Origin: Eledone cirrhosa
Taxonomy: Eukaryota
Assembly: GCA_964016885.1 (NCBI GenBank)
Contig: OZ024744.1
Span: forward strand, 126,418,001 to 126,482,000
Length of the DNA stretch: 64,000 nt
Reading direction: 5' to 3'
The notes below the pieces were generated by a model. That model did not search any database, was not told the origin of the DNA, and saw only the letters and a list, made by a program, of their open reading frames with translations. The position numbers and the translations under genes are program-made. Shown in pieces: positions 1 to 64,000 of this stretch (position 1 is the first letter of the stretch; the number at the start of each line of letters is the position of its first letter).

Positions 1-1370
1 TGAAGTCCGCCGGCGAATGGTGTGCTTCGAAGAAAACTAATTCGAAAATGACTATTTGCCGGCGGAATCACCTTTTCGGTCCTGGTCCGGCCGGATCTTG
101 CCGGATCGATCGGAAATTTGTGGACCATGTTCGGAAGGCCATTGTGCATGTGTGGTGAAAAAAATTTGTGTCGAAATCTTCTCGGAAAATAACGGATCGC
201 CGGCGGAGATTGCCATTTCGATCGTGGGCCGGCCGGATCTTGTCGGATCGATTCGGACATATGTGCATCGTGTTCGCAAGGCCCTTGTCTATGTGTGGTG
301 TGATTTTCATAAAGAAATTCCGAAAAACCCAGTTTTAAATCTGATTTCGCCAAAGAATTTTGGCTATCAGATCGGGTTGAAAGGTATGGTTTCAGGTCGA
401 TCTGAAAGTCTAAAATGGAATTCACTCGGTTAGCTAACTATTGATATATCGGAGATATCTTTCTGAAAATCACACCACACACTCCCAATGAGTGTCTGCA
501 CATGTACCAGTAATTACAGATGGATCCCACCACGGGCGGCCGGCCCACGATCGAAAAGGTTACTCCGAAGCACACCATTCGCCGGCGGAATTCATTTAGC
601 ATGGGCAGTTTTTCTCGAAAATCACACCACACACAGCCAATGAGTGTCCGCACATGTACCAGTAATTACAGATGGATCCCACCACGGGCGGCTGGCCCAC
701 GATCGAAAAGGTTACTCCGCCTGCAAACGGTCATTTTCGAATTAGTTTTCTTCGAAGCACACCATTCGCCGGCGGACTTCAGCTTCCTCATTTAGCATGG
801 GCAGTTTTTCTTGAAAATCACACCACACACAGCAAATGTGTGTCCGCACATGTACCAGTAATTACAGATCGATTCCGGTGAAAATTCACTGAAAACGGGC
901 CATTCGGCCCTGTGCGTCGATCGTGGGCCGGCCGGATGTTGACGGATCGATGTGTAATTAGAAGTACATGTGCGGACACTCATTGGCTGTGCGTGGTATG
1001 CATTTCACTAAGATATCTCCGTAACATCAAGAGTTATGGCTGTGGAGGCACACCTAGTCAAACGTAAACAAGGTCTGGAGCGTTTACGCTTCGCGATTTT
1101 GTTTACGTTTGACTAGGTGTGCCTCCACAGCGACAACTCTTGATGTTACGGAGATATCTTGCTGAAATTCATACCACGCACAGCCAATGAGTGTCCGCAC
1201 ATGTACCTGTAATTACACATCGATCCGACGACGGACAGAGTATTCGGTTTATTTTCTTGACATATTTCTTTACATATTGTCCAGGCATGCACTTTTTCCA
1301 TGATTAGTTCTGTTGACGGCCCGCTTTCCAAAATACCTTATCCTGTGCAACGCCGGGTACCACTGCTAGT
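1..1370. repeat. Terminal part of palindromic 1584-bp satellite array (block 0), ending in a Helitron-like 3' end
   Basis: Matches 10938-12307 at offset 10937 (ORF 56 vs 10993). Palindrome centre ~1085, loop 1072-1098. Confidence 0.9.
1310..1370 (+). mobile_element. Helitron-like 3' terminus (GC hairpin + CTAG|T); copies end at 12306 and 45240
   Basis: cctgtgcaacgccggg-taccactg-CTAG-T followed by (TA)n. A subterminal hairpin followed by CTRR is the canonical Helitron 3' end. Confidence 0.65.
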
Positions 1371-1588
1371 ATATATATGTGTATGTATATATATATATAT
1401 ATATTGGTAAACGGAATAGAAAATTGTGACAAATTGTTCACAGTGAAAAATAGTTTAATTAGGAATAAGTGATAATTAGTAATAGTATTGGTTAGTATTA
1501 AGTTTTGGTTTTAAGTTTTACCGGTTGCGCATTTCTAATGCTTTTCAAAAATAATTTTGAGATAGAGCGTCCGTGATGTTTGCTCTGA

Positions 1589-1640
<52 letters not shown>

Positions 1641-1782
1641 AACAGTAGAAAGGAAAAAGATTTTTTCAGTAGAAATTGCTGAAGAGATTCTTTCAGTGTA
1701 ATTTCAAAACATTAATTTATTTATAAAGTGGATATTTCCACATTTAATAATGGCACTGGGTTCAGCATTATATACATTGTCA

Positions 1783-2060
1783 ATTGTGGATTCTACTTTT
1801 GGCACAAGGGCTGCAATTATCCAGTACATTACTGGTACTTTATTATTTATACAAATAATAATTGTTTCTACTTTTGGCACAAGGGCAGCAATTACCCAGT
1901 ACATTACTGGTACTTTATTATTTATACAAATAATAATTGTTTCTACTTTAGGCACAAGGTCAGCAATTACCCAGTACATTACTGGTACTTTATTATTTAT
2001 ACAAATAATAATTGTTTCTACTTTAGGCACAAGGTCAGCAATTACCCCAGTACTTTATTT
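1783..2060. repeat. 75-bp minisatellite (~3.5 copies) made of SINE-end sequence; copies at +10937 and +43871
   Basis: ggcacaagg recurs at 1801, 1876, 1951 and 2026. The array runs into a minus-strand SINE core at ~2048-2115. Confidence 0.85.
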
Positions 2061-2205
2061 TATCGACCCCGTAAGGATGAAAGAAAAGTTAACCTCAACG
2101 GGATTTGAACTCAGTCTGTAAAGGGAGGTAACTGCTGGATTAATTTGGTTAATTAAGTTAACAGAAATTATGAACCGGTTTCTACAGAGCCTTCTGGACA
2201 TTTAA

Positions 2206-2426
2206 CCCTTTAGCATTTAAACCAGCCATACCTAGCCAGAATACTCTCACATCTTTCTGTTCAAACCAGCCATAACTGGCCACTCATACTGACGTTAAGG
2301 TATTGTTCTCAATATAAATAATATCAAAATCTCATAGATTCGATATTATATGAGATAATTATGTAAGATAAAGCCTTTACCACAAAAATACAATAGTATA
2401 TATAGAGTAATAAAAATGCTAAAGGG
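2206..2426. mobile_element. piggyBac-like (TTAA) MITE inside the RTE; copies 13143, 17212, 46077, 50146
   Basis: TTAA|CCCTTTAGCATTT ... AAATGCTAAAGGG|TAAA terminal inverted repeats. Confidence 0.7.
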
Positions 2427-3553
2427 TAAAAGTAGCTTATTATTTTGTGAGCTCTTGCTACTTATTGCTCTTGTGCATCAAGAACATACACAGCTTACAT
2501 TTTGTTGCTAATCTCACTGAGATCCAACTACATCTCTTGTTTATCCATAGTTTGGAATTTCTACCTACTCCTTTCCTTTAGAATGATCAAGGCCATTTTC
2601 TTGTGGGGATCTAGGCCCTGTTTTCCTTTCTATTTTGCCAAGTTATCTTACATCACTTTCATTCTAGACCATGCTTCCAGGTTTGGAATTTCTCCTCTAA
2701 TTTTACCACAGATTAAGTGACAAGGGTTCAATCATGTGCATACAGGAGTTCCCATGGACAGCCAGTAATATGTAATAGCCTGCAGGATGATAATAAACAG
2801 AAGAGGGTTAATTACAGAGCCCTGATAGAGGGTTAATAACAGAGCCCTGATAGACTTGTTCACTCAACTCCTCACTATAGCCATCATTACTTTTAACCTT
2901 ACTGACTGCTCCTCCATACATGGCTTTTACTGCTCTCACAAGCCACTCATATACCCCTAGTTTTCTAAGTTATACACCAGATTAGGGAAGGGGGAAGTCT
3001 CACAGAAGCTCTCTCTGGGTCAACAAATGCCAAGTAGAGGGGCTTATTTTAGCTAGGTACTACTCTTGCAGTTGCCACACAAGGAAGAGGACATCAGTGG
3101 TACTTTTACCTGGCACAAATCCAAACTTCATCTCATCTAGGTTAACTTGGTCCCTAATCAGCTGTGTTATAAATCTAACACCTTCATGAAGTGGTCCATC
3201 TAATATCTCTATAGTTTTCTAGCTCTAGTACATCTCCTTTGCCCTTGTAGCAGTTGATGATGATGATACTACACCATTTATTTGGTATGACACCATTTTG
3301 TATTACATGCTGTACGATACCAGTGGTTAAGATGTGACCCACCATCCCAGATACTTTCAGTATCTCAGCAACTATCACCAATGGACAAGATACTTTCTCT
3401 GTCTTCATATCCTTAATTACCTTACTTCATATCCTTAATTACCTTACTGCTTACTTGTATGGCTGGACCCTCTGTTGGGCCCACTTTCCGTAGACTATCT
3501 TCCTCCCATGCATTCTCCTCATTCAGTAATCTTTCATAAAGGCATTTCCATGT

Positions 3554-3752
3554 TACAAAGGTTGGCTGAAAAGTTCATAGACTATCAATGATAGCATGAT
3601 GCTAGAGCTGTGAAATCTTGCCTGCATTAATTTCAACTCTTCTTATTAATAACTGCATTGTTTCCTTCCAGGGACTATGTTGAAAAATAAACCTCATTTG
3701 GTCATTCCATGAGTGTATCTTGGTCTGCCTATGAACTTTTCAGCTGACCCTA
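3554..3752. mobile_element. Tc1/mariner-like MITE inside the RTE (present in all five RTE copies)
   Basis: TIRs ggttggctgaaaagttcatag / ctatgaacttttcagctgacc, with TA flanks. Confidence 0.7.
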
Positions 3753-4467
3753 TTCAGCATCAGTGAGCCCAAATGCCCCATTATCATCCTGGACACACTT
3801 TACCCCAACATCACAATTTGCCCTCACACACTGCCTCACAATCCTGAACATCTCATGTATTTCATCCTCACATCATAAAACCAACTGAAATTATATATTC
3901 TCTGCTTCCCTCCTTGCAAAGAATACTTCTTGCCTAGCTTCCTGTAGTGTACCCTCCAGCTGCCTCCATTCTGCCATTATTCCATGCCTGTCTCTTGGCC
4001 TTAACTGTCTCATCTACCCTAGTGTTTCACCACCAAGATACTCTCCTCTCTGAAGCCCTGCTCCAGCCACAGATCTAGTTTGACACCTTCAGCAAAGGTT
4101 CTTTAAGGAACTCCCACTGTTCCCCTATATTGTATGTTTCTATTTGTTCTTCCTTACTGTTGTAAAGATCAAACAAAATATCTCTAAATTTGGAACTGGC
4201 TGAGGGGTCCTTTAACTTCCATATCCTTCTCCTCCAAGTTGCCCTCAGTCTTCAAGTTCATCTAAGTCTATGAAATCACTAACTACTGGGTTATGTTGGG
4301 AGGTGCATTCTTCCCCAGGGGGTGGGGATTGTGTGTTTACAAATGTCAATATCTCATCTTCTGGTGAGGATAAAAATCTGACTGGCATGCTCCTCTGACC
4401 AATAGGTGTTGAAGTGGTTGTCGGGTAAACGTTAAGACCCTCTGATATACATATATATATATATATA

Positions 4468-4530
4468 CTAGCAGTGGTACCCGGCGTTGCACGGGATAAC
4501 GTATTTCGGAACGCGGGCCGCCATCTTCCA
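4468..4530 (-). mobile_element. Helitron-like 3' terminus, minus strand; copies at 15403, 19474, 48337, 52408
   Basis: (TA)n-CTAGcagtggtacccggcgttgcacgggataa is the reverse complement of 1338-1369, with ~60 bp total homology. Confidence 0.6.
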
Positions 4531-4710
4531 CTTCAGCCGGTCGCCCTAAAGTGTTGGCTATTCAGTCTACTTGAGGCCAGTTGGTGAGGGGGGTAAAGCT
4601 TTCAGTGTGCTACTACCCTCACGGTCAAATAGAAAGGGAGAGGAAGAAAAGTCAGCGTTAATATCGTGCTACACGTTTGAAAGGTTGGATGACCTTAGAG
4701 TTCACCAGGG
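4531..4710 (-). mobile_element. CR1-like LINE 3' fragment
   Basis: Minus strand reads FLTVRVVAH*KL, which resembles the CR1 ORF2 C-terminal FF.xRVVxxWNxLP motif. Confidence 0.45.
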
Positions 4711-5027
4711 TGGGGGGTTCTAAAAGTATCTATCTTGGTATTTTATCTTAGAAGTAATCATTACAGAGTGTACTGGGTGTATTTTAGTGGGCAGTAATTC
4801 CATAAAGAACACAGTATAATCTGTGGACACAAGCCTTGCAGTGTGATTACAGGCAGGTTAATGGGAAAGATAGATTATATATGTGACATGATGTACATGA
4901 GAAGTGAGGACACAGACCACACATGAAATAGATTCCTACAACTGTCAGGGAGGCTCCCTAGAATTACAGATGACATATTTCAATATCTCGGTGATCAAGT
5001 TAGCAGTGGAGGAAGAATCTCTAAAAG

Positions 5028-8000
5028 TCACACCACACACAGCCAATGAGTGTCCGCACATGTACCAGTAATTACAGATGGATCCCACCACGGGCGGCTG
5101 GCCCACGATCGAAAAGGTTACTCCGCCTGCAAACGGTCATTTTCGAATTCGTTTTCTTCGAAGCACACGATTCGCCGGCGGACTTCAGCTGCCTCATTTA
5201 GCATGGGCAGTTTTTCTCGAAAATCACACCACACACAGCAAATGTGTGTCCGCACATGTACCAGTAATTACAGATCGATTCCGGTGAAAATTCACTGAAA
5301 ACGGGCCATCCGGCCCTGTGCGTCGATCGTGGGCCGGCCGGATGTTGACGGATCGATGTGTAATTAGAAGTACATGTGCGGACACTCATTGGCTGTGCGT
5401 GGTATGCATTTCAGCAAGATATCTCCGTAACATCAAGAGTTATGGCTGTGGAGGCACACCTAGTCAAACGTAAACAAGGTCTGGAGCGTTTACGCTTCGC
5501 GATTTTGTTTACGTTTGACTAGGTGTGCCTCCACAGCCATAACTCTTGATGTTACGGAGATATCTTGCTGAAATGCATACCGCGCACAGCCAATGAGTGT
5601 CCGCACATGTACTTCTAATTACACATCGATCCGTCAACATCCGGCCGGCCCACGATCGACGCACAGGGCCGGATGGCCCGTTTTCAGTGAATTTTCACCG
5701 GAATCGATCTGTAATTACTGGTACATGTGCGGAGACACATTTGCTGTGTGTGGTGTGATTTTCAAGAAAAACTGCCCATGCTAAATGAGGAAGCTGAAGT
5801 CCGCCGGCGAATGGTGTGCTTCGAAGAAAACTAATTCGAAAATGACCGTTTGCAGGCGGAGTAACCTTTTCGATCGTGGGCCAGCCGCCCGTGGTGGGAT
5901 CCATCTGTAATTACTGGTACATGTGCGGACATACATTTGCTGTGTGTGGTGTGATTTTCAAGAAGAACTGCCCATGCTAAATGAGGAAGCTGAAGTCCGC
6001 CGGCGAATGGTGTGCTTCGAAGAAAACTAATTCGAAAATGACCGTTTGCAGGCGGGGTAACCTTTTCGATCGTGGGCCAGCCGCCCGTGGTGGGATCCAT
6101 CTGTAATTACTGGTACATGTGCGGACACACATTTGCTGTGTGTGGTGTGATTTTCGAGAAAGACTGCCCATGCTAAATGAGGAAGCTGAAGTCCGCCGGC
6201 GAATGGTGTGCTTCGAAGAAAACTAATTCGAAAATGACTATTTGCCGGCGGAATCACCTTTTCGGTCCTGGTCCGGCCGGATCTTGCCGGATCGATCGGA
6301 AATTTGTGGACCATGTTCGGAAGGCCATTGTGCATGTGTGGTGAAAAAAATTTGTGTCGAAATCTTCTCGGAAAATAACGGATCGCCGGCGGAGATTGCC
6401 ATTTCGATCGTGGGCCGGCCGGATCTTGTCGGATCGATTCGGACATATGTGCATCGTGTTCGCAAGGCCCTTGTCTATGTGTGGTGTGATTTTCATAAAG
6501 AAATTCCGAAAAACCCAGTTTTAAATCTGATTTCGCCAAAGAATTTTGGCTATCAGATCGGGTTGAAAGGTATGGTTTCAGGTCGATCTGAAAGTCTAAA
6601 ATGGAATTCACTCGGTTAGCTAACTTTTGATATATCGGAGATATCTTTCTGAAAATCACACCACACACTCCCAATGAGTGTCTGCACATGTACCAGTAAT
6701 TACAGATGGATCCCACCACGGGCTGCCGGCCCACGATCGAAAAGGTTACTCCGAAGCACACCATTCGCCGGCGGAATTCATTTAGCATGGGCAGTTTTTC
6801 TCGAAAATCACACCACACACAGCCAATGAGTGTCCGCACATGTACCAGTAATTACAGATGGATCCCACCACGGGCGGCTGGCCCACGATCGAAAAGGTTA
6901 CTCCGCCTGCAAACGGTCATTTTCGAATTCGTTTTCTTCGAAGCACACGATTCGCCGGCGGACTTCAGCTGCCTCATTTAGCATGGGCAGTTTTTCTCGA
7001 AAATCACACCACACACAGCAAATGTGTGTCCGCACATGTACCAGTAATTACAGATCGATTCCGGTGAAAATTCACTGAAAACGGGCCATTCGGCCCTGTG
7101 CGTCGATCGTGGGCCGGCCGGATGTTGACGGATCGATGTGTAATTAGAAGTACATGTGCGGACACTCATTGGCTGTGCGTGGTATGCATTTCAGCAAGAT
7201 ATCTCCGTAACATCAAGAGTTATGGCTGTGGAGGCACACCTAGTCAAACGTAAACAAGCTCTGGAGCGTATACGCTTCGCGATTTTGTTTACGTTTGACT
7301 AGGTGTGCCTCCACAGCCACAACTCTTGATGTTACGGAGATATCTTGCTGAAATGCATACCACGCACAGCCAATGAGTGTCCGCACATGTACTTCTAATT
7401 ACACATCGATCCGTCAACATCCGGCCGGCCCACGATCGACGCACAGGGCCGGATGGCCCGTTTTCAGTGAATTTTCACCGGAATCGATCTGTAATTACTG
7501 GTACATGTGCGGACACACATTTGCTGTGTGTGGTGTGATTTTCACGAAAAACTGCCCATGCTAAATGAGGAAGCTGAAGTCCGCCGGCGAATGGTGTGCT
7601 TCGAAGAAAACTAATTCGAAAATGACCGTTTGCAGGCGGGGTAACCTTTTCGATCGTGGGCCAGCCGCCCGTGGTGGGATCCATCTGTAATTACTGGTAC
7701 ATGTGCGGACACACATTTGCTGTGTGTGGTGTGATTTTCGAGAAAGACTGCCCATGCTAAATGAGGAAGCTGAAGTCCGCCGGCGAATGGTGTGCTTCGA
7801 AGAAAACTAATTCGAAAATGACTATTTGCCGGCGGAATCACCTTTTCGGTCCTGGTCCGGCCGGATCTTGCCGGATCGATCGGAAATTTGTGGACCATGT
7901 TCGGAAGGCCATTGTGCATGTGTGGTGAAAAAAATTTGTGTCGAAATCTTCTCGGAAAATAACGGATCGCCGGCGGAGATTGCCATTTCGATCGTGGGCC

Positions 8001-11000
8001 GGCCGGATCTTGTCGGATCGATTCGGACATATGTGCATCGTGTTCGCAAGGCCCTTGTCTATGTGTGGTGTGATTTTCATAAAGAAATTCCGAAAAACCC
8101 AGTTTTAAATCTGATTTCGCCAAAGAATTTTGGCTATCAGATCGGGTTGAAAGGTATGGTTTCAGGTCGATCTGAAAGTCTAAAATGGAATTCACTCGGT
8201 TAGCTAACTTTTGATATATCGGAGATATCTTTCTGAAAATCACACCACACACTCCCAATGAGTGTCTGCACATGTACCAGTAATTACAGATGGATCCCAC
8301 CACGGGCTGCCGGCCCACGATCGAAAAGGTTACTCCGAAGCACACCATTCGCCGGCGGAATTCATTTAGCATGGGCAGTTTTTCTCGAAAATCACACCAC
8401 ACACAGCCAATGAGTGTCCGCACATGTACCAGTAATTACAGATGGATCCCACCACGGGCGGCTGGCCCACGATCGAAAAGGTTACTCCGCCTGCAAACGG
8501 TCATTTCGAATTCGTTTTCTTCGAAGCACACGATTCGCCGGCGGACTTCAGCTGCCTCATTTAGCATGGGCAGTTTTTCTCGAAAATCACACCACACACA
8601 GCAAATGTGTGTCCGCACATGTACCAGTAATTACAGATCGATTCCGGTGAAAATTCACTGAAAACGGGCCATTCGGCCCTGTGCGTCGATCGTGGGCCGG
8701 CCGGATGTTGACGGATCGATGTGTAATTAGAAGTACATGTGCGGACACTCATTGGCTGTGCGTGGTATGCATTTCAGCAAGATATCTCCGTAACATCAAG
8801 AGTTATGGCTGTGGAGGCACACCTAGTCAAACGTAAACAAGCTCTGGAGCGTATACGCTTCGCGATTTTGTTTACGTTTGACTAGGTGTGCCTCCACAGC
8901 CACAACTCTTGATGTTACGGAGATATCTTGCTGAAATGCATACCACGCACAGCCAATGAGTGTCCGCACATGTACTTCTAATTACACATCGATCCGTCAA
9001 CATCCGGCCGGCCCACGATCGACGCACAGGGCCGGATGGCCCGTTTTCAGTGAATTTTCACCGGAATCGATCTGTAATTACTGGTACATGTGCGGACACA
9101 CATTTGCTGTGTGTGGTGTGATTTTCAAGAAAAACTGCCCATGCTAAATGAGGAAGCTGAAGTCCGCCGGCGAATGGTGTGCTTCGAAGAAAACTAATTC
9201 GAAAATGACCGTTTGCAGGCGGAGTAACCTTTTCGATCGTGGGCCAGCCGCCCGTGGTGGGATACATCTGTAATTACTGGTACATGTGCGGACACACATT
9301 TGCTGTGTGTGGTGTGATTTTCGAGAAAGACTGCCCATGCTAAATGAGGAAGCTGAAGTCCGCCGGCGAATGGTGTGCTTCGAAGAAAACTAATTCGAAA
9401 ATGACTATTTGCCGGCGGAATCACCTTTTCGGTCCTGGTCCGGCCGGATCTTGCCGGATCGATCGGAAGTTTGTGGACCATGTTCGGAAGGCCATTGTGC
9501 ATGTGTGGTGAAAAAAATTTGTGTCGAAATCTTCTCGGAAAATAACGGATCGCCGGCGGAGATTGCCATTTCGATCGTGGGCCGGCCGGATCTTGTCGGA
9601 TCGATTCGGACATATGTGCATCGTGTTCGCAAGGCCCTTGTCTATGTGTGGTGTGATTTTCATAAAGAAATTCCGAAAAACCCAGTTTTAAATCTGATTT
9701 CGCCAAAGAATTTTGGCTATCAGATCGGGTTGAAAGGTATGGTTTCAGGTCGATCTGAAAGTCTAAAATGGAATTCACTCGGTTAGCTAACTTTTGATAT
9801 ATCGGAGATATCTTTCTGAAAATCACACCACACACTCCCAATGAGTGTCTGCACATGTACCAGTAATTACAGATGGATCCCACCACGGGCGGCCGGCCCA
9901 CGATCGAAAAGGTTACTCCGAAGCACACCATTCGCCGGCGGAATTCATTTAGCATGGGCAGTTTTTCTCGAAAATCACACCACACACAGCCAATGAGTGT
10001 CCGCACATGTACCAGTAATTACAGATGGATCCCACCACGGGCGGCTGGCCCACGATCGAAAAGGTTACTCCGCCTGCAAACGGTCATTTTCGAATTCGTT
10101 TTCTTCGAAGCACACGATTCGCCGGCGGACTTCAGCTGCCTCATTTAGCATGGGCAGTTTTTCTCGAAAATCACACCACACACAGCAAATGTGTGTCCGC
10201 ACATGTACCAGTAATTACAGATCGATTCCGGTGAAAATTCACTGAAAACGGGCCATTCGGCCCTGTGCGTCGATCGTGGGCCGGCCGGATGTTGACGGAT
10301 CGATGTGTAATTAGAAGTACATGTGCGGACACTCATTGGCTGTGCGTGGTATGCATTTCAGCAAGATATCTCCGTAACATCAAGAGTTATGGCTGTGGAG
10401 GCACACCTAGTCAAACGTAAACAAGCTCTGGAGCGTATACGCTTCGCGATTTTGTTTACGTTTGACTAGGTGTGCCTCCACAGCCACAACTCTTGATGTT
10501 ACGGAGATATCTTGCTGAAATGCATACCACGCACAGCCAATGAGTGTCCGCACATGTACTTCTAATTACACATCGATCCGTCAACATCCGGCCGGCCCAC
10601 GATCGACGCACAGGGCCGGATGGCCCGTTTTCAGTGAATTTTCACCGGAATCGATCTGTAATTACTGGTACATGTGCGGACACACATTTGCTGTGTGTGG
10701 TGTGATTTTCACGAAAAACTGCCCATGCTAAATGAGGAAGCTGAAGTCCGCCGGCGAATGGTGTGCTTCGAAGAAAACTAATTCGAAAATGACCGTTTGC
10801 AGGCGGAGTAACCTTTTCGATCGTGGGCCAGCCGCCCGTGGTGGGATACATCTGTAATTACTGGTACATGTGCGGACACACATTTGCTGTGTGTGGTGTG
10901 ATTTTCGAGAAAGACTGCCCATGCTAAATGAGGAAGCTGAAGTCCGCCGGCGAATGGTGTGCTTCGAAGAAAACTAATTCGAAAATGACTATTTGCCGGC

Positions 11001-12306
11001 GGAATCACCTTTTCGGTCCTGGTCCGGCCGGATCTTGCCGGATCGATCGGAAATTTGTGGACCATGTTCGGAAGGCCATTGTGCATGTGTGGTGAAAAAA
11101 ATTTGTGTCGAAATCTTCTCGGAAAATAACGGATCGCCGGCGGAGATTGCCATTTCGATCGTGGGCCGGCCGGATCTTGTCGGATCGATTCGGACATATG
11201 TGCATCGTGTTCGCAAGGCCCTTGTCTATGTGTGGTGTGATTTTCATAAAGAAATTCCGAAAAACCCAGTTTTAAATCTGATTTCGCCAAAGAATTTTGG
11301 CTATCAGATCGGGTTGAAAGGTATGGTTTCAGGTCGATCTGAAAGTCTAAAATGGAATTCACTCGGTTAGCTAACTATTGATATATCGGAGATATCTTTC
11401 TGAAAATCACACCACACACTCCCAATGAGTGTCTGCACATGTACCAGTAATTACAGATGGATCCCACCACGGGCGGCCGGCCCACGATCGAAAAGGTTAC
11501 TCCGAAGCACACCATTCGCCGGCGGAATTCATTTAGCATGGGCAGTTTTTCTCGAAAATCACACCACACACAGCCAATGAGTGTCCGCACATGTACCAGT
11601 AATTACAGATGGATCCCACCACGGGCGGCTGGCCCACGATCGAAAAGGTTACTCCGCCTGCAAACGGTCATTTTCGAATTAGTTTTCTTCGAAGCACACC
11701 ATTCGCCGGCGGACTTCAGCTTCCTCATTTAGCATGGGCAGTTTTTCTTGAAAATCACACCACACACAGCAAATGTGTGTCCGCACATGTACCAGTAATT
11801 ACAGATCGATTCCGGTGAAAATTCACTGAAAACGGGCCATTCGGCCCTGTGCGTCGATCGTGGGCCGGCCGGATGTTGACGGATCGATGTGTAATTAGAA
11901 GTACATGTGCGGACACTCATTGGCTGTGCGTGGTATGCATTTCACTAAGATATCTCCGTAACATCAAGAGTTATGGCTGTGGAGGCACACCTAGTCAAAC
12001 GTAAACAAGGTCTGGAGCGTTTACGCTTCGCGATTTTGTTTACGTTTGACTAGGTGTGCCTCCACAGCGACAACTCTTGATGTTACGGAGATATCTTGCT
12101 GAAATTCATACCACGCACAGCCAATGAGTGTCCGCACATGTACCTGTAATTACACATCGATCCGACGACGGACAGAGTATTCGGTTTATTTTCTTGACAT
12201 ATTTCTTTACATATTGTCCAGGCATGCACTTTTTCCATGATTAGTTCTGTTGACGGCCCGCTTTCCAAAATACCTTATCCTGTGCAACGCCGGGTACCAC
12301 TGCTAG
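5028..12306. repeat. 1584-bp higher-order palindromic satellite, block 1 (5 palindrome centres)
   Basis: ORF periodicity 6242/7826/9409/10993. 196-bp monomers occur in both orientations. Centres at ~5491, 7271, 8854, 10438, 12022. Confidence 0.95.
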
Positions 12307-12525
12307 TATATATATGTGTATGTATATATATATATATATATTGGTAAACGGAATAGAAAATTGTGACAAATTGTTCACAGTGAAAAATAGTTTAATTAGG
12401 AATAAGTGATAATTAGTAATAGTATTGGTTAGTATTAAGTTTTGGTTTTAAGTTTTACCGGTTGCGCATTTCTAATGCTTTTCAAAAATAATTTTGAGAT
12501 AGAGCGTCCGTGATGTTTGCTCTGA

Positions 12526-12577
<52 letters not shown>

Positions 12578-15500
12578 AACAGTAGAAAGGAAAAAGATTT
12601 TTTCAGTAGAAATTGCTGAAGAGATTCTTTCAGTGTAATTTCAAAACATTAATTTATTTATAAAGTGGATATTTCCACATTTAATAATGGCACTGGGTTC
12701 AGCATTATATACATTGTCAATTGTGGATTCTACTTTTGGCACAAGGGCTGCAATTATCCAGTACATTACTGGTACTTTATTATTTATACAAATAATAATT
12801 GTTTCTACTTTTGGCACAAGGGCAGCAATTACCCAGTACATTACTGGTACTTTATTATTTATACAAATAATAATTGTTTCTACTTTAGGCACAAGGTCAG
12901 CAATTACCCAGTACATTACTGGTACTTTATTATTTATACAAATAATAATTGTTTCTACTTTAGGCACAAGGTCAGCAATTACCCCAGTACTTTATTTTAT
13001 CGACCCCGTAAGGATGAAAGAAAAGTTAACCTCAACGGGATTTGAACTCAGTCTGTAAAGGGAGGTAACTGCTGGATTAATTTGGTTAATTAAGTTAACA
13101 GAAATTATGAACCGGTTTCTACAGAGCCTTCTGGACATTTAACCCTTTAGCATTTAAACCAGCCATACCTAGCCAGAATACTCTCACATCTTTCTGTTCA
13201 AACCAGCCATAACTGGCCACTCATACTGACGTTAAGGTATTGTTCTCAATATAAATAATATCAAAATCTCATAGATTCGATATTATATGAGATAATTATG
13301 TAAGATAAAGCCTTTACCACAAAAATACAATAGTATATATAGAGTAATAAAAATGCTAAAGGGTAAAAGTAGCTTATTATTTTGTGAGCTCTTGCTACTT
13401 ATTGCTCTTGTGCATCAAGAACATACACAGCTTACATTTTGTTGCTAATCTCACTGAGATCCAACTACATCTCTTGTTTATCCATAGTTTGGAATTTCTA
13501 CCTACTCCTTTCCTTTAGAATGATCAAGGCCATTTTCTTGTGGGGATCTAGGCCCTGTTTTCCTTTCTATTTTGCCAAGTTATCTTACATCACTTTCATT
13601 CTAGACCATGCTTCCAGGTTTGGAATTTCTCCTCTAATTTTACCACAGATTAAGTGACAAGGGTTCAATCATGTGCATACAGGAGTTCCCATGGACAGCC
13701 AGTAATATGTAATAGCCTGCAGGATGATAATAAACAGAAGAGGGTTAATTACAGAGCCCTGATAGAGGGTTAATAACAGAGCCCTGATAGACTTGTTCAC
13801 TCAACTCCTCACTATAGCCATCATTACTTTTAACCTTACTGACTGCTCCTCCATACATGGCTTTTACTGCTCTCACAAGCCACTCATATACCCCTAGTTT
13901 TCTAAGTTATACACCAGATTAGGGAAGGGGGAAGTCTCACAGAAGCTCTCTCTGGGTCAACAAATGCCAAGTAGAGGGGCTTATTTTAGCTAGGTACTAC
14001 TCTTGCAGTTGCCACACAAGGAAGAGGACATCAGTGGTACTTTTACCTGGCACAAATCCAAACTTCATCTCATCTAGGTTAACTTGGTCCCTAATCAGCT
14101 GTGTTATAAATCTAACACCTTCATGAAGTGGTCCATCTAATATCTCTATAGTTTTCTAGCTCTAGTACATCTCCTTTGCCCTTGTAGCAGTTGATGATGA
14201 TGATACTACACCATTTATTTGGTATGACACCATTTTGTATTACATGCTGTACGATACCAGTGGTTAAGATGTGACCCACCATCCCAGATACTTTCAGTAT
14301 CTCAGCAACTATCACCAATGGACAAGATACTTTCTCTGTCTTCATATCCTTAATTACCTTACTTCATATCCTTAATTACCTTACTGCTTACTTGTATGGC
14401 TGGACCCTCTGTTGGGCCCACTTTCCGTAGACTATCTTCCTCCCATGCATTCTCCTCATTCAGTAATCTTTCATAAAGGCATTTCCATGTTACAAAGGTT
14501 GGCTGAAAAGTTCATAGACTATCAATGATAGCATGATGCTAGAACTGTGAAATCTTGCCTGCATTAATTTCAACTCTTCTTATTAATAACTGCATTGTTT
14601 CCTTCCAGGGACTATGTTGAAAAATAAACCTCATTTGGTCATTCCATGAGTGTATCTTGGTCTGCCTATGAACTTTTCAGCTGACCCTATTCAGCATCAG
14701 TGAGCCCAAATGCCCCATTATCATCCTGGACACACTTTACCCCAACATCACAATTTGCCCTCACACACTGCCTCACAATCCTGAACATCTCATGTATTTC
14801 ATCCTCACATCATAAAACCAACTGAAATTATATATTCTCTGCTTCCCTCCTTGCAAAGAATACTTCTTGCCTAGCTTCCTGTAGTGTACCCTCCAGCTGC
14901 CTCCATTCTGCCATTATTCCATGCCTGTCTCTTGGCCTTAACTGTCTCATCTACCCTAGTGTTTCACCACCAAGATACTCTCCTCTCTGAAGCCCTGCTC
15001 CAGCCACAGATCTAGTTTGACACCTTCAGCAAAGGTTCTTTAAGGAACTCCCACTGTTCCCCTATATTGTATGTTTCTATTTGTTCTTCCTTACTGTTGT
15101 AAAGATCAAACAAAATATCTCTAAATTTGGAACTGGCTGAGGGGTCCTTTAACTTCCATATCCTTCTCCTCCAAGTTGCCCTCAGTCTTCAAGTTCATCT
15201 AAGTCTATGAAATCACTAACTACTGGGTTATGTTGGGAGGTGCATTCTTCCCCAGGGGGTGGGGATTGTGTGTTTACAAATGTCAATATCTCATCTTCTG
15301 GTGAGGATAAAAATCTGACTGGCATGCTCCTCTGACCAATAGGTGTTGAAGTGGTTGTCGGGTAAACGTTAAGACCCTCTGATATACATATATATATATA
15401 TACTAGCAGTGGTACCCGGCGTTGCACGGGATAACGTATTTCGGAACGCGGGCCGCCATCTTCCACTTCAGCCGGTCGCCCTAAAGTGTTGGCTATTCAG

Positions 15501-15965
15501 TCTACTTGAGGCCAGTTGGTGAGGGGGGGGTAAAGCTTTCAGTGTGCTACTACCCTCACGGTCAAATAGAAAGGGAGAGGAAGAAAAGTCAGCGTTAATA
15601 TCGTGCTACACGTTTGAAAGGTTGGATGACCTTAGAGTTCACCAGGGTGGGGGGTTCTAAAAGTATCTATCTTGGTATTTTATCTTAGAAGTAATCATTA
15701 CAGAGTGTACTGGGTGTATTTTAGTGGGCAGTAATTCCATAAAGAACACAGTATAATCTGTGGACACAAGCCTTGCAGTGTGATTACAGGCAGGTTAATG
15801 GGAAAGATAGATTATATATGTGACATGATGTACATGAGAAGTGAGGACACAGACCACACATGAAATAGATTCCTACAACTGTCAGGGAGGCTCCCTAGAA
15901 TTACAGATGACATATTTCAATATCTCGGTGATCAAGTTAGCAGTGGAGGAAGAATCTCTAAAAGT
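10938..15965 (+). repeat. Near-identical direct duplicate of 1-5027 (offset 10937)
   Basis: Identical ORF sets. The differences I noticed are TA-tract and G-run lengths and rare SNPs. Confidence 0.95.
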
Positions 15966-17145
15966 GTAATACCCAGGATAAGGACAGGCTGGAAGAAGTT
16001 TAGAGTACTGTTCCATCTGTTGACAACAAAGGGCTTCTCTCTCAGAATGGAGGCTAGACTGCTTGATACTTATGTGTGGTCTGCAATCTACACCCCAGCC
16101 ATGCCCCTTCCACTACCACTCCTTAGCTATTTCTCTCCATTAATACTCCTCACATTTCAAGCAGTTTTCTCATCTCAATGAAAGAAAAATATTGGGCTCA
16201 AGAGAAGTCTTCAGTTATGCCATGGTGTGGCAACCTCCCTAGGGTTGGGCAGAGTGTAAATGAGAGTGAAATTAGGTATGAGAGGGATCAGATGCAGTAT
16301 ACAAGAGAGTAGATTACATTGGTATGGTCATGTGATGGGTATAAAGGATGACAGCTGTATAAAAATGTGCTGGGCAATCAAAGTTGATGGAAGTTATGAA
16401 GGCGGAAGACCTAGGATGAGGTGATAAAAGATGACTTTGCACAATTGCAACTCTCAAAGACAATGACACAGGATAGAGATCTTATTTATGTTTATTTACG
16501 TTTAGCGTAATCGATTTGTTTTCGATTTGTTTCCATATCACCACGCGTTTTATTTCATAGTCATAGTTATCAAGTTAGAAAACAAATGAAGTTCAGGGGG
16601 CCGACACTACCGACTTTCTTAAAGAAAAACAATTTAACGCGGGTAACTACAAGATAACCTTGATTTGTAATACTGGCAGACATTGAAATATTTAAAATTC
16701 TCTATAATTTCCTTTTTATCAGGTCCCAAGCAGTAACACTTCGAATATTTCAATAAATATTAACCAGTTACTCCCGTTTTCGTTCTTTCTTTAATGTGCA
16801 CTCTTTCTTTCTTTAATGTGCATTCTTTCTTTCCTCTACACTGCATCTGACCTCTCTTATACCTAGTTTCTCTCTCAGTTTATTAATGCTTGTTGTTCAT
16901 GCACACTATTACACATCTATCAGATCCTGTAAACTTCATTTCTTTCCAGTCTTTATAGGTCCTCTGAATATATTGCCCTGGTCTCACTTCAATGTAACAT
17001 TGCTGTTTGTACACAGACTTCATACAATCTGCCTTTCACTTTCAGGGGAAATCATTTTGTAGGCATCAGTAGTAGTAGCTCCCTAAACTGTTTCCATCCC
17101 ATTCTCACTCAGGCTACTGTACCTTCAGAACACCCACCTCCACTG

Positions 17146-20100
17146 TTAATTTGGTTAATTAAGTTAACAGAAATTATGAACCGGTTTCTACAGAGCCTTC
17201 TGGACATTTAACCCTTTAGCATTTAAACCAGCCATACCTAGCCAGAATACTCTCACATCTTTCTGTTCAAACCAGCCATAACTGGCCACTCATACTGACG
17301 TTAAGGTATTGTTCTCAATATAAATAATATCAAAATCTCATAGATTCGATATTATATGAGATAATTATGTAAGATAAAGCCTTTACCACAAAAATACAAT
17401 AGTATATATAGAGTAATAAAAATGCTAAAGGGTAAAAGTAGCTTATTATTTTGTGAGCTCTTGCTACTTATTGCTCTTGTGCATCAAGAACATACACAGC
17501 TTACATTTTGTTGCTAATCTCACTGAGATCCAACTACATCTCTTGTTTATCCATAGTTTGGAATTTCTACCTACTCCTTTCCTTTAGAATGATCAAGGCC
17601 ATTTTCTTGTGGGGATCTAGGCCCTGTTTTCCTTTCTATTTTGCCAAGTTATCTTACATCACTTTCATTCTAGACCATGCTTCCAGGTTTGGAATTTCTC
17701 CTCTAATTTTACCACAGATTAAGTGACAAGGGTTCAATCATGTGCATACAGGAGTTCCCATGGACAGCCAGTAATATGTAATAGCCTGCAGGATGATAAT
17801 AAACAGAAGAGGGTTAATTACAGAGCCCTGATAGAGGGTTAATAACAGAGCCCTGATAGACTTGTTCACTCAACTCCTCACTATAGCCATCATTACTTTT
17901 AACCTTACTGACTGCTCCTCCATACATGGCTTTTACTGCTCTCACAAGCCACTCATATACCCCTAGTTTTCTAAGTTATACACCAGATTAGGGAAGGGGG
18001 AAGTCTCACAGAAGCTCTCTCTGGGTCAACAAATGCCAAGTAGAGGGGCTTATTTTAGCTAGGTACTACTCTTGCAGTTGCCACACAAGGAAGAGGACAT
18101 CAGTGGTACTTTTACCTGGCACAAATCCAAACTTCATCTCATCTAGGTTAACTTGGTCCCTAATCAGCTGTGTTATAAATCTAACACCTTCATGAAGTGG
18201 TCCATCTAATATCTCTATAGTTTTCTAGCTCTAGTACATCTCCTTTGCCCTTGTAGCAGTTGATGATGATGATACTACACCATTTATTTGGTATGACACC
18301 ATTTTGTATTACATGCTGTACGATACCAGTGGTTAAGATGTGACCCACCATCCCAGATACTTTCAGTATCTCAGCAACTATCACCAATGGACAAGATACT
18401 TTCTCTGTCTTCATATCCTTAATTACCTTACTTCATATCCTTAATTACCTTACTGCTTACTTGTATGGCTGGACCCTCTGTTGGGCCCACTTTCCGTAGA
18501 CTATCTTCCTCCCATGCATTCTCCTCATTCAGTAATCTTTCATAAAGGCATTTCCATGTTACAAAGGTTGGCTGAAAAGTTCATAGACTATCAATGATAG
18601 CATGATGCTAGAGCTGTGAAATCTTGCCTGCATTAATTTCAACTCTTCTTATTAATAACTGCATTGTTTCCTTCCAGGGACTATGTTGAAAAATAAACCT
18701 CATTTGGTCATTCCATGAGTGTATCTTGGTCTGCCTATGAACTTTTCAGCTGACCCTATTCAGCATCAGTGAGCCCAAATGCCCCATTATCATCCTGGAC
18801 ACACTTTACCCCAACATCACAATTTGCCCTCACACACTGCCTCACAATCCTGAACATCTCATGTATTTCATCCTCACATCATAAAACCAACTGAAATTAT
18901 ATATTCTCTGCTTCCCTCCTTGCAAAGAATACTTCTTGCCTAGCTTCCTGTAGTGTACCCTCCAGCTGCCTCCATTCTGCCATTATTCCATGCCTGTCTC
19001 TTGGCCTTAACTGTCTCATCTACCCTAGTGTTTCACCACCAAGATACTCTCCTCTCTGAAGCCCTGCTCCAGCCACAGATCTAGTTTGACACCTTCAGCA
19101 AAGGTTCTTTAAGGAACTCCCACTGTTCCCCTATATTGTATGTTTCTATTTGTTCTTCCTTACTGTTGTAAAGATCAAACAAAATATCTCTAAATTTGGA
19201 ACTGGCTGAGGGGTCCTTTAACTTCCATATCCTTCTCCTCCAAGTTGCCCTCAGTCTTCAAGTTCATCTAAGTCTATGAAATCACTAACTACTGGGTTAT
19301 GTTGGGAGGTGCATTCTTCCCCAGGGGGTGGGGATTGTGTGTTTACAAATGTCAATATCTCATCTTCTGGTGAGGATAAAAATCTGACTGGCATGCTCCT
19401 CTGACCAATAGGTGTTGAAGTGGTTGTCGGGTAAACGTTAAGACCCTCTGATATACATATATATATATATATACTAGCAGTGGTACCCGGCGTTGCACGG
19501 GATAACGTATTTCGGAACGCGGGCCGCCATCTTCCACTTCAGCCGGTCGCCCTAAAGTGTTGGCTATTCAGTCTACTTGAGGCCAGTTGGTGAGGGGGGG
19601 TAAAGCTTTCAGTGTGCTACTACCCTCACGGTCAAATAGAAAGGGAGAGGAAGAAAAGTCAGCGTTAATATCGTGCTACACGTTTGAAAGGTTGGATGAC
19701 CTTAGAGTTCACCAGGGTGGGGGGTTCTAAAAGTATCTATCTTGGTATTTTATCTTAGAAGTAATCATTACAGAGTGTACTGGGTGTATTTTAGTGGGCA
19801 GTAATTCCATAAAGAACACAGTATAATCTGTGGACACAAGCCTTGCAGTGTGATTACAGGCAGGTTAATGGGAAAGATAGATTATATATGTGACATGATG
19901 TACATGAGAAGTGAGGACACAGACCACACATGAAATAGATTCCTACAACTGTCAGGGAGGCTCCCTAGAATTACAGATGACATATTTCAATATCTCGGTG
20001 ATCAAGTTAGCAGTGGAGGAAGAATCTCTAAAAGTGTAATACCCAGGATAAGGACAGGCTGGAAGAAGTTTAGAGTACTGTTCCATCTGTTGACAACAAA

Positions 20101-20563
20101 GGGCTTCTCTCTCAGAATGGAGGCTAGACTGCTTGATACTTATGTGTGGTCTGCAATCTACACCCCAGCCATGCCCCTTCCACTACCACTCCTTAGCTAT
20201 TTCTCTCCATTAATACTCCTCACATTTCAAGCAGTTTTCTCATCTCAATGAAAGAAAAATATTGGGCTCAAGAGAAGTCTTCAGTTATGCCATGGTGTGG
20301 CAACCTCCCTAGGGTTGGGCAGAGTGTAAATGAGAGTGAAATTAGGTATGAGAGGGATCATATGCAGTATACAAGAGAGTAGATTACATTGGTATGGTCA
20401 TGTGATGGGTATAAAGGATGACAGCTGTATAAAAATGTGCTGGGCAATCAAAGTTGATGGAAGTTATGAAGGCGGAAGACCCAGGATGACCTGGGATGAG
20501 GTGATAAAAGATGACTTTGCACAATTGCAACTCTCAAAGACAATGACACAGGATAGAGATCTT
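17146..20563 (+). repeat. Direct duplicate of 13077-16483 (offset 4069-4080)
   Basis: ORFs 13439/17508 and 14121/18190 are identical. There is a 10-bp indel near 16415/20485. Confidence 0.95.
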
Positions 20564-20600
20564 GAGATGTATGCAGCAATACAGAAGGCCTGCTTTCCAA
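19825..20600 (+). mobile_element. RTE LINE 3' part; truncated copies ~4815-5027 and ~15755-16483, plus the +32934 copies
   Basis: ORF 20330: RLHWYGHV...GRPRMTW.EVIK.D, a typical RTE C-terminus. Confidence 0.8.
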
Positions 20601-20694
20601 TGTGCACGGACTCAAACATACATCTAGTAGGCCCCTCCTAACCACTATACTCCTTTCCAAACTCCCACACTCCCACTTCTGTACACACCACCTT

Positions 20695-21215
20695 TAGACT
20701 GTAAAGTGGTAGTGTACAAGTCACAACAAAAGCACCCAGTCCACTCTGTAAAGTTGATGTGTTGGTGTCATAACAAAAGGCACTCAGTCCACTCTGTAAA
20801 GAGGTTGTGTAAGTGTCACAACAAAGACATCTAGTCCACACTGTAAAGTGGTCATGTAGGTGTCACAACAAAAAGTACCAGTCATTATTGTAAAGTGGTT
20901 GTATAGGTGTCATGTCAAAAAGCACCCAGTCCACCCTGTAAAGTGGTTGTGTAGGTGTCATGATAAAAAGCACCCAGTCCACACAGTAAAGTGGTCATGT
21001 AGGTGTCACTAAAAAAGCACCCAGTCTACTCTGTAAAGTGGTCATGTAGGTGTCATGACAAATAGCACCCAGTCCACCCTGTAAAGTGTTCATGTAGGTG
21101 TCATGATGGAGAGTAACCAGTCCACAATGTAAAGTAGCCATGTAGCTGTCACAACAAAGCACCCAGTCCACACTGTAAAGTGGTCATGTAGGTGTCATTT
21201 CAAAAAGCACCCAGG
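20695..21215. repeat. ~50-bp minisatellite (~10-11 copies); copy 53629-54149
   Basis: aaaagcacccagtccacactgtaaagtggtcatgtaggtgtca repeated. Confidence 0.85.
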
Positions 21216-21289
21216 TCCATGGCTTGGCCTGCTAACCGACGCTATACCCAAGTCGGTCGCCATGCTTTCCAGCATAGAGTTACGTCTCT

Positions 21290-21410
21290 TTATGGTCTGA
21301 GTTCAAATCACGCCGAGGTTAACTTTGCCTTTCATCCTTACGGGGTCGATAAAATAAAGCACCAGTAATGTACTGGGGTCGATTTAATCGACTTTCCCCT
21401 CCTCTGCCAA
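21290..21410 (+). mobile_element. Octopus-type tRNA-derived SINE fragment (related pieces at ~2050, 29260, 32680, 37300, 37590, 54225, 59910, 61910)
   Basis: B-box-like gagttcaaat followed by the recurrent core aactttgcctttcatcc.t.cggggtcgataaaa...accagt...actggggtcgat. Confidence 0.7.
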
Positions 21411-21444
21411 ATGACACACACATGCATGGTTCGGGGGAACCTAC

Positions 21445-21480
<36 letters not shown>

Positions 21481-22359
21481 GTAGGTCACTGGTTGAGTCG
21501 GTATTAACCACACTAACTAAGGTACTCAATACATATTAGATATAGGTGTCTTTCTAATTGCTGGCCTTGTTCATAAGGTATACACAAGTATGATGTGTGT
21601 CTGTTTAACTGTACGTGTGAAAACATCGCGAAATTGCGCCTTTTAATATTTGAATATAAACAGTTAAAAAATAATTATTTTAGTAATTTTTAAATATCGA
21701 TAATGTGTATATAAATATTAGAAATCAATTTAATTAGTTCAGTAACATTACTCGGAGTTAAGATAAACCTTCATTTGAAGAAATTCGAGATTTGACCAAA
21801 TAAATAGATTATGTGATCAATAAAAAAAATATGTATACGCGCTTGAACGACGGGTTGCAGACAGTCAGGCATACAGACACATATTTTAAAGCGTGCGACG
21901 TTAAAAGTGTTACTCTCTCTCTTTTTAGATAGATAGACTTAATTAAAGCAGTTTCACTCTCTCTATATTTCATCAGCTCCCTCTCTCTTAAATTGAAAGA
22001 TTCATTAAGGCTGAAATAATCTAAACAGTAACATCATGTTTCGCCAGCTCTAGCTTGCGTCCAGAGATATACACACACATATATATATATTTTTTTTGTT
22101 ATCGAGTTGAGCTTTGCCAAGCATAGAATTCCAAATTTGACCATCTCCACTGAAAATGTTCGTGAAATAGTCTTTAAGAAGCAATTTAATTTTTTCCAAC
22201 TGAAACTGTAAGTATTTTAAAATTTATTTCAACATGGTCTTAAAAGATTGTTGGCTTTTTTTAAATTCATAACTATTTACTATGAAATATAAATTATTAA
22301 ATCCAATTTATTTGATAACCATGATTTGATTTTATAATTACCTGAATCACGTTAACATG

Positions 22360-22400
<41 letters not shown>

Positions 22401-22653
22401 GTGTGTGTATATATATATATATATAATAATTGTTTCTACGTTACGCAGTGTATTACTGGTACTGTATTTTACGATATTAAATATTAAATATTAACTATTA
22501 GATATTAAATATTAAATATTAGATATTAGATATTAAATATTAAATATGATATCCCTGAAATATATATAATGAAATAAATATGGTTTTATAAATGTAATTT
22601 CCATTTGTTTAATATCAAATATATATATATATATATATATGTATTTATGTATA

Positions 22654-22736
<83 letters not shown>

Positions 22737-22966
22737 GAGGCAGACACAGACACAGAATATCGTATATATCACACACACACAATTAAGACTTGACGTGTTG
22801 CAGACAGCCAGACATACAGAGAGATATTTTAAAGCGTGCGACCTTACATGCCTTACTCTTTCTCTTATCAAAAGAGAAAGAGTAATGCTAACACTTACGT
22901 CTACTTCACGCTCTCTTGAACCGTTACAGAAATTGCATCACATCTAATTATAACTTTGTACGTTTG

Positions 22967-23041
<75 letters not shown>

Positions 23042-23047
23042 GCACAC

Positions 23048-23080
<33 letters not shown>

Positions 23081-23083
23081 CAC

Positions 23084-23127
<44 letters not shown>

Positions 23128-23164
23128 GTGTATATATATATATATATATACACACACACGTGTG

Positions 23165-23197
<33 letters not shown>

Positions 23198-23290
23198 GTG
23201 TGTGTATATATATATATATCTCTCTCTCCCTGTCTCTCACTCTGCCTCTATCCCCCCTCTCTCTCTCTGTCTCTCCCCCCCCCTCTCTCT
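22360..23290. repeat. Microsatellite cluster: (TA)n, (ATATTAA/G)n, (CA)n, (TA)n(CA)nCG(TG)n palindromes, (CT)n; copy 55294-56224
   Basis: Seen directly. Confidence 0.95.
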
Positions 23291-23558
23291 CTCTAGTAGT
23301 AGAGAGAGAGAGAGATATAAACGTATAACCCTAAACCTAACCCATCTCTCTCACTCTCTCTCTCCCCCTCTCTCTCTCTTCTCTCTCTCACTCTCCCTCT
23401 ACCCCTCCCTCTCTCTATTTCTCTCTCTCTCTCTCCAGTAGTAGAGAGAGACAAAGAGAGAGAGAGATATAAACGTATAACCCTAACCAAACCCTAACCC
23501 AACTCTAACCCAACCCTAACCCTAACCCCAACCCTAACTCTAACCTAACCCTAACCCA

Positions 23559-23589
<31 letters not shown>

Positions 23590-23925
23590 ACCCCCTCTCT
23601 CTCTCTCTCTAGTAGTAGAGAGAGAGACAAAGAGAGAGAGAGAGATATAAACGTATAACCCTAACCCATCTCTCTCTCTCTATTTCTCCCCCCCTCTCTC
23701 TCTCTCTAGTAGTAGAGAGAGAGAGACAAAGAGAGAGAGAGATATAAACGTATAACCCTAACCCAACCCTAACCTCTCTCTCTCCCCCCTCTCTCTCTCT
23801 ATTCCCCCCCTCTCTCTCTCTCTCTAGTAGTAGAGAGAGAGACAGAGAGAGAGAGAGAGATAGATATAAACGTATAACCCTAACCCAACCCTAACCCATC
23901 TCTCTCTCTCTCTCTCTCTCTCTTT
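23291..23925. repeat. Composite tandem repeat (5 units) containing telomere-like CCCTAA tracts; copy 56225-56859
   Basis: Unit is tagtagtag(AG)n-atataaacgtataa-(CCCTAA variants)-cat(CT)n. Confidence 0.85.
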
Positions 23926-24839
23926 GTTTTTAACATTGTTTTGTTTTTCTTTTCTTTTCTTATTCAGATGACAAACGGCAGAGGATACAACAGAAGAAAA
24001 GAACAAAGATAATTATTATTATTATTACTATTATTATTTGTTTTATTATAATCAAAATATGCTGTTAGTTAGATCTGCATTGCGTACATTTTATATAATT
24101 TATGCCAGTTCCTTTTCTGCATATCGAACATGGCCATTTCCCTGACGGAATAGAGTTTTGTCCTCTTTCGTGACACAAAGTACAGCCAGCGGCATCATTG
24201 CGGACAGACTTAATCCCGAATTGCACTGACACACTGCCTCGCAATACGGAACACCGCACGTCTTTGATCTTCTTCCCGTCGATCAGCCTCCTTGCCATGC
24301 TAAGTACACCTGACGTCTAGCTTCTCTCTTAGCGGCGGCTTTATATTCTTCTCTACTCCCACTAATTTTCCAAGCATTCCATGCTAGCCTTTAGTCTCCA
24401 ATGGCCCGATCTACCGTGCTGTCCCACCACCATGTCACTCTCTGTCTGGTTGGAACTCTGATCCAGCCACAAGTTTAATCAGTAGCCTGCAATAAGTTGT
24501 CACATAAGAAAATCGAGTTCTCATGTATGTCATACGACTGTGAATCGTCTTCTTTTTCGTCATACACATATTGAAGGGCTTTCCTAAATTTCTATTTTAG
24601 TGAAATCTCTTTTAGCTTCCAGACCTTTCTTTTTTCCACATCTTCCTGTATGTCTCAATCATACCTGGAGCTGTCCAACATGACCATTGAAATCCCCTGC
24701 TAGCATAACGATGTCTCCGTCCTGTCATTGTGGCTGTTTGTAAAAATTGCTTGTAAATGAAGTCTTTCTTTTCTTTACCTAGCAGAAGCAATTAACACTA
24801 ACCCAACTGTAACACTAACCCTAACACTAACTTATGCAG

Positions 24840-25110
24840 GCCTAGGTAAAGACAAGAAAGATAAAACAAGGAGTGATGCTTCTTGAATTTTGTGATGCAA
24901 GTGTTTTAACCATTTGCAAAACCAACTTCCACAAACCTGCCTCACTGCCGCCTAATAACCTACAAATCAGGCAAGCACAGAAGCCGGATTTCTCGGTAGT
25001 TAGGCAGCGAGACAGACAGATGGGGTGTGAAGTACCAGGGTGTGCCCCGGGGAGGAATGTTTCCCACAGCGTGGGTTGGTTGTTGGTGATGTCTCGGTTA
25101 TCTTGAGACG
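24840..25110 (+). mobile_element. RTE LINE APE-endonuclease fragment
   Basis: LLEFCDA..LTICKTNF.KP in ORF 24873. Confidence 0.6.
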
Positions 25111-25503
25111 GAGTGAGACGTGCAGGAATACTCTCACGGAATCGCCAAATGAGGTTTATTTTTCAACATAGTCCCTGGAATGAAACAATGTGGTTATTAA
25201 GAAGAATTGAAATTAATGTAAGATTTCACAGATCTATGATCAATCCTTCACAGTCAGCTTACAAAGTTTTCAGCCAAACCTTGTGTATTTCCAACATTTC
25301 AAACCCTATCTAGGACTACATTATCTAATGTACAGTACAGTAGTTAGTATTAGTGGCTATCAGACATAGTGTATCTAAATGCAACATTTTTAACATTGTT
25401 TTTTTTTTCTTTTCTTTTCTTTTCTTATTCAGATGACAGACGGCAGAGGATACAATAGAAGAAAAGAACAATGATAATTATTATTATTATTATTGTTGTT
25501 ATT

Positions 25504-25897
25504 CCTTGAATCTCAGTCATTGATGTTGGTTAACTGGAAAGTCCGTTGGAATGAATATCAAGCCACTACCTGCAGCCTCAGATATTCAGGACGTATCGGA
25601 GGGTTCTTGCTGTTCCAAGCAAGCATGCCTTTTGAAGCGTTCCAAAAAGCGTGAAGGGGCCGATTTTCTTTAACCATCCCTGGAAACTTTTGGAGATGGA
25701 CAAAAAACTGGAACACAATAGACCTGACCTGGTGGTTGTGGACAAAGAAAAAAGATCGTGTCTGATTGTGGATGTGGCCTGCCCGTTCAACACGAGAGTG
25801 CAAGAGAAGGAGAGGGAGAAAATTAACCGATACCAGGACCTAAAGTGGGAGGTGAAAAGGATTTGGAACTGCCATGAAGTCAAAGTGATCCCGATTG
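25504..25897. mobile_element. 5'-truncated, internally inverted R4/Dong-like (REL endonuclease) non-LTR element inserted in (TTA)n
   Basis: Plus strand: HNRPDLVVVDK...IVDVACP...KEREKINRYQDL..EVKRIW...VIPI. Minus strand: SISKSFQGWLKKIG...LQKACLLGTARTLRYVLNI*, then 3'UTR and (TAA)n. Confidence 0.8.
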
Positions 25898-25938
<41 letters not shown>

Positions 25939-26339
25939 TATTATTTGTTTTATTATAATCAAAATATGCTGTTAGTTAGATCTGCATTGTGTACATTTTA
26001 TATAATTTATGCCAGTTCCTTTTCTACATATCGAACATGGCCATTTCCCTGACGGAATAGAGTTTTGTCCTCTTTTCTACTCATCAACACTCATTCGTGA
26101 CACAAAGTACAGCCAGCGGCATCATTGCGGACAGACTTAATCCTGATTTGCACTGACACACTGCCTCGCAATACGGAACACCGCACGTCTTTGATCTTCT
26201 TCCCGTCGATCAGCCTCCTTGCCATGCAAAGTACACCTGACGTCTAGCTTCTCTCTTAGCGGCGGCGGCTGTATATTCTTCTCTACTCCCACTAATTTTC
26301 CAAGCATTCCATGCTAGTCTTTAGTCTCCAATGGCCCGA

Positions 26340-26500
26340 TCTACAGTTTCTGTCTCAACTCGTCTATGCTTGGTCGTTCCCGCACATTGACATTGCACAT
26401 CCAACGGAGCATGCTTGCTTCATTTCTCTCCAGCCGTCGCATGTCCTCTGCAGTTGCTGCCCGTGTCTCACTACCATGCAGCATCGCGCATCTAAACCTG
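26340..26500 (-). mobile_element. RTE LINE fragment
   Basis: AMLHGSET...RRLERNEASMLRWMCNV in ORF 26341-26637. Confidence 0.7.
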
Positions 26501-26519
26501 GCCCTTACCCTAACCCCAA

Positions 26520-27372
26520 CCTCTTTGGTTTTCGTTTTCTCGACGGCTAGCCGCATTTCGTGATCCGCCTTTCGATTGCGCTTCCGTCGCGGCAAAAGAA
26601 TTGCCTTTCCAGACCGCCGTCGCCCGACCGGACCCATGATAGAAGACGTTCGTTACCGTTGGAGCAACGCAAATTACTCCTCGGTTGACGCCAAAAACGA
26701 ACGCCTTCCCGCCTCGCGCCGCCTTCTCCTCGCCGACCCTCGGCCTCGACGATTAGCCACTTTCCGTCACAGCAGTAGATACGCGTCCGTCGTAATAGCC
26801 GTCATTTTAACGCAGGAGAAACGCCTAATTGCCCTGCACCGCGTTTGACGGCGATCTACGACGGCGACGATGCGCGCACTCTTCCTTGCTGCGACGAAGG
26901 TTTCGGCTTTTCGTCGTGGACCCGGTCAGGTCATGCCGCTGACCTCGCGTTACGGCGACGCGAGAAGACGTTCGTTACCGCTGGAGCAACGCAAATTACT
27001 CCTCGGTTGACGCCAAAAACGAACGCCTCGCGCCGCCGCTTCCTCCTCGGCCTCGACGATTAGCCGCTTTCCGTCACAGCAGTAGATACGCGTCCATCGT
27101 AATAGCCGTCATTTTAACGCAGGAGAAACGCCTTGACGACGATATACGACGGGTCGACGACGCGCGCACTCTTTCTGCTGCGACGAAGGTTTTGGCTTTT
27201 CGTTGTGGACCCGGTCGGGTCATGCCTCTGACCTCGCGTTGCGTCGCCACCGCCGCGGCGGGCTTGGGTTTAGCCGTAGCTACCCTCGTTTTGCCAACGG
27301 CGACGCGAGAAGACGTTCGTTACCGCTGGAGCAACGCAAATTACTCCTCGGATGAGGCCAAAAACGAACGCT
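26520..27372 (+). repeat. GC-rich element homologous to 33490-34560 (putative rDNA spacer/ETS piece), internally duplicated
   Basis: Shares agaagacgttcgttaccgctggagcaacgcaaattactcctcgg (3 copies) and ccgtcacagcagtag...caggagaaacgcc (2 copies). Preceded by cttaccctaaccccaac. Confidence 0.75.
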
Positions 27373-27450
27373 GAAGAGATATTGTCCATGGATATCGGGA
27401 ATTTTACCCGCCCTAGATAGATAGATAGATAGGGATGTATGTATGTATGT

Positions 27451-27490
<40 letters not shown>

Positions 27491-27869
27491 GTATGTATCT
27501 TTCTCATTCTCTCTGTATGTATGTATGTATGTATATATATATAATTATATATTTATAGACATCCTGAAAGCTTTTTAAATGTCTGAGAGATTGGCTAAAT
27601 ATGTTTTGCAGGTATGACCAGTAAGAGAGAGGTAAGTTATTTCAAAACAATTCTTTGACCATTATTTTAAGGTACTATCTCAGTGTATTTTTAAATTGAC
27701 CTCTTGATAGGATGAAATGACCTGTATAATTTTTTTCATATTTAGATGGAATAGAAGAAAAACAAGAAAAATGAAATGAATTCAAACAGAAAATATACAC
27801 CAATGCCAATGGAGGTATGATTTCAGTTTAATCTTAACCTAATGACCACTTTACAGAGTGTACTGGATA

Positions 27870-27954
<85 letters not shown>

Positions 27955-28229
27955 AGGAAGCTCCAACCGTTAAGGTTGTCTTTCCATTTATTAATATATT
28001 GTGTATTTACTCCACTAAACTGTTGAGTGCTTTATATCAGTTATAAAAAAATTTCAGCTTGTTGAATCCCAAAATAGTTGTTGAAACAGCCACAGCTCAG
28101 CCGTCGGGGTCCTGAATATTTATCATATATATATACGTATGAGTGTGTGTGTTTTGAGAATTAATAATTATATAAACAAGTTTGTAATGAACAATTTATT
28201 TCTTATCAAAACTGTATAAACATGATATT

Positions 28230-28900
28230 ATTTACAGTAAGAATAACAATAATAATGATGGTTTCTAGTAAAGGTGGAAGGCCAGTAATTTGGGGGAGGG
28301 GAAAGTTGATTAAATCGAAGAGAGAAAGAAAGAAAAAACAGAACGGGAAGGAGAGGGGATGGCAAGAGGTCCGGTGTCGCAGGAGAGAGGGGAGGGTGGT
28401 TGAGCTTTGAGTCTAGGGCAAGAGGGCAGAAATGCTGCGCCCCACGGATAAGACGGCAAAAATATTCTCGCGGACGATGGCCAGAGATACCCAATGCAAC
28501 AACCACCCAACCTCGCGGTGTTCCCTCCTCAGATGGGCTGCTGACTCTCCGATCTTTTGGAGGAGCTCGGCAGTACAAGGTCCAAGTACTCCTGGGGTCT
28601 CGACGTTGACTGGTGCAGAGAGGAAGTGGCCGGACAATCCTCGGTATTTGTTTATTTTACGTTCTTCTGCGAGGTGGGCTGCGATGCCGGGGTTTGTGAC
28701 CGAAACGACTTGGAAACGAAGTTGTAGGCGGAGATTGTGTCGTAGCTGGTGGTGTCCCAGATGAGGGACCTACGTCCTTCGAATGGGAAGAGAGTGATTC
28801 CGTCGGGGCGCTTGCCATCTCCGGGACCTGTTGGCCCCAGTTGTGATGGGAAGCCAGCTGCGTCCAGGCTTCTTCTCAATATGTCGTTGACAACGACGTG
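28230..28900 (-). mobile_element. CRE-clade-like (REL) non-LTR 3' fragment
   Basis: ORF 28652-28879: RRSLDAAGFPSQL...DGKRPDGITLFPF..G.SLIWDTT..DT. Confidence 0.7.
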
Positions 28901-29444
28901 TATCTATTCAATAATTATTTGAATATTGAAATTTTAGGTTTAACTACCTTTTAAACCAAATACATTAAGAAAGGCATGACCAACACCACATCATTTTTAT
29001 TTCTATTTTGAAAGTAGGTTTATAAGTATTAAATTTCAGTAGATTCTTATATCCTTCATGGTGGTCTGGTGGGAGATACGAGAGATGGTGGAGGTTCTGG
29101 TCTGGGGTTCAATCCTGCTCAGGAGATACTCTAAGGGGGTTCATACTAAACTTCTTCAGTGTTTCTTATCTCTAGAGACAAATATATATACATAAGGTAA
29201 TCTGGTAAAGTTGTTAGAACATCACATAGAATTCTTTGTAGTATTTTTTCCAGTTCTTCAATCTGAGTTCAACTTTACTTTTCTTCCATTCGGGGTTGAT
29301 AATAACGTACCAGTCAAATACTAGGGGTTAATTCTTCCTCTATATCTCTTTCTCACTCTCTGTCTGTTTTATTAAGACCTGGAGAGGTGATGTACTCTAC
29401 CAGGTTTTATAATGAGTGATGGGGTCATACCTGCCTGCTACACC

Positions 29445-29765
29445 TCTGTGTACTAAGTGTAGCATATTATATCCTTGTTCAGGGCCTTCCTGACATTACT
29501 GTGTACTAAGGGTAGCATTTTATATCCTTGTTCAGGGCCATCTTAACATTGCTGTGTACTAAGTGTAGCATATTATATCCTTGTTCGGGGCCTTCCTGAC
29601 ATTAGTGTGTACTGAGTGTAGATTTTAACATCCTTGTTCTGGGCCTTCCTAACATTACTGTGTACTGAGTGTAGATTTTAACATCTTTGTTCAGAGCCTT
29701 CCTTACATTACTGTGTACTAAGTGTAGCATTTCATATACTTGTTCTGGGCCTTCCTAACGTTACT
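29445..29765. repeat. 53-bp minisatellite (~6 copies)
   Basis: gtgtact at 29448, 29501 and 29554. Confidence 0.85.
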
Positions 29766-29769
29766 GTGG

Positions 29770-30545
29770 AAATAGTAGTTTATATCCAATATGTAATATA
29801 GATATGGATTCTACAGGACTAAAACTCATTAATATGAGGGGTATTAGTAGATTATATGCCATATTTAATAGAGAAATGGCTTCTACAAGACTAAAACTCA
29901 TTAATATGAGGGGTATTACAGTTTATATGCCATATTTAATACAGAAATGGCTTCTAAAGGACTAGAACTCTTTAAATTGAATAAAATAGTAGTATATATC
30001 CTATGTTTAATACAGAAATGCCTTCTAAAGGACTCATTAATATGAGGGTATTAGTAGATTATATAACATATTTAATACAGAAATGGCTTTTAAATTCAGG
30101 GACTCGTTAATTTGATGGAAATAGTAGTGTCTATGCAATATTTAATACAGAAATAGCTTCTACAGGACTAAAACTAATTAATATGAGGGGTATTAGTAGT
30201 ATATGTGCCATATTTAATACAGAGATGGCTTCTAAATGGAGGTATCTCATTAATTCGATTGAAATGGTAGTGTATATGCAATATTTAATACAGAAATAGC
30301 TTCTACAAGAATAAAACTCATTAATATGAAGGTTATTATTACATTATATGCCATATTTAATACAGAAATCGGTTCTAAAGGACTAGAACTCTTTAATTCA
30401 AATCAAATAGTAGTATAAAGCAATATTTACTACAGAAATGGCTTCTACAAGACTAAAAATCCTTAATATGAGGGGTATTGTTAGATTATATACCATATTT
30501 AATACAGAAATGGCTTCTAAATGAAGAAATCTCTTTAATTCGATA
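29770..30545. repeat. ~71-bp AT-rich minisatellite (~11 copies)
   Basis: atatttaatacagaaatggcttcta recurs every ~65-72 bp. Confidence 0.85.
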
Positions 30546-31199
30546 GTAATAGTAATAATAATAATAGTAATAGTAATAATACAGCCAATTTTCCACGCAA
30601 TACTTTTAGTTAGCACCCCGAACGCATAATTGGGAATATAATCACTTATTTCCTAATGTTTGTTGAGTGAGTTGGGAAAAAAAACTTGGGAAATATATTT
30701 TCAGGGTCTCAAAATCTTAAAGAGAAAAAAAAGTCCTGTGGAAGGTAGCAAAACAATTAGGAAGAAAATGGTTTGAAGTTGGTTGGTGAGTATAAGATTA
30801 CAGTATCTTGTTGATTTCTATAAAGTTTACTTTTAACTGAATTGGTAAAAATGGATAAATTAGAAGACACAATATAATAACTAATATTGTCTTCTAAAAC
30901 AGGGAATAAAAATATGTTGGTGTATTGGGGGGGGGGGGGGTAAACATGTGAGTTAATGGGAATGTTTTTGTTTGTTTTTATTGAAACATATTCAATCTAC
31001 AGATAGGTTGTTATAGTTATTTAGTCTCGGGTCTGCCATTATCTGCAGATTTATAATTGAGGGGTGTTCCAGGTGTGACCACCCTACATTATTCCTAGAG
31101 ATTGTTACTCCTTCATTCTTCAGTCATCTTGGTCTTCTTATGAGATGGTGGTGTAGTCTTATTTATTGTTAAGGTTATGGTCTTCCTTTGTCCACACTC

Positions 31200-31237
<38 letters not shown>

Positions 31238-31249
31238 AAAGGCTTCCTT

Positions 31250-32275
31250 CTCTGGAAAAAGATGATTTAATATTCACAACCATCTGTCTAATTGTTTTCT
31301 GATGAGAATAAAGTTAATCTTGCTTGTATGTCTACCTGATCAAATGACTGGCTGATATCTTGAAGTCATTTACACCACAGAACTGTAGGAGTCTTGATCC
31401 CTCAAGCCATACCTCTAGCCATCATGTACTCCAAAAGAGTCTCACCTTGGTGCTACTCAACATGTCCATTAAATTTAGCAGCAAGGATGCCCTCTTCTTA
31501 GTGAGAGACAACTACAAGAGAGGTTCTTAGAGAAGAATAAGCCACTATAGTTAACTTTTGTTGACATAGAGAACCCCGATCTGTCATCTGGTGGTCCTTA
31601 AGGAAACTAGGTGTAGGGGAATGGCTTGTGAGGACAGTGCAAGCTATGTACAAGGGTGCTGTCAGTAAAGTGAGAGGAGGAATTCCAGAAACAAAGTAGG
31701 TGTACATCAGGGTTCGGTCCTCAGTCCGCTCTTGTTCATTATAGTCCTCCCTCCCTCCCTCCCTCCCTCCCTCCCTCCAAGCCATAACAGAGGAGGAGTA
31801 GTTTAAGACTGGATGCCCATGGGAACTTCTCTATGCTGACGATCTGGTTCTTATAGCAGAATCAGTAGAGGAGCTAGCTAGAGAATAAATTCTGGCTATG
31901 GAAACAGCAGTAGTTGGAATCAAGAAGACTGAGAGTGAACCTAGCTAAGACAAAAGTGTTTATAAGTAGAAGAGAGGACAAAACTCTGATTCTGTCAGGG
32001 AAATGGCCATGTTCGATATGTAGGAAAGGAGTTGGCATAAATTCTATGAAATGTAGTACGCAATGCAGATCTTGGCTACACAAGAGATGTAGTGGGATAG
32101 CAGGAAAACTGACTGACAGGTAGGGAGAAATACGTATGCAGTAGATGTACAGGGAAATTTGACAGAGATTGCAGTGATAGACACATTTTTCAAATGCAGG
32201 TGGGATCTATAGAGGGAGTTGATAGCTTCTGATACCTAGGTGATCAGATTAGTAAGGGAGGAGGGTGATATAAAA
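31250..32275. mobile_element. RTE LINE: APE part on minus strand (~31250-31495), RT+PHD on plus strand (~31500-32275)
   Basis: Plus: GVHQGSVLSPLLFIIV, GCPWELLYADD, KWPCSICRKGVG...WLHKRCSG. Minus: FNGHV and RLLQFC-like APE motifs. Confidence 0.8.
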
Positions 32276-32796
32276 TATATTGTTATCATGACTGTCTTTA
32301 TTATTTAAATTACCTCTGTCTATTTACAGATTTTACAGAGTGTACTGGGTGCTTTTATGATGGGAGCAGCAACTCTATACGATTTTACAGAGTGTACTTG
32401 GTGCTTTTATCATGGCACATGGCAGCAGCAGAAGCAGCAACTACGATTTTACAGAGTGTACTTGGTGCTTTTTACTCTGACATCAGCACTGAGGAAGTTG
32501 TCATATTTTCAGCTAAATTAATGAGTAGAAAAACCAAGTTTCTGCTACAAAAAATTCTCAGATTCAAGGGAGACATTCAGTTTAAGTATGGTATACTGTC
32601 ACTAAGGCAGCAAATTGGCAGAGTCGCTAGAATATCAGATAGCATTCTTTACATTATTTGTTTCAGCTCTCTGTTCTCTCAATTCAAATCCTGCTCAGGT
32701 CAACTTTGCCTTTCATCCATACAAAATAGATTAATAAAAGTACCAGTGTATTACTGGGGTCAATTCTTCTTCTAACTCTTCTGCACTTCCATTCTC

Positions 32797-32837
<41 letters not shown>

Positions 32838-33079
32838 GCTTCTTTAGAACACATCTGCTGTATTCAGACCTGGAGCGGAGATGGGCTCCACCAAGTTTTA
32901 AAAATTGCCCTTTAAGCGCTGTATGTCAATATGGTGCCCCTATGATTCCCTCCCTCAGGAGTTATGGGACCATAGATACTGTCAATTGTAAAGAATAACA
33001 GAGATATTCAGTGCTAGTGTGGTGTTCTGTCAGTTGTGGAGATTGATGAATCTAAACAGAAATATCAACAGCACTTTTC

Positions 33080-33260
33080 ATTTCTGAGTAACACATTTGT
33101 TACCAAGTGCTGCATGGCTGGAATGAAAATCAGTGCTGTGAAAACCAAGACATTCATCCTCTCAAGGAAGCTTGTGCAGTGCACTCTACATGTAAATGGA
33201 GTCCCACTGAAGCAGGTAGAAAAGTTCATGTATCTCGAAGCTGTGTTCACGAGTGATGAC
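33080..33260 (+). mobile_element. LINE RT C-terminal fragment
   Basis: GMKISAVKTK...LKQVEKFMYL..VFTSD in ORF 33036. Confidence 0.6.
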
Positions 33261-33395
33261 AGAGACGGCAAAGGCACAACACACAACAGAAGAAAAGAAC
33301 AATGACAATTATTATTATTATTATTATTATTATTTGTTTTATTAGTTTTATTATAATAAAAATTGTGCTGTTAGTTTGCTTGCTATACCATCATG

Positions 33396-33490
33396 TACCC
33401 TAACCCTAAACCTAACCCCAACTCCAACTCTGACCCTAAACCTAACCCCAACCCCAACCCCAACCCTAACCCTAACCCTAACCCTAACCC
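33396..33490 (-). repeat. Interstitial telomeric repeat (TTAGGG)n, variant to perfect
   Basis: ~16 CCCTAA/CCCCAA hexamers. The last four are perfect and abut the 172-bp array. Confidence 0.85.
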
Positions 33491-34247
33491 ACGATAGAAG
33501 ACGTTCGTTACCGCTGGAGCAACGCAAATTACTCCTCGGTTGACGCCAAAAACGAACGCCTTCTCGACGGCTAGCCGCATTTCGTGATCCGCCTTTCGAT
33601 TGCGCTTCCGTCGCGGAAAAAGAATTGCCTTTATAGGCCGCCGCCGCCCGACCGGACCCACGATAGAAGACGTTCGTTACCGCTGGAGCAACGCAAATTA
33701 CTCCTCGGTTGACGCCAAAAACGAACGCCTTCTCGACGGCTAGCCGCATTTCGTGATCCGCCTTTCGATTGCGCTTCCGTCGCGGAAAAAGAATTGCCTT
33801 TATAGGCCGCCGCCGCCGCCCGACCGGACCCACGATAGAAGACGTTCGTTACCGCTGGAGCAACGCAAATTACTCCTCGGTTGACGCCAAAAACGAACGC
33901 CTTCTCGACGGCTAGCCGCATTTCGTGATCCGCCTTTCGATTGCGCTTCCGTCGCGGAAAAAGAATTGCCTTTATAGGCCGCCGCCGCCGCCCGACCGGA
34001 CCCACGATAGAAGACGTTCGTTACCGCTGGAGCAACGCAAATTACTCCTCGGTTGACGCCAAAAACGAACGCCTTCTCGACGGCTAGCCGCATTTCGTGA
34101 TCCGCCTTTCGATTGCGCTTCCGTCGCGGAAAAAGAATTGCCTTTATAGGCCGCCGCCGCCGCCCGACCGGACCCACGATAGAAGACGTTCGTTACCGCT
34201 GGAGCAACGCAAATTACTCCTCGGTTGACGCCAAAAACGAACGCCTT
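33490..34247 (+). repeat. GC-rich 172-bp tandem repeat (4.4 copies), putative rDNA spacer subrepeats
   Basis: cacgatagaag at 33490, 33659, 33831, 34003 and 34175. Lies ~360 bp upstream of the 18S 5' end. Confidence 0.85.
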
Positions 34248-34605
34248 CCGGTTCGGGCGACGTAAAAGTCTGTAGCCTTTTCGCCGATCCTCGACGATTA
34301 TCCGCCTTCCGAACAACCGCCTTTCCGCCGTCACAGCAGTAGGTACTCGTCCGTCGTAATAGCCGTCATTTTAATGCAGGAGAAACGCCTAAATGCACTG
34401 CGATTGACGACGATCTACGACGCGCTTACTCTTCCTTGCTGCGACGAAGGTTTCGTTCGGCTTTTCGTCGTGGACCCGGTCAGGTCATGCCGCTGATCTC
34501 GCGTTGCGTCGTTACCGCTGGAGCAACGCAAATTACTCCTCGTTTAACGCCAACATCGAACGCGCTTCGGTTCTCGGTCGTCGTTGTTTTGTTTCGTGCG
34601 GAAGA

Positions 34606-34790
34606 TACCTGGGTGATCCTGCCAGTAGTCATATGCTTGTCTCAAAGCTTAAGCCATGCAAGTGGAAGTTCATGCCGTAAACGAAAATGGTGAAACCGCG
34701 AATGGCTCAGGAACCGGATCTAATCCTCGGGACCGTATTCCTCACCGCGAGGAGAGGATAACTGTGGCAATTCTAGAGCTAATACATGCA
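34606..34790 (+). rRNA. 18S rRNA 5' fragment (truncated, pseudogene-like)
   Basis: tacctgggtgatcctgccagtagtcatatgcttgtctcaaagcttaagccatgca ... ggataactgtggcaattctagagctaatacatgc matches the universal eukaryotic 18S start. Confidence 0.9.
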
Positions 34791-36050
34791 ATTGAGATCG
34801 GAGAGGGAGCGATCCGTCTGCTTGATTCCGATAACGAACGAGACATTCGTATCCGAAAGAACGTTTGTCTGGAAACTGGTGAGTCAGTGAGTCGAAAAAA
34901 AAAATATCTCGGTGGTAGTAGCAAATATTCGAACGAGACATTCGTATGCGAAAGAACGTTTGTCGGTGGTAGTAGCAAATATTCGAACGAGACATTCGTA
35001 TGCGAAAGAACGTTTGTCTGGAAGTGGCGATCCATGCCCGGTGGATAGTTGGTTCCGGGTTTTACTATGATTGTTGCAAAACAGAAACTTAAAGGGATTG
35101 ACAGAATTTGCGATTCCGGAGAGAGGGCGATCCGTCTGCTTGATTCCGATAACGAACGAGACATTCGTATCCGAGAGAACGTTTGTCTGGAAACTGGTGA
35201 GTCAGTGAGTCGAAAAAAAAATATCTCGGTGGTAGTAGCAAATATTCGAACGAGACATTCGTATGCGAAAGAAAAATATCTCGGTGGTAGTAGCAAATAT
35301 TCGAACGAGACATTCGTATGCGAAAGAACGTTTGTCTGGAAGTGGCGATCCATGCCCGGTGGATAGTTGGTTCCGGGTTTTACTATGATTGTTGCAAAAC
35401 AGAAACTTAAAGGGATTGACAGAATTTGCCATTCCGGAGAGGGGGCGATCCGTCTGCTTGATTCCGATAACGAACGAGACATTCGTATCCGAAAGAACGT
35501 TTGTCTGGAAACTGGTGAGTCAGTGAGTCGAAAAAAAAATATCTCGGTGGTAGTAGCAAATATTCGAACGAGACATTCGTATGCGAAAGAACGTTTGTCT
35601 GGAAGTGGCGATCCATGCTCGGTGGATAGTTGGTTCCGGGTTTTACTATGATTGTTGCAAAACAGAAACTTAAAGGGATTGACAGAATTTGCGATTCCGG
35701 AGAGGGGGCGATCCGTCTGCTTGATTCCGATAACGAACGAGACATTCGTATCCGAAAGAACGTTTGTCTGGAAACTGGTGAGTCAGTGAGTCGAAAAAAA
35801 AATATCTCGGTGGTAGTAGCAAATATTCGTATGCGAAAGAAAAGATCTCGGTGGTAGTAGCAAATATTCGAACGAGACATTCGTATGCGAAAGAAAAATA
35901 TCTCGGTGGTAGTAGCAAATATTCGAACGAGACATTCGTATTCGAAAGAACGTTTGTCTGGAAGTTGCGATCCATGCCCGGTGGATAGTTGGTTCCGGGC
36001 TTTACTATGATTGTTGCAAAACAGAAACTTAAAGGAATTGACAGAATTTT
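34791..36050 (+). pseudogene. Four tandem units (318/318/263/~340 bp) of scrambled 18S and 28S rRNA fragments
   Basis: 18S motifs gattccggagaggg, ttccgataacgaacgagac, cattcgtat, gaaacttaaagg.attgac. 28S motif ggtggtagtagcaaatattc.aacgaga. Confidence 0.8.
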
Positions 36051-36089
36051 CGAATCGACATCAACTCGGCTACGGCTATCCCGTCGAGT

Positions 36090-36430
36090 ACGAGAGTATC
36101 GCGGGATCAGAGCAACGGTTTGCTAGGCTGCCTCTGAGCGATAACGGCTGAACGCCTCCTCTAAGCCGGAACCCTAGCCGGACCCGAGTTGTTTTTCGAC
36201 AAGCGTCTCGACCTTCTTAAGGCCCATGCCTTAGTTTGGCGATTGCCGTCCGTTCGCCGACGGCGGCAGCGTCAGCGGAAATGCCATTCTGTGACGACTA
36301 CGACGATTCGTCGTCGTCGTCGTCCATTCGATTTCCTGAAAGAGATAGAGACTAAAGTGATCAAATTGTTCGGAGTTACGTGCTTAGTAGAGCAGCTACC
36401 ACACTGCAATCTATTGAGAGTTTTCTGACG
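36090..36430 (+). rRNA. 28S rRNA 3'-terminal fragment (degenerate)
   Basis: ctgaacgcctc..ctaagcc and gtagagcagctacc.cactgcaatctattga resemble the 28S 3' end. Confidence 0.7.
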
Positions 36431-37454
36431 AACGATACAATCCGCCCACGTGGCGCCAGAAAGGGAGAAGAAAAGAAAAGTTAGACGCCGCCGATCGATC
36501 GGTTCGTTGTTTTACGTGTACACAGCTTGTGTGTGTGTCTGTATGTGATACAAGCCGCCTATCCGTCTTCCAAGTAAGTTTTGTGTGTAGACTGCGGAAA
36601 GAAATCCAATCCGCCGTCTAGGCGGTTCTGCCGCCGACCCATACTTTTGCGAGTCGCTCCCGGGAAAGACAGGCGGCAAGACGGCGTGTATACACGACGC
36701 CTTCCGTCTTCCGCCTCGAACCCGGGCAAACGTTCCTTTATTCGTCCACGCCTTCCCGCTTCGATCGCGAGAAAGTAATCAATCTGTTTTGTGTGTGTGT
36801 CTGTGTGTGATACAAATTTGTTTTCTTAATTTGATAACCATGAATTGTTTCAACACCGGCCCTTTTAAGGGCCACTTATATTTTCAATAATCAGTTTAAA
36901 TGGGTTGCACCGTAGCCACTTGGTAATACACTGCAAATCTCCCGTCAATCTATGAAGGTTTTGTAGTAGATTAGATCAAAACACAATCAGCAAGACAGTA
37001 ATGGAATGAATAATATAAACATTTGTTTATAATTAAAGCCTTAAGATGTCCCTCCCTCCCTCCCTTCCTCCCTTCCTTCCTTCCTTCCTTCCTTCCTTAC
37101 GATATACACTTTAATAACATTGAAACTTATTTAATAAGTTTAAATTTTAAACACTTTTTATTCAGACGTACCGCGATAAGTAACTAGATATGTTCTAACG
37201 AATAATCCGCGATGTGGCGAGGATTACCGCGATAGGAAATTAGATACGTTCCAAAGAAATATCCGCGAAAAGTGAACCGCGATATAGCGGGTTCACCAGC
37301 CAGTGTATTACTGGTACTTTATTTTATCGACCCCCATAAGGATGAAAGGCAAAGTTAACTGTGCAATAACAAAGGGAGATAACCTCGTCTTTTTTTTTTT
37401 ACGGAGTTATTTCCCTTTAAATTTTATCTATTACTTATGATGATACAATTTAAT

Positions 37455-37586
37455 CAGTTCTTAGCTGTCGAGACACTGCATCCTTTAAAACCTCCATGGA
37501 ACAAGCTACCTGCAACAGTTGTTAGCTGTCGAGACACTGCATCTTTTAAAACCTCCATGGAACAAACTACCTGCATCAGTTGTTAG
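37455..37586 (+). mobile_element. CR1-like 3' fragment, tandemly duplicated
   Basis: Reads WNKLPA.VVSCRDTASFKTSM about twice. Confidence 0.55.
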
Positions 37587-37852
37587 GGTCTGAGTTCAAA
37601 TCACGCCGAGGAGGTTAACTTTGCCTTTCATCCTTACGGGGTCGGTCGGAAAACGAACCATTCCCGGTTCGCTTTCGAAGCGGGTTTCCGAAAACAGCGC
37701 TTCTCTCGACCGGGCCCGTCGTCCGCTCGGCGGTGGTTTTCATCGTCCCAGGCACGGCTAACAGGCGGAGACGGGACAAACGCGCGTGTTCCTTTTTTTA
37801 TCAGCCGCAGCGCCGTTCGTATATATGCTTAGGTTGTTTTTTTTTTAAATAT

Positions 37853-38100
37853 CCTAAGTTAAGTTGGGGCTAAGTTAAGTTGGGGCTAAGTTAAGTTGGG
37901 GCTAAGTTGAGTTGGGGTTAAGTTAAGTGGGGGTTAAGTTAAGCTGGGGTTAAGTTAAGTTGAGGTTAAGTTAAGTTGGGGTTAAGTCAAGTTGGGGTTA
38001 AGTTAAGTTGGGGTTAAGTTAGGTTGGGGTTAAGTTAGGTTGGGGTTAAGTTAGGTTGGGGTTAAGTTAAGTTGGGGTTAAGTTAGGTTGCGGTTAAGTT
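37853..38100 (+). repeat. 16-bp G-rich minisatellite (TTAAGTTA[A/G]GTTGGGG) x~15
   Basis: ggggc at 37866, 37882 and 37898. Abuts the start of satellite block 2. Confidence 0.9.
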
Positions 38101-41100
38101 ACATTCGCCGCCGGACTTCAGCTTCCTCATTTAGCATGGGCAGTTTTTCTTGAAAATCACACCACACACAGCAAATGTGTGTCCGCACATGTACCAGTAA
38201 TTACAGATGGATCCCACCACGGGCGGCTGGCCCACGATCGAAAAGGTTACTCCGCCTGCAAACGGTCATTTTCGAATTCGTTTTCTTCGAAGCACACGAT
38301 TCGCCGGCGGACTTCAGCTGCCTCATTTAGCATGGGCAGTTTTTCTCGAAAATCACACCACACACAGCAAATGTGTGTCCGCACATGTACCAGTAATTAC
38401 AGATCGATTCCGGTGAAAATTCACTGAAAACGGGCCATTCGGCCCTGTGCGTCGATCGTGGGCCGGCCGGATGTTGACGGATCGATGTGTAATTAGAAGT
38501 ACATGTGCGGACACTCATTGGCTGTGCGTGGTATGCATTTCAGCAAGATATCTCCGTAACATCAAGAGTTATGGCTGTGGAGGCACACCTAGTCAAACGT
38601 AAACAAGCTCTGGAGCGTATACGCTTCGCGATTTTGTTTACGTTTGACTAGGTGTGCCTCCACAGCCACAACTCTTGATGTTACGGAGATATCTTGCTGA
38701 AATGCATACCACGCACAGCCAATGAGTGTCCGCACATGTACTTCTAATTACACATCGATCCGTCAACATCCGGCCGGCCCACGATCGACGCACAGGGCCG
38801 GATGGCCCGTTTTCAGTGAATTTTCACCGGAATCGATCTGTAATTACTGGTACATGTGCGGACACACATTTGCTGTGTGTGGTGTGATTTTCACGAAAAA
38901 CTGCCCATGCTAAATGAGGAAGCTGAAGTCCGCCGGCGAATGGTGTGCTTCGAAGAAAACTAATTCGAAAATGACCGTTTGCAGGCGGAGTAACCTTTTC
39001 GATCGTGGGCCAGCCGCCCGTGGTGGGATACATCTGTAATTACTGGTACATGTGCGGACACACATTTGCTGTGTGTGGTGTGATTTTCGAGAAAGACTGC
39101 CCATGCTAAATGAGGAAGCTGAAGTCCGCCGGCGAATGGTGTGCTTCGAAGAAAACTAATTCGAAAATGACTATTTGCCGGCGGAATCACCTTTTCGGTC
39201 CTGGTCCGGCCGGATCTTGCCGGATCGATCGGAAATTTGTGGACCATGTTCGGAAGGCCATTGTGCATGTGTGATGAAAAAAATTTGTGTCGAAATCTTC
39301 TCGGAAAATAACGGATCGCCGGCGGAGATTGCCATTTCGATCGTGGGCCGGCCGGATCTTGTCGGATCGATTCGGACATATGTGCATCGTGTTCGCAAGG
39401 CCCTTGTCTATGTGTGGTGTGATTTTCATAAAGAAATTCCGAAAAACCCAGTTTTAAATCTGATTTCGCCAAAGAATTTTGGCTATCAGATCGGGTTGAA
39501 AGGTATGGTTTCAGGTCGATCTGAAAGTCTAAAATGGAATTCACTCGGTTAGCTAACTTTTGATATATCGGAGATATCTTTCTGAAAATCACACCACACA
39601 CTCCCAATGAGTGTCTGCACATGGACCAGTAATTACAGATGGATCCCACCACGGGCGGCCGGCCCACGATCGAAAAGGTTACTCCGAAGCACACCATTCG
39701 CCGGCGGAATTCATTTAGCATGGGCAGTTTTTCTCGAAAATCACACCACACACAGCCAATGAGTGTCCGCACATGTACCAGTAATTACAGATGGATCCCA
39801 CCACGGGCGGCTGGCCCACGATCGAAAAGGTTACTCCGCCTGCAAACGGTCATTTTCGAATTAGTTTTCTTCGAAGCACACCATTCGCCGGCGGACTTCA
39901 GCTTCCTCATTTAGCATGGGCAGTTTTTCTCGAAAATCACACCACACACAGCAAATGTGTGTCCGCACATGTACCAGTAATTACAGATCGATTCCGGTGA
40001 AAATTCACTGAAAACGGGCCATTCTGCCCTGTGCGTCGATCGTGGGCCGGCCGGATGTTGACGGATCGATGTGTAATTAGAAGTACATGTGCGGACACTC
40101 ATTGGCTGTGCGTGGTATGCATTTCAGCAAGATATCTCCGTAACATCAAGAGTTATGGCTGTGGAGGCACACCTAGTCAAACGTAAACAAGCTCTGGAGC
40201 GTATACGCTTCGCGATTTTGTTTACGTTTGACTAGGTGTGCCTCCACAGCCACAACTCTTGATGTTACGGAGATATCTTGCTGAAATGCATACCACGCAC
40301 AGCCAATGAGGGTCCGCACATGTACTTCTAATTACACATCGATCCGTCAACATCCGGCCGGCCCACGATCGACGCACAGGGCCGGATGGCCCGTTTTCAG
40401 TGAATTTTCACCGGAATCGATCTGTAATTACTGGTACATGTGCGGACACACATTTGCTGTGTGTGGTGTGATTTTCACGAAAAACTGCCCATGCTAAATG
40501 AGGAAGCTGAAGTCCGCCGGCGAATGGTGTGCTTCGAAGAAAACTAATTCGAAAATGACCGTTTGCAGGCGGAGTAACCTTTTCGATCGTGGGCCAGCCG
40601 CCCGTGGTGGGATACATCTGTAATTACTGGTACATGTGCGGACACACATTTGCTGTGTGTGGTGTGATTTTCGAGAAAGACTGCCCATGCTAAATGAGGA
40701 AGCTGAAGTCCGCCGGCGAATGGTGTGCTTCGAAGAAAACTAATTCGAAAATGACTATTTGCCGGCGGAATCACCTTTTCGGTCCTGGTCCGGCCGGATC
40801 TTGCCGGATCGATCGGAAATTTGTGGACCATGTTCGGAAGGCCATTGTGCATGTGTGGTGAAAAAAATTTGTGTCGAAATCTTCTCGGAAAATAACGGAT
40901 CGCCGGCGGAGATTGCCATTTCGATCGTGGGCCGGCCGGATCTTGTCGGATCGATTCGGACATATGTGCATCGTGTTCGCAAGGCCCTTGTCTATGTGTG
41001 GTATGATTTTCATAAAGAAATTCCGAAAAACCCAGTTTTAAATCTGATTTCGCCAAAGAATTTTGGCTATCAGATCGGGTTGAAAGGTATGGTTTCAGGT

Positions 41101-44100
41101 CGATCTGAAAGTCTAAAATGGAATTCACTCGGTTAGCTAACTTTTGATATATCGGAGATATCTTTCTGAAAATCACACCACACACTCCCAATGAGTGTCT
41201 GCACATGTACCAGTAATTACAGATGGATCCCACCACGGGCGGCCGGCCCACGATCGAAAAGGTTACTCCGAAGCACACCATTCGCCGGCGGAATTCATTT
41301 AGCATGGGCAGTTTTTCTCGAAAATCACACCACACACAGCCAATGAGTGTCCGCACATGTACCAGTAATTACAGATGGATCCCACCACGGGCGGCTGGCC
41401 CACGATCGAAAAGGTTACTCCGCCTGCAAACGGTCATTTTCGAATTAGTTTTCTTCGAAGCACACCATTCGCCGGCGGACTTCAGCTTCCTCATTTAGCA
41501 TGGGCAGTTTTTCTCGAAAATCACACCACACACAGCAAATGTGTGTCCGCACATGTACCAGTAATTACAGATCGATTCCGGTGAAAATTCACTGAAAACG
41601 GGCCATTCTGCCCTGTGCGTCGATCGTGGGCCGGCCGGATGTTGACGGATCGATGTGTAATTAGAAGTACATGTGCGGACACTCATTGGCTGTGCGTGGT
41701 ATGCATTTCAGCAAGATATCTCCGTAACATCAAGAGTTATGGCTGTGGAGGCACACCTAGTCAAACGTAAACAAGCTCTGGAGCGTATACGCTTCGCGAT
41801 TTTGTTTACGTTTGACTAGGTGTGCCTCCACAGCCACAACTCTTGATGTTACGGAGATATCTTGCTGAAATGCATACCACGCACAGCCAATGAGGGTCCG
41901 CACATGTACTTCTAATTACACATCGATCCGTCAACATCCGGCCGGCCCACGATCGACGCACAGGGCCGGATGGCCCGTTTTCAGTGAATTTTCACCGGAA
42001 TCGATCTGTAATTACTGGTACATGTGCGGACACACATTTGCTGTGTGTGGTGTGATTTTCACGAAAAACTGCCCATGCTAAATGAGGAAGCTGAAGTCCG
42101 CCGGCGAATGGTGTGCTTCGAAGAAAACTAATTCGAAAATGACCGTTTGCAGGCGGAGTAACCTTTTCGATCGTGGGCCAGCCGCCCGTGGTGGGATACA
42201 TCTGTAATTACTGGTACATGTGCGGACACACATTTGCTGTGTGTGGTGTGATTTTCGAGAAAGACTGCCCATGCTAAATGAGGAAGCTGAAGTCCGCCGG
42301 CGAATGGTGTGCTTCGAAGAAAACTAATTCGAAAATGACTATTTGCCGGCGGAATCACCTTTTCGGTCCTGGTCCGGCCGGATCTTGCCGGATCGATCGG
42401 AAATTTGTGGACCATGTTCGGAAGGCCATTGTGCATGTGTGGTGAAAAAAATTTGTGTCGAAATCTTCTCGGAAAATAACGGATCGCCGGCGGAGATTGC
42501 CATTTCGATCGTGGGCCGGCCGGATCTTGTCGGATCGATTCGGACATATGTGCATCGTGTTCGCAAGGCCCTTGTCTATGTGTGGTATGATTTTCATAAA
42601 GAAATTCCGAAAAACCCAGTTTTAAATCTGATTTCGCCAAAGAATTTTGGCTATCAGATCGGGTTGAAAGGTATGGTTTCAGGTCGATCTGAAAGTCTAA
42701 AATGGAATTCACTCGGTTAGCTAACTTTTGATATATCGGAGATATCTTTCTGAAAATCACACCACACACTCCCAATGAGTGTCTGCACATGTACCAGTAA
42801 TTACAGATGGATCCCACCACGGGCGGCCGGCCCACGATCGAAAAGGTTACTCCGAAGCACACCATTCGCCGGCGGAATTCATTTAGCATGGGCAGTTTTT
42901 CTCGAAAATCACACCACACACAGCCAATGAGTGTCCGCACATGTACCAGTAATTACAGATGGATCCCACCACGGGCGGCTGGCCCACGATCGAAAAGGTT
43001 ACTCCGCCTGCAAACGGTCATTTTCGAATTAGTTTTCTTCGAAGCACACCATTCGCCGGCGGACTTCAGCTTCCTCATTTAGCATGGGCAGTTTTTCTCG
43101 AAAATCACACCACACACAGCAAATGTGTGTCCGCACATGTACCAGTAATTACAGATCGATTCCGGTGAAAATTCACTGAAAACGGGCCATTCTGCCCTGT
43201 GCGTCGATCGTGGGCCGGCCGGATGTTGACGGATCGATGTGTAATTAGAAGTACATGTGCGGACACTCATTGGCTGTGCGTGGTATGCATTTCAGCAAGA
43301 TATCTCCGTAACATCAAGAGTTATGGCTGTGGAGGCACACCTAGTCAAACGTAAACAAGCTCTGGAGCGTATACGCTTCGCGATTTTGTTTACGTTTGAC
43401 TAGGTGTGCCTCCACAGCCACAACTCTTGATGTTACGGAGATATCTTGCTGAAATGCATACCACGCACAGCCAATGAGGGTCCGCACATGTACTTCTAAT
43501 TACACATCGATCCGTCAACATCCGGCCGGCCCACGATCGACGCACAGGGCCGGATGGCCCGTTTTCAGTGAATTTTCACCGGAATCGATCTGTAATTACT
43601 GGTACATGTGCGGACACACATTTGCTGTGTGTGGTGTGATTTTCACGAAAAACTGCCCATGCTAAATGAGGAAGCTGAAGTCCGCCGGCGAATGGTGTGC
43701 TTCGAAGAAAACTAATTCGAAAATGACCGTTTGCAGGCGGAGTAACCTTTTCGATCGTGGGCCAGCCGCCCGTGGTGGGATACATCTGTAATTACTGGTA
43801 CATGTGCGGACACACATTTGCTGTGTGTGGTGTGATTTTCGAGAAAGACTGCCCATGCTAAATGAGGAAGCTGAAGTCCGCCGGCGAATGGTGTGCTTCG
43901 AAGAAAACTAATTCGAAAATGACTATTTGCCGGCGGAATCACCTTTTCGGTCCTGGTCCGGCCGGATCTTGCCGGATCGATCGGAAATTTGTGGACCATG
44001 TTCGGAAGGCCATTGTGCATGTGTGGTGAAAAAAATTTGTGTCGAAATCTTCTCGGAAAATAACGGATCGCCGGCGGAGATTGCCATTTCGATCGTGGGC

Positions 44101-45240
44101 CGGCCGGATCTTGTCGGATCGATTCGGACATATGTGCATCGTGTTCGCAAGGCCCTTGTCTATGTGTGGTATGATTTTCATAAAGAAATTCCGAAAAACC
44201 CAGTTTTAAATCTGATTTCGCCAAAGAATTTTGGCTATCAGATCGGGTTGAAAGGTATGGTTTCAGGTCGATCTGAAAGTCTAAAATGGAATTCACTCGG
44301 TTAGCTAACTATTGATATATCGGAGATATCTTTCTGAAAATCACACCACACACTCCCAATGAGTGTCTGCACATGTACCAGTAATTACAGATGGATCCCA
44401 CCACGGGCGGCCGGCCCACGATCGAAAAGGTTACTCCGAAGCACACCATTCGCCGGCGGAATTCATTTAGCATGGGCAGTTTTTCTCGAACATCACACCA
44501 CACACAGCCAATGAGTGTCCGCACATGTACCAGTAATTACAGATGGATCCCACCACGGGCGGCTGGCCCACGATCGAAAAGGTTACTCCGCCTGCAAACG
44601 GTCATTTTCGAATTAGTTTTCTTCGAAGCACACCATTCGCCGGCGGACTTCAGCTTCCTCATTTAGCATGGGCAGTTTTTCTTGAAAATCACACCACACA
44701 CAGCAAATGTGTGTCCGCACATGTACCAGTAATTACAGATCGATTCCGGTGAAAATTCACTGAAAACGGGCCATTCGGCCCTGTGCGTCGATCGTGGGCC
44801 GGCCGGATGTTGACGGATCGATGTGTAATTAGAAGTACATGTGCGGACACTCATTGGCTGTGCGTGGTATGCATTTCACTAAGATATCTCCGTAACATCA
44901 AGAGTTATGGCTGTGGAGGCACACCTAGTCAAACGTAAACAAGGTCTGGAGCGTTTACGCTTCGCGATTTTGTTTACGTTTGACTAGGTGTGCCTCCACA
45001 GCGACAACTCTTGATGTTACGGAGATATCTTGCTGAAATTCATACCACGCACAGCCAATGAGTGTCCGCACATGTACCTGTAATTACACATCGATCCGAC
45101 GACGGACAGAGTATTCGGTTTATTTTCTTGACATATTTCTTTACATATTGTCCAGGCATGCACTTTTTCCATGATTAGTTCTGTTGACGGCCCGCTTTCC
45201 AAAATACCTTATCCTGTGCAACGCCGGGTACCACTGCTAG
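38101..45240. repeat. 1584-bp palindromic satellite, block 2 (5 centres), ending in the Helitron-like end
   Basis: ORF periodicity 39175/40759/42343/43927. Centres at ~38620, 40204, 41788, 43372, 44956. Confidence 0.95.
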
Positions 45241-45459
45241 TATATATATGTGTATGTATATATATATATATATATTGGTAAACGGAATAGAAAATTGTGA
45301 CAAATTGTTCACAGTGAAAAATAGTTTAATTAGGAATAAGTGATAATTAGTAATAGTATTGGTTAGTATTAAGTTTTGGTTTTAAGTTTTACCGGTTGCG
45401 CATTTCTAATGCTTTTCAAAAATAATTTTGAGATAGAGCGTCCGTGATGTTTGCTCTGA

Positions 45460-45511
<52 letters not shown>

Positions 45512-48500
45512 AACAGTAGAAAGGAAAAAGATTTTTTCAGTAGAAATTGCTGAAGAGATTCTTTCAGTGTAATTTCAAAACATTAATTTATTTATAAAGT
45601 GGATATTTCCACATTTAATAATGGCACTGGGTTCAGCATTATATACATTGTCAATTGTGGATTCTACTTTTGGCACAAGGGCTGCAATTATCCAGTACAT
45701 TACTGGTACTTTATTATTTATACAAATAATAATTGTTTCTACTTTTGGCACAAGGGCAGCAATTACCCAGTACATTACTGGTACTTTATTATTTATACAA
45801 ATAATAATTGTTTCTACTTTAGGCACAAGGTCAGCAATTACCCAGTACATTACTGGTACTTTATTATTTATACAAATAATAATTGTTTCTACTTTAGGCA
45901 CAAGGTCAGCAATTACCCCAGTACTTTATTTTATCGACCCCGTAAGGATGAAAGAAAAGTTAACCTCAACGGGATTTGAACTCAGTCTGTAAAGGGAGGT
46001 AACTGCTGGATTAATTTGGTTAATTAAGTTAACAGAAATTATGAACCGGTTTCTACAGAGCCTTCTGGACATTTAACCCTTTAGCATTTAAACCAGCCAT
46101 ACCTAGCCAGAATACTCTCACATCTTTCTGTTCAAACCAGCCATAACTGGCCACTCATACTGACGTTAAGGTATTGTTCTCAATATAAATAATATCAAAA
46201 TCTCATAGATTCGATATTATATGAGATAATTATGTAAGATAAAGCCTTTACCACAAAAATACAATAGTATATATAGAGTAATAAAAATGCTAAAGGGTAA
46301 AAGTAGCTTATTATTTTGTGAGCTCTTGCTACTTATTGCTCTTGTGCATCAAGAACATACACAGCTTACATTTTGTTGCTAATCTCACTGAGATCCAACT
46401 ACATCTCTTGTTTATCCATAGTTTGGAATTTCTACCTACTCCTTTCCTTTAGAATGATCAAGGCCATTTTCTTGTGGGGATCTAGGCCCTGTTTTCCTTT
46501 CTATTTTGCCAAGTTATCTTACATCACTTTCATTCTAGACCATGCTTCCAGGTTTGGAATTTCTCCTCTAATTTTACCACAGATTAAGTGACAAGGGTTC
46601 AATCATGTGCATACAGGAGTTCCCATGGACAGCCAGTAATATGTAATAGCCTGCAGGATGATAATAAACAGAAGAGGGTTAATTACAGAGCCCTGATAGA
46701 GGGTTAATAACAGAGCCCTGATAGACTTGTTCACTCAACTCCTCACTATAGCCATCATTACTTTTAACCTTACTGACTGCTCCTCCATACATGGCTTTTA
46801 CTGCTCTCACAAGCCACTCATATACCCCTAGTTTTCTAAGTTATACACCAGATTAGGGAAGGGGGAAGTCTCACAGAAGCTCTCTCTGGGTCAACAAATG
46901 CCAAGTAGAGGGGCTTATTTTAGCTAGGTACTACTCTTGCAGTTGCCACACAAGGAAGAGGACATCAGTGGTACTTTTACCTGGCACAAATCCAAACTTC
47001 ATCTCATCTAGGTTAACTTGGTCCCTAATCAGCTGTGTTATAAATCTAACACCTTCATGAAGTGGTCCATCTAATATCTCTATAGTTTTCTAGCTCTAGT
47101 ACATCTCCTTTGCCCTTGTAGCAGTTGATGATGATGATACTACACCATTTATTTGGTATGACACCATTTTGTATTACATGCTGTACGATACCAGTGGTTA
47201 AGATGTGACCCACCATCCCAGATACTTTCAGTATCTCAGCAACTATCACCAATGGACAAGATACTTTCTCTGTCTTCATATCCTTAATTACCTTACTTCA
47301 TATCCTTAATTACCTTACTGCTTACTTGTATGGCTGGACCCTCTGTTGGGCCCACTTTCCGTAGACTATCTTCCTCCCATGCATTCTCCTCATTCAGTAA
47401 TCTTTCATAAAGGCATTTCCATGTTACAAAGGTTGGCTGAAAAGTTCATAGACTATCAATGATAGCATGATGCTAGAACTGTGAAATCTTGCCTGCATTA
47501 ATTTCAACTCTTCTTATTAATAACTGCATTGTTTCCTTCCAGGGACTATGTTGAAAAATAAACCTCATTTGGTCATTCCATGAGTGTATCTTGGTCTGCC
47601 TATGAACTTTTCAGCTGACCCTATTCAGCATCAGTGAGCCCAAATGCCCCATTATCATCCTGGACACACTTTACCCCAACATCACAATTTGCCCTCACAC
47701 ACTGCCTCACAATCCTGAACATCTCATGTATTTCATCCTCACATCATAAAACCAACTGAAATTATATATTCTCTGCTTCCCTCCTTGCAAAGAATACTTC
47801 TTGCCTAGCTTCCTGTAGTGTACCCTCCAGCTGCCTCCATTCTGCCATTATTCCATGCCTGTCTCTTGGCCTTAACTGTCTCATCTACCCTAGTGTTTCA
47901 CCACCAAGATACTCTCCTCTCTGAAGCCCTGCTCCAGCCACAGATCTAGTTTGACACCTTCAGCAAAGGTTCTTTAAGGAACTCCCACTGTTCCCCTATA
48001 TTGTATGTTTCTATTTGTTCTTCCTTACTGTTGTAAAGATCAAACAAAATATCTCTAAATTTGGAACTGGCTGAGGGGTCCTTTAACTTCCATATCCTTC
48101 TCCTCCAAGTTGCCCTCAGTCTTCAAGTTCATCTAAGTCTATGAAATCACTAACTACTGGGTTATGTTGGGAGGTGCATTCTTCCCCAGGGGGTGGGGAT
48201 TGTGTGTTTACAAATGTCAATATCTCATCTTCTGGTGAGGATAAAAATCTGACTGGCATGCTCCTCTGACCAATAGGTGTTGAAGTGGTTGTCGGGTAAA
48301 CGTTAAGACCCTCTGATATACATATATATATATATACTAGCAGTGGTACCCGGCGTTGCACGGGATAACGTATTTCGGAACGCGGGCCGCCATCTTCCAC
48401 TTCAGCCGGTCGCCCTAAAGTGTTGGCTATTCAGTCTACTTGAGGCCAGTTGGTGAGGGGGGGGTAAAGCTTTCAGTGTGCTACTACCCTCACGGTCAAA

Positions 48501-51500
48501 TAGAAAGGGAGAGGAAGAAAAGTCAGCGTTAATATCGTGCTACACGTTTGAAAGGTTGGATGACCTTAGAGTTCACCAGGGTGGGGGGTTCTAAAAGTAT
48601 CTATCTTGGTATTTTATCTTAGAAGTAATCATTACAGAGTGTACTGGGTGTATTTTAGTGGGCAGTAATTCCATAAAGAACACAGTATAATCTGTGGACA
48701 CAAGCCTTGCAGTGTGATTACAGGCAGGTTAATGGGAAAGATAGATTATATATGTGACATGATGTACATGAGAAGTGAGGACACAGACCACACATGAAAT
48801 AGATTCCTACAACTGTCAGGGAGGCTCCCTAGAATTACAGATGACATATTTCAATATCTCGGTGATCAAGTTAGCAGTGGAGGAAGAATCTCTAAAAGTG
48901 TAATACCCAGGATAAGGACAGGCTGGAAGAAGTTTAGAGTACTGTTCCATCTGTTGACAACAAAGGGCTTCTCTCTCAGAATGGAGGCTAGACTGCTTGA
49001 TACTTATGTGTGGTCTGCAATCTACACCCCAGCCATGCCCCTTCCACTACCACTCCTTAGCTATTTCTCTCCATTAATACTCCTCACATTTCAAGCAGTT
49101 TTCTCATCTCAATGAAAGAAAAATATTGGGCTCAAGAGAAGTCTTCAGTTATGCCATGGTGTGGCAACCTCCCTAGGGTTGGGCAGAGTGTAAATGAGAG
49201 TGAAATTAGGTATGAGAGGGATCAGATGCAGTATACAAGAGAGTAGATTACATTGGTATGGTCATGTGATGGGTATAAAGGATGACAGCTGTATAAAAAT
49301 GTGCTGGGCAATCAAAGTTGATGGAAGTTATGAAGGCGGAAGACCTAGGATGAGGTGATAAAAGATGACTTTGCACAATTGCAACTCTCAAAGACAATGA
49401 CACAGGATAGAGATCTTATTTATGTTTATTTACGTTTAGCGTAATCGATTTGTTTTCGATTTGTTTCCATATCACCACGCGTTTTATTTCATAGTCATAG
49501 TTATCAAGTTAGAAAACAAATGAAGTTCAGGGGGCCGACACTACCGACTTTCTTAAAGAAAAACAATTTAACGCGGGTAACTACAAGATAACCTTGATTT
49601 GTAATACTGGCAGACATTGAAATATTTAAAATTCTCTATAATTTCCTTTTTATCAGGTCCCAAGCAGTAACACTTCGAATATTTCAATAAATATTAACCA
49701 GTTACTCCCGTTTTCGTTCTTTCTTTAATGTGCACTCTTTCTTTCTTTAATGTGCATTCTTTCTTTCCTCTACACTGCATCTGACCTCTCTTATACCTAG
49801 TTTCTCTCTCAGTTTATTAATGCTTGTTGTTCATGCACACTATTACACATCTATCAGATCCTGTAAACTTCATTTCTTTCCAGTCTTTATAGGTCCTCTG
49901 AATATATTGCCCTGGTCTCACTTCAATGTAACATTGCTGTTTGTACACAGACTTCATACAATCTGCCTTTCACTTTCAGGGGAAATCATTTTGTAGGCAT
50001 CAGTAGTAGTAGCTCCCTAAACTGTTTCCATCCCATTCTCACTCAGGCTACTGTACCTTCAGAACACCCACCTCCACTGTTAATTTGGTTAATTAAGTTA
50101 ACAGAAATTATGAACCGGTTTCTACAGAGCCTTCTGGACATTTAACCCTTTAGCATTTAAACCAGCCATACCTAGCCAGAATACTCTCACATCTTTCTGT
50201 TCAAACCAGCCATAACTGGCCACTCATACTGACGTTAAGGTATTGTTCTCAATATAAATAATATCAAAATCTCATAGATTCGATATTATATGAGATAATT
50301 ATGTAAGATAAAGCCTTTACCACAAAAATACAATAGTATATATAGAGTAATAAAAATGCTAAAGGGTAAAAGTAGCTTATTATTTTGTGAGCTCTTGCTA
50401 CTTATTGCTCTTGTGCATCAAGAACATACACAGCTTACATTTTGTTGCTAATCTCACTGAGATCCAACTACATCTCTTGTTTATCCATAGTTTGGAATTT
50501 CTACCTACTCCTTTCCTTTAGAATGATCAAGGCCATTTTCTTGTGGGGATCTAGGCCCTGTTTTCCTTTCTATTTTGCCAAGTTATCTTACATCACTTTC
50601 ATTCTAGACCATGCTTCCAGGTTTGGAATTTCTCCTCTAATTTTACCACAGATTAAGTGACAAGGGTTCAATCATGTGCATACAGGAGTTCCCATGGACA
50701 GCCAGTAATATGTAATAGCCTGCAGGATGATAATAAACAGAAGAGGGTTAATTACAGAGCCCTGATAGAGGGTTAATAACAGAGCCCTGATAGACTTGTT
50801 CACTCAACTCCTCACTATAGCCATCATTACTTTTAACCTTACTGACTGCTCCTCCATACATGGCTTTTACTGCTCTCACAAGCCACTCATATACCCCTAG
50901 TTTTCTAAGTTATACACCAGATTAGGGAAGGGGGAAGTCTCACAGAAGCTCTCTCTGGGTCAACAAATGCCAAGTAGAGGGGCTTATTTTAGCTAGGTAC
51001 TACTCTTGCAGTTGCCACACAAGGAAGAGGACATCAGTGGTACTTTTACCTGGCACAAATCCAAACTTCATCTCATCTAGGTTAACTTGGTCCCTAATCA
51101 GCTGTGTTATAAATCTAACACCTTCATGAAGTGGTCCATCTAATATCTCTATAGTTTTCTAGCTCTAGTACATCTCCTTTGCCCTTGTAGCAGTTGATGA
51201 TGATGATACTACACCATTTATTTGGTATGACACCATTTTGTATTACATGCTGTACGATACCAGTGGTTAAGATGTGACCCACCATCCCAGATACTTTCAG
51301 TATCTCAGCAACTATCACCAATGGACAAGATACTTTCTCTGTCTTCATATCCTTAATTACCTTACTTCATATCCTTAATTACCTTACTGCTTACTTGTAT
51401 GGCTGGACCCTCTGTTGGGCCCACTTTCCGTAGACTATCTTCCTCCCATGCATTCTCCTCATTCAGTAATCTTTCATAAAGGCATTTCCATGTTACAAAG

Positions 51501-54378
51501 GTTGGCTGAAAAGTTCATAGACTATCAATGATAGCATGATGCTAGAGCTGTGAAATCTTGCCTGCATTAATTTCAACTCTTCTTATTAATAACTGCATTG
51601 TTTCCTTCCAGGGACTATGTTGAAAAATAAACCTCATTTGGTCATTCCATGAGTGTATCTTGGTCTGCCTATGAACTTTTCAGCTGACCCTATTCAGCAT
51701 CAGTGAGCCCAAATGCCCCATTATCATCCTGGACACACTTTACCCCAACATCACAATTTGCCCTCACACACTGCCTCACAATCCTGAACATCTCATGTAT
51801 TTCATCCTCACATCATAAAACCAACTGAAATTATATATTCTCTGCTTCCCTCCTTGCAAAGAATACTTCTTGCCTAGCTTCCTGTAGTGTACCCTCCAGC
51901 TGCCTCCATTCTGCCATTATTCCATGCCTGTCTCTTGGCCTTAACTGTCTCATCTACCCTAGTGTTTCACCACCAAGATACTCTCCTCTCTGAAGCCCTG
52001 CTCCAGCCACAGATCTAGTTTGACACCTTCAGCAAAGGTTCTTTAAGGAACTCCCACTGTTCCCCTATATTGTATGTTTCTATTTGTTCTTCCTTACTGT
52101 TGTAAAGATCAAACAAAATATCTCTAAATTTGGAACTGGCTGAGGGGTCCTTTAACTTCCATATCCTTCTCCTCCAAGTTGCCCTCAGTCTTCAAGTTCA
52201 TCTAAGTCTATGAAATCACTAACTACTGGGTTATGTTGGGAGGTGCATTCTTCCCCAGGGGGTGGGGATTGTGTGTTTACAAATGTCAATATCTCATCTT
52301 CTGGTGAGGATAAAAATCTGACTGGCATGCTCCTCTGACCAATAGGTGTTGAAGTGGTTGTCGGGTAAACGTTAAGACCCTCTGATATACATATATATAT
52401 ATATATACTAGCAGTGGTACCCGGCGTTGCACGGGATAACGTATTTCGGAACGCGGGCCGCCATCTTCCACTTCAGCCGGTCGCCCTAAAGTGTTGGCTA
52501 TTCAGTCTACTTGAGGCCAGTTGGTGAGGGGGGGTAAAGCTTTCAGTGTGCTACTACCCTCACGGTCAAATAGAAAGGGAGAGGAAGAAAAGTCAGCGTT
52601 AATATCGTGCTACACGTTTGAAAGGTTGGATGACCTTAGAGTTCACCAGGGTGGGGGGTTCTAAAAGTATCTATCTTGGTATTTTATCTTAGAAGTAATC
52701 ATTACAGAGTGTACTGGGTGTATTTTAGTGGGCAGTAATTCCATAAAGAACACAGTATAATCTGTGGACACAAGCCTTGCAGTGTGATTACAGGCAGGTT
52801 AATGGGAAAGATAGATTATATATGTGACATGATGTACATGAGAAGTGAGGACACAGACCACACATGAAATAGATTCCTACAACTGTCAGGGAGGCTCCCT
52901 AGAATTACAGATGACATATTTCAATATCTCGGTGATCAAGTTAGCAGTGGAGGAAGAATCTCTAAAAGTGTAATACCCAGGATAAGGACAGGCTGGAAGA
53001 AGTTTAGAGTACTGTTCCATCTGTTGACAACAAAGGGCTTCTCTCTCAGAATGGAGGCTAGACTGCTTGATACTTATGTGTGGTCTGCAATCTACACCCC
53101 AGCCATGCCCCTTCCACTACCACTCCTTAGCTATTTCTCTCCATTAATACTCCTCACATTTCAAGCAGTTTTCTCATCTCAATGAAAGAAAAATATTGGG
53201 CTCAAGAGAAGTCTTCAGTTATGCCATGGTGTGGCAACCTCCCTAGGGTTGGGCAGAGTGTAAATGAGAGTGAAATTAGGTATGAGAGGGATCATATGCA
53301 GTATACAAGAGAGTAGATTACATTGGTATGGTCATGTGATGGGTATAAAGGATGACAGCTGTATAAAAATGTGCTGGGCAATCAAAGTTGATGGAAGTTA
53401 TGAAGGCGGAAGACCCAGGATGACCTGGGATGAGGTGATAAAAGATGACTTTGCACAATTGCAACTCTCAAAGACAATGACACAGGATAGAGATCTTGAG
53501 ATGTATGCAGCAATACAGAAGGCCTGCTTTCCAATGTGCACGGACTCAAACATACATCTAGTAGGCCCCTCCTAACCACTATACTCCTTTCCAAACTCCC
53601 ACACTCCCACTTCTGTACACACCACCTTTAGACTGTAAAGTGGTAGTGTACAAGTCACAACAAAAGCACCCAGTCCACTCTGTAAAGTTGATGTGTTGGT
53701 GTCATAACAAAAGGCACTCAGTCCACTCTGTAAAGAGGTTGTGTAAGTGTCACAACAAAGACATCTAGTCCACACTGTAAAGTGGTCATGTAGGTGTCAC
53801 AACAAAAAGTACCAGTCATTATTGTAAAGTGGTTGTATAGGTGTCATGTCAAAAAGCACCCAGTCCACCCTGTAAAGTGGTTGTGTAGGTGTCATGATAA
53901 AAAGCACCCAGTCCACACAGTAAAGTGGTCATGTAGGTGTCACTAAAAAAGCACCCAGTCTACTCTGTAAAGTGGTCATGTAGGTGTCATGACAAATAGC
54001 ACCCAGTCCACCCTGTAAAGTGTTCATGTAGGTGTCATGATGGAGAGTAACCAGTCCACAATGTAAAGTAGCCATGTAGCTGTCACAACAAAGCACCCAG
54101 TCCACACTGTAAAGTGGTCATGTAGGTGTCATTTCAAAAAGCACCCAGGTCCATGGCTTGGCCTGCTAACCGACGCTATACCCAAGTCGGTCGCCATGCT
54201 TTCCAGCATAGAGTTACGTCTCTTTATGGTCTGAGTTCAAATCACGCCGAGGTTAACTTTGCCTTTCATCCTTACGGGGTCGATAAAATAAAGCACCAGT
54301 AATGTACTGGGGTCGATTTAATCGACTTTCCCCTCCTCTGCCAAATGACACACACATGCATGGTTCGGGGGAACCTAC

Positions 54379-54414
<36 letters not shown>

Positions 54415-55293
54415 GTAGGTCACTGGTTGAGTCGGTATTAACCACACTAACTAAGGTACTCAATACATATTAGATATAGGTGTCTTTCTAATTGCTGGCC
54501 TTGTTCATAAGGTATACACAAGTATGATGTGTGTCTGTTTAACTGTACGTGTGAAAACATCGCGAAATTGCGCCTTTTAATATTTGAATATAAACAGTTA
54601 AAAAATAATTATTTTAGTAATTTTTAAATATCGATAATGTGTATATAAATATTAGAAATCAATTTAATTAGTTCAGTAACATTACTCGGAGTTAAGATAA
54701 ACCTTCATTTGAAGAAATTCGAGATTTGACCAAATAAATAGATTATGTGATCAATAAAAAAAATATGTATACGCGCTTGAACGACGGGTTGCAGACAGTC
54801 AGGCATACAGACACATATTTTAAAGCGTGCGACGTTAAAAGTGTTACTCTCTCTCTTTTTAGATAGATAGACTTAATTAAAGCAGTTTCACTCTCTCTAT
54901 ATTTCATCAGCTCCCTCTCTCTTAAATTGAAAGATTCATTAAGGCTGAAATAATCTAAACAGTAACATCATGTTTCGCCAGCTCTAGCTTGCGTCCAGAG
55001 ATATACACACACATATATATATATTTTTTTTGTTATCGAGTTGAGCTTTGCCAAGCATAGAATTCCAAATTTGACCATCTCCACTGAAAATGTTCGTGAA
55101 ATAGTCTTTAAGAAGCAATTTAATTTTTTCCAACTGAAACTGTAAGTATTTTAAAATTTATTTCAACATGGTCTTAAAAGATTGTTGGCTTTTTTTAAAT
55201 TCATAACTATTTACTATGAAATATAAATTATTAAATCCAATTTATTTGATAACCATGATTTGATTTTATAATTACCTGAATCACGTTAACATG

Positions 55294-55334
<41 letters not shown>

Positions 55335-55587
55335 GTGTGTGTATATATATATATATATAATAATTGTTTCTACGTTACGCAGTGTATTACTGGTACTGTA
55401 TTTTACGATATTAAATATTAAATATTAACTATTAGATATTAAATATTAAATATTAGATATTAGATATTAAATATTAAATATGATATCCCTGAAATATATA
55501 TAATGAAATAAATATGGTTTTATAAATGTAATTTCCATTTGTTTAATATCAAATATATATATATATATATATATGTATTTATGTATA

Positions 55588-55670
<83 letters not shown>

Positions 55671-55900
55671 GAGGCAGACACAGACACAGAATATCGTATA
55701 TATCACACACACACAATTAAGACTTGACGTGTTGCAGACAGCCAGACATACAGAGAGATATTTTAAAGCGTGCGACCTTACATGCCTTACTCTTTCTCTT
55801 ATCAAAAGAGAAAGAGTAATGCTAACACTTACGTCTACTTCACGCTCTCTTGAACCGTTACAGAAATTGCATCACATCTAATTATAACTTTGTACGTTTG

Positions 55901-55975
<75 letters not shown>

Positions 55976-55981
55976 GCACAC

Positions 55982-56014
<33 letters not shown>

Positions 56015-56017
56015 CAC

Positions 56018-56061
<44 letters not shown>

Positions 56062-56098
56062 GTGTATATATATATATATATATACACACACACGTGTG

Positions 56099-56131
<33 letters not shown>

Positions 56132-56492
56132 GTGTGTGTATATATATATATATCTCTCTCTCCCTGTCTCTCACTCTGCCTCTATCCCCCCTCTCTCTCT
56201 CTGTCTCTCCCCCCCCCTCTCTCTCTCTAGTAGTAGAGAGAGAGAGAGATATAAACGTATAACCCTAAACCTAACCCATCTCTCTCACTCTCTCTCTCCC
56301 CCTCTCTCTCTCTTCTCTCTCTCACTCTCCCTCTACCCCTCCCTCTCTCTATTTCTCTCTCTCTCTCTCCAGTAGTAGAGAGAGACAAAGAGAGAGAGAG
56401 ATATAAACGTATAACCCTAACCAAACCCTAACCCAACTCTAACCCAACCCTAACCCTAACCCCAACCCTAACTCTAACCTAACCCTAACCCA

Positions 56493-56523
<31 letters not shown>

Positions 56524-56899
56524 ACCCCCTCTCTCTCTCTCTCTAGTAGTAGAGAGAGAGACAAAGAGAGAGAGAGAGATATAAACGTATAACCCTAACC
56601 CATCTCTCTCTCTCTATTTCTCCCCCCCTCTCTCTCTCTCTAGTAGTAGAGAGAGAGAGACAAAGAGAGAGAGAGATATAAACGTATAACCCTAACCCAA
56701 CCCTAACCTCTCTCTCTCCCCCCTCTCTCTCTCTATTCCCCCCCTCTCTCTCTCTCTCTAGTAGTAGAGAGAGAGACAGAGAGAGAGAGAGAGATAGATA
56801 TAAACGTATAACCCTAACCCAACCCTAACCCATCTCTCTCTCTCTCTCTCTCTCTCTTTGTTTTTAACATTGTTTTGTTTTTCTTTTCTTTTCTTATTC
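43872..56899 (+). repeat. ~13-kb near-identical duplicate of ~10938-23965 (offset 32934)
   Basis: All ORFs are reproduced at a constant offset, including microsatellite-derived ones (22916 to 55850). The copy ends at the N gap. Confidence 0.95.
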
Positions 56900-57099
56900 N
56901 NNNNNNNNNNNNNNNNNNNNNNNNNNNNNNNNNNNNNNNNNNNNNNNNNNNNNNNNNNNNNNNNNNNNNNNNNNNNNNNNNNNNNNNNNNNNNNNNNNNN
57001 NNNNNNNNNNNNNNNNNNNNNNNNNNNNNNNNNNNNNNNNNNNNNNNNNNNNNNNNNNNNNNNNNNNNNNNNNNNNNNNNNNNNNNNNNNNNNNNNNNN
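56900..57099. other. Assembly gap (200 N)
   Basis: Run of N. Confidence 1.
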
Positions 57100-57633
<534 letters not shown>

Positions 57634-59549
57634 ATTTCTAGCTAGTGATCTTTACATAAAGGATTCTCACCGCTTTTACTTATATATTAAGAAATGTAGA
57701 TATCGTTAATATATGCTATGTAGTCTAATATAGAAAGGGTCCATAAAAGACTGCAGAACTCCGCTTTGTTCTTCTACAAAGTTGTAATATAGCATTCAGT
57801 TGGTACACGTAATAAGACATATGACAGCCCAAGACTGATTTTCGACGAAGAAAATTCAAGCATATATTATATAATTCAATCAGAGAGAGTGAGAGGCGGG
57901 GGGGGAGGGGGGGGGGGGTAGAGAGATGTGTGTGTAGAAATATGTGTGTAAGTGTTGTAATAAATCAAGATATTTCACTTCAGATAGAAAAGTTCACAAT
58001 GTTTGTGTTGTGGTGGAAAACGAAATAATACGTACTTTAGTTGTCAAGACCAAATATAAAGTCAAGAAAAGTTAGTAAAAACTAAATATTCACTGATTTC
58101 TGATTAAAATAATATTTTCCTGTCCTGTAAAATGTTGAACAACCACTTCAATATTTAATAATACAGGTGATAAAACAACAACTATAAGGTAAATAAGTCA
58201 CCTTATGTTATTTACAAACATTAACGTCCACCTTAATATGAAATAATCACCATAAAAGAGGAAGCGAGGGCATCGGCTCTCGGGATCCTGACTGGGATCT
58301 TTCGGCACCGCCTGAGCCAAGCGAGGCTTGGGCGTCAGGTAAGCTCGTTGTATCATCTGGTGGTGTGCTAGACGGCCGTGGCTTGGCAGACAAGGCGAAG
58401 AGACAGTTTCAGCTTCTCCACGCTGCGAGGGCACTGGAGGTTTGACGCGTCAAGAAAACACAGGTGAGGTGGTGGAAGCAGCCGCACCCCATCAGTTCCG
58501 GCCCCTCTCCCGTCTATTCGTGGTGCTGCAGGTGTCGACTGCAGGGGATGGAGGATTGGGGGGCATGAAGCGGCATCAGGGGTGAGTGGCTGGTTGTCAC
58601 CAGCCAAGTTGCTAGGCACAACTGTGTGGGTGGAAGGGAAAATGCTGATAAGAGGGCCTCATAGCTCACCTACATCAGATATGGAGGCATCAGAAGACAA
58701 GAGAGAAAAGAAGGGGTGCATGGAGAGGGGGGAGACACAAGAAGGTAGAATGTTAGCAAATAAATAAATGAATGAATGGATGAATATACAAAAAAGAAAA
58801 CAGGGGGTTGTTCCCAGCGGATAGACCCAGACTTCAGCACGCACACATGCGAGCATGTTAGCAGTTTCTCATAGAACCTTGTGGCTAAAGGTGAGTCTTT
58901 CAATCCTGAAAACATATGTGTTGTTATTGTCACTGATGCTGGAGTTGGCTTCCTCTTGTTAATGGTAGTGGTTGTGTTTGCTGGTAAGATTTTGGTGTAT
59001 AAACATATATGTTGTTGTTGTTAATGTCACCGCTGCTGTTGCTGCCTTCCTCTTGTTAATGGTAGTGATAATTGTTGGTGCTACCTATATCGGCTGTCAA
59101 GCTGGCTGCTGTATCAGCTTCTGTGAGTGACGCTCCAATGGCCTTCTTGACCAAAGATGCAGGTCAATGGCTCTTAAATATATTCTCTATTTTTTTTCTC
59201 TTTCTAATCCGATTCAATATCATCAATTGGAAAGACCAATGGAAACATTCTTTTCCTGGTCCAATGTGATGAGTTCCACTCCACTTGGTAAGTAAGGTTT
59301 GAGATGTTGAGATTTATTACAAAAAAAATCACTAAAATCAAGATACTGGGTTGGTATAACTACCTGGTTTGTATGTGTCTGTTGTGGTGTGGTGTGTTGT
59401 GTTGTGGTGTTTTGATGTGGTGTGTGCGTGTGCAGTGTGATATGTTGTTGATTGTGTGTAGTGTAAAGAGGAAATTACACACACATAGGACCTAGAAGGG
59501 GTGTGTGAGGACTCTACCCCCTTCAACCCTCTCAGAAATAAATGGCTCA

Positions 59550-62075
59550 AGAAAAAGAGAAGAAAGTTGTAAAGTATTTTCAAATGTGAATTATTTTTTT
59601 AAAAAGTCAAAATTTCAACTGTCATGAAAGTACCATCCAACAAATATTAAAGTTAAGCAATTGTTTTTATTTACACATGTGGATATTTTGTCATAAATAT
59701 AAATATAAACCAGTTAAGGTTTACTAAATAAACACATACAAACACATGAATGTTTTTTTTTTTTTAAATGATGTAGTCATAAGGGTGTCACTGGACATTT
59801 GAAGCTTGGTGGAGGCCTTCACTCTCCAGGTTTGAACAGATGATTTCTTCCAGAGGAGAGAGAATAAGAGGTAGGAAGTGAGATAGAAATATAGAGAGGT
59901 AAAACAGACCCCAGTGATAGACTGGTATTGTTTTTTATCAACCTTGAAAGGATGAAAGAAAGTTGACCTCAGCAGGATTTAAACTCAGAGAACAGAGAAC
60001 CAGAACAAATATGGCAGAAAACATTCTATCTATTGTTTTATAGACTTTAAATAAATGTTTCTGCTTTTAACTCAAGGCCAGCAATTTGAAGAGAAAGGGG
60101 AATGTTGTGAGAGCTTAACTCAAATCGTGAAGACTGGAAGAGGAGATGACGAAGGAGCGCATTTAGTGGAGAGATGTCATGCTAAGAAGGACCCGTCCAA
60201 CCCATGCAGGCATGGATAGTACATGTAATGATGATACACAAAATATACACAATATATATATATAAATAATATGTATATAGTGTATGTGCTACATATACAC
60301 AATATGCATCCAGCTGTAGAAATCAAGCCAGAATCAGTTCCCGTCTTACCCTTGCAAGCAGGGAAAAGTGAATGTAAAATGAAATGATGATGATGATGAA
60401 TGATAAATAATATGTATATAGTGTATGTGCTACATATACACTATATATATATATATATATATATATAATATGTATATAGTGTACATGCTACATATACACA
60501 AAATATACACTATATATATATATATATATGTATATAGTGTACGTGCTACATATACACAAAATATACACTATATATTTATATAAATACTATGTATATAATA
60601 TATGTGCTAGATATACACAATATATATACATATAAATAATATGTATATGCTATATATATACACTATATATATATATATAAATACTATGTATATAGTGTAT
60701 GTACCACATATACACAATATATACACTATATATATATAAATACTATGTATATAGTGTATGTAGCACATATACACAATATATACACTATATATATATCATC
60801 ATCATCGTTTAACGTCCATATTCCACGCTTGCATGGGTTTGGACGTGAGTTTTCCCACTTGAGGCAAGAGTGGTTGTCTTGCTAGCATAGGACTGTCTGG
60901 CGGGTTTTCTACGGCTGGATGCCCTTCCTAACACCAATCACATTTACAGTGTGGGGCTGGGAGTTTTTTACCGTGTTGCCTACACGGCCACATTACGGCG
61001 TGCACTGTGTGTTTTTTTGTCGTGACACCTACACGACCTCATTTGTTTCGGCCTGGATGTTGTGGTACCAACATAACTTTACATTGAAAGGGGTGGTGGT
61101 GGTGATGTGACGGGGGTGTATTTTGTTAGCGATGCCTACTGACTGTAGGTTTACTTTGTATTTAGGTAAGGCGGGTCTTCTCTATTACTGAGTATATATA
61201 TATAAATACTATGTATATAGTGTATAGTATATACACAATATATACACTATATATAAATACTGCATATATAAAGTATATGCTACATATAGACAATATATAA
61301 ACTATATATATACTACATACACATTATATATAATGTTGTCCAAGGGAATAGCTGAAACAGCTTGGTACCAATGACATCATAGATCATCATTTAATGTCAA
61401 CTTTCCCTGCTAGCAAGGGTGGGACAGGTCTTTACAAACCAGGGGGCAGTGGTTATTCTACATTCTACTGACTGTATTTTATTGTGGCACCAGTACTAAA
61501 GAGGTTGTCATGTCTTTGACAGAGCTGAAGAGTCCTCCTAAACCTTTGTTTGGCAAGAGAAGAAAGTTGTAAAGTATTTTCAAATGTGAATTATTTCTAA
61601 AAAAAGTCATAATTTCAACTGTCATGAAAGTACCATCAACAAATATTAAAGTTATAAAATTGTTTTTATTTACACATAAATGTGGATATTTTGTCATAAA
61701 TATAAACATAAACCAGTTAGTGTTTGTAAAATAAACACATATAAACACATCAATCTTGTTTTGTTTTTCTTGCACTGATGGAGTCATAGGGGTGTCACTG
61801 TGGACATTTGAAACTTGGTGGAGCCCTTCACTCACCAGGTTGGAACAGGTGATTTCTTCCAGAGAATGAGAGAGAGGAAGTGAGAAAGAAATATAGGGAG
61901 GAAGAACAGACCCCTGTGGTAGACTGGTACTTTTTTGTTATCAACCTTGAATGGATGAAAGGCAAAGTTGACCTCAGCAGGATTTAAACTCAGAGCAGAG
62001 AACCAGAACAAATATGGCAGAAAGCATTCCATCCATTGTTTTATAGACTTTAAATAAATGTTTCTACTTTTAAAT
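59550..62075. repeat. Diverged ~520-bp direct repeats (59550-60070 and 61555-62075) flanking AT-rich minisatellite and retroposon tails
   Basis: aagagaagaaagttgtaaagtattttcaaatgtgaatt ... gactttaaataaatgtttct is present twice. Confidence 0.8.
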
Positions 62076-62591
62076 CAACCCCAGTGCATTACTGGTACTT
62101 TTTTAAACCCAGAACATAAAGGGCTGTAACTATATGACACAAAGAATGTTGTCTGATGCTCTACAGATTCTGCCAATCCACCACCCTCAGCAATAAAATA
62201 AGATTGTGTCTCTATAAGAAACCTTAATGACAAATATGAAGTAGAACATTCTACAGAGTGTATTTGTGGATTACAATACAAAACCTGAGAATAATTTCCA
62301 ACATATTTCACCATAATAAATGTTCATTAATATATATTATTTCGTGGCATTCTTGAGATCATTAATCCCTACCTGAACATCCCTAGACATCTGATCTATG
62401 TAGGTCATTTCCAGTCATCTCACTAGGGTTTTACTATGTTTAGGTATCCACCACAGGAGCCAGCTCATCAGGTCATCCCTTCATTGGTAGGAATGTCTGG
62501 CATATCTTGTCCTTCGCTCCCTAGTTATTGTAGTAATCTTCAATATATGGCAGTATACTTCTTCCATTTGATAGAGTATATATATATATAG

Positions 62592-63040
62592 ATGCATATG
62601 AAGGATGACAGCTGCATTAAAAGGTGCAGAGCACTAAATGTCGCTGGAAGCCTTGGAGTGGGGAGATCCAGGAAGACCCGGGATGAGGTGATAAAAGCTG
62701 ACCTTGCCCAATTGCACCTCTCAAAAGCGATGACGCAGGACGGTGCCCTCTGGCATCATGCAGTAATACAGAAGACCTGACTTCACACGGCTACAAGCCG
62801 AAGCTGAAGCATATAGACAAATATGTCCTCATCCCCACCCACTGCAAAGTGGTCAACAAAAAAGCCCCCAGCCCCCAGATTAAAGTGGCTGTGTAGGCAC
62901 CATGGTAAAAAAGGCACCTAGCACACACAGTAAATGAGGTTTTGTGTTAAGAAGGACATCAAGCTGTAGAAATCAAGCCAAAATCAGTTCCCGTACGAGC
63001 AAGACGAGGTCTCATGACGTAAAACGGTGATAATAAGTAT
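62592..63040 (+). mobile_element. RTE LINE 3' end and tail
   Basis: ORF 62592 (DDSCIKRC...GRSRKT.DEVIK.D) is paralogous to ORF 20330. Confidence 0.7.
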
Positions 63041-63059
63041 AAGATAAGGATTTTTCAAG

Positions 63060-64000
<941 letters not shown>

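Follow-up and report, generated by a model that had tools for sequence, protein, structure and literature searches.

Results

The window, i.e., the whole stretch of 64,000 nucleotides of Eledone cirrhosa DNA analysed here, contains a tandem array of a 1584-bp unit at positions 5018..12164 (all features are on the + strand unless stated otherwise). The array begins with a variant unit (5018-6649), continues with full units at 6650-8233, 8234-9816, and 9817-11400, and ends in an incomplete unit of 764 bp (11401-12164). The original prediction had placed it at 5028-12306; the array is real, but its bounds differ, and the final ~140 bp of that range are AT-rich flank. The same unit also occurs at 1..1227, in the last part of a preceding array that the window start truncates, and in a third array (38102..45098) located directly 3' of a 16-bp minisatellite. 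With the unit at 6650..8233 as reference, a BLAST comparison against the window recovered full copies at 8234, 9817, 39583, 41167, and 42751 (99.37-99.75% identity), and every copy gave an inverted self-match over unit positions 94-1159 (94.6-94.7%). The unit is a non-coding tandem repeat composed of a 1.07-kb imperfect palindrome and a non-palindromic spacer (7809..8233) of degenerate forward monomers and unique sequence. Its monomers are diverged members of one family (84-97% alike), while whole units follow one another head-to-tail (6650, 8234, 9817; 39583, 41167, 42751) with 99.4-99.7% identity. Together with the arm alignment below, the unit copies and the self-match bear out the claim of a higher-order tandem repeat with a large nested palindrome as its unit.

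The left arm of the palindrome (515 nt, 6743..7257) consists of reverse 196-type monomers, a 72-bp diverged monomer piece, and a forward 227-type partial monomer, and is mirrored by the right arm (524 nt, 7285..7808). In the left arm, monomers of 196 bp and of a 152-bp deleted form are in reverse orientation; in the right arm, 196-bp monomers run forward, and a 27-bp loop separates the two arms. The aligned arms are identical in 500 of 524 columns (95.4%), with 15 substitutions and one 9-bp indel. An arm length of ~450-550 bp had been expected and agrees with this. The accompanying expectation of nearly perfect arms holds for the inner 258 nt (2 differences, 99.2% alike) but not for the outer 257 nt, which contain 13 substitutions and the 9-bp indel (about 91% alike). 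Possible causes of this difference between inner and outer arms are selection for pairing, conversion between the arms, and a later origin.

The asymmetric loop (7258..7284) carries the 12-bp mini-palindrome AGCGTATACGCT at 7265-7276. Its length is 27 bp in all 11 centres of the window, always in one orientation. As anticipated, AGCGTATACGCT is present in the loops of most units (7 of 11); the four edge units have AGCGTTTACGCT, and so do 15 of the 17 copies on C18 among the matches listed. Because of these copies, we rejected the AGCGTATACGCT mini-palindrome as an essential feature. Along the unit, the 62-bp head motif of the monomer is ordered - - - + | - + + +, which confirms a second, internal inversion in each arm. 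In the left arm, this inversion (6998..7193) comprises a head in minus orientation (6998-7059), a 72-bp spacer, and a head in plus orientation (7132-7193).

Among seven units compared, 18 of 1584 columns are variable. The differences between the arms thus recur in nearly all units, which suggests that the palindrome predates the amplification. Unit positions 281, 300, and 322 are linked sites that jointly switch to the state of the other arm in the array 38102-45098, a switch that represents exchange of sequence between arms or between monomers.

As single-stranded DNA, 1000 nt are predicted to fold into one long hairpin of -641.3 kcal/mol, compared to -147.7 +/- 7.1 kcal/mol for 20 shuffles (z -69). 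This minimum-energy fold is a single unbranched hairpin and does not support the branched hairpins proposed earlier. By itself, the local internal inversion is also predicted to fold (-60 kcal/mol, z -10.3), suggesting a stable side hairpin that would form as an alternative fold only. Given the single long hairpin of the single strand, the duplex is predicted to be prone to cruciform extrusion or replication-linked hairpins.

We considered whether the inversions could be an assembly or long-read fold-back artefact, the check on which the original prediction had made itself dependent. In favor of this, 200-N gaps bound the cluster on both sides, and the run with the best coverage may be the assembly's own sample. 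However, artefacts give perfect arms and random centres, whereas the arms here are 4.6% apart and the loop is fixed at 27 bp. Searching the whole assembly (3.0 Gb) with a loop pattern of 34 places yielded 349 forward and 9 reverse exact matches, i.e., 358 copies with the same centre, and none for a control pattern. Furthermore, contigs of the runs X1, X2, X6, and X4 from three studies (P1, P2, and P3) span the palindrome centre, and contigs of X1, X2, and X6 contain the joint that goes back 1584. In X10 and X11, parts of the unit including the centre are without contig cover, and no raw Hi-C reads of X23 and X24 (organism I) were placed, from only about 1-2% of each run; neither result implies absence. 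The centre-bridging contigs and the 358 exact centres demonstrate that the palindrome is not a fold-back artefact. To this reading we assign practically no probability, and as far as the palindrome is concerned it is refuted; the macro-units described below are provisional in their number and order.

The arrays were said to be CpG-rich compared to AT-rich flanks, and the numbers agree: the observed/expected ratio of CpG is 1.15 in the arrays versus 0.23-0.27 in the flanks (0.35 in the ZNF region, 1.58 in the neighbouring rDNA remnant), and the GC content is 48.6% versus 38-39%. None of the 17 substitutions between units is a CpG transition. Judged from sequence composition, this could point to germline hypomethylation or constraint instead of neutrality. 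The CpG richness is common to the parent 196/227-bp satellite.

The longest open frame is on the minus strand (274 codons, 7614-8435) and exceeds all of 500 dinucleotide shuffles, whose maximum was 250. A protein encoded by the unit would be in line with this length and with the frame being open in the C18 variant too. However, the frame matched no Pfam family and none of 168 candidate homologues at E <= 0.001, and its 13 differences to the C18 copy comprise 3 synonymous and 10 non-synonymous codons (codon positions 6/3/4). On this evidence we rejected the coding hypothesis, which we regard as having next to no chance of being correct; the length of the stop-free frame is not explained here. 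A scan of 6400-8500 against Rfam, including hammerhead-type ribozyme satellites, gave only matches at E >= 0.086, far below the gathering thresholds.

A foldback transposon or MITE-derived tandem array, spread by transposition, would also present inverted arms of short tandem repeats. Foldback elements have repetitive inverted arms, and the inner 279 bp of the unit (7132-7410) resemble an element with 62-bp terminal inverted repeats. However, these 'terminal repeats' are the head of the satellite monomer, and the flanks of the inner element read as mirror images and not as direct duplications. There is no transposase-like frame, the longest frame having neither Pfam families nor homologues. 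Target-site duplications or copies at unrelated loci were not found; the copies are restricted to the macro-repeat and a segmental copy of it, with low-scoring dispersed copies scored in part. The 40 scored of 515 genome copies are all on C28, where the + strand was the better match in 40 of 40. Since the exact centres among the matches listed (all but 258 of the 358) come first on C18 and then on C28, none of them is on C1-C17, and the C18 locus is a copy of a whole macro-unit. The unit shows no features of a foldback transposon or MITE, a match to which could have undone the original prediction, and we consider a transposon origin highly improbable.

Only three settings contain the palindromic form: a stretch of ~1.8 Mb on C28 that consists of 28-49-kb macro-repeats, a locus on C18 that is a segmental copy of the macro-unit (98-99%), and unplaced contigs. 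As assembled, each array has 2-8 units. The unit variant on C18 is 1780 bp long, with an inverted match of ~1190 bp compared to 1066 bp. In total, the 358 centres amount to about 0.02% of the assembly, and this low number in 3.0 Gb and the confinement to these places distinguish the unit from an abundant megabase (peri)centromeric satellite.

The macro-repeat is derived from rDNA. Between 124.73 and 126.45 Mb, C28 carries at least 35 copies of a degenerate-rDNA piece, each with 100% identity and on the + strand. In the window and in three macro-units that were compared with one another, an array starts ~2.15 kb downstream of this piece. Both the confinement to the macro-repeat and this position downstream of degenerate rDNA are direct observations. 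In the degenerate rDNA unit upstream of the third array (33487..37855), promoter-side repeats of 172 bp are accompanied by a piece from the 5' part of 18S, rRNA fragments in a mosaic arrangement, the 3' end of the LSU (36060-36442), and a single spacer subrepeat; from this LSU-rRNA 3' end remnant, it is 1660 bp downstream to the start of the array. The promoter-side repeats and upstream region, which precede the arrays on the same strand, resemble true rDNA at 88-95%.

This setting raises the question of whether the unit is a structural or functional spacer of a nucleolus-organiser-like region, e.g., a fork barrier, a terminator, or a protein-binding or non-B-DNA element that would be CpG-rich because it is unmethylated. 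The recurring distance to the rDNA remnant and a CpG ratio like that of this remnant are consistent with such a role, and, according to the excerpted text of PMC13081366, a significance for chromatin has been suggested for the dyad symmetries of Tribolium satellites. However, the adjoining rDNA is a deleted mosaic. Moreover, comparing the unit with two complete units of true rDNA, 22.5 kb and 40 kb long, gave only chance matches of 13-18 bases (E 3.9), and as the exact loops among the matches listed come first on C18 and then on C28, none falls on the contigs with the true 18S genes (C2, C4, C12, and C25). The unit is therefore not an intergenic-spacer subrepeat of the true rDNA examined, and a spacer function appears unlikely.

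The 28-nt head motif (<=2 mismatches) occurs 17454 + 7102 times in the assembly. In two 10-kb samples of C1, the satellite is purely head-to-tail, with long monomer matches on one strand in 45 of 45 and 42 of 42 cases. These samples contain 196-bp monomers as well as 227-bp monomers with a 1950-bp higher-order period, and the 196/227-bp family is also present on C4. The outer arms of the palindrome are homologous to 196-type monomers and the inner arms to 227-type monomers (81-87% alike for the inner arm). The 1584-bp unit is a rearranged, low-copy offshoot of this far larger, conventional, CpG-rich satellite. The ordinary parent satellite, the rDNA-derived macro-repeat, and the Tribolium precedents discussed below were all missed in the original prediction.

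Discussion

Our results are best explained by a tandem repeat whose palindrome is built of inverted satellite pieces and which arose through inverted duplication, amplification, and copying of the macro-repeat, without a sequence-specific function of its own. We consider this explanation probable. The palindrome likely originated by an inverted (fold-back) duplication inside a junction where 196-type and 227-type monomers meet; the asymmetric 27-bp centre would suit such a putative fold-back origin. Unequal crossing-over then probably multiplied the entire 1584-bp unit, and further copies probably arose via duplication of the surrounding 28-49-kb rDNA-derived macro-repeat. This order of events and the lack of a function specific to the sequence are what we infer from the arrangement of the copies. 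Against this explanation, we count the constant orientation of the loop in the 11 window copies and the better match of the + strand in all 40 scored copies.

The original proposal of a source of dsRNA or siRNA leads to a different explanation, in which the unit is a hairpin RNA (hpRNA) locus whose transcription would give ~520-bp stems that are diced to siRNAs acting in trans on the 196/227-bp satellite. The unit recurs in tandem and contains an extended, nearly perfect inverted repeat, which according to the predicted fold is able to form a dsRNA stem. Read-through would be possible from the putative retained rDNA-type promoter region about 4 kb upstream, given its similarity to true rDNA and its location on the same strand. 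In addition, 225 of 1564 21-mers of the unit, mostly from the outer arms, have exact matches in ~23 kb sampled from the main satellite. However, a rearrangement by-product explains the palindrome equally well, and Pol I transcripts are not known as Dicer substrates. A tandem example of an hpRNA locus is hp-CG4068. In Drosophila, hpRNA loci producing endo-siRNAs are a known class (PMC10317233), with long inverted repeats, sometimes in tandem, and homology to a target family; the present unit would be hpRNA-like if transcribed. Unlike for these loci, its putative target would be a satellite and not a gene. Overall, we consider an hpRNA locus possible but rather unlikely. Still more doubtful is the stronger version, in which about fifty dead rDNA units with promoter-like regions drive 520-bp hairpins as a trans-acting siRNA factory that silences the 196/227-bp satellite. 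Such a factory would be an animal counterpart of the maize inverted-duplication silencer Mu killer.

Returning to the origin by inverted duplication and amplification, related architectures exist. Large palindromes can arise from a short inverted repeat near a break, as in the rDNA palindrome of Tetrahymena and in palindromic gene amplification. By analogy, long arms and a short asymmetric spacer, 27 bp here, would be the expected footprint of fold-back priming; unlike those single and much larger palindromes, the unit is tandem-amplified with arms 4.6% diverged. Closer in kind are the satellites of Tribolium beetles. In the excerpted text of PMC13081366, the major satellite of Tribolium brevicornis has a 1061-bp unit with ~470-bp inverted segments, and TmSat2 of Tribolium madens a 704-bp unit with ~300-bp inverted repeats. 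As in the unit described here, inverted subunits of one ancestral monomer form a long imperfect palindrome or dyad with a predicted single hairpin. However, the arms here are longer (515/524 bp, and an inverted match of ~1190 bp in the C18 variant), and the unit is an offshoot with 358 centres (about 0.02% of the assembly) and not the main satellite. It also resides in an rDNA-derived macro-repeat and not in a megabase (peri)centromeric block. The likeness considered here is one of architecture. The macro-dyad arrays of T. madens and T. freemani as well as T. castaneum in the same text likewise show switches of monomer orientation and conserved inversion sites; there, multi-kilobase subarrays are inverted once per array, whereas here the inversion is inside a 1.6-kb head-to-tail unit.

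The repeat itself did not appear in a printed description in the literature text searched. Its kind is known: long inverted subunits already occur in described satellites of Tribolium, a type of satellite termed 'not so common' in the excerpted text of PMC13081366, and the unit is large, not unprecedented. Its arms exceed the ~470-bp record case of that text. In the present case, the genome itself reveals the source satellite and even the type of monomer where the inversion occurred. The CpG-island-like composition and the place behind degenerate rDNA turn germline hypomethylation and a hairpin RNA directed against the parent satellite into testable ideas, an hpRNA or siRNA role of the palindromic unit being a possibility. 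Long palindromes are fragile. The locus offers a natural case for the formation of a palindromic repeat, its stabilisation through an asymmetric 27-bp centre and diverged outer arms, and its subsequent amplification.

Structure of the palindromic unit

Comparison of the reference copy (6650-8233) with the whole window by BLAST bore out the original prediction of a 1584-bp tandem unit that is itself a nested palindrome. Direct full-length copies begin at 8234, 9817, 39583, 41167 and 42751 (99.37-99.75% identity), and every unit copy contains an inverted self-match over unit positions 94-1159 (94.6-94.7%). The array in question spans 5018-12164 rather than the predicted 5028-12306, and further palindromic-unit arrays lie at 1-1227 and 38102-45098. 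Tandem Repeats Finder reported a 196-bp periodicity at 5703-6279, 7483-7863, 9070-9446, 10654-11030 and also 38836-44028. On C28, the contig from which the window is taken (126418001-126482000), unit spacings of 1388, 1780 and 2776 bp reveal variants differing by whole monomers.

With exact matches to its flanking words fixing the position of the loop, the left arm (6743-7257) measures 515 nt and the right arm (7285-7808) 524 nt, within the expected ~450-550 bp. The arms agree in 500 of 524 columns (95.4%); 15 substitutions and a single 9-bp indel separate them. The near-perfection ascribed to them holds for the inner 258 nt (2 differences), but not for the outer 257 nt (13 substitutions and the indel). 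The predicted 27-bp loop occurs in one common orientation at 11/11 centres in the window. Its mini-palindrome, said to be present in most units, was found as AGCGTATACGCT in seven of these centres, while AGCGTTTACGCT occupies the loop in four, all in array-edge units.

Alignment of one 196-bp monomer to the unit mapped a 62-bp head motif to unit positions 1-62 (-), followed by a 152-bp deleted monomer (63-214, -), a full monomer (215-410, -), a diverged 72-bp monomer piece (411-482), a head (483-544, +), the centre including the loop (545-699), the mirror of the left arm (700-1159) and a non-palindromic spacer (1160-1584). Heads are ordered - - - + in the left half and - + + + in the right, followed by degenerate forward copies. 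Both monomer forms noted originally were recovered, as was a second internal inversion per arm, visible as the head flip in the left half. Reverse-oriented 196-bp and 152-bp deleted forms build the left arm, and forward 196-bp forms the right. The segment spanning the boundary between units resembles the inner arms at 81.5%, and the whole unit is therefore one sequence family.

Folded as single-stranded DNA, 1000 nt centred on the loop were predicted to form one continuous hairpin of -641.3 kcal/mol (z -69; 20 shuffles, mean -147.7 kcal/mol, sd 7.1) rather than the branched hairpins envisaged originally. The internal inversion alone gave a predicted -60 kcal/mol (z -10.3); in these models its local fold is an alternative structure and no branch of the minimum-energy fold.

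The noted CpG richness was reproduced, with an observed/expected ratio of 1.15 in the palindromic arrays versus 0.23-0.27 in ordinary flanking DNA; the ratio was 0.35 in the zinc-finger gene region and 1.58 in the rDNA remnant. None of 17 unit-to-unit substitutions was a CpG transition. This composition suggests that the palindromic repeats may be spared methylation in the germline or may be of very recent origin.

Independent evidence for the inversion

The original prediction had named read fold-back artefacts as its possible undoing. Contigs built independently from public sequencing runs bridge the centre: record 5 of run X1, record 21 of X2 and record 28 of X6 each cover 86-87 nt of 7228-7314 with 0 differences, and record 14 of X4 bridges the last unit's centre. 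The head-to-tail joint, where the sequence goes back 1584 bp, is present in contigs of X1, X2 and X6. Genome-wide mapping, proposed as a check, with a loop pattern of 34 places gave exact matches at 349 forward and 9 reverse sites, and the reversed control returned 0 across the whole assembly. These bridging contigs and 358 exact centres speak against chimeric fold-back reads, an explanation we reject, as such reads would produce just the reverse of arms that have diverged around a constant, asymmetric loop.

Parts of the unit were present in 20 runs from 17 studies under many organism labels, in some cases as pieces with 0 differences over 350-490 nt under differing labels, and as a minor fraction of two metagenomes from wastewater. 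For one organism so labelled, raw Hi-C reads gave 0 matches (~1-2% of each run sampled). The cross-label occurrence may reflect close relatives, mislabelling or carry-over.

Origin from a conventional satellite

At two or fewer mismatches, a 28-nt head motif occurs 17454 + 7102 times in the assembly (~24,500), far above the capacity of 358 units. A junction motif forming a loose end in X1 contigs occurs 3004 + 7572 times, including on contig C469 and at 279.70-279.97 Mb of contig C1. Two 10-kb stretches sampled from C1, representing this parent satellite, are conventional head-to-tail arrays as CpG-rich as the palindromic ones (observed/expected 1.14-1.38). One consists of 196-bp monomers (45/45 hits of at least 150 bp on one strand; mean 87.7% identity to the unit's monomer), the other of 227-bp monomers showing higher-order periodicity at 1950 bp (42/42 on one strand). 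The family also occurs on C4 at 211.9-212.1 Mb.

Between the head and the end of the centre arm, the inner palindrome arm shares 81-87% identity with its homologue, the 227-type monomer, and the centre lies at the end of the 227-specific segment. It follows that 196-type monomers make up the outer arms, whereas each inner arm is part of a 227-type monomer. Judged by these homologies, the palindromic unit is a rearranged junction of 196-type and 227-type monomers.

A degenerate rDNA macro-repeat

Within the 3.0-Gb assembly, the arrays on C28 (136.5 Mb) are embedded in a larger repeat. Window positions 5896-23965 recur at 38829-56899 (99.8%), and 1-5028 is found again at 10938 and 43872 (99.9%); an N run occupies 56900-57099. 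A degenerate rDNA unit at 33487-37855 comprises 172-bp repeats (x4.4, promoter-side) and an upstream region 88-95% like that preceding true 18S genes, a 235-bp stretch from the 18S 5' end (94.5% identity), short rRNA fragments arranged as a mosaic (318-bp repeats of 18S/28S pieces), the 3' end of the LSU gene and a single spacer subrepeat. Rfam placed LSU positions 3005-3399 at 36060-36442 (61.6 bits) and a sub-threshold SSU piece at 34662-34937 (26.9 bits). The array at 38102 begins 1660 bp past the LSU end.

A 581-bp piece of this remnant (35950-36530) has at least 35 copies at 124.73-126.45 Mb of C28, all on the + strand at 100% identity, among the best 40 of 234 candidates that were scored; consecutive scored copies lie 28-49 kb apart. 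Further copies lie on the unplaced contigs C178 and C398. For three copies compared (124729580, 124989427 and 125216813), the distance from the start of the piece to the next array start downstream is 2136-2152 bp. The cluster begins just past another 200-N gap near 124.69 Mb and ends inside the window, with no copy in the next 10 kb. The degenerate rDNA unit is the core of a 28-49-kb macro-repeat with at least 35 copies in one orientation, which in the assembly make up a ~1.8-Mb 'dead rDNA' megasatellite between gaps. A second locus, at 6.74-6.85 Mb of C18, is a segmental copy that matches the macro-unit at 98-99% apart from deletions, and carries a 1780-bp unit variant whose inverted match is ~1190 bp versus 1066 bp.

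Each macro-unit also contains interstitial telomere-like (TAACCC/ACCCTA)n tracts (23478-23557, 33397-33490, 56412-56491), one directly adjoining rDNA-type 172-bp repeats, which hints at a subtelomeric origin of the macro-repeat. An isolated second copy of the promoter-side repeats and upstream region lies within the macro-unit but far from the remnant (26529-27308; 78-95% to true rDNA). A 16-bp minisatellite (TAAGTTAAGTTGGGGT x15, 37855-38101) adjoins the array start at 38102, and another, of 48 bp (x11), is found later in the macro-unit, at 20698-21219. A histone 3' stem-loop match at 36853-36897 (+; 36.6 bits, threshold 34), with no upstream histone reading frame, may be a remnant or chance. 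An 84-bp periodicity at 57101-57562 and 63183-63998 (-) corresponds to tandem C2H2 zinc-finger repeats (seven zf-H2C2_2 stretches within a 205-aa frame); this gene cluster adjoins the macro-repeat, and a similar flank lies beside the C18 copy.

True 18S genes occur on C2, C4, C12 and C25. Those on C25, C12 and C2 span ~2.87 kb for an 1831-position model, implying ~1 kb of expansion segments. Two complete true rDNA units (22.5 kb on C12, 40 kb on C4) shared only 13-18-base chance matches with the 1584-bp unit (E 3.9). Among the matches listed, exact loops appear first on C18 and then on C28, and therefore on none of the true-rDNA contigs. On these two units and the listed matches, we reject the unit as a component of true rDNA.

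Coding, RNA and transposon readings

A 274-codon stop-free frame at 7614-8435 (-), present also in other units and on C18, is longer than in 500/500 dinucleotide shuffles. A coding reading is rejected, as the frame matched 0 Pfam families and 0 homologues and, of its codon changes relative to the C18 copy, 3 are synonymous and 10 non-synonymous. An Rfam scan of the unit returned no family. The prediction had allowed for a foldback or MITE family; transposon hallmarks were found neither in the unit nor in its copies, and weak dispersed copies would fall outside the best-scored candidates to which the genome searches were confined.

Proposed order of events

Variation across seven units is confined to 18 of the 1584 columns, so that the arm differences recur in nearly all of them, and we infer that the palindrome predates its tandem amplification. 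It may have formed by fold-back priming at a break, a process that yields palindromes with an asymmetric centre; the asymmetric 27-bp centre would fit. Central asymmetry also stabilises palindromes. The arrays listed on C28 hold 2-8 centres each, with the T loop variant in edge units and the A variant in interior units; this pattern suggests that the array layout preceded macro-unit duplication and that the interior unit number has changed since. In the array at 38102-45098, linked sites at unit positions 281, 300 and 322 carry the other arm's state, indicating that arms or monomers have exchanged a tract of 42 bp or more by conversion.

Relation to known systems and possible role

TmSat2 of Tribolium madens, as described in PMC13081366, has a unit of 704 bp in which oppositely oriented subunits form inverted repeats of ~300 bp. 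The palindromic unit belongs to one kind with the Tribolium satellites covered there, its arms being slightly longer. Unlike them, it is low-copy, descends from a conventional satellite still found in its own genome, and lies inside an rDNA-derived macro-repeat. The nearest functional analogy is with hpRNA loci (PMC10317233). Because 225 of the 1564 unit 21-mers exactly match a small (~23-kb) sample of the parent satellite, it is conceivable that the palindromic unit acts in trans silencing of its parent satellite.

Follow-up and report, generated by a model that had tools for sequence, protein, structure and literature searches.

Several described systems resemble the locus studied here. In tomato, a diverged rDNA array and an IGS-derived satellite have been reported, and truncated tandem units arose from a single variant via recombination, according to the available part of the source (PMC2679016). 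The 2D8 pericentromeric repeat of potato is presented, in the accessible portions of two sources, as an rDNA-related multi-kb tandem repeat with a 5.9-kb IGS-like unit (PMC8122249, PMC2656509). Human dispersed rDNA pseudogenes are described, as far as the accessible text goes, as degraded, containing spacer, located off the arrays and enriched in centromere-proximal regions, and a DNA route was argued for them (PMC5381670). Mobile elements with rDNA-derived pieces and many copies include SINE28, Pokey/mPok and 5S-SINEs, as outlined in the part available (PMC10946416).

The window, i.e. the whole stretch of DNA analyzed, comprises 64,000 nt of Eledone cirrhosa (GCA_964016885.1, OZ024744.1, positions 126,418,001 to 126,482,000). 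It contains a unit that is probably an internally collapsed rDNA pseudogene, promoterless as judged by a predicted start motif, with a satellite of scrambled rRNA scraps as its middle. The unit recurs within a tandem macrosatellite of ~37-kb repeats, in which it probably rides along as an inert passenger coding for no usable rRNA. Its parts were mapped to the genome's own full rDNA repeat (18S, 2,876 nt; 28S, 6,342 nt). The features were as follows:

23966–56899, + strand, one macrosatellite period (32.9 kb) bearing the unit
26493–27371, + strand, second 5'ETS-derived piece of the same macro-unit, preceded by a short CCCTAA-like stretch
33398–33490, + strand, degenerate CCCTAA-type tract (93 nt), 4 perfect units adjoining the rDNA piece
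33487–34248, + strand, 172-bp repeat (×4.4), starting at −1948 from 18S
34249–34510, + strand, 5'ETS leader, by sequence match to the canonical 5'ETS
34509–34568, + strand, extra 60-nt ETS-motif copy (score 94; best of 60 shuffles, 38)
34606–34796, + strand, 18S rRNA nt 1–191, with the last 44 nt of ETS directly upstream
34799–36056, + strand, internal satellite of stitched rDNA scraps, 4 monomers in the window copy
36058–36445, + strand, 28S rRNA 3' end (~5881–6342), with deletions of 26, 33, and 15 nt
36446–36824, + strand, trailer: the first ~45 nt past the 28S end, then spacer subrepeats
36823–36897, + strand, half of a dispersed palindromic repeat, an arm of which scores as a histone 3' stem-loop
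37650–37855, + strand, separate 28S fragment (nt 691–895; BLAST 87.5%), in the same orientation as the unit
37855–38101, + strand, 16-bp satellite (×15.4), G-rich strand

Every part was present in the order given in the original prediction, all on the + strand, and donor mapping to the full repeat bore out that the unit is rDNA-derived with its body replaced. Leader and trailer both match this genome's spacers, as had been expected. The (CCCTAA)n tract is there, but only 4 of its units are perfect and the remainder are degenerate; it overlaps the rDNA piece by 4 nt (ACCC) and measured 87–99 nt over 40 tracts (some copies counted twice). The telomere repeat was considered as a component of the canonical spacer and rejected (0 CCCTAA in a 50-kb stretch of C12). 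The 172-bp repeat derives from a repeated motif of the canonical 5'ETS via deletion and duplication, and its anchor motif is found in 3–10 copies per unit (20 units). The leader (34289–34510) aligned to canonical positions −1122 to −882, from which it differs by substitution at 9 of 221 columns, and the 60-nt ETS-motif copy occupies the place of ~837 deleted nt of 5'ETS (−881 to −45).

The 18S 5' end, predicted to be exact, does lie at 34606, but over its 191 nt it differs from canonical 18S by 4 substitutions, one of them T8>G, and by 2 indels; these changes are private, occurring in none of 11 other rDNA copies or orphons. The 28S 3' end has 30 substitutions in 381 columns and was matched by Rfam RF02543 at 36060–36442 (61.6 bits, E 4e-13). 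The spacer subrepeats of the trailer originate 0.7–2.6 kb downstream of canonical 28S. Over the 835 columns aligned with the C12 rDNA repeat, the unit showed 48 substitutions, and indels were numerous. A functional 45S gene has intact 18S, 5.8S, and 28S; here, 191 of 2,876 nt of 18S and scraps are left, the 28S 3' end is deleted in places, and no 5.8S was found in the unit. No tRNA was found, and no Pfam family scored above the cut-off in the 29 of 83 listed ORFs that were scanned (one sub-threshold HIT match).

Upstream of its 5'ETS, a functional 45S gene also has a Pol I promoter with a start site. On the canonical repeat, the last TATATAGGG motif (the predicted Pol I initiator) lies 223 nt upstream of the point at which the unit begins, so the predicted promoter is missing, and the proposal that the Pol I unit is preserved at both ends finds no support. 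One canonical spacer contains 11 of these motifs, the last of them at −2167; neither the window nor 130 kb of the array contains any. The predicted start site is based on the consensus sequence of other organisms (PMC6589552, PMC6730533).

The predicted rRNA mosaic is present and scored better than shuffles; in addition, it is itself a tandem satellite that includes a 19-nt ITS1 piece. Its scraps are 18S 575–592, 18S 2042–2080, ITS1 289–307, and 18S 1843–1900, together with 28S 2083–2121 (1–7 times per monomer) and a weak match to 28S 1392–1418 (2 of 60 shuffles as good). Compared with the full rDNA repeat, the monomer has 4 exact matches of at least 18 nt, and 200 shuffles gave none of at least 16 nt. 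Matches to rDNA cover 203 of 318 nt of the monomer; ~115 nt are without a significant donor, and candidate donors for 34866–34895 and 34860–34910 were no better than chance (49 and 39 of 60 shuffles as good, respectively). By eye, most identifiable scraps appear to be conserved rRNA cores and not large expansion segments, a pattern that is no obvious consequence of random collapse. No unusual fold of the monomer was found (z −1.24). The assembly contains 979 monomers of 263–372 bp, with a mean pairwise difference of 1.1% between segments (n = 263). The inner satellite ranges from 2 to 53 monomers per unit and from 730 to 19,010 bp (median 5,793; 43 units), and that of the window is the second shortest. 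The predicted length of ~3.3 kb thus fits the window copy but is not typical.

Copies with the same junctions, as had been anticipated, are numerous: at least 59 exact ones in the assembly, 43 of them in one tandem array on C28 (1.76 Mb; median unit spacing 37.5 kb), which lies ~10 Mb from the end of the 136.5-Mb scaffold. The other copies are at a second locus on C18 and on five unplaced contigs. In the window, 5896–23965 recurs at 38829–56899 (99.8%), and an assembly gap (56900–57099) directly follows the macrosatellite period. Marker order is constant across all mapped units of the C28 array. The 301 bp upstream were matched without any difference in all 28 cases, and 34 of 41 matches to the leader and 18S were mismatch-free (some copies counted twice in both). 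Because the copies have identical flanks (on C28, C18, C178, C398, C760, C1185, and C1204), they were multiplied as part of the ~37-kb tandem unit. The flanking DNA is as uniform as the unit, so nothing marks the unit as conserved. Head-to-tail tandem arrangement, homogenization, variable repeat number, and an rDNA-homologous monomer place the structure among rDNA-derived satellites, with the homology residing in coding cores and ITS1, not in IGS subrepeats. Like an orphon, the unit comes from the species' own rDNA, lies outside intact arrays, and has disabling changes, but orphons are isolated and of low copy number; with 59 junction copies, the unit is not a lone orphon, which had been one of the alternatives.

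To the right of the unit, the stem-loop was tried as a histone gene 3' end and rejected, as it is an arm of the palindromic repeat (131 occurrences, often in back-to-back pairs 51 nt apart). With regard to the heterochromatic or pericentromeric location of rDNA-derived satellites, the C28 array has a large block of the 16-bp satellite immediately to its left (sampled at 124.60–124.69 Mb, a stretch that includes a gap). A 196-bp satellite found no support as a general centromere repeat (among the first 100 of 898 matches, 1 was on C2 and the others on C18 and C28). A further CCCTAA-type tract is located in the window at 23478–23557, and 20 TTAGGG were counted in 10 kb at C28:124.55 Mb.

The repair mechanism and the order of events we infer as follows. 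A piece of an rDNA repeat would have left the true arrays and inserted among ordinary repeats, where ~20 other rDNA pieces of this genome also sit. Repeated microhomology-guided deletions and template switches may then have stripped the promoter, most of the ETS, and nearly all of the 18S-ITS-28S body, so that a ~320-bp patchwork would have remained. The donor pairs have short words in common at the joins: GGAGC (18S 588–592/2042–2046), a 10-nt word (18S 2071–2080/28S 2107–2116), and TTCG at the 28S/ITS1 join. There are other deleted orphons, for example one at C10:26.69 Mb in which 18S 1651 is joined to 28S 2816. The patchwork and the 172-bp ETS repeat could subsequently have been expanded by unequal exchange, and the entire ~30-kb neighborhood would have been amplified and homogenized in tandem. 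A DNA route is favored since the unit includes spacer from past the 28S end. As the copies are near-identical, any selection is hidden, and inertness is argued from the anatomy alone.

An origin of the left junction by telomerase healing, either of an rDNA fragment left by breakage or of linear extrachromosomal DNA, with later re-integration, is unlikely; as an old event it is possible but unsupported, and it concerns the origin only, being compatible with the later steps of the passenger explanation. Where the 4 perfect CCCTAA units adjoin the ETS, they are oriented as at a telomere and have ACCC in common with it, although a join of telomere repeats at such short microhomology is also predicted for end-joining into a tract that was already there. 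Outside clusters, tracts of this kind are few (the matches listed include ~14 separate sites for the first 208 Mb of C1), and a CCCTAA-like stretch also precedes the second ETS piece; yet the neighborhood is rich in them (23478–23557, the 16-bp satellite, C28:124.55 Mb), and no repeat was found within 300 nt of 16 left and 7 right edges of other rDNA pieces (one left edge is not a true boundary, and some edges are on a common flank). In a natural telomere, perfect units are distal and degenerate ones proximal. Here, the perfect units are closest to the rDNA and the degenerate ones most distant, which, as the reverse, counts against healing. The tract is interstitial in all mapped copies, neither terminal nor recurrent in mobilized rDNA, and the predicted chromosome end to the left was not borne out: ordinary repeat DNA continues leftward in every mapped copy, and the array is ~10 Mb from the scaffold end. 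The original prediction of a dispersed element fared no better. A non-autonomous mobile element built from rDNA and moving between the CCCTAA tract and the trailer would account for the multicopy state and the copies on C18 and the five unplaced contigs, but SINE28- or MITE-like elements show independent insertions with different flanks, and here the copies are tandem with identical flanks. By inspection, no target-site duplication, poly(A) tail, or terminal inverted repeat was found, and among the monomer matches listed none was on C1–C17; this reading is already largely refuted and highly improbable.

That the structure is an artefact of chimeric rRNA amplicons or mis-joined reads is scarcely credible. 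Several scraps fall on what are presumably common rRNA primer sites, and assembly gaps bound the C28 array on both sides, which makes its placement and its length a matter of scaffolding. Nevertheless, a separately assembled contig of run X1, which may be the assembled sample, spans the 18S-mosaic join with 0 differences (depth 3,770), run X5 from another study has identical stretches of 495 and 276 nt that cover the 28S end with its deletions, the trailer, and the flank on the right, and repeat number varies between units in an orderly way and without gaps. It is doubtful that the array is a transcribed regulatory locus, in which read-through or a cryptic promoter would yield long or small RNAs with perfect matches to conserved rRNA cores; these might adjust the silencing of rDNA or interact with nucleolar factors in a pseudo-NOR-like manner. 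Rather doubtful, too, is a "shadow rDNA" locus, a second, non-ribosomal one that matches true rDNA in copy number and the satellite's long or small RNAs of which would regulate rDNA dose or nucleolar chromatin. Over the ETS/18S start in run X1, mini-type (3,693), canonical-type (3,633), and junction (3,770) contigs were equally deep, which indicates a large dose; the rDNA pieces of the macro-unit are all co-oriented, and one ETS motif was kept and amplified again and again. A 289-nt contig of run X11 (labeled as the same organism, another sample; RNA or DNA) spans a monomer-monomer joint at depth 114, with canonical 28S pieces at ~3,500, but at ~17 monomers per unit (979/59) it is obtainable from trace genomic DNA. 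The predicted promoter motif and a stable monomer fold are absent, the stem-loop past the trailer is part of a dispersed palindromic repeat, and the pieces are sense to rRNA, so silencing would need antisense or double-stranded RNA. Contigs of X11 were absent over 36270–36489 and 36578–36885, and those of X5 and X6 over most of the mosaic; as these are filtered contig sets, the gaps carry no weight. Of the runs compared (8 of 24 listed), X4–X8 are labeled as other organisms. Pieces of the mosaic or the unit in X4, X7, and X8 differ little or not at all, and in X5 and X6 identical leader pieces (depth 6–21) occur beside a different rRNA of their own (depth >1,000). The unit pieces in X4–X8 are probably carry-over of source-species DNA, not cross-species conservation.

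As a probable promoterless rDNA pseudogene carried in a macrosatellite, the unit illustrates how a satellite is born, with several stages present in a single genome and the donor known: intact rDNA, deleted orphons, the collapsed unit, the inner satellite, and the megabase array. In one run, the depth of the 18S 5' end is about twice as high because of the array, and three conserved rRNA words are multiplied ~thousandfold. The array would inflate rDNA copy-number estimates and probe signals and mislead nucleolar-organizer FISH mapping and small-RNA assignment in the species. Transcription of the array, if it occurs, would offer a direct way to test for rDNA regulation by rDNA-derived repeats.

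No report of such a structure was found in the literature covered, which was mostly at abstract level and outside subscription papers and supplements. In the original study, the 2D8 repeat of potato reportedly also contains rearranged 18S/25S parts; if this is right, it is a closer precedent. Like the Eledone unit, 2D8 is located outside the true arrays and is variable in structure and number, in the accessible portions of the sources (PMC8122249, PMC2656509). Human pseudogenes, in the text available, are decaying near-full-length or fragmentary copies, whereas the Eledone unit was amplified anew, reaching at least 59 near-identical copies that contain an internal satellite (PMC5381670). SINE28, Pokey/mPok, and 5S-SINEs move individually, according to the part available, and the Eledone unit has fixed flanks and no element ends (PMC10946416). 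The tomato array shares an inner subrepeat expanding towards a satellite, but its satellite, as far as the available account goes, came from a 53-bp spacer subrepeat with the coding sequence lost (PMC2679016). In Eledone, pieces of 18S, ITS1, and 28S were used, and the repeating unit, unlike that of tomato as described there, includes ~28 kb of unrelated DNA. A satellite from rRNA coding cores is unusual, the published cases compared being derived from spacers.

The intact rDNA repeats of the genome were located through a 5.8S search, and the window was placed at C28:126,418,001-126,482,000 of the 3.0-Gb assembly. An octopus-like cephalopod is suggested by the great length of the rRNAs, the zinc-finger-like arrays, and the microsatellite load. 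The repeat on scaffold C12 (22.5 kb; 18S 2,876 nt, 28S 6,342 nt) was used as the canonical reference. Its spacer contained 11 copies of TATATAGGG at ~710 bp spacing, the final copy at −2167 from the 18S. A link between this motif and the Pol I start site of plants is described (PMC6589552), and TATA and GGGG boxes are given as general to plants and animals (PMC6730533). The last copy was considered the putative Pol I start site. The features of the window were as follows:

~33398-36824, mini unit (collapsed rDNA copy) with CCCTAA-type tract, 172-bp repeats, leader, 18S 1-191, mosaic, 28S 3' end, and trailer
34799-36056, mosaic, joined to the 18S at ~34797
36060-36442, LSU 3' end (Rfam, E 4e-13)
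36823-36897, dispersed palindromic repeat with 131 exact 20-nt matches, concentrated on C18; its arms exceed the Rfam cut-off as a histone 3' stem-loop and probably give rise to spurious Histone3 annotations
5018-12164 and 38102-45098, 196-bp satellite organised as ~1.58-kb blocks that have long inverted arms
27600-27850, short segments bordered by splice-like sequence in the macro-unit (the ~37-kb tandem repeat carrying the mini unit), which by eye may be exon remnants
57101-57562 and 63172-63998, − strand, 84-bp-period repeats resembling C2H2 zinc-finger arrays, past the gap that ends the array

All the parts described for the mini unit and their shared orientation were confirmed in the window, the SSU 5' match being weak (Rfam). 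The leader and trailer matched rDNA spacer, the leader the canonical 5'ETS and the trailer running into spacer subrepeats 0.7-2.6 kb beyond the 28S end; a 60-nt copy of a repeated ETS motif stood in place of ~837 nt of ETS. The 18S 5' end had been called exact, but nt 1-191 carried four substitutions and two indels relative to the C12 repeat, none of them present in any of the 11 other rDNA copies compared; T8>G lies in what we take to be the first 18S helix. The 28S 3' end differed from the canonical one by 30 substitutions in 381 columns and by deletions of 26, 33, and 15 nt. Survival of both Pol I unit ends was not supported: the left edge corresponded to canonical −1948, i.e., 223 nt downstream of the last TATATAGGG, and this motif was not found in the window nor in 130 kb of the array. 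Given this starting point and the missing motif, the 172-bp repeats and leader are of 5'ETS and not promoter origin.

The mosaic was a satellite with monomers mostly of 263-372 bp (265 monomers read). Firm donors were 18S 2042-2080, 28S 2083-2121, and 18S 1864-1900 (E 1e-8 or better), as well as ITS1 289-307 (19/19 nt exact); 18S 575-592 and 28S 1392-1418 were weaker, and ~115 of 318 nt had no assigned rDNA donor. Four exact matches of at least 18 nt were shared by the monomer and rDNA, while 200 shuffles yielded none of at least 16 nt. The donor pieces were non-collinear with the rDNA order, and donor pairs shared words of 5, 10, and 4 nt at three joins. Microhomology-mediated deletion and template switching is an established mechanism, for which short shared words at joins are the expected pattern, and we infer that it acted on the mosaic.

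Copies with the same 18S-mosaic junction were counted in the assembly using the 31-nt join, which gave 59 exact matches (43 on C28, one on C18, and the other 15 divided among five unplaced contigs). Its canonical counterpart had 22, spread across eight chromosomes; the assembly probably represents the true rDNA arrays in collapsed form. The monomer word occurred 979 times. On C28 (136.5 Mb), the mini units had a median spacing of 37.5 kb across 1.76 Mb, and this array was bounded by assembly gaps at both ends. The mosaic ranged from 730 to 19,010 bp over the 43 C28 units (median 5,793), the 1,258 bp in the window ranking second shortest. The same set of markers recurred around the mini units: debris resembling retroelements, another piece of ETS, a fragment of 28S (nt 691-895), and satellites of 16 and 196 bp. 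The C18 copy was truncated on its right side. Among the matches listed, the 196-bp satellite was nearly restricted to the C28 array and C18:6.73-6.85 Mb. Left of the array, across the gap, a large block of the telomere-like 16-bp satellite (C28:124.60-124.69 Mb) was oriented opposite to the short copy within each macro-unit. All 28 upstream-flank matches were identical and 34 of 41 leader and 18S matches were mismatch-free (some copies fetched twice). As the flanks were as uniform as the unit, amplification or homogenisation was therefore taken to be recent, postdating the ~5% divergence from rDNA.

Contigs of sequencing runs, none of those listed being recorded as RNA, were also compared, with contig depth as a rough measure. 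In X1, which may be the sample behind the assembly, a 76-nt contig crossed the 18S-mosaic join with 0 differences at depth 3,770. Over the ETS/18S start, its mini-type contigs reached 3,693 vs 3,633 for the canonical type, which suggests, roughly, that this sample has similar numbers of mini and true rDNA units. X5, from another study, contained 495- and 276-nt stretches identical to the 3' part of the unit and its flank, and X11 a monomer-monomer joint at depth 114. These contigs confirm the unit DNA as real and are evidence of neither expression nor conservation. Matches in runs labelled as other organisms resemble carry-over. Leader pieces specific to the unit were present in both X5 and X6, and in X5 trailer and flank as well, with 0 differences, at low depth and with little mosaic among the contigs; filtering, or carry-over from a conspecific whose core differs, is possible.

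We consider it quite probable that one dispersed rDNA piece collapsed; it would then have bred the inner satellite, and the collapsed unit and its ~30-kb neighbourhood would have been carried up in copy number together. A regulatory transcript from the array is unlikely; the RNA fold of the monomer was ordinary (z −1.24). A mobile element is nearly excluded, and so is an artefact, the least probable of all.

The left junction may have arisen by telomerase healing, a minority explanation. The CCCTAA-type tract, 87-99 nt in the unit copies and not found in the canonical C12 repeat, adjoins the ETS with about four perfect units and a 4-nt word common to both. Since perfect tracts of such size were sparse on C1 outside one cluster (among the matches listed), the abutment is not trivially chance. 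Against healing, none of 16 left edges among the other rDNA pieces had the tract, and similar tracts were abundant in the neighbourhood of the unit. The chromosome end proposed to its left from the CCCTAA polarity is not one now.

Collapse of a dispersed piece, the preferred origin, has its setting in a genome with rDNA pieces dispersed across it, some with large deletions of their own. A deleted orphon at C10:26.687-26.697 Mb was independent (18S 1651 fused to 28S 2816), extended upstream beyond the promoter motif position, terminated in inverted spacer repeats, and had a ~3.6-kb insert following 28S 3763, presumably an R2-like site. Copies at C2:166.88 Mb and C4:352.07-352.12 Mb stopped at ~28S 3700-3765 (C12 numbering), which we take to be the R2 target site. 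Pieces at C3:291.16 Mb and C6:98.23 Mb, both 18S nt 1-411 at 100% identity from the mature 5' end, adjoined a (TA)n tract and had the same end base followed by similar SINE-like sequence; they are likely retroposed rRNA-SINE chimeras.

Within the searchable literature, no report of such a nested rRNA-core satellite structure was found. Judged from the accessible parts of the sources, the nearest described cases include the tomato diverged-rDNA satellite (PMC2679016), potato 2D8, and dispersed human rDNA pseudogenes (PMC5381670). Unlike these, as far as described there, the Eledone satellite consists of rRNA coding cores and lies inside a pseudogene, itself inside a macrosatellite of rDNA-like copy number.
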